Source: Eledone cirrhosa (Eukaryota). Taken from it: a DNA stretch of 64,000 bases. Shown here piece by piece: positions 1 to 64,000 of the stretch. A program made the translations under genes and the position numbers. The stretch lies in NCBI GenBank assembly GCA_964016885.1, contig OZ024741.1, positions 261,764,001 to 261,828,000 on the forward strand, read 5' to 3'. The first letter of the stretch is position 1, and each line of letters opens with the position of its first letter. The notes under the pieces are model-generated. The model was not told the origin of the DNA. It did no database searches and worked only from the letters and a program-made list of their open reading frames with translations.

Positions 1-57
1 TTATGTATTTGCTAGCATTAGTGTACATCTGTACGCATATGTTGGTAGATATACTAA

Positions 58-104
<47 letters not shown>

Positions 105-164
105 TTATGAAGAAAGTTTTCGAAATCTTAATTTTCTCAAGGTTTTCTTTTGATCACAATATAC

Positions 165-262
165 CTTTCCATTCTCCTCAATGTTGGTTAACATCACAAT
201 AGTATTACATTTTAACTGCCAGACCATCCTCCAAAAATCTTGTACTATATGTTGTGTAGGAC
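165..262 (-). CDS. Receptor-type PTP, catalytic-domain exon (G)PTQHIVQDFWRMVWQLKCNTIVMLTNIEENGK
   Basis: Manual translation. Contains the classical PTP motifs DFWRMVW and IVMLT. Acceptor TTTTAACAG, donor GTATAT; 98 nt, phase 1-0. The gene continues left of the window. Confidence 0.95.
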
Positions 263-1303
263 CTGTTAAAATAAAATAAAAACTAGAAGTTCGATATTAT
301 GTATACTAAGGCCATTCTAGATAATTGTCAGGATTTAAAGTGACTTTGAATTATTTGGACTAACCATGTTCGAACTTCTAATTCACATTACCCTCAATCA
401 CTAACCTCTATCACTTCAAACATGAGATATATGAATTGCTTATGTTGTTGCTTTACAAGCTAGTTGAAGAGGGAGGAGCAGTGTCCACAGACTGTTATAT
501 ATTCATGGCTGCTTTGGTAAGGGAAAAAGAGAGGAAGATATCCTAAAATCGAAGACCTTTCCCAAAGCTTGCAACAGAAATAGTTACGCTGAAATTTTGA
601 AGGGTTAGGTTGTGTAAAAAACCCCACCAAATTATAGTAAGGAAGGAATCTCTACTTACTAACAAATAATTCCATCAATCCACAGTCCAGGACTGTTACT
701 TTATGTAAGCAAACCCAAAATAGAGAAAAGGTAAAAGTAACTTTAACGTGATTTGGACTTGGTGTACATAGAACGAGGAAAATACCACAAGGTAATTTTT
801 TCCTACGACTCTGCCAATTCGCAGATACATGTCACTAAACAGATAAAAAGAGCCATTGAAAAATAGAGAACTATATTCCACAATTTGTCTGAACTTGAGG
901 TTAGGTATTTAAAGGAAAGAATATGGCTTTATATTGATGGTACTCTCTAACATAAACACTTAGTATATCTAACACTTAAATACAAGTTGTTGATAGGCGG
1001 TACACTTGAAATGATTGTACATAAGTTAGGTTCACCAATATGCTTAGATTTCTAAACATCAGTAACTGAAATTCATAAGTAAAACTTAATTCCAACTGGT
1101 CTTACAATGTGAATTAACGACACAGTTCTGATTTTTAGAATTTCCATTTTAATTGTCCCTCTAATAATCATGGTAAATATGTAAAAGAAGTAAAAATAAA
1201 AATGGGTAAACATAGTGTCATTAATTGAAAACACTCAAGGAGTTAGTGTTAGCCATAAACTTTCAAGAAAGTCTATTATTCTTGTATGATTAATACTACA
1301 TAC

Positions 1304-1328
1304 CTTGACAAGCTACATAACGATTATT
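1304..1328 (-). CDS. Receptor-type PTP, 25-nt exon NNRYVACQ(G)
   Basis: Variant of the YIATQG motif. Acceptor CTCTATTTCAG, donor GTATGT; phase 0-1 joins both neighbouring exons in frame. Confidence 0.9.
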
Positions 1329-1695
1329 CTGAAATAGAGAAAAATAAATTGATTAGTAAAATTGTTTATTTATCAGATATGAATGAATGAAAAACATTAT
1401 AAGATTCAATGCCAATATGTCACGTTGCTCCTTCTGCCAGGAGTTGCGACCAGTAGATAGTATCAGCAATGGATAAACCAATGGAAACATTGTTTCCTTG
1501 GTCTGATTTCATAAGGTCCACTCCACTCGGCAGGCGAATGAGGTCCAGGATCTTGTTGATCGATCAGAGTGAGAACTGAAAGATTTTACTTACAATGAAA
1601 TACAGACAATTATATATATATAAGACAGCAAACATTACAATAATAGTTTATGGAAGTTAAACTCAATTCTAACAATCATTATCTCTGACAATCAG

Positions 1696-1886
1696 GGCGG
1701 TGGATTGGCAGTATCGGTAGAGAGTCGGACACCATGCTTTGAAGCATAGAGTTACGTCCCTTTATGATCTGAGTTCAAATACCGCCGAGGTTAACTTTGC
1801 CTTTCATCCTTATGGGGTCGATAAAATAAACTACCAGTAATGTACTGGGTAATTGCTGGTCTTGTGCCTAAAATAGAAACAATTAT
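1696..1886 (+). mobile_element. tRNA-derived SINE (dominant family in the window)
   Basis: A-box-like TGGCAGTATCGG, B-box GAGTTCAAAT, conserved GCCTTTCATCCTTAYGGGGTCGATAAAATAAA core. Flanked by a TTATCTCTGACAATCA duplication. A partial copy lies at ~1968-2094. Confidence 0.85.
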
Positions 1887-2318
1887 CTCTGACAATCATT
1901 ATCTCTGTTAATAACAATCATTATCTCTGTTAATTACCTTTTTGTACACCATCAAAGAGTTATGGCACTTTATGGTCTGAGTTCAAATCCCGCCGAGGTT
2001 ACCTTTGTCTTTCAGCCTTACGGGGTCGATAAAATAAAGTACCAGTAATGCACTGGGATAATTGCGGGAATTGTGCCAAAACTAGAAACAATTATAATAA
2101 TATGATATATTACTCATGATTAGCTATATGATTAAGAAGTTTGTTTTGGGAATGTGGTTCTGGGTTTGATCCTACTAAATATAATCAGAAGTAAGTGTCT
2201 TTTACTCTAGCCTCTAGTTTAACAATGCTTTGAAGGAAGCTGTTAAGCTGGTCATATAAATAGAGTAAAATCAGTAAAGTTGATGAAGACTAGTATTGAA
2301 AAATATATTTAGACATAC

Positions 2319-2392
2319 ATTGATGTAGTTTGCATTGATGTAATCTGAGGAAGATATCTCATCAGCTAGAAGTTTCACACGGGAATGGTCAT
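2319..2392 (-). CDS. Receptor-type PTP exon (Y)DHSRVKLLADEISSSDYINANYIN
   Basis: PTP motifs DxxRVxL and DYINA. Acceptor TTATTTCAG, donor GTATGT; 74 nt, phase 1-0. Confidence 0.95.
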
Positions 2393-2451
2393 CTGAAATA
2401 ATCAAAGTAGACAACAAATGAATTTCTGCTTGTATAACTATATAGCTGATA

Positions 2452-3472
2452 TCTGTATATATATAACATTAAGAATGTGTGTGTGTGTGTGTGTCTGTGT
2501 GTCTGTGTATTACCTATAGGGGCCTACATCTTACGACCGATTTTCATGAAACTTTACAGGCTCATAGATTAGTCATCGGGGAATGTTTTCTATATATCAG
2601 CGTATCGTTTTTTTTATTCCGAGGTCATTCTGCAGATAAAAATCGATAGGGGGGGTCACCTTTTTTTTAGATGTCGAAAAATAAGATTTTTGGCTCTACC
2701 TCCCACATTTTGCCACCGATTTCGATCAAATTTTAAAGCAAAATAGAATTTATCATTGCACATCCTGTAATTGCGTTATATTTTGCATTTCTTGGGACGG
2801 CATGGTAGCCGCATAAATATTCAAAAATACCACTTTTAGACTCAAATTTCCACTTTTTCGGCTCTAGCTCCTACATTAATCAACCTACTTTGTTCAAATT
2901 TTACACTATGCTAGATCTGATTATTTCACATTTTAACGTGTCTTTACATTTTGGATTTTTTGTTCAGGAACGGCGTGGCAACCGCTTAAATATTCGAAAA
3001 TACCACCTCTTCGCTAAAATTTCCGCCTTTTCGGCTCTAGCTCCCACATTTTTCAACCAATTTTGTTCAAATTCGAAACTTCGGCTCCACCTCACACATA
3101 AATCAATTTATTTGGTTCAACTTTTATACTACCATAAAACCTATCATTGCACATCTTATAGATGGTCAAAGGCAAAACGATGGCCACTGACGTCGTCTGA
3201 GCTTTTAGTTGTGTATTTGAGAATTTATCGGTTTCCAATCAAGTAGCGTGAGGAAATTTGGCTTAGTGTTAGAGGTCATTACATCACTCCCCCAGTATGC
3301 CCCTTCGTCAGTCACCCGCGTTTCTCAGTGATAGAGGTCATCACCACCCTCCCCCGCATGGCCTGTGTGTGGCCATATATGAGTCATCGGGAAGCAGTCG
3401 CTAAGATCAACACCTTTTCATCAAAGCAGATATTATTTTACCTACCCAGGCAACGCTGGGTACTGCTGCTAG
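2452..3472 (+). mobile_element. Non-autonomous Helitron-like element
   Basis: A|TC start, (TG)n near the 5' end, 3' hairpin TACCCAG-GCAACG-CTGGGTA then CTAG|T; no TSD. Confidence 0.75.
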
Positions 3473-3479
3473 TAATTGA

Positions 3480-3970
3480 TAAAACTATATTACTAATGTA
3501 TTTATATAACCGATATATTTCTATATGTGACATATCTATATAACTGATATGATGGATATTACTATATAATTGATATAGTTGAAATAACTGATATAACTGA
3601 ATAACTGATTTAACTGATATTTACATAACTGAAAGAACTATAAAACTGATAAAACTATATTACTGAGATAACAGACATAACTATTTAGCTGAGAGGAGTT
3701 ATAACTGAGATAACAGGTATAACTATTTACCTGATATAACAGAACAAACTGTAAAACTGATATAAGAATAAAACTGATAAAACTATATAATTGATATAGC
3801 TGATTTAATTTAATAACACAGAAAAATGTATGACATAACTATATAGCTTTAAAGTTGATATAAATATATAATTGATATAACAATGTAACTAATATATCAA
3901 TATAAGTAGTATAACTGTATAACTAATAAAACAGATTTAACTGATATAACTGTGTTATTGGTATAAAATT
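3480..3970. repeat. Degenerate ~9-10-bp minisatellite (AACTGATAT-like)
   Basis: Repeated aactgatat/aactatat units. Confidence 0.6.
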
Positions 3971-4804
3971 ATTCAACTCGTAATTATGTATAATAAACAT
4001 ATATTTAGTCAGTCTGTTAGTCATATTATTAATGTCTGAAAAATGAGAGTCAAAGATTATATAATAATTTGAACTTTCTGAAATTAACTGCTTTACTTAG
4101 GCACAGATTTGTAGCATTAAACAAGATCTTTTACTGCAACATTACCGTGTTTTTTGGTGTATAAGATTTTAAAAATCATAATGTTTAAAACAAAGAGAAT
4201 CGAAGAATTTTCTTTTAAATAATTGGAAATGATTTACAGCATGTGATTTTGGTTATTTTATTTAATTTATAAGCTAAGAGTTCATTTTAGGCAACGTTTT
4301 AACCCAATTTGTTAACTTATTAATATTTTGTGATTTTTAAGGAAGTAATCTGACAATTATTACAGTATCATACAAAGTTTAATCATACAAAGTTTAATTT
4401 ATTTTAATATTTAATTAATACCAATATTGATAATGTTATTCTAAATCTATAACTATTTATATTAATACCTAATTTTCAAAAAAAGAATATATATACATAT
4501 TTATATCATCATCATCATTTTATGTTCGCTTTTCCCTGCTTGTGTTTATACATGTGTGTATACATATTTGTATATAGCTATGCCTGAAGCTAAATCCTAT
4601 TTCTATTATATATATATAGTTGTTATATAGTAAGGTGCATTATTGGTTGTGTAAATTGGTCCAATAAATTTATGTTAGCAATATTAAGTTCTCCACGCTT
4701 TTGTATATCTCCAATTCCATTCAAGGGAACAGTTAGATGATATAAAACGGAGTGTAAGTAGCAAAATGAAAATCCGAAGGCAAGGTAAAATTCCAATCAT
4801 TTAA

Positions 4805-4876
4805 TCACGACATGTTTCAATAAGAGATAGATCGATTGTGAAGCCGTGATCGATTATCACTGATCTCATCAGGTGA
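4805..4876 (-). ncRNA. Hammerhead-like motif in left arm of long inverted repeat (partner 7176-7241, + strand)
   Basis: TCAC-CTGATGA-G...TT-GAAA-CATG-TC-GTGA. Palindromic stem III; the base of stem II is poorly paired. The partner copy has an extra TC after the cleavage site. Confidence 0.55.
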
Positions 4877-6797
4877 AAATGAATTGTCTTCAAATTCTTG
4901 ATATGAGGGAGAAAATTATCGATGTTCTCTCACAGAATTCATTCCCTCATATGAAGACACACCAGTCAGAGACACCGCGACTGCTATTAACTTCAGTTCA
5001 GGTCATAAAAGTTGTCAGATTTCTATCGCTGCAAAAGACGCTGGACATCAATCAAATCTGTAGGGATATAGATAATGTGAATGGGTACACACACACTCCA
5101 CACCCACATACACCGGCTCGAGGTCCAAGAAAAAATATATACATATATATACACACATCAACACAATTTTAAACCTGTAGAATTATAAAAGGTCACAGTT
5201 AGTGTGGTGGGTACACACACCGAAGTGATGTCAGAGAAAAAAACAAATATAAGAAGGTACCAACACAGCATTCACCGAAAGTTAGTTCACAAAACAACAG
5301 ATGCTACATTGGTCAAATCTCAATTTGACGATGTAAATTGGAAATATTGGGTTAAACAACGCCCCATACACACACACACACACACACATTCACACACACA
5401 CACAAGAAGGTAAGTTCAGTTTAGTGTTCTGCTATACGTGTATAGATTGAATTGTAACATCCATATCTTCAAGTGTATGTTATGGTATATACACATCCGA
5501 ATCGTCCCAAAAAGGCTATGTCTGGGTATATACACATCCATGTGAAGAGCAAGCAATCAGCTCATATTGAACTCAGTATGTACCGCTGTCCCATTCAGAA
5601 TCCGAGTCACCAAATCCGTGCGCGCAAGCAACCGCAATGTAGGCCACTTTTGTAGAATACCTAGCTAGTAAATAGTTAGATTGATTACACACTTAGAATA
5701 CCTAGTTACTAATTGATTGCACACTTAGGCATGACCGATTACGCGCACCTACCTTTACTTTAAGATACCCTAATCATTGAGTTCTCCCAGTTGGTAGCTA
5801 GTCGTATTACACACTTAGTTAGTACCGATTACGCTCTCTATACATAACTCTGCACACAGTACCCGTTCCCTTTAGACATTGAGCTCCCACAATTACGCCT
5901 GTCACGTTCCTACCGACTGAACACTATACTAGGTTTTGATCCGTCTTTATCTAACCATGGAGGACTCACTGTTACGGATTGAACAATAATACTTACACAC
6001 CATTAATGGGCCTACACACATCCTCTGGATTTTACTATCCTGTGTTTTTTTACTTCACCTTCTGTGTTGGATAACACACCTCCACCACTCAAACAACTAT
6101 TTTAAAAGTTCATTGGCCCATATGACGGGAAATCAAACTTACTGACGAATTTACCCAATACCAACCCTACACGGAGCCCCTTGCTGGCCTACATTGCGGT
6201 TGCTTGCACACACAGATTTGGTGACTCGGATTCTTAATGGGACAGCGGTACATACTGAGTTCGATATGAGCTGATTGCTTGCTCTTCACATGGATGTATA
6301 TATACCCGCACATACCCTTTTTTGGACGATTCGGATGTGTATATACCAAAACATACACTTGAAGATATGGATGTTACAATTCAATCTATACACGTATAGC
6401 AGAACACTAAACTGAACTTACCTTCTTGTGTGTGTGTGTGTATGTGTGTGTGTGTGTGTGTGTGTATGGGGCGTTGGTTAACCCAATATTTCCAATTTAC
6501 ATCGTCAAATTGAGATTTGACCAATGTAGCATCTGTTGTTTTGTGAACTAACTTTCGGTGAATGCTGTGTTGGTACATTCTTATATTTGTTTTCTTATAT
6601 TTGTTTTTTTCTCTGACATCACTTCGGTGTGTGTGAGAGTGTGTGTATACCCACCCACACTAACTGTGACCTTTTATAATTCTACAGGTTTGATACTGTG
6701 TTGATGTGTGTATATATATGTATTTTTTTTTTTCTTGGACCTCGAGCCGGTGTATGTGGGTGTGGAGTGTGTGTGTACCCACTCACATTATCTATAT

Positions 6798-6979
6798 GGA
6801 TTGGCAGTATTGGTAGAGGGTTGGACGCCATGCTTTCCAGCATAGTTACGTCCCTTTATGATCTGAGTTCAAATCCCGCCGAGGTTGACTTTGCCTTTCA
6901 TCCTTACGGGGTCGATAAAATAAAGTACCAGTAATGCACTGGGTAATTGCTGGCCTTGTGCCTAAAGTAGAAACAATTA
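6798..6979 (+). mobile_element. tRNA-SINE inserted in right arm of the inverted repeat
   Basis: Same family; absent from the left arm. Confidence 0.85.
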
Positions 6980-7282
6980 TCTATATCCCTACATATTTGA
7001 TTGATGTCCAGCGTCTTTTGCAGCGATAGAAATCTGACAACTTTTATGACCTCAACTGAAGTTAATAGCAGTCGCCATGTCTCTGACTGGTGTGTCTTCA
7101 TATGAGGGAATGAATTCTGTGAGAGAACATCGATATTTTTCTCCCTCATATTAAGAATTTGAAGACAATTCATTTTCACCTGATGAGATCAGTGATAATC
7201 GATCACAATCGATCTATCTCTTATTGAAACATGTCTCGTGATTAAATGATTGGAATTTTACCTTGCCTTCGGATTTTCATTT

Positions 7283-7391
<109 letters not shown>

Positions 7392-8469
7392 AATAATGGA
7401 GCTGCGGCGTTGCAAATGGGTTACATATGAAAAAGTAAGTCCTTCATCAGTGGCCCTCCAACTGTCCTAGGCATTTCATCTATATATATATATATTTATA
7501 ATTGTATAGGAACTAACTTATTGTGAGTGAAGATTTTCTTTTATTTCAATGTTTGAGTCTTGTATTTGGATTTTTGATATTTGGTGAAATTTTTATATAA
7601 AAAACGTCTTTTAAATATCCGACAAATTTCCCCTAAATGATTTTTTCATCTAAAAAAATGGTCTATCAAATCCACTGAAACAACCAAAATATTATTTATT
7701 TTAATAGTGTTTCTTTATAATTTGTCACTTATTTAAAATAATTTGCTTAGAACCATTACAATTATTATACTTATACAAATATGTCTAACTGTAATATTAT
7801 AGGTATTGTAAATATTTGCAATATTGGGAAACAAGCAACATATTTAAGCAGAGCAGCCCATCGTTGCCCTGACAATTTTCACCATAGAATGCCCCATACT
7901 TCATCTTCCATAACTTATTCCCCGTGAATCGCCAATCATCTCCAAGGTAGTTTCTATGGAAATCTACTCATTGGAGCTGTATGTTCGTGTCAATGGTGTG
8001 AGTGGTTTCATGTAAACCTCGGATGATCTCCGTCAATACAACTCTATGACTCGTAGCTAAAAGAATACCCCCTGCTGATGGCATGGTTTGATGGAATGCC
8101 AGGTTGAAGGAATGAATGACACAATAAAAGCCAGATTACTTACATTATCACAGTAACACTGATTGATAATATTACTGTTTTTATTTTTGTTGTTGTTGTT
8201 TTATTCTTTTCAGAATTAAGAAACTCCATGTATCTAAAAAGATTTTCTTTGAGACACAGATTTGGAAAATAAAATACGTTCTTCTCTAGGGCACACAGTC
8301 TTGGAGGCTTTTGGCGACATACACACATACATATATACAAACATATATACATACACATATACACAGTCAGATATATAGTAGGTTAAACAGGGATATACCC
8401 ATCACTCAATGTGTTTTTAATAGTCTTATACATTTTAGGCTTTATGTGTACAAAGAAATCAATATTTAC

Positions 8470-8557
8470 ATGGCAGTATAGTTTTATAGCGATTCTTTTG
8501 TGTATTTTCAGCTTTATTTGCTTCAGTACAAGGCAGTGGCAAGGTATTTGGTAGTGA
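8470..8557 (-). CDS. Receptor-type PTP exon SLPNTLPLPCTEANKAENTQKNRYKTILP(Y)
   Basis: Contains the KNRY pTyr-recognition loop. Acceptor CTTTACAG, donor GTAAAT; 88 nt, phase 0-1. Confidence 0.95.
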
Positions 8558-8629
8558 CTGTAAAGATATGAGAATGAGAGTCACATAGTTTCAACAATAT
8601 TATACCAACATTACAAATATAGTAAATTA

Positions 8630-9000
8630 AACATAACTAACAACAGTACTAACTATAGTTAATGGGAGTGTACTAATAAGTGATAAAGTACTAACTATAG
8701 TTAGTGATACAGTACTAAGATTATAACCAGTGACAGTACATAAACGAGTTAGTGCCACAGCACTAACAAAAATTAGTGACACATTATTAACCAAAGTTAG
8801 TGATACAGTAGTAGCTATAGTAACATTGTACTAACTATAATTATTAACAGATACTATTGATAGTTAAATACACAGTAAAACGAATAGTTAGTAATACAAT
8901 ATCAACAATAGTATTAGTGACACAATACTAACAATATATTTATTAATACATTAAATGGCACAGTACTAACACTCTAGGTGATGACACAGTAGTAAAATAT
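8630..9000. repeat. Degenerate ~24-bp minisatellite (AGTACTAACTATAGTTAGTGACAC-like)
   Basis: Recurrent agtactaac/ttagtgacac units. Confidence 0.55.
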
Positions 9001-9006
9001 TACTAA

Positions 9007-9597
<591 letters not shown>

Positions 9598-9913
9598 TAA
9601 GACTATTAATCCTCATTAATATTATATTCTCATTTCTATATTAATAATGTATCAAATCTGTCATTTGATATTAACACTTTCATTAGTGATAAATTACTAA
9701 TAGTATATTCTAGAACAGTATATACTAACACACAATACTATAGTAAATATTACATTTGTGAAAATATAGTTAGAAAACAGTTCACTATAGAATTGATTCA
9801 ATAAATTAAATTATCACACTTGTGTCTATATACTGGTGACAGTATTACTTATAAAGACGTTCACTGAGGATACAATAATACAGTAAAAATATTCATTTAA
9901 GAGAACAACTCAC

Positions 9914-10053
9914 CAAGAATTCGTCATGAAAAGGTTCAATTTCCTGTTTTTTCTGACAAACAAACTGCTGTAGGTTTGAGTTAAAATTAGCAATGGCCAG
10001 GTTGACGTATATGCTATCGCCTTCATCCATCTGTGTCTCTTCGTAAAGATGTG
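9914..10053 (-). CDS. Receptor-type PTP juxtamembrane/wedge exon (A)HLYEETQMDEGDSIYVNLAIANFNSNLQQFVCQKKQEIEPFHDEFL
   Basis: Open frame ending in FxxEF, typical just before the KNRY exon. Acceptor TTTAAAG, donor GTGAGT; 140 nt, phase 1-0. Confidence 0.88.
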
Positions 10054-10804
10054 CTTTAAATAATAAGAATAATATATGTCGGCATTATAAAATCAAAACT
10101 GCTGACAAGTGGTATAAGTCTCCCTCTGAGTCTGTAACTGGGGAATAAAATGTGCACATACAGGCCGAACCATCAAGATAAATAAACATCATAGTATTAT
10201 AAAAGAACAAAATAACAAGGCAGTTTATTGATTTATATGAGCATCTAATGTGATCACAATATTGCAGCAAAAGAGTTTAACAACTACAGAAAATATAAAG
10301 ATTTGCACAGTGGCATTGAAAAAAGTGAGGTATGGTAAGGTGGTTACAATATCAGTGGGTGTCGGAGCACTAGAAATGATAAAACAAGGAACAGAAATTT
10401 TGAGAATGATCCTTGGATTACCATTACTGCAGGAAGTACACAAATTGTTTTAACAGACACAGCACATGTATTGAGAAAGGAATTAATGCTGTGAGGATTA
10501 ATATATCCGTCTGAATAATATATTTTTGTAAATAAGCGAGCAGTGTGATATGATTGATTACCTTTCTGTTGTAATTATGATTATAAGCAGATAATGTACA
10601 CCTTTATAAAGAAAATAAAGTAACTGTGTAAAGTATGTGACGTGACCAACCTAAAATGTTTATTTTATATGGTGTATTTCTTTGCCTTAAGTGTTAGGAA
10701 GACACTCGACAGGAAATGGAAACAAAACAGAAGGGAGAGGAAAAACATAAATAATAATAATTGTTTCTACTTTTGGTACAAGGCCAGCAATTACTCAGTG
10801 CATT

Positions 10805-11660
10805 ACAGCTGGAAAATTTCAAGTCTTACAATACCAACCTGCAAACACAAATACAGTACAACACAGTTACACTGGACCAGGAGGGACCGAAATTCCTGTG
10901 TTAAAATCGATACGAGAGCTGGGAATAGACATGAGCGACGATGTTTCTTTTTCCTCACACATCATGGAAGTGGCGACAATGTGCAGACGACTCGCTGGCT
11001 GGATCTTGAGGACTTTCCGGACAAGAGACCGAGAGACCATGTTGACACTATAGAGGACATTTATCCTAAGCCGCCTGGACTATCGCTCTCAGCTGTGGTC
11101 ACCCCATAGTGTCAAACTAACCACGGAGCTTGAGGCAATCCAGCGAAGCTACACCAAGAGGATTGCCACGATGAAGGAGATAAGCTACTGGGAGAGGCTA
11201 AAAGAACTGAACCTCTACTCCTTGGAACGAAGACGGGAGAGATACGCAGTGATCTACATATGGAAAATCCTGGAGGGACTAGCACCAAACTTTGGCATTG
11301 GGAGCTGGATCAACCCCCGAACAGGGCGTCACTATGTGGTGCCAAAGGTCCCGTCGTCCACATCTAGAATAAGGAGCAGATATTGCAATAGCCTGGGGTT
11401 CAAAGACCATAAACTCTTCAACAAGCTGCCGAGGGATATGAGAGGTCTGCATGGTGTGGACGTGGATGTTTTCAAGAAACATCTCGACACCTTGCTATCC
11501 AGGATCCCGGATGAGCTCACAGCACGGCACGAGGGAAACCTAAGGGCAGCAGCAACCAACTCCCTCTTGCACCAGTGGACAACCAATACAGGCTGGAGAT
11601 AAAATGTGTATCAACAATGGCGGTGCCCCAGCAAGGCCTCAGCCAGATGGCTGGAACAGG
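10805..11660 (+). mobile_element. CR1/L2-group LINE, 3' fragment
   Basis: ERLKELNLYSLERRRERYAVIYIWKIL RT C-terminal signature, with frameshifts. Confidence 0.75.
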
Positions 11661-11932
11661 TAAAAGAATAAAAGAATATATAGGATCCACATTAATCACG
11701 ACACCAGTCCTTCCTCCTCGGAATGTTGTTTCCTCTGATGTTGTCTTGGTGGGTATCCTTCTCATTTACAAGGTGTATCTATGTAAATTCGTGATATTTG
11801 GGGAAATCATATAAAAAGAATAAAAGGTAACATAATATAGACTGTAATAAAATATCTATTTGTTTTTTGTAACTAGCATAGATACACGAAAATGAATATA
11901 GAAATTGAAGAGATAGTAAACCATCAAATCAC

Positions 11933-12009
11933 CTCTATCTTCAATATGTCTTCTCTGTGATATTTCCAGTGTATTACCATCACCTTTTGGAGTTGATCGT
12001 CTTTTCTTG
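11933..12009 (-). CDS. Receptor-type PTP juxtamembrane exon (C)KKRRSTPKGDGNTLEISQRRHIEDR
   Basis: Basic stop-transfer KKRR after the TM segment. Acceptor GTTTCAG, donor GTGATT; 77 nt, phase 2-1 fits both neighbours. Confidence 0.82.
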
Positions 12010-13256
12010 CTGAAACATCATGTAAATATTTCATTAACAATTAGTGTGTATAGAAATAACAATATACCATGTTGACTTTATCGCCTACACATGCCACTCT
12101 AAAAATGGCGCCTTCCTTCTGTGCGAGAAGATATACTTTGTATGATTATGTGTTAAAAGGAGGAACTAGTGTGTAGCACAGATACTCTATGATTATCAGA
12201 TTAAGACCAAATTAAACATGGTATATAGTAATATTATAAAGTTACAGTTAGCATAAACATAATTATTGATATTTCTATAGCAACTGCTAATTTCATAATT
12301 AATAATTAAATTTGATATTAACAAAATAATTCACGAGCGAATAAAGAAAACGTCCTAATCTCATGGCCAGCCACAACTATGCCATGCTATATATATCTCA
12401 TTAATAGTATTTGCGAGAGGATGTTCTCGTCAGGCAATCTTATTTCTCCATTTTTACATAATTGAACCATGCACCTAAGTAGAAATCATTATTGTAACCA
12501 ATATTCGTAAGTCTCATAAGGTATTTATTTTCACTCTTCTGAGACAAGTTTGTCTTTCATTATTCCAGAGTCGTTGATAGAATAAATAATAGATTCGATT
12601 TCTCTATATCTATATCATGCCACCAGTTTATATTATGGTGTTAATCCAAGAAACATTTATTATAAGTCATATTGCTTAAGAAATTATATACAGTGCTAGT
12701 GTAAATCAGTAACGGTATTAACAATTGTTTATCTTATATACTTAGATATCTGGATGATATATTTTAGGGTTCTTGATGAAGACTTAATCGCATTAAATTG
12801 TATCATGTTTTTCGTTTTTTAACCGGGTTTGTGTAACACAGTTATTGAGATAATAGCTCTAACATGATTATTAAGTTATCAAGAAGTACGAGGTAATTTT
12901 ATTTACATGTCTTGTAGAGGGACTGAAGAAAGTTCTTCATGAGCGCGTGACCTGATACCAACTCCAGTCAAATTCCCCTGAATCACACTACTGACATGGG
13001 AAAGAAAAGAAAACACATTGGATAACGTAGTCCACAAACAGCATAGTATTGGTCGGTATGCCTTTGATTATAGATTTATTCAGTTATGACTGACATGAGT
13101 GAAAACAACAGAAGGGTGATATTATTAGTAAAAACCAACTCCAGCAAATTATAGAGCTATGAAATCAGAAATTATCTTCAAATGGTTTTGAACTGGGAGT
13201 AAGAAAGACAGGAAAATTCAATGATGTTTTATTTGGCTCCCTAATAATAGTAATAA

Positions 13257-13439
13257 TAATAATTGTTTCTACTTTTGGTACAAGGCCAGCAATTACCCAG
13301 TGCATTACTGGTACTTTATTTTATCGACCCCGTAAGGATGAAAGGCAAAGTTAACCTCGGCGGGATTTGAACTCAGAATAGCAAGGGCCGTAACTCTATG
13401 CGTCAAAGCATGACGTCCGACCCTCTACCGATACTGCCA
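13257..13439 (-). mobile_element. tRNA-SINE
   Basis: Reverse-complement copy of the same family. Other partial copies at ~10758, 13780, 25892, 26042, 26770, 33023, 34333, 35783, 35960, 49116 and 61320. Confidence 0.85.
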
Positions 13440-15426
13440 TGAATTTCATATTGTTTTGTGGTGAGAGAGGCGATAGTGCTCTGTATGTAATGACATGCTG
13501 TATTTATTTCAGAACATTAAGTTCAGAATTCAAATCACAGTAAGTAGAACTTCGATTCTTCCGGTAAACTTAGTATAAGTACTGACTTAGATATATTTAC
13601 ATTTCTTCTTCTTCTTTAGACCCGTAACTTATTGTAAAGTCTTGAGACTGCCGTCGTGACACAACAGACTTCATGAGAAGGAGAGATTGGTAGAGATGAA
13701 GTGAGAAAGAGTTATAGAGGATGTATTGGCCCCACTACTAGATTGATCGGATAGAATGTTTTACGGTATTTGTACCAGCTCTCTGAGTTCAAATTTTGCT
13801 GAAGTCAACATTGTCTTCCATCCTTTTGAGGTCGATAATTAAAGTGCAAGTCGAATACTGGTGTCAATGCTTCTTCTATATCTCTTTCTCACTTCCTTTC
13901 CTTCACTCTTTGTCTCCATTTATGGAATAAATCGGCTGTTTTTAGATCATGAAGGGATGTGGGTGCTGCCAAGTTAAATGTCCAGGAAACGCCGAATGTC
14001 AATATGGCGCGTTTATGACTCTATCAGAAGTTGTGGTTAAATAAATACTTAAATGATGGCTGCAAACTCTGCTAAGAGTATTGCAATCGCTTGTCAGATT
14101 ATGGAGTTTGGTGCACTTTTAGGCTACGGCCAGCCACACAAACCTGTAACATATCCTAAACAACCAATGCCTGTGCTTTGAAGGTTTTTTAAGTGGGGAA
14201 AGGCCTTGCACATCGACCAATCTCACTCTCTGAGCATTGAAAATACTACCCAAAAAGGAGAACTGGGCAACTTCATCAGATGCTTCCGAGGCCGCAGGTT
14301 TTTTTCAGAGTTCCCCTTTCCATGTATGTATGTACATACATGATGGCTGTCCCCTCGTTATCGAGTATGGCCATTGCACGATATACCATTATTAATAATT
14401 ATTAATTAATTCTATCGTGCAATGGCTGTGCGTGAAGATACTTTTTAAAGTGAGGAAAGCCTGTGCACTGAACCAATCCCACTCCCTGAACGACAGTAGC
14501 TATAACCCGAAAAGAAGAAAAGATCAACATCATTGGTAACTACTGAGCTGCAGGTTTTATATCGGAGTTATCCCAGTTTCCTGAGTTGCCTTCTCCTAGA
14601 AGAATGCCCTGACAAAGGCTAGGGATCCTTCACTCTCAGTGGTTTAACCGCGCGGTACATGTGTATATACATATTTACACACTTTGGGATGGCCGTTGAC
14701 TCTTATGAGTTCTTCTGCTCTTTGTCAGGTTTTGTTTTTTGCCCTGCAGGGTGTCCAAAATCACCCTCCTCACCAAGTAAACTTGGTGGGTTGCCGGTTT
14801 AGTCGACGACGAGCCGACCATGCGACAGGTTGTACTGGGTTACATTTTACCAGTAGCACTCAAGAGTGACCCGATATACATACATACATGATGTACATAC
14901 ATACATACATACATACATACATACATACATACATACATACATACATACATACATACATACATACATACATACATACATACATGTGTTTATATATATAGTA
15001 TTGTATGAATTATTGATTCGAATTATTCCCATGTCTCAATGAACGCAGTATTTTGGAAACGTTAAGAATCATGAAGTCCCGGATTCGGCCCCACTGCACC
15101 ATATCATGAGTGAGTGCTTTTACCACTATGGTTTGGACTGTATCTGTAATTAAAAAAGGGCCAGCATTAACACACACTGTGTTGACTCTCGCTGTCAACT
15201 GTCTTAGGCGTACATGTATCTGTAGAGTAATCCGCCATTCAAACGTTAATTTGAAGAGTAGGTCATTCCATTGTCCGATAAACATGCTTACTCATCGCTG
15301 AAACCAACAGAGGTTCAAATACACTAAAGGATATAATCTTATTGAACTCTAAGCCTAAATATCATACTTGTTCAAATTCAATGATTAGTTAGAAAAAGTT
15401 ACGATGATACAACACAAATCACATAC

Positions 15427-15520
15427 CAGTAACAAACTGTTGCCACCACTCCTATGATTAGGCAGATAAACAGGCCGAGTAGAATTAACCCAATCATCAG
15501 GATATTATTGGAAGGTTTTT
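15427..15520 (-). CDS. Receptor-type PTP transmembrane exon (K)KPSNNILMIGLILLGLFICLIIGVVATVCY(C)
   Basis: About 24 hydrophobic residues. Acceptor TTTTCTCTTTGAACAG, donor GTATGT; 94 nt, phase 1-2. Confidence 0.9.
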
Positions 15521-15549
15521 CTGTTCAAAGAGAAAATGTAAAATGTATT

Positions 15550-15630
<81 letters not shown>

Positions 15631-15635
<5 letters not shown>

Positions 15636-15899
15636 GTTATTAACAAATGGAACTATATTTATAAAACCATATCTATTTTATTATACATATTTCAAGGATA
15701 CCATGTTAAATTATGGTATGCTTTCATCAGACAAAATACAATATATACCAGTTTTATAAATAAATATTGACATAAAACTGGTATATATTGTATTTTGTCT
15801 GATGAAAGCATACCATAATTTAACATGGTATCCTTGAAATATGTATAACAAAATAGATATGGTTTTATAAATATAGTTTCCATTTGTTAATATCGTATA
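15631..15899. repeat. Near-perfect palindrome (MITE-like, ~127-bp arms)
   Basis: Arms ~15631-15757 and ~15772-15899, next to (TA)n. Confidence 0.85.
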
Positions 15900-16147
15900 T
15901 TTACTCCAAATACTTGTCGAGTGCTTTATATCAGTTATAAAAATATTTGCTTGTTGTATCCCAACAATTTAAATAGAACTTTTGCATATATATATATATA
16001 TATATGAAAAGTGTAAGTTTCTACACAAAACGAAGTTTATAGAGAAAATTGAGGTTGGTAATGGCACATGGAATATATAAGAAACAGAATACTTTTTTGT
16101 GAAAAAACATATAATTTTATAAGGTAAGGAAAGAATAAAGGGTATAA

Positions 16148-16195
16148 AAAATGACCGGTTTCGATGGGTCTGCAAAAGCCATCTTTTCAAATGTT
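16148..16195 (-). ncRNA. Hammerhead-like motif with U3:A8 core
   Basis: AACAT-TTGAAAA-GATGG(11 nt)CCATC-GAAA-CCGG-TC-ATTTT. Stems II and III canonical; stem I pairs at 4 of 5 positions. Confidence 0.6.
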
Positions 16196-16519
16196 GATTA
16201 ATATTAAGAAAAATTAATAATAAGAAGAGTTAAAATTTGAGATTTGAAAATTCAAGTATAAAATTCAGTGTGGGATTTCATAGTAGTTTTCATCTTGGTA
16301 ACAGCAAGTTGACTGCTGTGTGCCTTTCTGGTAGTGAATGAGGAGTTATTTGTGGGGAGTGGTTTTTTTAATTTTTTTTTTTTATAAAGGTCAGATTTAG
16401 CAATGGCCAGATGGCCAGCTGCTGGTCAGTGAGGGGTGGAAGCAATATACATACATATATCTCCCTGTGGTCGGTAGGAGAGGGGAGAGTGATAGAAAGG
16501 GATTTAGTGCACTTATACC

Positions 16520-16573
16520 TATATATACACACATACCCTCATCCACACACACATACATATACATATACATACA

Positions 16574-16607
<34 letters not shown>

Positions 16608-17020
16608 AATATACACACACATACATACACACACACATACATATACATACACACATACACACACACATATACACATACACACACATATATATATACACAC
16701 ACACACATATATATACATACACATACATACACACACACACACATACATACACACACACACATATATACATACACACATACAAACACACACACACACACAT
16801 ATATACACATACACACACATATATATATACACACACACACACACATATATATACACATACGCATACATCCAGATACACACATACATACACACACACACAC
16901 AGTACATACACATACATACATCCACATGCACACACATACACACACACACACATATACACATACATACACCCACACACATAGAGAAATGGCCTCCAAATAT
17001 ATATATATACATACACATAT
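16520..17020. repeat. Compound (CA/TA) microsatellite
   Basis: Source of the spurious YIHTH/VCVY ORFs. Similar tracts at ~14880, 18000-18390, 21240, 35460 and 41730. Confidence 0.9.
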
Positions 17021-17335
17021 ATTTTTTCCATAATATAAGAAGTTAGGACAGTGAAATACAAGTCATTCTGATCACATTGAGTTCTTCATGTAGATTGGGC
17101 CCCGCAACCGACAGTGGTGAATTCTGTGTGCGCATATATATATAGATATATGTGTGTGCACGTGCAGGGTTTAACATGGATGTGTTGGTCACACAAAGGC
17201 ATGGTCTGTCAACGAATAAACCTGATTCTACAGAATTGGTCTCTGGTCTTTAATATATATATATATATATATGTCTTTAATATATATATGTATATATGTG
17301 GGAAAAAGCAACAATGGTTTTTGAATACATATATT

Positions 17336-17464
17336 TATTGGCTGACAATTTGTTTCGGACACTAAACTATCAATATGTACGTTGAGGATATAAATACCGA
17401 TCAAAAATCAATATCTGTACAGTGAAAATAAATAGGTGATTTAGTGCCCTCATTAGAGCCAATA
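17336..17464 (-). ncRNA. Type I hammerhead ribozyme with G5A core mutation (probably inactive)
   Basis: TATTGGCT-CTAATGA-GGGCACTAAA...TTTAGTGTCC-GAAA-CAAATTG-TC-AGCCAATA. 8-bp stem I, 10-bp stem II, GUC site; the core reads CUAAUGA. Confidence 0.78.
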
Positions 17465-18629
17465 GAAAATATTAAAAGTTATTAATTCAAAAACGAAATC
17501 ATATGACCGAAGTGAAGATCGTACAGTAAAGGCAGTACTTGCCTTACTTATAATGCAGTGTATAGATGCACTGTTAAGACCTCTAATGACAATAACACTC
17601 ACATTGGAGCTACTGCTAACCTTTTCAAGACTCGTTTTAATTCTCATACACATTCATTTAGAAATAAATGAATGTGTATGAAAATTAAAACGAGTATTTG
17701 TATGAGAATTAGAAGCAGGATAAAACTAATTGTATCCCTCATGATATAATATTTCAACAGAGGACTGTGGAATGATAGGATTGACTGGTATGAAAGCTCA
17801 ACGTCGTTAAAATTAATGTGATGTAATAATTCTGGTAAAACAAATTAGGTAACATACGTAATATGCATAAAATCATGAAAGACCAATGGAAGAAACAAAC
17901 AATATAATAAGAACAACATATAAACCATTGAATGTCTTTCCTTCTTAAGTGAGTTATGTTCATCAACATTGAACGACAATAACTCAATTACACACATACA
18001 CACACACATATATATAAAGCTGCTCACCAAAATACTACTATGTCAATACAGATGTATATATATATCTACTATTACACATGTCTACACATACAAAAATGAA
18101 CACACACACACATATATATATACCCATACATACATACAAACATACGTGCACACACATACACACACACACAACTATATACATACACACACATATATTTATA
18201 TGTATATATACACATATATATACACACACACATAGATACAGATGCATACATACACACACACCACGTATATCTACGCACATATACCTACATATAAGTACAC
18301 ATACACATATATATATATACATAAACAAACATATATATACACACACACATGCACACACATACACACACACGTACATACACACACATACATATGCACTCTA
18401 CCGTCTCTCTGAGTATAATGTGGGTACTGCAAACATTCAAAACACAGGGTGCAAAATTGGGTGTAAAATGAGTAGAGTGAAATAAGGTAAAATAATATAA
18501 AGTAAAATAAAACATAAAAAGTACAATAAAATAAAATAAAATAGAATACAGTGAGGTAAAATAAAATACGGTATATGCAATGATGTGATGACACATTTTA
18601 AATAAATTACAGTATATGCAATGGTATGA

Positions 18630-19900
18630 CGTCACATTCTATATATTTGTGTCGATCCCCTTGTTGGGGTCCGTACCTCCACGGGGCTCAAGTTAAACCT
18701 ATCCGAGAATTCCAATGCAGAAAATGTGCAGTTTCGTTGATGCCTGCATTCCATGATGACCTCGGATTTTAGGTTAACTGCGTTACCCTTTAATCTTACT
18801 ATCTCCATGGCTTCAGTCAGGCACAGTCTGCATCGCATTTCACCAGCGGATTATGCATCTACACTCTGAATAATACTCCAGTTGAGTTTGTATGTTGTGT
18901 CACTAGCTTTCAAGTCCCAGATTAAGTCCGCCAGTCTAGTGGGGTGCCACTTTGTCCAGTACTTGAAAGAATTCGTGTGGTTGTACATCCTCGACTTAAA
19001 GGTCATGGATGTTGCACCGATGTAGATGCTTTTTTGCGTGTCAACCATACATTTATAGACAATGCCTTTCACTAGACAATTCCCCTGTAGTGGGCATTGC
19101 GTGCTAATGTGGCAGCTGCAAGTTCGTGTTTGATGTTGCTCATTATTTACGTAGGGATGTTACGGTGCGCACCCCACCTCCTCCATGGCGATCTGCAGGC
19201 GCGGTGGACTCTATTTTCGTGGTCGGCGTCGCCTGGCTGTCGAGTTCTCGGCTCACTGCGGGTCGATCGCCAGTGGGGTCCGTGCCGCAAGTGTTGGCCA
19301 TGTCCCTAAGTGCTCTCCTGACATTCCAGAAATATCACTCATCTGTTGTTGGCGACGTTCGAAGTTTATCATTTTCACTGAGCTAGTTTTGACTATATAG
19401 TTGCCCATGTTGGGAGCAGTGGAAAATGAGAACTTCACTGTATGGCGATCTAGCCTGTGGTATCTATGTGCCACCGGGAAACACTCGTCTAGTGCCCTAA
19501 AGAAAAGGCCGGGTATGTTGGTGCATTCGTGTTTCGAGTACGATGCATTGAACCACGCAATGTTTCCAGATCTGGTCCTATTTTGTCGTCTGTTTGTAGT
19601 TGGTATAGGGTCAAGTTGTTTCCCGTGTTGTGCTTATCTGCTATTTGCACCTCCATGTTTTCACTATTCCTAGATCTACCGTATACATCCGATTTAGTGT
19701 TCACTTTCTAAATTATGCTGCGTAGAGTTAATGACCCCATAGTCATTCTCATTACAACTGTCTGATTGCGCTTTGTTAGTGATCCATGTGGTCTCCCTAG
19801 GTAGTTCCACATTTTGTGTTGTCCTTACTCTATCACTATCGTCATTTCTCCCATCACGCGGTGTGCTGGTGTGGATGTACTGTTTTCGTGTTCTATGTAC
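18630..19900 (-). mobile_element. Penelope-like element fragment (GIY-YIG)
   Basis: GIVYKC...IYIGATSMTFKSRMYNH and CRLCLTE motifs. Interrupted on its 5' side by the hAT MITE. Confidence 0.8.
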
Positions 19901-19907
19901 CCTAGAA

Positions 19908-20839
19908 CAATGCTACTCAAATTGGTGGTCCGCGAACCGGTGCCGGTATGCGAGCCATCAGCTACCGGTACGCGGCCAGTGTCCAGGCCATGCTAAGGAA
20001 TCATTTGAGGAATTTATCTTATTACTTTTTTATATGTTTTGATATTGTATTATTTGTTTACAAAATAAATAGAAGATAAAAAAATGGTCAACTATTATTA
20101 TATTCATTACTAGCAGATTTACCCGGCGTTGCTCGGGAAATGAATGACAGCCTGTTTGTCCGTATAAAGAGAGCCAAAGGTTGAGCAAAGAATTTAAATG
20201 TAATTGTAAAAAAAAGTTTAACAAAATGGGTGTACAGTGACATGATTGAGTGAAATAAATGGCAACATAAAAACAATTCATGGGGTAGCTTGAGTTAATT
20301 GACGTGAATGATTTCAGGTCCGGTCTTGCTGTAGTAGGTATGAGTAAGGGATAAAGATGGAATAGACGCACCGTATGTCCTTCAGTAGACTAAACCCTAT
20401 GCGTAAGATGGCACTGCCACTACCACGTTGACCATCCACTGGACATAGAAATATCATTCCTTGAAGCAAATTGGCCTAGTACTTCAAAAGTTAAAAGGAG
20501 CCTAGTATTTGTACACAGACAGATACACACACAAAATCGATTTTTCGGCCCCAATATCGATTTTCTTCAAATTTATTTTTGGTCCAAAACCTGCTCTGGC
20601 ATATAAGCAATACGTGTGCCAAATTTGGTTGAAATCGGCCCAGTACTTCAAAAGTTAAAAGGAGCCTAGTATTTGTACACAGACAGACAGATACACACAC
20701 ACACAGACCGACTTGCTTTTATATATATAGATATATATCGTTTCCGTTATAAATTAATATTACTACGAAATATTAGCCGAACGTGGCACATTGAAAAAAA
20801 AATGCCGGTCCGCCACATCAGATAGTTTGAGAAGCACTG
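19908..20839. mobile_element. hAT-type MITE containing a nested Helitron-like element (20110-20731)
   Basis: TIRs CAATGCTACTCAAA / TTTGAGAAGCACTG; 8-bp TSD CCCTAGAA / CCCTAGAG. Confidence 0.75.
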
Positions 20840-21258
20840 CCCTAGAGTACCCCCGTGCTGGAATTTGTCTGACTGTCATGTTGATATCCCTGCCATTATC
20901 TATTTCCCTGGTCTTACTATTTCACGTTGGTTCGCGGTTATTGCGCCTGTCTCTATGTTATTGCTATCCGTGTAGCTTTGTTTCCCGCAGTTAGGCTCGT
21001 CCTTGCCCAGAGTATACACTATGACTTCTGTAACCGGCCCTAGCCAGTGCCTCATTATAATGATCTGATCGACGGAGAAACAGGAAATATGTTAATAAAT
21101 TGTGTTTTGATGCATTACTCATTCCTCCTTATCTATAATAATATACTCTGCTCTGCGCGAGCATTGAGTGCTCAAACCGCATTCCGCCTACGGACGCATT
21201 TAATTGCAACCCTACAACAACTATATATATATATGCAGAGAGAGAGAGAGAGAGAGAG

Positions 21259-21347
<89 letters not shown>

Positions 21348-22559
21348 TTTGTTGCTCCATGGCTACGTCAATGTTAAATGGATGGTAACATTTGAAACAT
21401 TGAAGGCAAAGACCTTGTTGGTCTATCATTTATTATTTATCTGGTCCTTATAATTCGGGAGTAAAATGCCTTCAATAGAATGTTAAAATAAGAATCTGGT
21501 TCAGAGCTTTGTTTGCGAGCCCTGGTCTATTTATAACTGATGGAAGAGAGGAGAGGATGACAGTGTATGTGAATTATCACGAATATAATGTTGTGTGTGT
21601 CAGCAAGTTTCTGTCAAATATTGTGTCTTGATGGTTTCATGTCAAATCTTTTAATGTCAAATGTTGTGTATTGAGTGGTAATCACTTGGATATATCAACT
21701 ATTCTCGATTGAGTTACGTATTCGGGTTATGTGTGCCTGGGTGGTTATGTCAAAATTTAAAGGTGTGTAAGTATAGTGTACTGTGTTATAATTTAATGTT
21801 GTTTTCTTGGTTAACTTTAGCTACGTGTAGTGATTCTTTGAATCTACGGTTGATTCTACTCCCTGGCTCTAGTAATAACTGTTATGTTTTGTTAATATTT
21901 TTGCATTTGTCTATGTAGAGATTTCATAGGCATACTATTTAATGCAGCACTATAAATTTTCCAGCATATGTATAAATATATTTAACATTGCAAGCATCGT
22001 AGTTTGTTCCTCCTAACATCAGAGATGTTGTTATAAAATTTAAGGACAAAATCTCAATTTATATACACCCCAACACCTTCCAACTCCCCTCTCAATCAAT
22101 TAACTTGCTTTTACCATTCACTATTTTCTTTCACCTCTTGTGTATATATATGCTTTAATCCTTTCAAATCTTCATCAACACTCCTTCACTCCCACTGTCA
22201 TTAACAACTCCCCCATCCAGACACACCAAAATCTCTTATATAGACAACACAGCCTCAGATCATCATCATCATCATCTTCATTTAACGTCCATCTTCCACG
22301 CTAGCATGGGCAGTTTGACAATTGCCACCGATGAATGCAAGAAAGTTAACCAGGAAAGTTAACCAGGAATCTTTCAAAAATCTCCCCACCGAAGTTAATA
22401 AAGAGCTTACTAGATCTACAAAATCAAATTGTAAAATTATAATATAAAATTAAATTGTTTTGAACTACAAGTGAAGTTATTCTTTTCCTTTTTTAAAATA
22501 TACCTAACTGTACCAAGGATTTCACACATTTTCCAATATTCTACCACTTTGTACAAGAC

Positions 22560-25300
22560 AGAATGGTTAACACTCGTTCAAAATCTGTTACTGAATCCCT
22601 CAAACCGGAGACAATATTACAGGAAATCTCCGAAAAACTCTCCATAATAATAAGTAAGTACGATTTTCTTACCAATGCCGTACAACAAATGGCACAACAA
22701 ACAGACAACAGCTATAGGGAAAAACTTGATTCCCTAATTGCAGACCACCAGAAACAAGCACAAATCTTCCCCTCTGAAACACGACCAGAATTCCATTGTT
22801 CATAATGCGTTCAAAGAATGGAATGAACTGGATCTGGAAAAAGAAGCTTTAAAAAAAGAAACCAAATGAAACATATTTGGACCCAATTACTAAGTGAAAG
22901 AAAACAGGCATAATGGAAAGCCTTGAGGAGTGAAAACCTAGCGGACACATACGAGATATGGCAAAATAAGGAATAAGACATCCTCCCGAGAAAAATCTCC
23001 AGAAACTTGAGACTGTAATCCCCCTTCTCCGTCTAAGAGGGCCAGAATTCAAAGAAATATTTGAAAAATGTGACACCATCATTCAAGAAGAAATAAACAA
23101 AAGAAGCAGCGGCAATGTGCGTGAAAAGCTCTTTGACCTATGGAAGACTGATACAACCAAAGAGGAATTGAAATCAAAGAAAATCTCGAAGTCAAGAATA
23201 CAATGGCTATAAGAATATGAAAAGAACTATGGGAAAGACCAAATGAAATCCAGAAAACAAGCACATAAGAAACCCTCTAAGTCGGGAAAATTCAAAAACA
23301 CAAAAAATGAAGAATTCTCACGCAATAAACAAACGCAATAAACAAACACCATCGGAGAATCCCAAACACACAATTATACAAAGACCAAATACTAAACCCC
23401 AGAACCAGATACAACTACTGTCAAAACCCCAAGAACAATTACAAGAGGCAAAATCAAAGACATATGAAGACCGAATGGGACAACAGAAGAACCAGACCCC
23501 CATATATCAACCAGCAAACAAGATTCTACCATTCCGAACGAAATGCCAGTATCAACATGAAATGCCAGTGAACAGAATATTTCAGCACAACAGAAACACC
23601 ACTATCTCAAATGAGAATTATTTTTTTAAGACAAGGCGCCTCCCACCAAATGAAGGAAACAAGAAAATACACCACCCTTCAAGTGGCACTTGACGAGAAA
23701 AAACCCAAAGGAACCAAAAATAATCAACACATTGGCCAAGAAATTAACACAACACGAAATAAAACTTTTTAGAAAGCAGATCAAGCCGACCTTATAAAAG
23801 ACACAGAAGATTATTGTCGAAAATTACGTCTAGGAGAATTCTTCCTGGAGGAACCACTAGCGAAAAACAAAAAAAGAACTTCAAACCCCCGTTAAATAGA
23901 GACAAACACCTGGAAGAATATATAACCTGCCTTTGACAATCGGTGCAGTCAAATATTGAAGAGACGTAACACAAACGCAACATTCCTACAGACCCACTGC
24001 TAGCACTAAACAAGCTACAAAAAGACTTCTCAACAATCATAAAAGAAGCTGACAAAGGTGGAGCAATTGTCATCATGGACAAAAACCACTACAAGGATAT
24101 GGTCCTAGAACAGTTGAAAGACGAGGGTTTTTACAGGAAAGTCAGCAAAAGTGAAGAAAGAAAATCGATAATTCAAGTAGGTAAACTCACGACAAAGTAC
24201 CAAAATAAGCTCTAAATGAAATCAATTACTTAACCAACTTCGAAATGAAAACCAGCAATTTTTATGGATTGCCGAAAGTTCACAAATCCAGAGAAATCCA
24301 AAACAACAGAAAATGCAAAAATACATCATACGTCAAAGTACCATGATCGACAGATTTAAAATTACGCCCAATTGTTCCTGGTCCAGCCTCAAACACACAA
24401 CGTCTAAGCAACCTATTTGACATCATACTGAAACCCTTATATAAAAAAGTGCCAAGCTTCATCAGAGATGATATGGAATTCCTGAACTATATCCCCCAGA
24501 AAGTACACCAAGAAACAATCTTAGTCAGCTTTGACATAACAAGCTTATATACTAACATCCCACACGGCTTAGGAATTGAAGAATATCTGGTGACCTCATC
24601 AATACGGCCATCTCCAAGGCCCAGAACATCCCAGTGACAACACTGAGAAAAACAAACCAACAAAATAGAAGGGAAAAAACAGTTATCCCTTTTGTCGTCA
24701 CTCACAACACAAGGAACTTCAACATTGTGAAAGCCGCTAAACAATATCTCCCGATTCTCCAGCAGTCCTCCAAAATTAATGCACTCATAAAAGACTTACA
24801 AATAATATATAGTAGACGCCAAACATCCAACCTAAACAAATTGAGTATCAAGGTGAAATTTGCATCTGACAATGAAACAATGCAAGTTAAGAAATATGGG
24901 GACTCTTGATGTGGAACTTGTGAATACATTGAAGAAGGTGGGAAAATCTTTAAAAACAATGAGATTTTCAAAGTTAATGTGAGCATGAATTACAAAACAA
25001 AAAACTTAATGTATTGTGCAGCCTGCCCACAATGTAAAGAATACTACATTGGCGAAACAGGAACGGGTTTACATGACAGAGTTCGTGTCCATAAACAACA
25101 AATTAGAGACCCCTCTGTCAGAAACACCACATGCAGTGAACACTTCGCATCATGCGGAAAGGGAAACTTCTCTAAGATATGGTCAGACAACGATCATTTC
25201 AAGAAATATAAAGAAGAATTATTCATTAGAAGGTACAAACTGCTACTGAACACACAAAATGATATTCCATCTTCCAACAATGGGATTGTCTTTTTTTTTA
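22560..25300 (+). mobile_element. Degenerate Penelope-like retroelement (RT + GIY-YIG)
   Basis: EADKGGAIVIMDK, FYGLPKVHK, VSFDITSLYTNIP, YYIGETG...RVRVHK; many stops and an internal deletion. Confidence 0.85.
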
Positions 25301-25528
25301 AATCGCATACTGAAAAGAGAAAAGATATCTAAATAGATGTGGCTAACAACCACACTTTCAAACGTTCGATCGTTGAAGAGAACAGCCCTCGGAGGTACAC
25401 TACTTGTATATGTATATGGGAACTTAAATACTTGAGTAGATACTCATACATATGTGTGTGTAGATGTATATGTATGCCTGTAGGTGTACAAGTATGCATA
25501 TGCATGTATGTATGTATGTATGCATGTA

Positions 25529-25595
<67 letters not shown>

Positions 25596-25689
25596 ATATA
25601 TGCACCCAGAGCTTACTTTGCCTCACTCGAGCAGGAAAAAGAATAAAGCAAAATGAAAAAAATACGCGAAAAATCGAGTCAAACTCAAC

Positions 25690-25790
25690 ACTTGTTGTTG
25701 GAACGTTAGGAGACTCCTGGGCAGAAACTCGTCTGGGCGTGCAGAACGTAGAACTGCACTTGATATGCAAGAATACTCAATGGGAATGTC
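25690..25790 (+). mobile_element. RTE-clade endonuclease N-terminal fragment
   Basis: Frame reads CWNVRRLLGRNSSGRAERRTAL, like the RTE WNVRTL...RPERRTAL motif. Confidence 0.55.
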
Positions 25791-26207
25791 ACAGTAAGTA
25801 CGGTGAAAGTATTTTCACGATGGAAGGTGACAATAAACCTAGCCCACTACTAAACTAACAAAAAAAATGGATTAGTTACATTAATATTTAATAATTGTTT
25901 CTACTTTTGGCACAAGGCCAGCAATTACCCAGTGTATTACTGGTACTTTATTTTATCGACCCCGTAAGGATGAAAGGCAAAGTTAACCTCGGCGGGATTA
26001 CATTAATAATTAATAATACATTAATAATTACATTAATAATTAATAATTGTTTCTACTTTAGGCACAAGGCCAGCAATTACCCAGTTCATTACTGGTACTT
26101 TATTTTATCGACCCCGTAAGGATGAAAGGCAAAGTCAACCTCGTTACATTAATAATTAATAATACATTGTAGTGAGAGAGACATGTGTGATTTTATAAGC
26201 AGCATAT

Positions 26208-26544
26208 GAAGGCCCCACTCGGTCACGAATGACCGTGGTTTTGCACCTAGAATGTTTCCCTCCGAGGCACAAGCCCGGACACGGTTTATTTTGTGGAAGA
26301 CCAGTAGTTGCCCATGCATACCAGTCTCCCTTCTCCATGCCACCGATGTTGTCCAAGGGAAAGACAATGACCGATACAGCTTAGCACCAGTGACGTCGCA
26401 ACTCATTTCTACAGCTGAGTAAACTGGAGCATCGTGAAATAAAGAGTCTTGCTCAAGGACACAACGCATCCCCCGGTCCGAGGATCGAATTCAGAACCTC
26501 CCAATTGCAAGCCCAATGCTCTAACCACTAAGCCATATGCCTTC
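26208..26544 (-). mobile_element. Second tRNA-derived SINE family (CORE-like domain)
   Basis: Minus-strand head TGGCTTAGTGGTTAG...GAATTCGATCC followed by TTGTGTCCTTGAGCAAGACTCTT. A related fragment lies at ~60800-60860. Confidence 0.7.
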
Positions 26545-27374
26545 AAGATAGGCAGCCTAACTCTCCCAAAATTTAACAACATATAGATATATACGTAATG
26601 AAGATCTATTTTATCTCGTTCCTCTTGGTCCATCCTTCAGCTTAGGTGTTGCATATGTGCTATTCAATTTGTGATCTGACAGTTTGAATGAGAACAGGAA
26701 GTATGTGTGTATGAAATAAGATGTTGCCTACTGAGGATGAACCTAACAACCTAATGTTACCTTTTATCTAATAATTGTTTCTACTTTTGGCACAAGGCCA
26801 GCAATTATCCCAGTGTATTACTAGTACTTTATTTTATCGACCCCGTAAGGATGAAAGGCAAAGTTTACTTCGGCAGGATTTGAACTCAGACCATAAAGGA
26901 CCGCAACTTTTATCTAATAATGATAATTGTCATTATTTCATGATGGCTTGAAATATATCTATATATGTCTCAACAATTGGTATTTACCATCTTCATATAA
27001 GTTTATTGCTTGCCTTCCCATTTTTCTTGGGTCTTTACATCTATATATCTATGCAAGGCCATGAAAACATTTTTCTAGGTAATATTAATTGATGTGTACC
27101 CTCTAGCCAGTTCTCTTTGGAAGTGGTTTGTTATCGAGCAATTACCAGACAAAATAATCCATATTTTGAGTACCATTAAGTTTTTCATCAACGAAGTTGG
27201 AGAATATGTGACGTTCATTATTATTCTAATAACATTAGCAGTTTAAATAAAACAACCGTGATCATAGCATACAAACCACTGCATTTATTTGGTATAAATG
27301 AGCATTTCTATGTACTCACTTCAGTAACGACAAGCACACACACGCACACATCCACACACATCCACAAACACACA

Positions 27375-27750
27375 GGGCGGGTTGGAAGAAGTTTAGAGAG
27401 CTGCTTCCTTTGTTGACAAAGAAGGGTTTCTCCCTGCATACGAAAGGATAGTTATATGATGCCTGTGTGAGATGCTGCATGGTAGTGTGACATGGGCGGC
27501 AACTGCAGAGGATATGCAACGGCTGGAGAGAAATGAAGCAAGTATGCTCCGTTGGATGTGCAATGTCAATGTGCATGAACGACCAAGCATGAACGAGTTG
27601 AGAAAGAAACTGGGTATAAGAGGGATAAGTGTGGTGTGCAGGAGAGAAGGCTGAGATGGTAGGAACATGTGATGCGCATGGAGGATGACCGCTGGGTAAA
27701 AAAGTGCCAAGAAATCCCAGTAGAAGGAAGACGCAGTGTGGTTAAGAGAA
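27375..27750 (+). mobile_element. RTE-like LINE 3' fragment
   Basis: LHGSVTWA...RLERNEASMLRWMCNV...HVMRMEDDRWVKKC. Confidence 0.7.
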
Positions 27751-28849
27751 GGGGAGACATTGTTTGTCTTCAGGTGATGTGGGTTCGTGCGAAGAGCGTA
27801 GATGCGTGTGTGCAGAAATGGTGCAAGTGGCTGTGTGTGGCTAAGTTTCTGAATGGATGTTGGTGTGTGTGCAGATGCTAAAAATGCGGAGGTGTAACAG
27901 GTGGATTTCAACGTGAGGTAAATTCCAAGTTCAAGCAGAAGAGAATGGCAATGAAAACTTAAATGGCAGTGTGGCGCGTGCAACCGGCAATTGTCAAGTG
28001 GAAGGCGGGGAAGGAGAGGGTGGAGAGGGTGATGATGGCAGGGTAACGTGTGAGAGGGTGGACGTGGTGTCGGCAGAACAGAAATTGGTCGGTGAGAGTG
28101 AGTGTATATACTGGTGTGTGTGTATGTTTAAGGTGTTAGTGTGTGTGTTTTTGTAGTGTAAGGGTGGTAAGGGGGAAGGACAGGGTGGTGGTTGGGGTTT
28201 AGTAGTGTTAGTTGGGTGGCGCGATGTGGGTGTGTTCGGGTAGATGTTGGTGGTGATAATAAGGGAAGGGTACGGGTAGGGCTGAGTAAGTCGGTGGCTA
28301 AAGTAAGATGGACGGGGTGTTCAGACTGGGAGGAGTGTGCATGTATGTAATTGAGAGCTGCGTTGTTCAGCCCTAAGTCGAGGATCGGGGGTTCCAGGGC
28401 ATGCTATCAAGTCACAGATGGTCAAGTTGAAAGCCAATGTCCAACTGAGCAGAAGGGTCGGGAGATGGGGGAATACGAGCCGAGGGTGATGTAGCGGAGG
28501 TGCTCAGCATACCAGTCGGCGAGAGAGGGAATAGCCATTTGGTTCCTGGAAGGTAGTGGTGTTGTTAATGTGGGGGCATGTGTGGGAGTGGGGACGGGAG
28601 CAGGGAAGGGATCCGTGGGAGGTAGGGAATTGCGTTTGAAGGATGGGAGGGGTGGGAGTGAAAGTTGGGGGAAGTAGAGGGGTTTGACTAGAGGCGTCGG
28701 AAGAGGTGAGTTCGTTGGAGGGGTAGGGTGGCGGGCTGGTAGGTGAGGTGGGGGGGGGGATATATATATTTATATATACATATATGTGTGTGAGTGTGTG
28801 TAAGTATATATATATATATATATATATGTATCATCATCATTTTATTAAT

Positions 28850-29160
28850 TTATTTATATTTCCCTTAAGTCAGTATTGTTTGTTTGGGTATGGTTGTTGT
28901 TGATATTCCATTTGTTTCTTCTGTTCAGCTTCGGTCTTCTTAGTTCTATCTCAGCTGCTTCTCTGATTTGCCTACCAGTTGAGTCATTCCAATGCTTAGA
29001 AATTAGTTTAATTTCTATGTTGTCTATATTACCGTCATGTTTTGTCTGGCGTATTCATATAGTACTGAACCGTTTTGGGGTCCTTTTAGCCCCCCCACCC
29101 CACCCGAGTGTTGGTCTATTCTTTCTCCTATGCTTCGAGCAGTCTCACCTATGTATGTTA
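28850..29160 (-). mobile_element. Penelope GIY-YIG fragment (same family as 39.2-39.9 kb)
   Basis: Reverse-complement similarity to 39590-39890. Confidence 0.7.
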
Positions 29161-29332
29161 TTGTCAAGTACCCTCTTGAAATATGTATAATAAAATAAAT
29201 ATGGTTTTAGAAAGATATTTTCCATTTATTAATATTATTGATATTAATTATACTCCAGAAAAATGATGTTGAGTGCTTCTAATCTGTTATAAATTAACTT
29301 TGTTGAATAATCAACAAAACAAATAACTCATT

Positions 29333-29384
<52 letters not shown>

Positions 29385-29645
29385 CTGTCACAGTCACTTC
29401 TTCTTTATATAATCACACATACAATCTCCCTTTCTAGCTCTAGCAATCTTATAAAATCAAAGAACAACAACATACACACACGCACACACATACACATCAG
29501 CGTGTTGAAAAAAATCCAAATCGCTTCATCTTTCTGTTTCACTCTCTCTCTATATATATATAGTATAGATATACCGGAAGTATAGAAATTTGAATCTTTT
29601 CAAAGAAGTGAACCCTGAACTATGCAATAATATATTTATAATATA

Positions 29646-30212
29646 CTAGCAGTGGTACCCGGCGTTGCACGGGATACAGTATTTTGGAATACAGACCTAA
29701 TCGTGGAAAAACTGCATGCCTGGACAAAATGTCAAGAAAATAAACCGAATACTCTGATGGCTGGATAATCTTTAAGATTTTCCTCGATGAAGCATGAAAA
29801 ATGGAGGCCCTGGGGGATCAAGAAAATGAATTTTTTTATGTGCCTTGAAATTTCGTGAAAATCGGCTAGAAGTAACGCCTCCAAAAAGCCCTAAAAAGCT
29901 GAAAAAATGAAGTTTTTCACCTAGGCCATAAAAAAGTTGGATTTTCTTTGCTCATGGTATGAAGAAGAGACTCACTAATACATAGTTACAATTTCAAGGA
30001 AATCGGTCTGACGTAACGCTTCAAAAAACCCCTAAAAAACCTATAAAAACGCAGTTTTTCACCTAATACGAGCCCTAGGAGATCAAAAAGTTGAATTTTT
30101 TAATGTGCATAACACTCCCTGAAACATAAGTAATACACATGTAAGGTTTGAAAAAATCGGTTGGGTACTTCTCGAGTTTTAGGGATTCAAACTCACAGAC
30201 ACACACACAGAG
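29646..30212 (-). mobile_element. Non-autonomous Helitron-like element (5'-truncated)
   Basis: Highly similar to 9007-9597. Confidence 0.75.
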
Positions 30213-30284
30213 ACATACATCGCCAGGGAAGTAACGTAATGCAGACAGCCAGACATACAGACATATTATAAGGGGGCGATATAA

Positions 30285-31351
30285 CATAAATCATGTCTTT
30301 AGACTCATTAGATAAAATATATACCATTTCCTCTCCCAATTAGCAAATTTAACCATATAAAAAATCAATTAGACCAAGCTATAAGAATAAAGGCTCCTAT
30401 GAAGAAATTTCCGACAAATGACCGAAAGCGGCCTCTTTGCGGTGGCCTCGATAGAGTATTTATCCAACATTTCAACAGCATGTAGAAATTGACTAAATAT
30501 ACCGTCAACCATACACAATTAGGTGTAAATTCAAACTTAGAAGAAATGTGTACATACCGTAATTATATCTCTACCATGGTTTCGTCCGTATATTTAGACG
30601 TTCAGGATATGTCCAGAGTTTCGGACTCATCAGGAGTGAACTCAAAATTAGACATTTAATTTTCCAAAGTTATCGCGCCAAAAATAGATTAAAAAATGGC
30701 TAAGAATCGTGATGTGGCAGTGGTCAAGTTAGAAAGAATGTGATTAGTTGCTTACGGCGGGTAGGCTTGTTGCTAGAAAGCGCAGCCCAATATCGCCCAA
30801 TTGTATCTCAACCTAACGGAAGATTATTAAATATAAAGATTTACATATAGATAAACATAAAGTCATAGATATATATGTGTTTTGCAACTGGTCACGTTGT
30901 GGCTCAATGAAGAATTAATAAATTAAATAATCAGAGCAATATATCATAAATCATTTCTTTAGAATCATTAGATAAAATATATACCATTTCCTCTGATTAT
31001 TTAATTTATTAATTCTTCATTGAGCCACAACGTGACCGGTTGCAAAACACATATATATCTATGACGTTATGTTTATGTATATGTAAATCTTTATATTTAA
31101 TAATCTCCCGTTAGGTTGCGATACAATTGGGCGATATTGGGCTACGCTTTCTAGCAACAAGCCTACCCGCCGTAAGCAACTAATCTCATTCTTTCTAACT
31201 TGACCACTGCCACGTCACGATTCTTAGCCATTTTTTAATCTTTTTTTGGCGTGATAACTTTGGAAAATTAAATCTCTAATTTTGAGTTCACTTCTGATGA
31301 GTCCGAAACTCTGGACATATCCTGTTATTGGACGTCTAAAAATACGGACGA
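30285..31351. repeat. Non-coding element: 660-bp unit with 50-bp direct overlap plus inverted arm
   Basis: 30285-30334 matches 30945-30994; 30582-30936 is inverted at 30991-31351. Confidence 0.85.
30569..30636 (-). ncRNA. Type I hammerhead ribozyme with extended stem II
   Basis: Minus strand CTC-CTGATGA-GTCC...GGAC-GAAA-CCATGG-TA-GAG. Intact core, palindromic stem III, but only a 3-bp stem I. Confidence 0.75.
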
Positions 31352-32051
31352 TATATATATATATTTCCCTCCGTTTTCCCACTGATTTTAGGTATCTAGT
31401 TTTTAATGCGTCGAAATACAAACGATAATCAGCAGACTACTGAAGAGGACATTTTACCCCTTGTCTATTTTTATTCATATATTCGTGTCCGCAACAACGC
31501 ACACCCATTTTTCATTCACATCATTTTCCCCTTCGCTGTGGTTCGTATATTTTCTGTTACCTTATTGCTATCACCCCTTCTCTCTCCTTCGCCTCTTGCC
31601 TTCCTCAATTCCTGTTGCTGGTCACTCACTCTCGGCTGGTCCTTCCTCCCACTTTCAGTCACTCCCCCTCTGCTTCTCCCCCTTCTCACTTCCTCCCGTC
31701 TGACCTGCTTGAATTTCTTTCCTCTCTCAATCTTCTAGCGGATCAGACGTGTCTATTTCTTCTCGTCAATTTGATATGTCGGGCTTATGCCCACGTGATT
31801 CATTGACTTGTCTCTAATTTTCCTCTCCTTTCGTTGCATACCACCATGTGTTTGTTTTCTTCCCTCCGTTTTCCCACTGTCCCAATAACTTAATTGAGTT
31901 ATCGCTCGCATTGATTTTAGGTATCTAGTCTTTAATGCGCCGAAATACCAACGATAAATCAGAAGATTACTCAAGAGGACATTTTAATCTTTGTCTATTT
32001 TTATTCAGATATTCGCTATTTTTATTTATATATTCATATATATTTTTATTC

Positions 32052-32811
<760 letters not shown>

Positions 32812-33462
32812 ATATACATATACATGCATATATACAAACATATTTGCTAGTGGGGTCTATCAAGACATCTCAGTAAAATAATCAATGAATAAAAGTCTAG
32901 AAAATATATTTTCATGTAGATGAGCTTAGAACTAATTATCATTAAACTATTATATCCTAGAATATTAAGGAAATATAAAGTAATTAATAGATACAGCGAA
33001 GAAAATATATCATATACAACAGATAATTGTTTCTACTTTTGGCACAAGGCCAGCAATTATCCCAGTGCATTACTTTATTCTATTGACCCTGTAAGTATGA
33101 AAGGCAAAGTTAACCTCGGCGGGATTTGAACATGTTACAAAGCATAGTGTCTGACGCTCTACCGATACTGCCAATATAATGTAGAGTTAACAGGAATGTA
33201 ATGTTGATATAACTATATGTTCTGAATGATAAACTTCGTTTTGTTAAGAATAGAGTTGAACGTAATATAGAATAGATATTTCCTAACGAGAGACAAAAAG
33301 AAAATCTCATATTTTTCAATGTAAATATTGAATAGTATTAGAAAGTATGTTGATCTTTAGTTGTTGTCAGAGCAATGCTGCGAATAGAAAATTAATATGA
33401 AATCTTATACATATTTTGTTCAACATAAATATATATTTTTTACATACTAGAGATATAATTAC

Positions 33463-33597
33463 TTTGTTGACAGTCGTCCTCCTGATAACCTGCAGCACAT
33501 CCATTTGGACATCTTCCATTTGTTTTATCACAGTTTTCGTTCCTGGCACAATTACAACGTTTCCTGCAATTGTTACCAAAAGTTCCTTGACCGCATT
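33463..33597 (-). CDS. EGF-like (MEGF/laminin-EGF type, 8 Cys) exon ECGQGTFGNNCRKRCNCARNENCDKTNGRCPNGCAAGYQEDDCQQ
   Basis: CxxGxFGxNCxxxCxC...CDxxxGxCxxGCxxGYxxxxC pattern. TTTTCAG / GTAATT splice sites; 135 nt, phase 1-1. Confidence 0.92.
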
Positions 33598-34756
33598 CTG
33601 AAAATATCATTATAGAAAAAAAAAAAATTCATACATCATTATATATATATATATATATATATATCACAGTCACTCCTCTCTCTCTTTATATAATCACACA
33701 TACAATCTCCCTTTCTCGCTCTAGCAATCTTATAAAATCAAAGATAAGCAACATAAACACACGCACACACACACACATAAGCGTGTTGAAAAAATCCAAA
33801 TCGCTTCATCTTTCTCTTTCACACTCTCTCTCTATATATATAGTATAGATATAACGGAAGTATTGAAATTTGAATTTTTCAAAAGAAGTGAATCTTGAAC
33901 TATGTAATAATATTTTTAATATATGTTTAATCATGTGTTACGAAATTTAGTAGATAAATGATGTAATATTCATTAATTATTTATTCAAAGTAATCAAACT
34001 TATTTTACAAACGGGATAAAAAATTATATTCTGGATGCAGTGCCGCACTCCTTTCTTTATCATAGTTAAGATATCATATATTATATATCATATATTATGT
34101 ATATATCACACACACACACATATATATATATACACGAATATATACAAACATATTTACTAGTGGGGTCTATCAAGACACCTCAGTAAAATAATCAATGAAT
34201 AAAAGTCTAGAAAATATATTTTCATATAGATGAGTTTGGAACTAATTATCATTAAACTATTATATCCTAGAATATCAAGGAAATATAACGTAATTAATAG
34301 ATACAGCGAAGAAAATATATCATATACAACAGATAATTGTTTCTACTTTTGGCACAAGGCCAGCAATTATCCCAGTGCATTACTTTATTTTATTGACCCT
34401 GTAAGTATAAAAGGCAAAGTTAACCTCGGCGGGATTTGAACATGTTGCAAAGCATAGTGTCTGACGCTCTACCGATACTGCCAATATAATGTAGAGTTAA
34501 CAGGAATGTAATGTTCTGAATGATAAACTTCGTTTTGTTAAGAATAGAGTTCAACGTAATATAGAATAGATATTTCATAATGAGCGACAAAAAGAAAATC
34601 TCATATTTTTCAATGTAAATATTGAATAGTATTAGAAAGGATGTTGATCTTTAGTTGTTGTCAGAGCAATGCTGCGAATAGAAAATTAATATGAAATCTT
34701 ATACATATTTTCTTCAAGATAAATATATATTTTATACATTCTAGAGATATAAATAC

Positions 34757-34891
34757 CTTGTTGACAGTCATCCTTCTGATAACCTGCAGCACATTCATTT
34801 GGACATCTTCCATTTGTTTTATCACAGTTTTCGTTCCTGGCACAATGACAACGTTTCCTGCAATTGTTACCAAATGTTCCTTGACCGCATT
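34757..34891 (-). CDS. EGF-like exon ECGQGTFGNNCRKRCHCARNENCDKTNGRCPNECAAGYQKDDCQQ
   Basis: Same 8-Cys pattern. TTTTCAG / GTATTT; 135 nt, phase 1-1. Confidence 0.92.
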
Positions 34892-35040
34892 CTGAAAATA
34901 TCATTATAGAAAAAAAAATAATTCATACATCATTATATATATATATCACAGTCACTCCTCTCTCTCTTTATATAATCACACATACAATCTCCCTTTCTCG
35001 CTCTAGCAATCTTATCAAATCAAAGATCAACAACATAAAC

Positions 35041-35109
<69 letters not shown>

Positions 35110-35488
35110 AGCGTGTTGAAAAAATCCAAATCGCTTCATCTTTCTCTTTCACTCTCTCTTTCTCTATATATAGTATAGATATAACGGAAGTATTGAAATT
35201 TGAATTTTTCAAAAGAAGTGAATCTTGAACTATGTAATAATATTTTTATTATATGTTTAATCATGTGTTACGATATTTAGTAGATAAATGATGTAATATT
35301 CATTAATTATTTATTCAAAGTAATCAAACTTATTTTACAAACGGGATAAAAAATTATATTCTGGATGCAGTCCCGCACTCCTTTCTTTATCATAGTTAAG
35401 ATATCATATATTATATATATATATATATCATATATTATATATATATATCATATATTATGTATATATCACACACACACATATATATGTG

Positions 35489-35595
<107 letters not shown>

Positions 35596-36378
35596 ACATA
35601 TTTACTAGTGGGGTCTATCAAGACATCTCAGTAAAATAATCAATGAATAAAACTCTAGAAAATATATTTTCATATAGATGAGTTTGGAACTAATTATCAT
35701 TAAACTATTATATCCTAGAATATTAAGGAAATATAAAGTAATTATTAGATACAGCGAAGAAAATATATCATATACAACATTTAATTGTTTCTACCTTTGG
35801 CACAAGGCCAGCAATTATCCCAGTGCATTACTTTATTTTATTGACCCTGTAAGTATAAAAGGCAAAGTTAACCTCGGCGGAGTTTGAACATAGAACGTAA
35901 AGGACTTTAACTCTATGCTGCAAAGCATGGTGTCTGACGCTCTACCGATACTGCCAATATAATTGTTTCTACTTTTGGCACAAGGCAAGCAATTATTCTA
36001 GGGTATTACTGGTACTTTATTTTATCAACCCCATAAGGATGAAAGGCAAAGGTAACCTCGGTGGGATTTGAACTCAGAGTTAACAGGAATGTAATGTTGA
36101 TATAATATATGTTCTGAATGTTAAACCTTATTTTGTTAAGAATAGAGTTCTATGTGATATAGAATAGATATTTCCTAACGAGAGATCAAAAGAAAATCTC
36201 ATATTTTTCAATGTAAAGATTGAATAGTATTAGAAACTGTGGTGATGTTTAGTTGTTGTCAGAGCAATGCTGCGAATAAAGAAATATATAGTTACATCTC
36301 TAGAAAATTAATATGAAATCTTATACATATTTTGTTCAACATAAATATATATTTTATACATCCTAGAGATATAAATAC

Positions 36379-36513
36379 CTTGTTGACAGTCGTCCCCCTG
36401 ATAACCTGCAGCACATCCATTTGGACATCTTCCATTTGTTTTATCACAGTTTTCGTTCTTTGCACAATGACAAAGTTTAGTGCAATTTTTACCAAATGTT
36501 CCTTGACGACATT
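36379..36513 (-). CDS. EGF-like exon ECRQGTFGKNCTKLCHCAKNENCDKTNGRCPNGCAAGYQGDDCQQ
   Basis: Same 8-Cys pattern. TTTTCAG / GTATTT; 135 nt, phase 1-1. Confidence 0.92.
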
Positions 36514-36609
36514 CTGAAAATATCATTATAGAAAAAAACTAATTCATACATCATTATATATATACATTTAATGTTATCACCGAGATAGTTTACACACACA
36601 CACTCACAG

Positions 36610-36698
<89 letters not shown>

Positions 36699-36737
36699 TA
36701 GAAAGATTTGAATGGATACAGTTTAGTTGAAAGGAAT

Positions 36738-36854
36738 TTATTGACACGTGTTTCTATAACAGTTACATAACCTAAAACAGCTATCTACAAACTTTTAGTT
36801 ATGCAGACATTCAATATTTCAATGTTATTATTTACTGTCATTTCATCAGAATAA
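36738..36854 (-). ncRNA. Hammerhead-like motif with long stem II (degenerate closing pair)
   Basis: TTATT-CTGATGA-A-ATGACAGT...ACTGTTAT-A-GAAA-CACGTG-TC-AATAA. An A.A mismatch replaces G10.1-C11.1. Confidence 0.62.
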
Positions 36855-37357
36855 TATTACTGAGGACCTATTTAGTTTTTATAGAGAATATTAGGAGGAA
36901 GGGGTGAAGTTGTTAGAAGAATAGTTGAAGGAGTGGTTTTTCGATAGCAGTGAGAATTCTTGGTGGCAGTGATTAATTAGATTCCCATCTGTTGTTTTGA
37001 CATTTTTATAGAATATATTATTGGTTATTTTTCTAAATCTATAGAAGGATTAGAGATAGTAAAGATATGCGTGGTTGGTTTTGTGTTTGCACTTAACATT
37101 CAGACTTAAATTTTTCTTTCAAGTGTACGTATTCTTTCACCCACGCATTCACACACAAATATATTTGCACACCTCTACAAAAATACATATACTCACAATT
37201 CACATATTCATACTTACATATATATACACATGCATACACATATATATACACACATGTATTCATGTACATACATACGCGCTCATGTGTATACATTTTCATA
37301 CTCAACTTATCTTTATATATACATATATATAAATATATGTATACTTGTATATGTATG

Positions 37358-37418
<61 letters not shown>

Positions 37419-37421
<3 letters not shown>

Positions 37422-37866
37422 TACGTATACGTACATACATATATGTATACAGACGTACAGTAGTATGTATATATATATACATACATGCACACATATATAT
37501 ATGTTCGTATGGATTCACCGAACATTTATTATAATGCTCGGTGTGTTTGTAAACAAACATCCCGAATTAAGCCGTACAGTGTCTAGCAAGCATCGTTGTT
37601 CATTTGTTCAGCACTGACAAAGGATAGCTAATAAGCTTGAAACTAGTACAGCGTTCCTTTGTCAGTGTTGAACAAATGAGCAACGATGGTTGCTAGACAC
37701 TGAACGGCTTAATTCGGGTTGTTTGTTTACAAACACACCGAGCATTATAATAAATGTTCGGTGAATCCATACGTACATATATATATATGTGTGCATGCAT
37801 GTATATATATATATATACATACTACTGTACGTCTGTATACATATATGTATGTACGTATACATACTT
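37419..37866. repeat. Fold-back element, copy 1
   Basis: ~205-bp arms around a 30-nt loop; duplicated together with its flanks at 41977-42423. Confidence 0.88.
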
Positions 37867-37975
37867 ATATTTAAGTAACAGCCGTACTAAGCGTGGGAAA
37901 TGAAATTTCGTTTCATTTTTTCCGTTTATATATATATATATTTATATATATATATATATATATTATATATATTTC

Positions 37976-38006
<31 letters not shown>

Positions 38007-38204
38007 GTATATGTAGTATGTATATATATAATAAATGTGTCTCAATGTTTGTATAGTTGTGTATTTCGGAATATCTCTCAATATTATTTTACGGTTGAAT
38101 GTTTAGAGAATATATTTGGATATAGATCAGTGTAAATCTAATTCCCATTAGCCAAGTTATAATATTTACTGAAATATCATGGAATAAAATGTATTGATAA
38201 TAAC

Positions 38205-38333
38205 CTTCCTCACAGTTGAATCCGGAGTAGCCTCTATCACAGCTACCTGGACATGATCCATTAATGTGGTTACATTTTTCAGTACAATAACAGTGCCGTT
38301 TACAGCCAAGACCAAACTTACGATTATAACATT
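38205..38333 (-). CDS. EGF-like exon (divergent type) ECYNRKFGLGCKRHCYCTEKCNHINGSCPGSCDRGYSGFNCEE
   Basis: 8-Cys EGF-like pattern. ATTTCAG / GTTATT; 129 nt, phase 1-1. Confidence 0.88.
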
Positions 38334-38711
38334 CTGAAATATAAATGGTTTCATGTGAATTGTAGCCACACTAAGATAATGATAATATTTAGATTGTAAG
38401 ATATGCCTCCCTATATTACTGGTATTTGTTTTATAAACTCTAGAAGCAGGATAAAACTGTTTGTATCCCACATGATATAATATATCAGCAGAGGACTGTG
38501 GAATGATAGGATTGACTGGTATGAAAGCTCAACGTCATTACAATTAATGTGATGTAATAATTCTTGTAAAACAAATTAGGTAACATACGTAATATGCATA
38601 AAATCATGAAAGGCCAATGGAAGAAACAAACGATATAATCAGAACAACATATAAACCATTTCTTTCCTTCTTATGTGAGTTATGTTCATCAACATTGAAC
38701 GACTATAACTC

Positions 38712-38772
<61 letters not shown>

Positions 38773-38980
38773 TACTTGGGGAGGGTCAAACTGTTATAAT
38801 ATTGCCAGAAATAATAACAGAACGCACCCATTGTTTGGTTTGGGCTGGTTTTCGCTTCTGTATCTTTTATATCTCCATAGTTAATTTTTTTGGCAATCAA
38901 TGTTTATCAATGATTGACCAGCGGTTAAAAATACAGATATAAATATATATATATAGTCTATCAAAGTTTTTTCATCGTTC

Positions 38981-40068
38981 TTCTTGTCTCTGTCTGTCTC
39001 TGCGCATGCGTTTGCGTGTGTGTATAATGTTTGGTGTGTGTGTTCACGTTTAAGTGTATGTGTTTTTATTTTTGTATTCTATCTGTGTACACTAGTGTGT
39101 GTTTATATGTGTTTGTTGTTATTGTTCTTATGTATATATTTATTTATGTATTTATTTAATTAAATTATCAGATTGTACAAAGGAGCCACAGAGAAATATA
39201 AGACCCTCGCAGAAATGGACATGAAAGGAATTTACCCATTATACAGGAGAAAATCATGGAATAGCTTAGATAAGACTAAAAATAAGATAGGGATTGCCAC
39301 TTCATGGTACGACAACCAGAGAAGCCAAAGTATCATGTTGGTGGATGCTACCCCTGGAGTGACATTAGCTGAGCAATGTAGAAAGGCCCTAAGAAAGACC
39401 CATCTAAAAATTAAAGTGGTAGAAAAGCCAGGAACTACCATAAAATCCCTGATCAGCAGGACATACCCCTTTAAGAAAACCCACTGTACGAATGAGAAAT
39501 GTGTTTTATGTAGAATGAACCCCTAGATAAATTGTGAAGCTAGAAATGTAGTCTATAGCATAAGACGTACAGAGGGTACTTGCAGAAACATGACAACGAC
39601 ATACATAGGTGAGACAGCTCGAAGCATATGAGAAAGAATAGACCAACACTGGGAGGAACTAAAAGGACAAAAAAGCGGTTCTGTACTATATGAACACGCC
39701 AGACAAAGACATGACGGTAATATAGACAACATAGAAATTAAATCAATATCTAAACATAGAAATGACTCAACGGGTAGGCAAATCAGAGAAGCAACTGAAA
39801 TAGAACTAAGAAGACCGAAGTTGAACAGAAAGAACGAATGGAACAATAACAACAACCATATCCAAACAAACAATACTGACTTAATGTAAATATAAATAAA
39901 TATATAAATAAATATATACACAAGTACAATAACAACAAAGACATATAAACACACACTAGTGAACAAAGAGAGAATACAAAACAAAAACACATACACTCAA
40001 ACTCTAATACACACATCAAATAGTATACACACACGTCAACGCATGCACAGGGACAGAGACAAGAAGAA
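38981..40068 (+). mobile_element. Penelope-like element with inverted terminal segment
   Basis: GIY-YIG region (NVVYSI...TYIGETARS); 38981-39160 is an inverted copy of ~39890-40068. Confidence 0.8.
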
Positions 40069-40094
40069 ATAAATAAATTAATTAAATTAAATAA

Positions 40095-40536
40095 AAATGG
40101 CGTAAACTTTACAATACAACGGAAGGAAACATAATAGTACCACTGACGATACTCTACACAGAGCCGGATACAATAATAAATTTAACTACATCGATAAGAA
40201 TATTATACACCTACCTCCTAAATGTTACTATAATATTAATAATAAACAAATTAACCAAAATAATAAATCAAATAAAAAAGCTAGAACTTGGTATTCTCCT
40301 CCAATTTCTTTAGGAATTAAGACACCTTTAGCACACCAAATTTTTAAGGCTTTAGATAAATGTTTTCCTAAATCCCATAAATATCACTCTATTTTTAACA
40401 GACATACAATAAAACTTTCTTATTCTACTACTATGAATATAGCACAAAATATGAATAGAATTAGTAATAGGAACTTAAAATTAAACTCAATGCAAATAAA
40501 CCTAAATAGCAATAACAATATTACTAATAACATTAC

Positions 40537-40617
<81 letters not shown>

Positions 40618-41510
40618 CGTATCTCTAAACAACAATCTAAGAAAATGTAATTGCAGAAATAAAATATCTTGCCCTTTACAGAATAATTGCCTAGATACAA
40701 ATGCACCATAAAAACTAGAAATATATTATATAATTATATAGGAGCTACTTCTACAAAATTTAAGGACCGTTGATAATAATCATAAACATACTTTCAAACG
40801 AACGGACAAAAAATTCTCAACTTCACTCTCACATTTAATTTGGTCTTTAAAAGACAATAATACTGACTATTCGATCTCTTGGTGAAGGATATCGAAAGCG
40901 CCTGTTTACCAGACTATGGCTCTCTCAAGAATATTTCATCTTTGTATTGAAGAAATCTTTTATAATTATCAATTCGAGTAATACTATAAACAAACTATAA
41001 ACAAACAATAAACAAACAAAAAAAGAAATATTTAATTCTTGTTTGCATCGATTTTCTAGAACATTAAAAAATATTCATAATTTATAGAAAATACTGCACA
41101 TGGCCTTTATAAGTTGCCTAGTTGCTTTAAAAGGTGTTTTTAAAGGTTTTATAAAAGTTTTTATAAGTTTTTAAATTTATACATACAAATACTTAATATA
41201 TCAAATTTATTGTTATCAAAATCTATACATAGAAAGTTTTATCTTTTTATTAATATCTATATGGTGCTCTGAAATCATATATAATTTTTTATTTATATTG
41301 TAATTATAATATAAATTGTAATTAATTATTAGGTTAAACATTAGATCAAACTATATATTAGATCAAACTATTTCTGTGCCTTTCCTTTCTTCTATCCTAC
41401 GCCATTTTGAAAATGGCGTAGGATAGAAGAAAGGAAAGGCACAGAAACGAAGAAAGAAATCCCCAGTCACTGAAGAGGTCACAGAGTGTGTGACGAAAGA
41501 ACTATGACTA
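40095..41510 (+). mobile_element. Penelope-like element (GIY-YIG, poly-Asn insert) with 3' hammerhead
   Basis: KCNCRNKISCPLQNNCL, YYIGATSTKFKDR; related to the 63.1-64 kb copy. Confidence 0.75.
41465..41509 (+). ncRNA. Type I hammerhead ribozyme downstream of a Penelope-like element
   Basis: AGTCA-CTGAAGA-G-GTCACA(gagtg)TGTGAC-GAAA-GAAC-TA-TGACT. 5-bp stem I, 6-bp stem II, one extra nucleotide after A9. Confidence 0.78.
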
Positions 41511-41722
41511 TATATATATAAACAACTATCTGGTTGTGGAACCAACCAACCAACCAGAAATTTATAAATTTGTAAATTTATAAATATATATTAAATTAAA
41601 TTGAAGTGAAAGCAACTGGTGCGTGTGTTTCTTATTGGCAACATGACCCTCCCAAAGTATAACAATATCGGTTTCAACACACGATTTCAGATAAAGAATC
41701 TTGCTAAACAAATTCAGAAACG

Positions 41723-41902
<180 letters not shown>

Positions 41903-41917
41903 ACTTGTATATGTATG

Positions 41918-41976
<59 letters not shown>

Positions 41977-41979
<3 letters not shown>

Positions 41980-42423
41980 TACGTATACGTACATACATAT
42001 ATGTATACAGACGTACAGTAGTATGTATATATATATACATACATGCACACATATATATATGTACGTATGGATTCACCGAATATTTATTATAATGCTCGGT
42101 GTGTTTGTAAACAAACATCCCGAATTAAGCCGTACAGTGTCTAGCAAGCATCGTTGTTCATTTGTTCAGCACTGACAAAGGATAGCTAATAAGCTTGAAA
42201 CTAGTACAGCGTTCCTTTGTCAGTGTTGAACAAATGAGCAACGATGGTTGCTAGACACTGTACGGCTTAATTCGGGTTGTTTTATTTACAAACACACCGA
42301 GCATTATAATAAATGTTCGGTGAATCCATACGTACATATATATGTGTGCATGCATGTATATATATATATATATACATACTACTGTACGTCTGTATACATA
42401 TATGTATGTACGTATACATACTT
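41977..42423. repeat. Fold-back element, copy 2
   Basis: Near-identical to 37419-37866, including the downstream tail. Confidence 0.88.
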
Positions 42424-42693
42424 ATATTTAAGTAACAGCCGTACTAAGAGTGGGAAATGAAATTTCGTTTCATTTTTTCCGTTTATATATATATATAAAG
42501 CATCAGTCATACAAAAGTGAGTTACAAACGAAACGAAATTTAATTTCGTTTCGTTATTTGTTTTTGTCGTCTCCGTTGAACCGGTACGTACTCACGCTCT
42601 ATGCAAATTAGTCTGCCCACTACTAATTTTCATAGAAAAAGCATATAACGATATGTGCTTTTACGATTCTCTAGAAAGGCCGGAAGATAGGTA

Positions 42694-42738
42694 AATATTG
42701 CTGATGAGTTGTAACAACAACGAAACTAGTTCAATATT
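42694..42738 (+). ncRNA. Type I hammerhead ribozyme (copy 1 of tandem unit)
   Basis: AATATTG-CTGATGA-GTTGT(aaca)ACAAC-GAAA-CTAG-TT-CAATATT. 7-bp stem I, intact core, 5-bp stem II with G-C closing pair, palindromic stem III ACTAGT. Predicted GUU cleavage after 42731. Confidence 0.88.
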
Positions 42739-43159
42739 CCTTGTCTGGCTTTCTGGAGAATAGAGGAAAGGTGTTTCCTCAAAAACCAGTATGACTCTAA
42801 AAACCGGTTTGTCTGTGTGTTTGCATACAGAATAGCTGGACACTCACAGTAAAGTGACCAGTGAAAAACTCAGTACATCTACATATGTATACGTGTGTGT
42901 ATTCATATGCATACTAGTATTTCAGTATACATATGTGGATGTACATTTTTAACTTAATTGTTTAAGCGTCAGTCATACAAAAGTGAGTTACAAACGAAAC
43001 GAAATTTAATTTCGTTTCGTTATTTGTTTTTATCGTCTCCGTTGAACCGGTACGTACTCACGCTCTATGCAAATTAGTCTGCCCACTACTAATTTTCATA
43101 GAAAAAGCATATAACGATATGTGCTTTTACGATTCTCTAGAAAGGCCGGAAGATAGGTA

Positions 43160-43204
43160 AATATTGCTGATGAGTTGTAACAACAACGAAACTAGTTCAA
43201 TATT
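43160..43204 (+). ncRNA. Type I hammerhead ribozyme (copy 2 of tandem unit)
   Basis: Identical to 42694-42738, exactly 466 bp downstream. Confidence 0.88.
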
Positions 43205-43459
43205 CCTTGTCTGGCTTTCTGGAGAATAGAGGAAAGGTGTTTCCTCAAAAACCAGTATGACTCTAAAAACCGGTTTGTCTGTGTGTTTGCATACAGAATA
43301 GCTGGACACTCACAGTAAAGTGACCAGTGAAAAACTCAGTACATCTACATATGTATACGTGTGTGTATTCATATGCATACTAGTATTTCAGTATACATAT
43401 GTGGATGTACATTTTTAACTTAATTGTTTAAGCGTCAGTCATACAAAAGTGAGTTACTC

Positions 43460-43930
43460 TCTGTCTTGCCTGTTCCCCCTACATGCCGCCCTCAATGACA
43501 TATTGAGAAGAAGTCCTATCTTTCCATTTCAACTGCAGTCAGCAGGCTTAGACCGCAGAGATGGTAAATGCCTCAGCAGTATCACCCTCTTCCCATTCGA
43601 AGGAGGTAGATCCTTCATGTGGGGCGCCCGATGCTGTTACACGCTCTCCTCCTCCAACTTAGTTGCTTTGGCCACAAAACATGGTATTGCTACCCGCCTT
43701 GCCGAAGAACGTAAAATAAACAAATACTGGGGTTTGTCCGGCTCTTCCTCTTCCCACCGAACGCTGTCAAGATCTCAGGCGAACGTGGATCCCGCACTGC
43801 CGAGCTCCTCCGCATGATCGGAACGTTGGTGGCCCGTCTGAGGCTGGCTACCCCATGAGGTTGGTTGGCTGTTGCAGCGAGTGTCACTCGCCATGCTTTT
43901 GCTGTATTATCCATTGGGCACAACATTTCT
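43460..43930 (+). mobile_element. CRE-clade-like non-LTR restriction-like endonuclease fragment
   Basis: HAALNDILRRS...GLDRRDGK...ITLFPFEGGRSFMW. Confidence 0.6.
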
Positions 43931-44118
43931 ATCCCCTTGACCTAGGCCCAAAGACCATTCGCCCAACCCCTTCACCCCTCTCCTCTCTTCTGCAACAGCA
44001 GAACTCTTTCCCTCCCCTTCTGTCCTTTTTCTTATTTCTATTTTACTTTTTTCTCTATATTTCCCTATTCTTACTTTCCCTTTATTTATTTCTTTTATTA
44101 TTTTATTAGGTTTGTGGT

Positions 44119-44296
44119 TTGGCAGTATCGGTAGAGGGTCGGACGCCATGCTTTCCAGCATAGTTACGTCCCTTTACGATCTGAGTTCAAATCCTGCCGA
44201 GGTTGAATTTGCCTTTCATCCTTAAGGGGTTGATAAAATAAAGTACCAGTAATGCACTGGTAATTGCTGGCCTTGTGCCTAAAGTAGAAACAATTA
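44119..44296 (+). mobile_element. tRNA-SINE
   Basis: Full-length copy of the same family. Confidence 0.85.
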
Positions 44297-44331
44297 TTTT
44301 ATTATGTTTGTCACTATTATTATTGTTATTG

Positions 44332-45538
44332 TTCTTTGAGTCTCAGTCATTGATATTAGTTAACTGGAAAGTTTGTTGAAATGAATATCAAGCCACTACC
44401 TGCAGCCTCAGATATTCAGGACGTATCGGAGGGTTCTTTCTGTTCCCAGCAAGCATGCCTTTTGAAGCGTTCCAAAAAGCGTGAAGGGGCCAATTTTCTT
44501 TAACCTCCCTGGAAACTCTTTGAGATAGTACCTAGTGCGCCTATGACAATCGGGACCACTTTAAGTCCTGGTATCGGTTAATTTTCTCCCTCTCCTTCTC
44601 TTGCACTCTCGTGTCGAATGGGCAGGCCACATCCACAAACAGGCACGATCGTTTTTCTTTGTCCAAAACCACCAGGTCAGGTCTATTGTGTTCCAGTTTC
44701 TTGACCGTCTGTATCCTAAAATCCCACAGCAACTTCACCTGATAGTTTTCTATCACCGACTCTGGCTTATGCTCATACCACTTCTCAGAATGTGGTAAAT
44801 TGTTTACTTTGCATAGGTGCCAGTGGACCACCCTTCCCATCACATCATGTCTCCAGCCCTTATAGTGAGTCTGGGCTAGGTGTTTACACTCGGATACAAT
44901 GTGAGCCACAGTCTCCTCTCTCTCTCTACAGATCCTGCACAGTGAGCTAGCCACCTCCTTGTAAATATGGTGTTTCAACCACTTCGTTTTGAGGGCCTGC
45001 TCTTGCGCAGCCATTAACATTCCTTCTGTAGGCTTTTTAAGGTCTTCTCTTTTCAACCAGTTTTCATGTCTGTGAATCTCTGAATTCAGTTTTCTCAAAG
45101 AAGGTACTATGAAGGGATTTTTCATGAAGGCTGCTCTTTCTCCTTGTTGTTATTTTCTTCTTGGACATCCCTTGGTCTATTGCCCTCTCCTTCAGTACAG
45201 TTCTGAGCATTGGATCCTTACTATCAGTCACGTATTTGTGTAGGTTGTTTTTCTCCATCTGAACACAGTCCTCTATGCTGATAAGACCTCTTCCACCCTC
45301 AGATCTCCTTAAGTAGAGTCTATCGACATCACTCCTCTTGTGGAACATGTTGTAGATAGTCAATAGCTTCCTAGTCTTCCTATCCATTTCTTTTTGTTCA
45401 GCAAAATTCCATCTCAGAATTCCCGCACTGTACCTAATAATAGACACAGCTCGAGAATTTACTGCACTTATGGCATTCCTACTGTTCAGATGTGACTTTA
45501 ATACGCTCCTTACTCTCCGAATGTATTCAGATCTTATC
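44332..45538 (-). mobile_element. R4/Dong-clade non-LTR retrotransposon, 5'-truncated
   Basis: CCHC finger CRIC...HIVSEC, RHD, and RPDLVV...D RLE motif; (TAA)n flanks. Confidence 0.85.
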
Positions 45539-45539
45539 A

Positions 45540-45582
<43 letters not shown>

Positions 45583-45583
<1 letters not shown>

Positions 45584-48500
45584 AGTTGCATTTATCTTGC
45601 TTTATGTTCATACGAGTTATCACCAAGTCACAACCAGTGACCTCAAGAGACAACAAGGTCCGCCATGTTCAAGAAAGAACATACATACTCACACATGCAT
45701 CTTTAGTGTTTAGACTTGTGATGTACTTATATTGACAGAATCTTCCTTAGTATATGAGCAGTTCCCATTAGTACTATCTTTTGTATTTCTCCTATACGCG
45801 GGTTTCCTGGGATTTGCGATAAGTGATCATTAGACCCCTTATGTATCATTCCCAGAGCGCCTACAACCACTGGTATTGTTTTAGTTCTCAATTTCCACAT
45901 TTTTCCAATTTCTATCTCCAGGTCCTTATACTTGCTCAATTTTTCAAATGTTTTTATAGATACATTCTTGTCTATTGGAACAGACATATCAATTAGCAGG
46001 CATACCCTCTTTTTAAAGTCCTTCAATATTATATCAGGTCTATTTGCATCTATTTTTCGGTCTGTTTGGATGCTAAAGTTCCACAAGATTGAGATGGGAG
46101 GTGGTTGATGCTCCCACCAATTCTTTTGATGGGGCAGGTCAAAATGCTTACACATTATCCAATGTATGTATTGTGCAGCTCTGTCATGCCTGTTTAGGTA
46201 TTCGGTTGGAGCTATAGGACTGCACATTGAAATTATATGGTCAATGGTCTCTGGTTGTTTTTTGCATACACGGCATAATGGGCTGCATCCATTTTTTATT
46301 ATGTTGGCTTGGTAATTTTTTGTTGGCAGACACTGATCTTGTGCTGATATAATCAGTCCTTCAGTCTCCGATTTCAGTCCAGAGAATGCCAACCACTGAT
46401 GGGTTAAAGTTTTGTCAACATCAGGATTGTTAGCTCGCTCTGGGTATTTTCCATACAGAGGCTTTTCTTGCCATTTCTTAGCCAGTTTCTGTAGCAGTTC
46501 TTTCTTTGCAGTTACTTTTACCTGCTTTGCTTTTTCTGTGTTTTCCATTTCAACAGTAAATGGGACTTCTGAAATTTGTAGTCCATTACTGTATCTTTGT
46601 GCATCTTTTGTAATGGAATATGATCTTTTGATGCTTTCGTGTTTCAAAACGAGTTTGATCATCCAATCATGTGATTCCCTTAGATATGTAGATAATCCAA
46701 TTATTGCAGTTTTCAATGTATCGAGCCTACGGATCTCTGTGCTTGACCAGTTGATGACATTGTAACTGTAGGTTACTACTGGTATGGCAAGCGTGTTTAT
46801 GGCATCGATCCTATTCCTTGCATTCAATTCCGTTCTTAAGATTGCCCTTACTCTGCGGTAACATTCCTTCCTTATCCTTTCCCTCATTGTCGAGTGCTTG
46901 ATTCCGTCTCCTTCACAAACACCTAGATATTTGTAAGTTTTTTCTTGATTAAGTTCTCTTATCACGTTCCCCCGATCAAGATTAATGTCTGAACTCTTCA
47001 GCAGCCTGCCTCTGGTGAACGTTGCTTTGGCGAATTTATCTAGTCCAAACTCCATTTTAATGCCATCACTGAACTGCTCCACAGTGGATAATAGCCCTTG
47101 CAATTGTTCATCATTTTTTGCAAATAGTTTCAGGTCATCCATGTAGAACAAGTGATTAATGGTTTTGTCATAGACTTTATATCCATGTTTTGTTTCATTG
47201 AGCATTTTACTTAATGGTATAAGTGCGATGCAGAATAAAAGCGGTGATAAAGAGTCACCCTGAAAAATTCCACAATTAATATTAACTTCTCCAGCTTCCA
47301 GTGATTTTGTTTCACTATTCAAAAGGAGTGTCATTTTCCATGTCTTCATACTGAATGACAAAAACCTCCTGACAACGGGGGATATTTTGAAAATCTCTAA
47401 ACATTTTTCAATCCAACTGTGTGGCAAACTATCGAATACTTTTTTATAATCTATCCAAGCAATCGATAGATTTTTGTGTCTATTATGACAATCTTCCAGT
47501 ATCATTTTGTTAACCTGAAGCTGATCCTTACAGCCATATGAGCCTCGTTTACACCCTTTCTGCTCAATGGGAAATAGGTCATTTGTTATCAGGTGGTCAT
47601 ATGTGTATTCAGTTAGGACTGATGTTAAAATTTTATACATTGTGGTCAAGCAAGTTATCGGTCTGTAACTTTTGGGATTGTTTGTCTCATCATTCTTCGG
47701 AAGCAGGAATGTAATACCGTTAACTAGCCATGATGGTATTTTTTCTGGCTCCTTAACTATTTCATTGTAAAGTTGGGCTAACAGCTCATGAGACTCTGTG
47801 AAGGCATTTATCCAAAAGTTTTGTATTTTGTCTTTTCCTGGGGATTTCCATTTGCTGGTTTTTCTTAGAGCCAAGCGCAACTGTTCAACTGTTATATTTT
47901 CCCATATTTGTTCCTCAAGGTGAGCTGTATCTTTCATTTGTCTGTCTATCCATGGGGCATGTATGTTATGAACTTTTTCTTCGGCCCAGATCTTTTACCA
48001 GAATTCTTGCACTTCCTCCTTGGGTGGTATTGATTTAGCAGTTATTGTTGACTTACTAATTTTTCTGTAGAAGTTTCTTTGGTTGTTTTTGAACATATTA
48101 TTGTCCTTATAGAATCTAGATCGTTTTTCAAAGCGCCTTATACGAGCAGCTTTGGCCGACACTTTTTGCTTGATTATTTCTATCAGCATGTCTATGTCAC
48201 TTGTTGATTTTATACTGTACTTTTTTTTCAATTTTCTAAGTTTAGTATGTTTAACATGTTCACCTACTTTATAGTTTGTTAAAATTTCTATACCAGATCG
48301 GTGAAGGTTTATTTGGCGATTGATGTTCTCTTGCCAAGTAGATTTCTTGTGGAAATTCCTTTGTTTTTTCATCTTCACTCCACATAAGTGAGTGGTGACT
48401 TTAGCCGATGCATAATAGAGATGATTTAAATCAGTAATGTTTAGTTTGTTTGTGATGATAATGTTTTTGAGAATTATGTTAGTCTTGTGTATTATCTTCT

Positions 48501-48850
48501 GGTTCTGTTTGGAGTTCTGGATCTTAGGGAGGGTGTCTCGTTGCCCATGTCAGATTCTTTCATTTTCCTCCATTCGATCATAATTTCATCCTTCAAGTTG
48601 GCAAGTTCATTCTCATTCATTTCTTTATCATTTACGATCGCATTATTTTCATTTGGAGTTTCATCTTGAGCATGCACTCCCTCCACTTTTTCGATCCTTT
48701 CTTTAATTTGTTCTGTTGCCAGTGATTCCGCCCCAACCCTGGGATTCAAAGTGTTACAATTTACCTCGTTTTCGCTGACACTTGTTTCATTTTCCCTTCG
48801 CTGACTTTGTGCTAATAGCTTGATCTGATCAATTTCTATATCAGTTAGTA
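45583..48850 (-). mobile_element. R4/Dong-clade non-LTR retrotransposon (second family; RT + RLE, 736-aa ORF)
   Basis: YRPITCL, GIFQGDSLSPLLF, YMDD, CCHC and RPD..D..K motifs; its 3' end abuts (TAA)n. Confidence 0.9.
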
Positions 48851-50015
48851 TGAGATTTTATCATTAGACATTTACTTTATTTTGACGCGTTTTATCCTTA
48901 TCCGCCAAGGGGTAATCATTTCGTGTTACCACTTCTAGAACGAGTGTCAACCAAGACTAGAGGGGTCGTTCTCCCCTAGAGACACGGCTATTCCCCGCCG
49001 GCCGCCATCCCGGTATTTCTTGGTCACGGGGTTTTCTTTTTGTTGTTTTTTTAAATTGTTATTATCATGAGTGGTTCCTTAATGTGAGCATTGCGTGGCT
49101 TAAGAATGAAATTATTAATAATTGTCTCCACTCCAGGCACAAGGCCAGCAATCACCCAGTGCATTACAATAATATAATATACTTTTTGCTGAAGTTGCCT
49201 GTTATTGTTGTTGGCTATGTCGGTGGTGGTGATGGGGCTTTTTATATTGTTGGTGAGGAAGGGGTGAGCCAGCAGTGCCATAGTTGTTGATGTTGACGTT
49301 TGGCCGGTGGCCAGGTCACTAAGTCAATCTATTTATATCTTTTGCGAGCCTCTCCCTTGTCTAGTGATACCGCCACCTTCCCCTTTCTCTCTCAAGTTAA
49401 CAGGGGAATAGTGGTGGTAGCAATGAAGGAGTGGTGGCGGCGGTGATGGGATAGTGGTAGCAATGATGGATGGAATGGTGGCGGCGGTGGCGTTGTCGTT
49501 ACTGAGTTTTGTGATATGTAGTATCTATGAGTTTGTCGCGTATGTTTAATATATATTGTGTTGACATATTCCCGTAAAATTGGAATTAAACATTTTGTTA
49601 AAACTTGAGACAATAATAATAGTAATTATTATTGTGATGCTGGGATTGGTGGTGGTGGTGGTGAAATTGCCGTTATCTGGCTGTTATATTTAGTGTGATG
49701 GTGTAGGTGGTGTATCAAGTTTCTGGTGTTGGTGAAATTGCTGTTATTTGGCTGTTCTATATAGTGTAGACAGAGGGTGTTTTCTTCCATTTATAAACAT
49801 TTCCTTTTTTGAATACAAAATATATAATACAAAATTGAATATTTGAGCGATATAACAATATAATATGGATCCGAAATTTTATGGGACTTGATTCGGTGGT
49901 TTATGCAACATTTGTACTAAGAATTGTTATTTCACAATTGATTTAAATATGTTAAAAATCAAAAACTTACGGGAGCGATTTCATGACATTCTACCACCTC
50001 GTGCGTCTTCTTCCC

Positions 50016-50074
<59 letters not shown>

Positions 50075-50075
50075 T

Positions 50076-52633
50076 CGGACGCAGATATGTGAAGACGTAC
50101 AAGTCTGCGGGGGAAAAGGTTCGTAACTTTAAGCTGTTTTAAAGTATCATTTTTTGTATTTTCTTGTCGTTAACGAAACATAAGGTACCCACCTTGGTTT
50201 CAAGGAAGGGAGACCTCTTAATATTTGAGCTTTAAGCCCGAATATTCAGATTTATTTTTAAAAACTTCGAAAAAAAATCGCTTCCCCATCAAAAAAAATA
50301 TGGAAATTTTCGACCTTGAAACGGTAAAAAACGTTCAGGTCAAAAGTTCAAAAGTAGCCACTGTAGATCTCACCACAACTACAACTACTACAGACATATC
50401 TGTCGACCATTCAACTGAATGTGTAGGCAAAACACAAAAGCTACCTTCTGTGTTACGACCAGTATCATCTCAAAACGACATGACCACCACCACCACCACA
50501 ACAACAACAACAACAACTCAGAACAGCAACGACAATAGCCCCGACAGCTTCAATGTAAGCACGGATGGCGGTGGCAACAGCCACAACAAACAAAACAACA
50601 ACAACAACAACAACAACAGCAAGAACGACAACACCAACAACAAGAGCAACAGATGCACCACCTTTGCTGCAGCAGCAGCAAAAATAAAGCGCTTATTGAA
50701 TATTGATATTAGCGATAAAGACGAACAGTTGGCCCAGGCGTGGAGGTTAATTAAACGGGAGAAGTCCTGGGCAAACCTGACCATCCCGGACGGGGCAATA
50801 GAGGCCATGCAAAGGAGGACGGTGTACTTTCGATGAATTTCAGTGAGACACGCAGTGGAACTCTCCAGCCAAGCAGAGGTCGAGGCTGCTTTGGAGTGCA
50901 TCGGAAGTGACATAAAGCAAAAGTATAAAGCAAGGGCCAAACAGTTCGGTACCATCTCGGTACTGTTCAAAACCGAGGCCCTTGCTATCAAACACTCGGT
51001 GACCCCCTGCAGAACGGAACGTATTATCATGCACCCGTCCTACATGGGAAAAAGGACAGTAAAAGTGCGCATCCCCAGGAATGAACATATGGTGGCTCCT
51101 GGGATACGTAATCGAGGAGGGGACAGACACTACCCTCCTGGATATCAAAAGGACAGAGAGAGAAGACTGGTCCGGAATGGATTTGGAGATTCTTCTCCAA
51201 ATGAAACCAGAGGACATGAACAACATCCCTGCAGGACGGGACAACAATCCAACTAATCACTGACGTAAGAAGGCCGCACTGCTTCGTCTGCGGGGAAACA
51301 ACGCATCTGCAAGCCTTCGGCCCTCAGCGCACCTATTCAGATCACAAATTTGTGATCTATATGGTCGAACTAGATAAAACTCGTAGGTTGGGAGTGGGTT
51401 ACTGGAAGCTGAACATGTCATTTTCGGCACGTAAGGCTTACAAGGACCGAGTCAACAATTTAGTTAAGCAAAGGTTGACAGGGGGGATCATCAACAACAG
51501 ATGGTGGGAGGCTCTCAAAAGAGAGATTAGAGTAACTTCGATAGAGTTCAGCATAGAACTAGCGTTAGAGAAAAATAGAAAGGAGGGGGAGCAGGTAGAT
51601 AGGTTAGACGAGGCTATTTGTAGTGGAATTGCAACTGACGTGCTAGCGGCGAGAATAGCATTAGACCATTTCTTCAATGCGAAACACGAAGGTTGCATTG
51701 TCTGAGCTAAGGCGCATGCGCTGAGAAACGAGGGAACCAAAGCTGTTCGATGGGCCCGCGTGACGGAGGCGCAGCGTGGTAATAAAACAACAATTCGGTC
51801 TTTGGCGGACTGAGACGGACACGAGATAAACGATTCCATGCGGATGTGTGAGGCCTTTCGCCAGCACTTTGCTCGGTTGTTCGGGGAGAGTCGCGACTTA
51901 GAGAGACTAGCGGACTTCAGTCCCTATATTGACGGCTTGCCGCGCATCTCGACGGTCGACGCTGAGCGCTGCGAAGGCGTTGAGCGCTGCGAAAGGCCGA
52001 TTACTTCAGCCGAAATTCAGGACGTCCTTGTCGGCTGCATGAGGCGCAAGTGACACGGTTTGGATGGCCTTCCCTACGAGCTTTACGTAAATATGCTAGA
52101 CTTGTACTCCGATCTCCTCGAAGCACTCTACTGCAACTGGCAGCAGAATGGGAGTATTCCCAGTTCTGTGAGCAGAGGAGTGGTGACACTGATAAGGAAA
52201 GACGAGAACAAGAGGGATACACTAGACAACTTCAGGCCCATAACTCTGCTCAACACAGAGTTTAAGATTTTGGCCCAGGTGTTAGATTTTCTAAAAGGTG
52301 GATGAATGTGGCGAGAATGGCTCGTGTGACTGGGCCTACTCTGACCATGCGCCTATAGGCTAGCTAACTTTAGGAGAGGGTTGCTGTCCCTGGGTGCCCT
52401 AGAAGCGCAGGGTGGTTCAGGATTGGTGGGGTACCCAAGTCACCACAGGGTCGTCCACCCCCTATCGGGGAATTTATTTTGTTATATTTATGCACAGTTT
52501 ATTTTATATTTTTATATCTTCATTGTTAAATTAATCTTGCCATTGTGCACTTTTACTCGACCTATTGTAAACCCCCACTGACCCTGTTTTGTATTGTCCC
52601 CTACATGTCGGCCCTTGTGGCTAATAAATGAAA

Positions 52634-52635
<2 letters not shown>
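50076..52635 (+). mobile_element. Tx1-clade LINE, internally deleted
   Basis: ORF1 with zinc knuckle (CFVCGETTH), GYWKLN, DGLPYELY and NFRPITLLNTEFKILA; AATAAA then (ATT)n; (ATT)n also at the 5' end. Confidence 0.8.
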
Positions 52636-52692
<57 letters not shown>

Positions 52693-52693
52693 G

Positions 52694-54110
52694 TTCTTTG
52701 AGTCTCAGTCATTGATGTTATTTACTGGAATGTTTGTTGAAATGAATATCAAGCCACTACCTGCAGCCTCAGATATTCAGGACGTATCGGAGGGTTCTTG
52801 CTGTTCCCAGCAAGCATGCCTTTTGAAATGTTCCAAAAATCGGGGCGGCTCCAATTTTCTTTAACCATCCTTGGAAACTCTTTGAGATAGTACCTAGTGC
52901 GCCTATGACAATCGGGACCACTTTGACTTCATGGCAGTTCCAAATCCTTTTTACCCCCCACTGGTATCGGTTAATTTTCTCCTTCTCCTTCTCTTGCACT
53001 CTTGTGTCGAATGGGCAGGCTACATCCACAATCAGGCACGACCTTTTTTCCTTGTCCAAAACCACCAGATCAGGTCTATTGTGTTTCAGTTTCTTGTCCG
53101 TCTGTATCCTGAAATCCCACAGCATCTTCACCTGATCGTTTTCTATCACTAACTCTGGCTTATGCTCATACCACTTCTCAGAATGTGGTAAATTGTTTAC
53201 TTTGCATAGGTGTCAGTGGATCACCATGCCCATCACATCATGTCTCCAGCCTTTATAGTGAGTCTGGGCTAGGTGTTTACACTCGGATACAATGTGAGCC
53301 ACAGTCTCCTCTCTCTACACACACAATGAGCTAGCCTCCTCATTGTCAATATGGTGTTTCACCCACTTCGTTTTGAGGACCTACTCTTGCGCAACCATTA
53401 GCATTCCTTCTGTAGCCTTTTTAAGGTATCCTCTTTTCAACCAGAACCATGTCTGTGGATCTCTAAATTCAGTTTTCTCAAAGAACGTACTATGAAGGGA
53501 TTTTTCATGAATGTTGCTCTTCCTCCTTGTTGTTATTTCCTCTCTGGACATCCCCTGGTCTAATGTCCTCTCCTTCAGTACAATTCTGAGCATTGGCTCC
53601 CTACTATCAGTCACGTATTTGAGTAGGTTGTTTTTCTCCATCTGAACAAGGTCCTCTATGCTGATAAGACCTCTTCCACCTTCAGATCTCCTTAAGTAGA
53701 ATCTATCGACATCACTCCTCTTGTGGAACATGTCGTAGATAGTCAATAGCTTCCTAGTCTTCCTATCCATTTCTTTTTGTTCAGCAACATTCCATCTCAG
53801 AATTCCCGCACTGTACCTAATAATAGACACAGCTCGGGGATTTACTACACTTATGGCATTCATACTGTTCAGATGTGATTTTAATACGCTCCTCATTTAT
53901 TAATACCAAATTCCATACATATATCATTGTTGAAAATACGGACAGTGTCAACAAGTACATCCAACTCCTTCCCACTCTTCCCGAAGAGCTTAAGATCGTC
54001 CATGAAGAGGAGGTGATTGATGGTAAGCTCTCCTTTTCCCAACTTGTATCCTGCTCTCACTGTTCCTAGTATAATGGTCAGGGGTATCAGGGCAAGGACA
54101 AACAACAGAG
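52694..54110 (-). mobile_element. R4/Dong-clade copy, decayed
   Basis: Same family as the 44332 and 54157 copies, with deletions and stops. Confidence 0.85.
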
Positions 54111-54118
54111 CGTACAAA

Positions 54119-54152
<34 letters not shown>

Positions 54153-54156
54153 GTTA

Positions 54157-55838
54157 TTCCTTGAATCTCAGTCATTGATGTTGGTTAACTGGAAAGTCCG
54201 TTGGATTGAATATCAAGCCACTACCTGCAGCCTCAGATATTCAGGACGTATCGGAGGGTTCTTGCCGTTCCAAGCAAGCATGCCTTTTGAAGCGTTCCAA
54301 AAAGCGTGAAGGGGCCGATTTTCTTTAACCATCCCTGGAAACCTTTGGAGATAGTCCCCAGTGCGCCTATGACAATCGGGATCACTTTGACTTCATGGCA
54401 GTTCCAAATCCTTTTCACCTCCCACTTTAGGTCCTGGTATCGGTTAATTTTCTCCCTCTCCTTCTCTTGCACTCTCGTGTCGAACGGGCAGGCCACATCC
54501 ACAATCAGGCACGATCTTTTTTCTTTGTCCACAACCACCAGGTCAGGTCTATTGTGTTCCAGTTTTTTGTCCGTCTGTATCCTAAAATCCCACAGCACCT
54601 TCACCTGACTGTTCTCCATCACCGCCTCTGGCCTATGCTCATACCATTTCTCAGAATGTGGTAGATTGTTTACTTTGCACAGGTGCCTTTGGATCACCCT
54701 GCCCATCACATCGTGTCTCCAGCCCTTATAGTGGGTCTGGGCTAGGTGTTTACACTCGGACACAATGTGAGCCACAGTCTCCTCTCTCTCTCCACAGATC
54801 CTGCACAGTGGGCTAGCCTCCTCCTTGTAGATATGGTGCTTCAACCACTTCGTTTTGAGGGCCTGCTCCTGCGCAGCCATTAGCATTCCTTCTGTAGCCT
54901 TTTTGAGGTCTCCTCTTCTCAACCAGTTCCATGTCTGTGGATCTCTAAATTCAGTTTTCTCAAAGAAGGTACTATGAAGGGATTTTCCCTTAAGGCTGCT
55001 CTTCCTCCTTGATGTTATTTCCTCCTTGGATATCCCCTGGCCTACTGTCCCCTCCTTCAGTACAGCTCTGAGCATTGGCTCCTTACTATAGGTCACGTAT
55101 TTGTATAGGTTGTTTTTCTCCATCTGAACACAGTCCTCTATGCTGATAAGACCTCTTCCACCCTCAGATCTCCTTAGGTAGAGTCTATCGACATCACTCC
55201 TCTTGTGGAACATGTTGTAGATAGTCAATAGCTTCCTAGTCTTCCTATCCATTTCTTTTTGTTCAGCAACATTCCATCTCAGAATTCCCGCACTGTACCT
55301 AATAATAGACACAGCTCGGGAATTTACTGCGCTTATGGCATTTCTGCTGTTCAGATGTGACTTCAATACGCTCCTTACTCTCCGAATGTATTCAGTTCTT
55401 AACAATTCCTTCATTTTTTTGTTCTTTATGCCATCAGCCCCCAGAACGCCCAAATACTTGTATCCTTCCTCAGAGTCAATTTCCTTTATCATCTCACCTG
55501 TTGGTATCTGGATCCCGTTACTTCTGCTCAACCTACCCCTCCTCATCACAATGACTCCACATTTACCAATACCAAACTGCATACATATATCACTGCTGAA
55601 AATACGGACAGTGTCAACAAGCACATCCAACTCCTTCTCACTTTTCCCGAAGAGCTTAAGATCGTCCATGAAGAGGAGGTGATTGATGGTAAGCTCTCCC
55701 CTTCCCAACTTGTATCCTGCTCTCACTTTTCGCAGCATAATGGTCAAGGGCATCAGGGCAAGGACAAACAACAGAGGGGACAGGCTATCTCCCTGGAAGA
55801 TACCTCTCTTGATCTTCACGCTTCCCAAGGATACTCCA
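54157..55838 (-). mobile_element. R4/Dong-clade copy, 5'-truncated, open 531-aa RT/RLE frame
   Basis: ORF 54233-55828 uninterrupted; (TAA)n on both sides. Confidence 0.9.
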
Positions 55839-55877
<39 letters not shown>

Positions 55878-55895
55878 ATAATTATTATTATTATT

Positions 55896-58310
55896 GGCGA
55901 CCTACGTAGGAAATCGTATCATCGTGAGCTCCGCAAAAGTTTGTTGTTTTCGTTTGTTTAAAATTGGCATTTATGGAAAATTGTTGTTGTTAACTGTTTA
56001 TAAAGTCACAAAATTTGCTTTCGGAAAAGGACACTCAAAAAGATTGGGGCCTTGAGCCAAAAATTTAAACTTTTATAATTATCAAACAAAAGATTTCTTT
56101 GAAAAAATCATAGACGACTCAGAGCTACACCAAGCAGTTGAGAGCCTTCCTTACAAACTAACACCTCACACCAACACCACCATTGTAAATATTACTAGGT
56201 TTGCCAACACTAAAAATATATAAGCAGTTGCAATAATTTTAATTTGTCTCATGCAGACATTCATTTCCCGCCATTACCAATGACTGCAGGTGTTGAAGCC
56301 GCCACCACCCCCACCAACACCACAGCGACAACAGAAACAAAAGAAAAAAATTAAATTATCTCGTGACATCGAAATGGATTCACCCAGAATGGACTCTTCC
56401 ACACCGAACACCACTGACGCCACCACCACCACAACTGAAACTAAAAATAACAATAACAAAAATAACAATAACAACAACAGCAACAACAACAATAAGAATA
56501 ACAATATCGTGTCATTTTCCAAAGCAGCCAAAAAGTGCGAAGCAATCCAAGTAACTCAGGAGGAAATAGATAAAACCAAGAGATTGGTAAAGAAAGATGG
56601 GTACAGGGTCAGCCTCCCCCTCCCCAAATAAAATGGAGCATCGGCGCCTATGCACCGTGTCTTATCGGACAATTAACATAAAATCGCGCCGAGTGGAACG
56701 GGTATCCGAGTCCCGAATCCAAAAAGCTTTGGGACATGTGTGGGCAAAAAGCCCACATCAGACGTGGGCAGAAATATGGAACCTAGGCCAGAGAGCACTC
56801 CATGGCCCCATTAAGAAGCGACGACTACACACTCGTCCCAAGCTATTGTGGCCAGAGACTCGTAAAGATCAGGGTGACCCACGTTCCACCGGCCATCGAA
56901 ATTCCCTGGCTAATGGCTGCCGTCCTCCCCGGCATCGAAGCCAACACCAAAATAATAGAAATAGCAAAAGAAAAGCAGGAGAACTGGTCCGGATCTGGGA
57001 TGGAGCTCCTGATCCAAGCGGACCAAAAAAGCATTGAGGAGATCCCAGAGGTAATAGACCTCACTGACAGCAGCCACCTCACCGTAATCGTCGAGGGTAG
57101 AAGGCCTAGGTGTGTCGTTTGGGGTGAAGGAACCCACCTAAGGGCTTTCTGCCCACAGGCTAAAAAGTTGAGGCCACCTCTCTTATCCACCCCAGTGACT
57201 CAACCATCAACACCACCAGCAGCAGAAATGGCAGCAACAACTGTAGCAGCAACAAGCCCAGCAACAGTAGCAAAACCACCACCACCACCCAACGCACCAG
57301 AACTAGCACCAGCGCCTACACCATCCACCACGCCACAACCAAAACCAACGCCTATGAAGGATTTTCCACCTTCCGACCTATCGCAACTGGAGACAGATCG
57401 TGACGACGAGGAGTGGGAAACGGTATCAGGAAAAATGAAGAAAAAGAAAAAAAAAGACAAAAAAGAAAAAAATCCCCTTCCTTCCCCCTCCAAAAACAAA
57501 ATACAGAAGGAAACAAATAAACTATCAAACAAAAAAGTTAGGACAGCTATGCCACCATCCACACCAGCATCACCAACCCCATCACCACAAAAACCAACAC
57601 CATCACCATCATTAACCCCAACACAACCATTACCAACACCACAAATGTCATCAAAAAGCGAAACAGAAACAAACTCACATCAAACGCAAACAAAACAAAA
57701 CAACCAAAACGATACACACTACACAGCATTAAATTTGAACAACAACCAACTATTACACTACATCCAACACAACACCAGCATCACAGAAAAAGACTACACA
57801 ACACCCCAAAAGTTCACACCACCTCCACACATACAAATCACTCGCATCACACAGAAAACGTACATGACACTAAAACAAAAATTCCTCAAAGACATCGGAG
57901 ACTTCCGACAAGCACTCTCCAGGAGGATTTATAAGGACATCCTTACGGAGGAGGCCACAAGCAGTGAAAAGGATGGAGAAACCATCCTTCCTCTACGAGA
58001 AGTAAGGTAAGTGGTCTTTCCCATCTTTTCCACTCCATTTCAACATGACCTCACTCAGAATAGGCAGCATAAATGAGCGTGGCTTGGGGTCATCATGGAA
58101 GCAGGGACACCTGCTCAACGACCTGAGGTCACTAAACATAGATGTAGTGGCCATCAGCGAGACCAGAATCTCCGAAGCACGGGCCTTTGCAAGGATCTTC
58201 GGCGTCTACGATGTGTACGCATCTCCCAGCCGTCCTGGATGGGGGGGATTGCTGTGCTTTTTCGGAGAGGTTTGGATCTCGCCATACGGGCCATCTTCCT
58301 GAAAGCAGAA
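55896..58310 (+). mobile_element. Tx1-clade LINE, 5' part (ORF1 + APE start)
   Basis: ORF1 similar to the 50.2-51.3 kb element; ORF2 begins MTSLRIGSINERGL...DVVAISETR; starts right after (ATT)n. Confidence 0.8.
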
Positions 58311-58930
58311 GGTAAGTATCCGTACATTTTACTTCTTTTGCATGTTTATTTATTTTCATCTTCACTCTTCACATATTATACCATTTTATATTACATTAGA
58401 TGTAATTTGTTTATTTATCTATCTATCTATTTATTTATTGATTTATTTATTTATTTATCTAGCTAACAATTTTTTATGTATTTTTTATATAGTTTTTTCA
58501 TTTTTTTTCTTCATATATTTCTATATATCTATCTTTATGTCTATTTACATTTATTCACGTATTAACGTTTATTCATCTCTTAGCTCCTCTATCTTCTTCT
58601 CTCCATCATAGTTCTACTTATGTTTATCTATCATTCTCATTTATTTGTCCCTCCACATTCATCTTCTCTCTGTCTTTACTTATGTCTGCCTTTCATATTC
58701 TATACATCCTTTTTCTCTTCTTTCTCTTTTCTTTTCCCTTTTTCTTCTTTCTTCTTCCTTTCCATTCTCTCTTTACTATATATTCTTCCTTCTTCTTTCT
58801 CCTTGCTTTCCATTCTCTCTTTACTATATATATCTCCCATCTTCTTTTCTGTCTATATCTTTATTATTAATATTATTATTGATGTTGTAATTTGAATTTG
58901 TAAATTTGACGGTTGCATATATGTTTTGAC

Positions 58931-59038
58931 AGTCTCTGAAGATTTGATAGAGATAACATGTATTTTTAAATTGAGTGGCACTAATTTCAATGTTTAGCAA
59001 TTTTTAGACAACTCTATCACTGAAACAATTGTTAAACT
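58931..59038 (+). ncRNA. Degenerate hammerhead-like motif with long stem II
   Basis: AGTCT-CTGAAGA-TT-TGATAGAG...CTCTATCA-CT-GAAA-CAATTG-TT-AAACT. Confidence 0.5.
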
Positions 59039-59090
59039 ATAAATAAATTCCCTTTTTTGTACTGTTGACCATGTTATTCTCCACCTTTTC

Positions 59091-59129
<39 letters not shown>

Positions 59130-59808
59130 CATGTATATATATATAATTTTTTTTGAATGACCCGCCAAAAACCGGCTCTTATTTCCCTTGCTGGAATTAA
59201 CACGTGACAGCTATAGATACGATACGCTGCAACTAGCGGCAGCATTTAGCCTATCATCCCGTCCTGGGTAGAACGTAAACCTGCTGAAGAATTGAATCCT
59301 CTGTTCGATCATGAATACCACGAGCTTGCCAGTCACGTAAGTCTGATATTTGATTTTGGATTAAAAGAAACACTTTAAACGTATAATCATTTGATTTGTC
59401 CAGGTGTATTTTTCTCAACCTGCTAGTTCTATCGTTACTTTGGTATATTATTGTGTGTTAGATTTTGCCTACCACAATGTTCGATTTGTCAAGCTATTTA
59501 AACGTATTTTATTACTCTAAGGACCTACCTTATCGAGTGCTTTGCTAACTCATCATTTCATATAAGTAGGCCGAATTTGCTTGCAAACCGCCAGAGACTC
59601 GATTTTACTAAATTTCAAAATATATTATTCTCCTAGATTTAATAATTAACTAATTAATTTAATTAGACAATTCTGTTGATTGGTTAATTATTTGTGTTTT
59701 TTTTATAACATCTAGTCGAGAGCTTATCATGATGATTAGCGGAAATTAAAATATTTCCTTTGTCTAACATTTTGAATGACCCGCCAAAAACCGGGGGTAC
59801 TAAATTTC

Positions 59809-59842
<34 letters not shown>

Positions 59843-60689
59843 AATGAAAAATCGCGTTCTCTGTTGTAGCAAATGTGATATACAAATTAAAATGAAGAAT
59901 TAGAAATAAGACTATCCATCCTCAGTGATCTTCTAGCCAGCATAGGTATTTCTTGGCATTAAAGACCAGATACCTCAGGCTAGCGCGAACAATAAGTAAA
60001 ATAAGTTATTGGGATAAAAAGAATTGGGTGTAGAAAGAGAGACAGGTAAACAAACATGAATGGTGAGGCAACGTAAAGAGAGGAAAAAATGAGAAAATAA
60101 AGTCAATGATTCGTTTAAGCATAAGTACTTGCGAATATTGACGAGAAGACGAGAGACACATCCCAACCATGTGAAAGTAAGCGAGGAAAGAATTACGCAC
60201 GGTGTGGGACGATGGAGGACGTGAGAGAGAGGGTGAGTAGCAGAGGGTAAGTGAGTGAAAGTGTAAGGAAGAGGCTGGTCGAGAGAGGGTGACTAGCAGA
60301 GGGATGAATGAAAGTAAGAGGAAGAAGGAAAGAGAAAGGGGAGATAGAAAGGTGATAGCAGTAAGGGAAGAGAAAAAGACAGGTCACAGCGAAGGGGAAA
60401 GCATATAGGAATGAAAAATGGCGTGCTCTGTTGTTGCATATGTGATATACAAATTTAAATGAAGAATTAGAAATAGGAATACACATATATATATAACGAA
60501 GTCAATGTGGTAAGGCTAATTCTGGACTGCTAATTCTGGACTAAATTAGTCCAGAATTAGCCGTCGAAACGGCTTGAGCTCAGCCGTCGGGGTCCTCCTC
60601 GTTCCTATTACACACTCTACTAACCTAAGCTAAGTATTGAGTACTTTGGTGCGTTATGGTCCACCTGGTTCCTTACCACATTTCCTTCG

Positions 60690-60739
<50 letters not shown>

Positions 60740-61807
60740 ATATATATATATTATAATATATATATATATTATAATATATATTATATATATATGACCGGCT
60801 GATGTGTTGTTTCCTTGAGCAAGACACATTATTTCACATTGCTCCAGTTTACTCAGCTGTAGGAATGATATGATAGGGACCGGCGGTCCCTATCATTCCA
60901 CTGCAAAGTGGTCGTGGAGGTGTCACGGCGAAAAAGCACCCAGCCCATACTGTAAAGTGAACGTGTAGGCGTCATGGAAAAAAGCACCCAGCACTCACTG
61001 TAAATGTGGTTGGTGTTAGGAAGTTGGTGTTGATATATACACATCGACTGACATCGCCGGTCCATGTTATTCTTCACTCATTTACTATATATAAATATAT
61101 ATATGTATATATATACGCATATATACAAACATATTTGCTGGTGACACCGCAGTAAAATAGACACCGCAATAAAATAATAAATGAATAAAAGTCTAGATAG
61201 TATATTTAGATATAGATGAGTGTGAAGCTAATTATCATTAAACTATTATATCCAAGAATATCAAGGAAATATAACGTAATTAATAGATACAGCGAAGAAA
61301 ATATATCCTATACAACATATAATTGTTCCTACATTTGGCACAAGGCCAGCAATTATCCCAGTGCATTACTTTATTTTATTGACCCTGTAAGTATAAAAGG
61401 CAAAGTTAACCTTGGCGGAGTTTGAACATAGAACGTAAAGGACTTTAACTCTATGTTGCAAAGCATGGTGTCTGACACTCTACCGATTCTGCCAATATAA
61501 TGTAGAGTTAACAGGAATGTAATGTTAATATAACTATATGTTCTGAATGATAAACCTCATTTTATTAAGAATAGAGTTCTATGTAATATAGAATAGATAT
61601 TTCCTAACGAGAGACCAAAAGAAAATCTCATATTTTTCAATGTAAATATTGAATAGTATTAGAAACTGTGGTGATGTTTAGTTGTTGTCAGAGCAATGCT
61701 GCTAATAGAGAAATATATAGTTACATCTATAGAAAATTAATACGAAATCTTATAGATATTTTGTTCAACATAAATATATATTTCATACATTCTAGAGATA
61801 TAAATAC

Positions 61808-61942
61808 CTTGTTGACAGTCGTACCCGTGATATCCTGCAGGACATCCATATGGACATTTTCCATCTGTTTTATCACAGGCGTAGTTCCCGGCACAATTAC
61901 ATTGTTTTGTGCAATTTTTACCAAATTGTCCTCGACCGCATT
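61808..61942 (-). CDS. EGF-like exon ECGRGQFGKNCTKQCNCAGNYACDKTDGKCPYGCPAGYHGYDCQQ
   Basis: 8-Cys pattern. TTTTCAG / GTATTT; 135 nt, phase 1-1. No signal-peptide exon is visible, so the gene start lies beyond the window. Membership in the same gene is inferred. Confidence 0.88.
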
Positions 61943-63109
61943 CTGAAAATATAATTATAGAAAAAAAATAATTCATACATCATTAATTATATACATTTAT
62001 TGTTATCACTGAAAGACAAAGATGACGATTTAAAAGTATATATATATATACAATGATATTAAATAAATAGAAACTATATTTATAAAACCATATTTATTCT
62101 ATTATATATATTTCAAGGGTACCAACATTTTGGTACGCTATCATCAGATAAAATACGAAGTGTGTTTTATAAATTTTGACATAACCAAGGGTAATATACC
62201 TTAACGGTTCAAGTTTTCCTTGGATAGTGAAGGGATAAGAAAAGAAAAGTCAGATATTTCAAATTATTACGATGATTATGCAAATGAGGTTTAGGTAAAA
62301 GGGCTGAAAAAAAACGTTATTTTAGACGCTATGGAAAATTTTAATAATTATAAGTTATTGTATGCGTAGGAAAGAAGAGAATGGAAGAAGAGCTAGCATT
62401 AACGTTAATTTTGGGGAAAAAAGTGGAATATGATTCCAGAGTTTAAATTTAAATTTATTTACCTATATTATGAGTTATAATTTTGTATATATAATCAATT
62501 AGATTATATGAAGAATTATGGTTGTAAGTATTTTTATCTTATTACAATACGATAGGTTATATGTATAAAAATATCTATATAGATTAATAATTGCGTATAT
62601 AGATATTTTTATAGATATTTTAGTATTATAGGGATAGAGATAATTTACAATTATTAGTTGTTTATATATCAAATTTGAGTTACGAAGGACGTTGATTTTG
62701 TATTTTACTTAAAAATAGGTAGTTCAAGTTGTGAGAGTAGAACAATTTGTCGATTCAAAAATGTTGTTCAACATTGAAAATGTTTTCAGAATATTGTTAA
62801 TTTAGCGAAGTTATATAGATTATCAAACGTAATATGAGTGTCATTTAAAGATTATCAATCTACATCTAAAAAATATATTTAGAGGGATGTCCTTAGAAAA
62901 ATAATGTCAGAATTAAAAATAATGTCAGAATTAAAATAATTTCAGAATTAAAATATTAAATATATATATTAAAAATATTATAAATATTAGAGATATTAAA
63001 AAATTTAGAAATATTAAAAATATTTTTAAAATATTAACAATATTAAAAATTTACATTTAAATTTTTAAAAAGGTAGGATCATTTTGAAGGTGTATAGGAA
63101 TATTATAAA

Positions 63110-64000
63110 TTAAAAATAGTTCTGAACGTGGAATTTTGGCGATGTCTGCAAGAAGAAAATAATTCTGTTCTGAGATTAATAAAGTTTTGACAGTTAATTA
63201 TATAAACAATTTCTTCGATACACAATTTACAGAATCTTGATAAGGCCACATTTCGGTATGCAGGTGCTTTCGAAATCGTTCTCCAAGATATTGAATAGTC
63301 TATATTGTTGTCTTTTAAATTCCAAATTAAATATCAATGTGAAGTAGAAGATTTTTTATCAGATCTCTTAAATGTATGATTATGGTTATTCCAGCGTTTT
63401 TTAAATTTTGTTGAAGTGGCACCAACATAGTTAAACCTTTTGTCTCTAGTGTATTCACTGTGCATTTAAAAACTACGTTTTCGTCTAAACAATTATTTTG
63501 TAAAGGGCAATTTGATTTGATTCTACAGTTACATTTACTGGAGTTATTGTTGTGCAGAACGGTACTATTATTCTGAATATTTTTGTTAGAAATATTATTA
63601 TTGCTATTTTGATTAGTTTGGTTAGGGTTTAAATGTAAGTTTCTATTAGTGGATTGGCAGTATTGGTAGAGGGTCGGACGCCACGCTTTGACGTATAGAG
63701 TTACGGGCCTTGCCATTCTGAGTTCAAATCCCGCCAAGGTTAACTTTGCTTTTAATCCTTACGGGGTCGATAAAATAAAGTACCAGTAATGCACTGGGTA
63801 ATTGCTGGCCTTGTGCCTAAAGTAGGAACAATTATTAATTCTATTTATATTTTGTGCTATGTTCATTGTAGTAGAGTAGGATAGTTTTATAGTGTGTCTG
63901 TTAAAAATAGAGTGGTATCTGTGGGCTTTAGGAAAACATTTATCTAGTGCTTTAAAGAATAGCTTTGCTAAATGTGTTTTAACGCTTAATGAGAATGGGA
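63110..64000 (-). mobile_element. Penelope-like element (GIY-YIG)
   Basis: KCNCRIKSNCPLQNNCL...YVGATSTKFKKRWNNH...CKLCIEE. Confidence 0.8.
63651..63835 (+). mobile_element. tRNA-SINE inserted into a Penelope-like ORF
   Basis: Same family; interrupts the minus-strand GIY-YIG-associated ORF. Confidence 0.85.

What the first reader, a model, noticed from the sequence alone, without database searches (positions are those of the whole stretch)
42498..43457. Candidate retrozyme: highly structured 466-nt tandem unit with one intact hammerhead per unit
Seen: two almost identical 466-bp non-coding units plus 28 bp, each with a textbook type-I hammerhead (42694-42738, 43160-43204). Stem I extends with bulges and G.U pairs to about 42667-42760. 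The rest of the unit is a series of hairpins (42527-42555; 42637-42662; 42873-42892 with 42925-42944). Known: metazoan non-LTR retrozymes are tandem non-coding monomers bounded by type-I hammerheads, whose transcripts self-cleave to unit length, circularise and are thought to be mobilised by Penelope-like RTs. Minimal hammerheads with a palindromic stem III can act as dimers, which a tandem transcript supplies. Inference: a + strand transcript (antisense to the PTP gene) would be cut at 42731 and 43197, releasing a 466-nt RNA able to form a circle. The 2.06-unit array, which does not begin at the cleavage site, fits reverse transcription around a circular template. I do not know whether this family has been described.
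Basis: partly seen in the sequence, partly recalled or inferred. Interest (0 to 1): 0.88.

Follow-up and report, generated by a model that had tools for sequence, protein, structure and literature searches.

The report
Ribozyme repeat spread by Penelope retrotransposons
This 466-base repeat with a hammerhead-ribozyme motif is one of about 9,500 copies in the genome, and the shape of its insertions (two back-to-back arms ending at two fixed points inside TA repeats, some made of 15-18 identical units) likely records a Penelope-type retrotransposon enzyme copying a small RNA circle round and round, a route proposed before but hard to see.

Summary
Confirmed: 2.06 tandem 466-nt units, each with an intact type I hammerhead motif (cut predicted after 42731 and 43197). 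It belongs to a young family: 9,503 hammerhead matches genome-wide, control 0. The family fits the known non-LTR retrozymes. The new part is the insertion anatomy. Of 105 arms, 100 end at one of two sites 70-74 nt apart, far from the cut site, and 94 of those 100 run into (TA)n. Of 42 inverted pairs, 39 use one site each. This is the 'tail' signature of Penelope-like elements (PLEs); an autonomous PLE here shows it too. 88 of 99 arms read through the cut site. Three arrays (15-18 units, both arms) are invariant. One copy has 19 A>G among 24 changes, repeated on a second pass: likely an edited sense-strand monomer circle was copied. Against: 11 of 15 long arrays are mosaic, the A>G excess rests mostly on one locus, no partner PLE was identified, and cleavage and circles are untested. 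The window copy itself is truncated and duplicated, so it is a poor witness.

The parts
42498..42963 (+). Retrozyme unit 1 (family A, 466 nt); its 5' end abuts (TA)n
42964..43429 (+). Retrozyme unit 2; unit positions in this report count from 42964
43430..43457 (+). First 28 nt of a third unit; non-canonical end, likely cut by a later deletion
42689..42742 (+). Type I hammerhead motif 1 (core 42701-42707, GAAA 42722-42725, predicted cut after 42731)
43155..43208 (+). Type I hammerhead motif 2 (predicted cut after 43197)
42960..43033 (+). 'Tail': the 70-74 nt between the family's two fixed 3' ends (site B at unit 462-1, about 42959-42964; site A at unit 70, 43033); inferred reverse-transcription start sites
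   Evidence: six contigs of run X1 leave the unit at 43033 into ATATAT
42527..42555 (+). 13-bp hairpin inside the tail (second copy 42993-43021); a shorter homologous hairpin sits in family B
42487..42497 (.). (TA)n target tract shared with the neighbouring family B insertion
41970..42486 (.). Neighbour: two-armed inverted insertion of a sister retrozyme family B (424-nt unit; minus arm 41970-42182, plus arm 42172-42486)
43458..44100 (+). Internal piece of an older repeat (74-79% to other copies) joined to the array's broken 3' end; not part of the element

Best explanation
This is a truncated copy of a young, roughly 9,500-unit family of non-coding hammerhead repeats (a non-LTR retrozyme) whose insertions carry Penelope-type ends and were likely made by a Penelope-like enzyme copying the plus-strand RNA, in many cases likely a one-unit circle. 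Steps: (1) a tandem transcript is likely cut by the hammerheads, probably as dimers, and ligated to a 466-nt circle (inferred; untested). (2) A PLE protein likely nicks both strands of a (TA)n tract and primes two cDNAs on the RNA, one at unit position 70 and one at 462-1 (the two fixed ends, one per arm, and the TA flanks are shown; the enzyme is inferred). (3) Each cDNA runs for an independent length, usually past the cut site and sometimes more than ten rounds (arm lengths shown; rolling on a circle inferred). (4) The two cDNA ends are joined head to head with short overlaps or filler (junctions shown). (5) Later, arrays mutate, convert, expand or contract as DNA; the window copy lost its 3' end and differs from its duplicate by one unit (shown for the pair; mechanism inferred).
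For: Copy number: 9,503 exact matches to the hammerhead pattern, reversed-pattern control 0. Ends: 59 of 63 arms in the best-scoring set (L059 left out, its ends are fetch boundaries) and 41 of 42 in a positional set end at unit 68-71 or 460-2; 94 of these 100 have (TA)3 within 12 nt. 39 of 42 inverted pairs are one A end plus one B end; none is A+A or B+B. PLEs start reverse transcription at two adjacent internal sites on both target strands, giving the 'tail' (PMC11167929), and form inverted 5'-truncated copies with microsatellite bias (PMC8557442). An RT + GIY-YIG element in this genome has the same two-end pattern, 60 nt apart, in (TA)n. 88 of 99 arms cross the cut site, 38 at least twice; 2 of 102 inner ends lie within 230-240 against 2.4 expected. 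L054 (16 full units), L058 (15) and L130 (18) have no variable column across both arms; L054 and L130 carry changes seen at no other sampled locus, in L130 the cluster A104G, A108G, A109G. L060 has 19 A>G among 24 differences; 9 of them recur in the opposite arm and 6 recur on the second pass of the same arm. Inner ends of paired arms are unrelated (3 of 39 within 20 nt, 3.4 expected) and either arm can be longer (B in 11 of 39). Hammerhead core unchanged in locus haplotypes; T212A/A223T compensatory in 27 of 62; 6 of 16 pairs change on both sides across families A and B.
Against: No RNA run was available and no cleavage was tested; in Xenopus only 1 of 9 retrozyme dimers cleaved in vitro, and the anole PLE used uncleaved RNA. 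11 of 15 loci with four or more full units have 6-76 variable columns, and in L041 one arm repeats units 4-6 of the other in order, which fits a multi-unit template or later conversion. The sense-strand A>G excess among locus-private fixed changes (19 vs 4 T>C, p 0.0014) falls to 9 vs 4 (p 0.17) without L060 and 6 vs 4 without L060 and L130. Outside the hammerhead, covariation in the predicted circle is weak: 3 compensatory, 20 one-sided, 19 breaking. No homology was found between the unit and the ends of two autonomous PLE families. Invariant arrays could owe something to assembly polishing or recent DNA-level expansion.
Confidence: 0.72

Rival explanations
1. Same family and same PLE enzyme, but the template is always an uncleaved linear multi-unit transcript; the hammerhead and circles play no part in copying.
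For: Hammerhead mutants did not affect anole PLE insertion in vitro (PMC11167929). Mosaic long arrays, and the ordered unit match between arms in L041. Read-through of the cut site is expected on uncleaved RNA as well.
Against: Independent editing of successive units of one linear RNA would not give the same six A>G changes twice in one arm of L060, nor one A>G triplet in all units of both arms of L130, unless an earlier step passed through a single unit. The catalytic core is kept and the stems covary.
Confidence: 0.18
2. A DNA-level element (satellite, or Helitron/MITE-like foldback) spread without an RNA step; the hammerhead is a relic.
For: A hairpin lies 12 nt before end A, insertions sit in TA tracts, and long arrays such as L112 show satellite-like turnover; the window copy and its duplicate differ by one unit.
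Against: Fixed 3' ends with scattered 5' ends, two different ends per inverted pair, A>G clusters on the element's sense strand in both oppositely oriented arms, and the same pattern in an RT-encoding element of this genome. That Helitrons do not leave such two-armed 5'-truncated copies is recalled, not tested.
Confidence: 0.05
3. The inverted arm arises by fold-back self-priming or from an antisense template, as proposed for rotifer PLEs, not by a second priming on the sense RNA.
For: Proposed in PMC3846280 (passages). 18 of 39 junctions have overlaps, and paired arm lengths are weakly correlated (rho 0.36, p 0.026).
Against: Inner ends of the two arms are not symmetric (3 of 39 within 20 nt, 3.4 expected), either arm can be the longer, and the clustered changes are A>G on the hammerhead strand rather than T>C.
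Confidence: 0.04
4. A single local duplication or an assembly artefact.
For: The window region is itself segmentally duplicated.
Against: Thousands of dispersed matches and the unit in contigs of four independent-looking public runs.
Confidence: 0.01

Closest known systems
Metazoan non-LTR retrozymes (coral, mussel, axolotl; PMC7229834, results and discussion read; bioRxiv 10.64898/2026.07.22.740005, parts 1-3 of 5 read)
   Same: Non-coding, low-GC (166 of 466) tandem unit with one type I hammerhead, short palindromic stem III, strong predicted self-pairing, thousands of dispersed monomers to multimers, PLEs in the same genome.
   Different: Unit slightly above the 150-450 bp of the 2020 paper (inside the 51-972 bp of the preprint). 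The text I read describes neither inverted two-armed insertions, fixed tail ends, (TA)n targeting nor edited copies; supplements were not readable. RNA evidence, shown there, is missing here.
Penelope-like elements with endonuclease (anole PAc, PMC11167929; structures in PMC8557442 and PMC3846280)
   Same: Two 3' ends defining a tail, inverted 5'-truncated arm, AT-rich or microsatellite targets, hammerhead near the ends, internal start sites unrelated to the cut site.
   Different: No ORF; tail 70-74 nt instead of 30-40; both arms can be many units long; no sequence homology to the ends of the two autonomous families tested.
Non-autonomous Chlamys PLEs such as MRC1 (PMC8557442 and PMC9977147, passages)
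   Same: Non-autonomous elements with multicopy head-to-tail insertions at microsatellites, moved by a PLE.
   Different: Those lack canonical hammerheads and resemble their autonomous partner at the 3' end; here a hammerhead is present and no such partner was found.

Membership tests
non-LTR retrozyme | Short tandem unit with one type I hammerhead motif per unit | tested here: met
non-LTR retrozyme | Non-coding, GC below 50% | tested here: met
   no stop-to-stop frame of 100 aa or more lies inside the two full units; GC 166 of 466
non-LTR retrozyme | Many dispersed genomic copies, monomers to multimers | tested here: met
non-LTR retrozyme | Highly self-paired monomer RNA | tested here: met
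   z -10.15; prediction only, and covariation outside the hammerhead is weak
non-LTR retrozyme | Self-cleavage of the transcript | not testable with these tools
   core intact and conserved, no assay
non-LTR retrozyme | Accumulates as circular RNA | not testable with these tools
   no RNA holder listed; only indirect genomic signs
non-LTR retrozyme | Target-site duplications, when present longer than 4 bp | tested here: inconclusive
   flanks are (TA)n on both sides, so a duplication cannot be delimited
non-LTR retrozyme | No LTR, primer-binding site or polypurine tract | not tested
   arrays are plain tandem units; no search for PBS or PPT was run
PLE-mobilised element | Two 3' ends defining a tail, inverted 5'-truncated arm, AT-rich target | tested here: met
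   100 of 105 arms; 39 of 42 pairs; 94 of 100 TA flanks. The window copy itself shows none of the canonical 3' ends.
PLE-mobilised element | Autonomous RT + GIY-YIG element present with the same insertion pattern | tested here: met
pLTR-derived retrozyme (2026 preprint) | Sequence homology to the pLTR of an autonomous PLE | tested here: inconclusive
   none in 58 records from two PLE families; other PLE families in this genome were only glanced at
autonomous PLE | ORF with RT and GIY-YIG | tested here: not met
Rfam Hammerhead_HH9 (RF02275) | Score at or above 52 bits | tested here: not met
   37.7 bits

The most novel reading that the evidence does not exclude
These loci are a fossil record of the retrozyme and Penelope reaction itself: a PLE enzyme primes both strands of a cut TA tract on one sense-strand, ADAR-edited 466-nt RNA circle at two fixed sites, each copy rolls round the circle independently for up to a dozen turns, and the two cDNAs are end-joined into a palindromic array. 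That would be direct genomic evidence that ribozyme-made RNA circles are retrotransposition templates, that PLEs are their motor, and that the PLE inverted repeat comes from twin priming on the sense strand.
Probability: 0.5. Interest if true: 0.78.

Novelty: new member of a known kind. Interest (0 to 1): 0.58.

Why it matters
The class is known, but how animal retrozymes move is still a hypothesis: the 2020 paper names PLEs as candidates, and the 2026 preprint says the mechanism remains to be worked out. For PLEs, the role of the hammerhead, a circular template and the template strand are also open (PMC4209133, PMC3846280, PMC11167929). This family, with its larger sister family, gives thousands of young insertions that bear on all three questions and names exact predicted start sites (unit 70 and 462-1) on a 466-nt RNA that can be tested with a purified PLE protein.

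Tried and rejected
Rfam at gathering threshold: no hit in the window; miRNA-family hits near the array are TA-rich hairpins far below threshold. Sequencing runs: no RNA holder listed. Run X5 holds the unit as one 496-nt contig with no cover on the left flank, which I first took as a hint of an RNA circle; X5 also holds family B at higher depth, and the tool skips that flank as a repeat, so the hint was dropped. X1 depth fits DNA. Partner search: neither the family found with L123 (38,116 candidates) nor the one found with window 24910-25260 (21,850 candidates) shows homology to unit A or B beyond embedded copies and TA/TG-rich stretches; only TATCGT at site A is shared with the first (one locus, L155), too short to count. 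Pile-up of 5' ends at the cut site: none. Family-wide A>G bias: not significant without L060. The 2.06-unit length as proof of rolling-circle copying: rejected. Earlier scan notes: none found. Pfam did not recognise the EGF-like exon candidates or several PLE fragments; PLE clade names (Nematis-, Neptune-, Hydra-like) are recalled from motifs and were not tested. Paper searches listed no description of this family or of two-armed or edited retrozyme insertions; most subscription papers, Repbase and Dfam were not searched, and the supplements of PMC7229834 and the preprint could not be read.

Full report
Observation. The array is real: 42498-43457, period 466, 2.1 copies, two differences between the units. 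Each unit holds a type I hammerhead motif: Rfam HH9 at 37.7 bits, E 1.2e-7, below the gathering score of 52; predicted cuts after 42731 and 43197. The cut-to-cut monomer folds far better than shuffles (z -10.15). The named hairpins fold as stated. PTP-domain exons (PF00102) lie on the minus strand at 108-296 and 2274-2468, with EGF-like exon candidates at about 36.3, 38.1 and 61.7 kb (no Pfam hit), so the array is likely intronic and antisense. Unit positions below count from window 42964; the cut is after 234.

The family. A DNA search scored 40 of 336 candidates and returned copies at 94-100% on many contigs. A hammerhead pattern has 9,503 exact matches, reversed control 0; that is about 4.4 Mb and, by rough extrapolation, about 2,400 loci. 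I studied two sets: 33 fetched best-scoring loci plus the window, and all 24 clusters formed by the first 100 pattern hits on contig C1. The second set is unbiased for similarity but needs an intact hammerhead.

Insertion anatomy. Most loci are two arms back to back with 3' ends pointing outward. Leaving out L059, whose ends are fetch boundaries, 59 of 63 arms in set 1 and 41 of 42 in set 2 end at unit 68-71 (site A) or 460-2 (site B). The five exceptions are L033, L047, L115, the window and its duplicate. 94 of the 100 canonical ends have (TA)3 within 12 nt. Of 42 inverted junctions, 39 pair an A end with a B end; none pairs like with like. Inner 5' ends scatter over the unit, 2 of 102 near the cut site against 2.4 expected; 88 of 99 arms cross the cut site, 38 at least twice. 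The two inner ends of a pair are unrelated (3 of 39 within 20 nt, 3.4 expected), B is the longer arm in 11 of 39, and junctions show overlap (18), blunt joins (3) or filler (18). Contigs of public run X1 also leave the unit at site A into TA repeats.

Why this points to a PLE. The purified anole PLE cuts AT-rich DNA, extends both strands and starts at two adjacent internal RNA sites, which define the genomic 'tail' (PMC11167929, main text read). Inverted 5'-truncated copies, a tail at one end only and microsatellite bias are general PLE traits (PMC8557442 and PMC3846280, passages). This genome has a very abundant element with RT and GIY-YIG domains (38,116 candidates, frames up to 1,005 aa), a hammerhead-like motif in its 3' region and two ends 60 nt apart in (TA)n: 18 long ends and 9 short ends among 30 motif hits. 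A second family has 796-aa frames. Neither shows homology to the unit, so the partner is not identified and pLTR origin is not shown.

Why a sense-strand monomer, likely a circle. Arms of one locus share a haplotype: in 20 of 22 two-armed loci the nearest unit is in the other arm or tied. L054, L058 and L130 have 16, 15 and 18 full units with no variable column across both arms; L054 and L130 carry changes seen at no other sampled locus, and in L130 these are three A>G within 6 nt. L060 differs from the majority at 24 sites, 19 of them A>G; four of the other five are subfamily markers. Nine of the A>G sites recur in the oppositely oriented arm, and the six in positions 1-70 recur on the arm's second pass. 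I read this as ADAR-type editing of the plus-strand RNA (the ADAR signature is recalled knowledge), copied more than once round. Because the change follows the element's strand in both orientations, a sequencing bias is unlikely.

Results against. Of 15 loci with four or more full units, 3 are invariant, L036 has 3 variable columns and 11 have 6-76; L112 looks like satellite turnover, and in L041 one arm repeats units 4-6 of the other. So uncleaved multimers or later conversion also shape the arrays. The A>G excess among locus-private fixed changes is 19 vs 4 T>C (p 0.0014), but 9 vs 4 without L060; single-unit changes are symmetric, 18 vs 16. The source of an edited copy could itself be an unsampled locus, which only moves the monomer step one generation back. 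Covariation outside the hammerhead is weak. No RNA data were available, and published retrozyme dimers often fail to cleave (1 of 9).

Selection on the ribozyme. No core position carries a change shared by two locus haplotypes, while 86 of 466 positions do; T212A with A223T keeps stem II in 27 of 62 haplotypes. The window's left neighbour (41970-42486) is a two-armed insertion of a sister family B: 424-nt unit, 25,855 pattern matches, control 0, 66-70% like A over the tail and hammerhead. Across 9 distinct A and B hammerheads, 6 of 16 pairs change on both sides and 0 of 500 shuffles reach the covariation score; relatedness inflates this control.

The window copy. It starts at position 1 against the TA tract, has no inverted arm and stops at 28, inside the tail, against the middle of an old repeat whose other copies continue upstream. 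A segmental duplicate 4.2 Mb away has both junctions but 1.06 units. It is best read as a one-armed insertion later cut by a deletion, with a unit gained or lost as DNA (inference).

Known and new. Non-LTR retrozymes, their circles and the PLE hypothesis are published (PMC7229834, parts 2-4 of 6 read; PMC4209133, passages; bioRxiv 10.64898/2026.07.22.740005, parts 1-3 of 5). Non-autonomous PLEs with head-to-tail copies are known in Chlamydomonas. Seven searches listed no account of this family or of tail-ended, two-armed or edited retrozyme insertions; supplements and repeat databases were not seen. The host looks to me like a cephalopod, from recall only. Verdict: a new member of a known kind whose insertion record is unusually informative; interest 0.58.

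Noticed in passing
window 41970-42486 and 37412-37929: Two two-armed insertions of sister retrozyme family B (424-nt unit, hammerhead with a U.U pair at the base of stem II, tail about 58 nt); 25,855 pattern matches genome-wide, more than family A.
   Followed up: partly
window about 41493-41725: 3' end with the long (60-nt) tail of the abundant autonomous PLE, in the TA tract just left of family B: three PLE-type insertions stacked at neighbouring microsatellites.
   Followed up: partly
window 31553-52656 vs G000:C2:257558600-257588300: Segmental duplicate at 97-99% identity 4.2 Mb away, with different LINE insertions; may include a second copy of the PTP gene (one search shows a further identical match).
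   Followed up: partly
window minus strand 108-61979: Receptor-type PTP gene candidate: PTP-domain exons at the left, repeated EGF-like exon candidates at 36.3, 38.1 and 61.7 kb.
   Followed up: partly
window 15730-15799; L111:4410-4543; L038, L048, L068, L117: Further hammerhead-like motifs with long stem II and an AT-rich palindromic stem III, some in inverted pairs upstream of PLE-like ORFs.
   Followed up: no
window 18851-19633, 24580-25332, 39164-39829, 40106-40711, 63327-63758: Fragments of at least three PLE-like families, two with weak GIY-YIG hits.
   Followed up: partly
L106:3447-8268: A 1,040-aa LINE-like frame sits between the two arms of a family A insertion, splitting the palindrome.
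   Followed up: no
L117, L120, L123, L126-L128: A 469-nt subfamily, about 89% identical to the window unit, with the same two ends; its units within a locus are still nearly identical, so several subfamilies were active in parallel.
   Followed up: partly
window 44541-55918: Several copies of a LINE with an RVT_1 domain on the minus strand, one frame of 755 aa.
   Followed up: no
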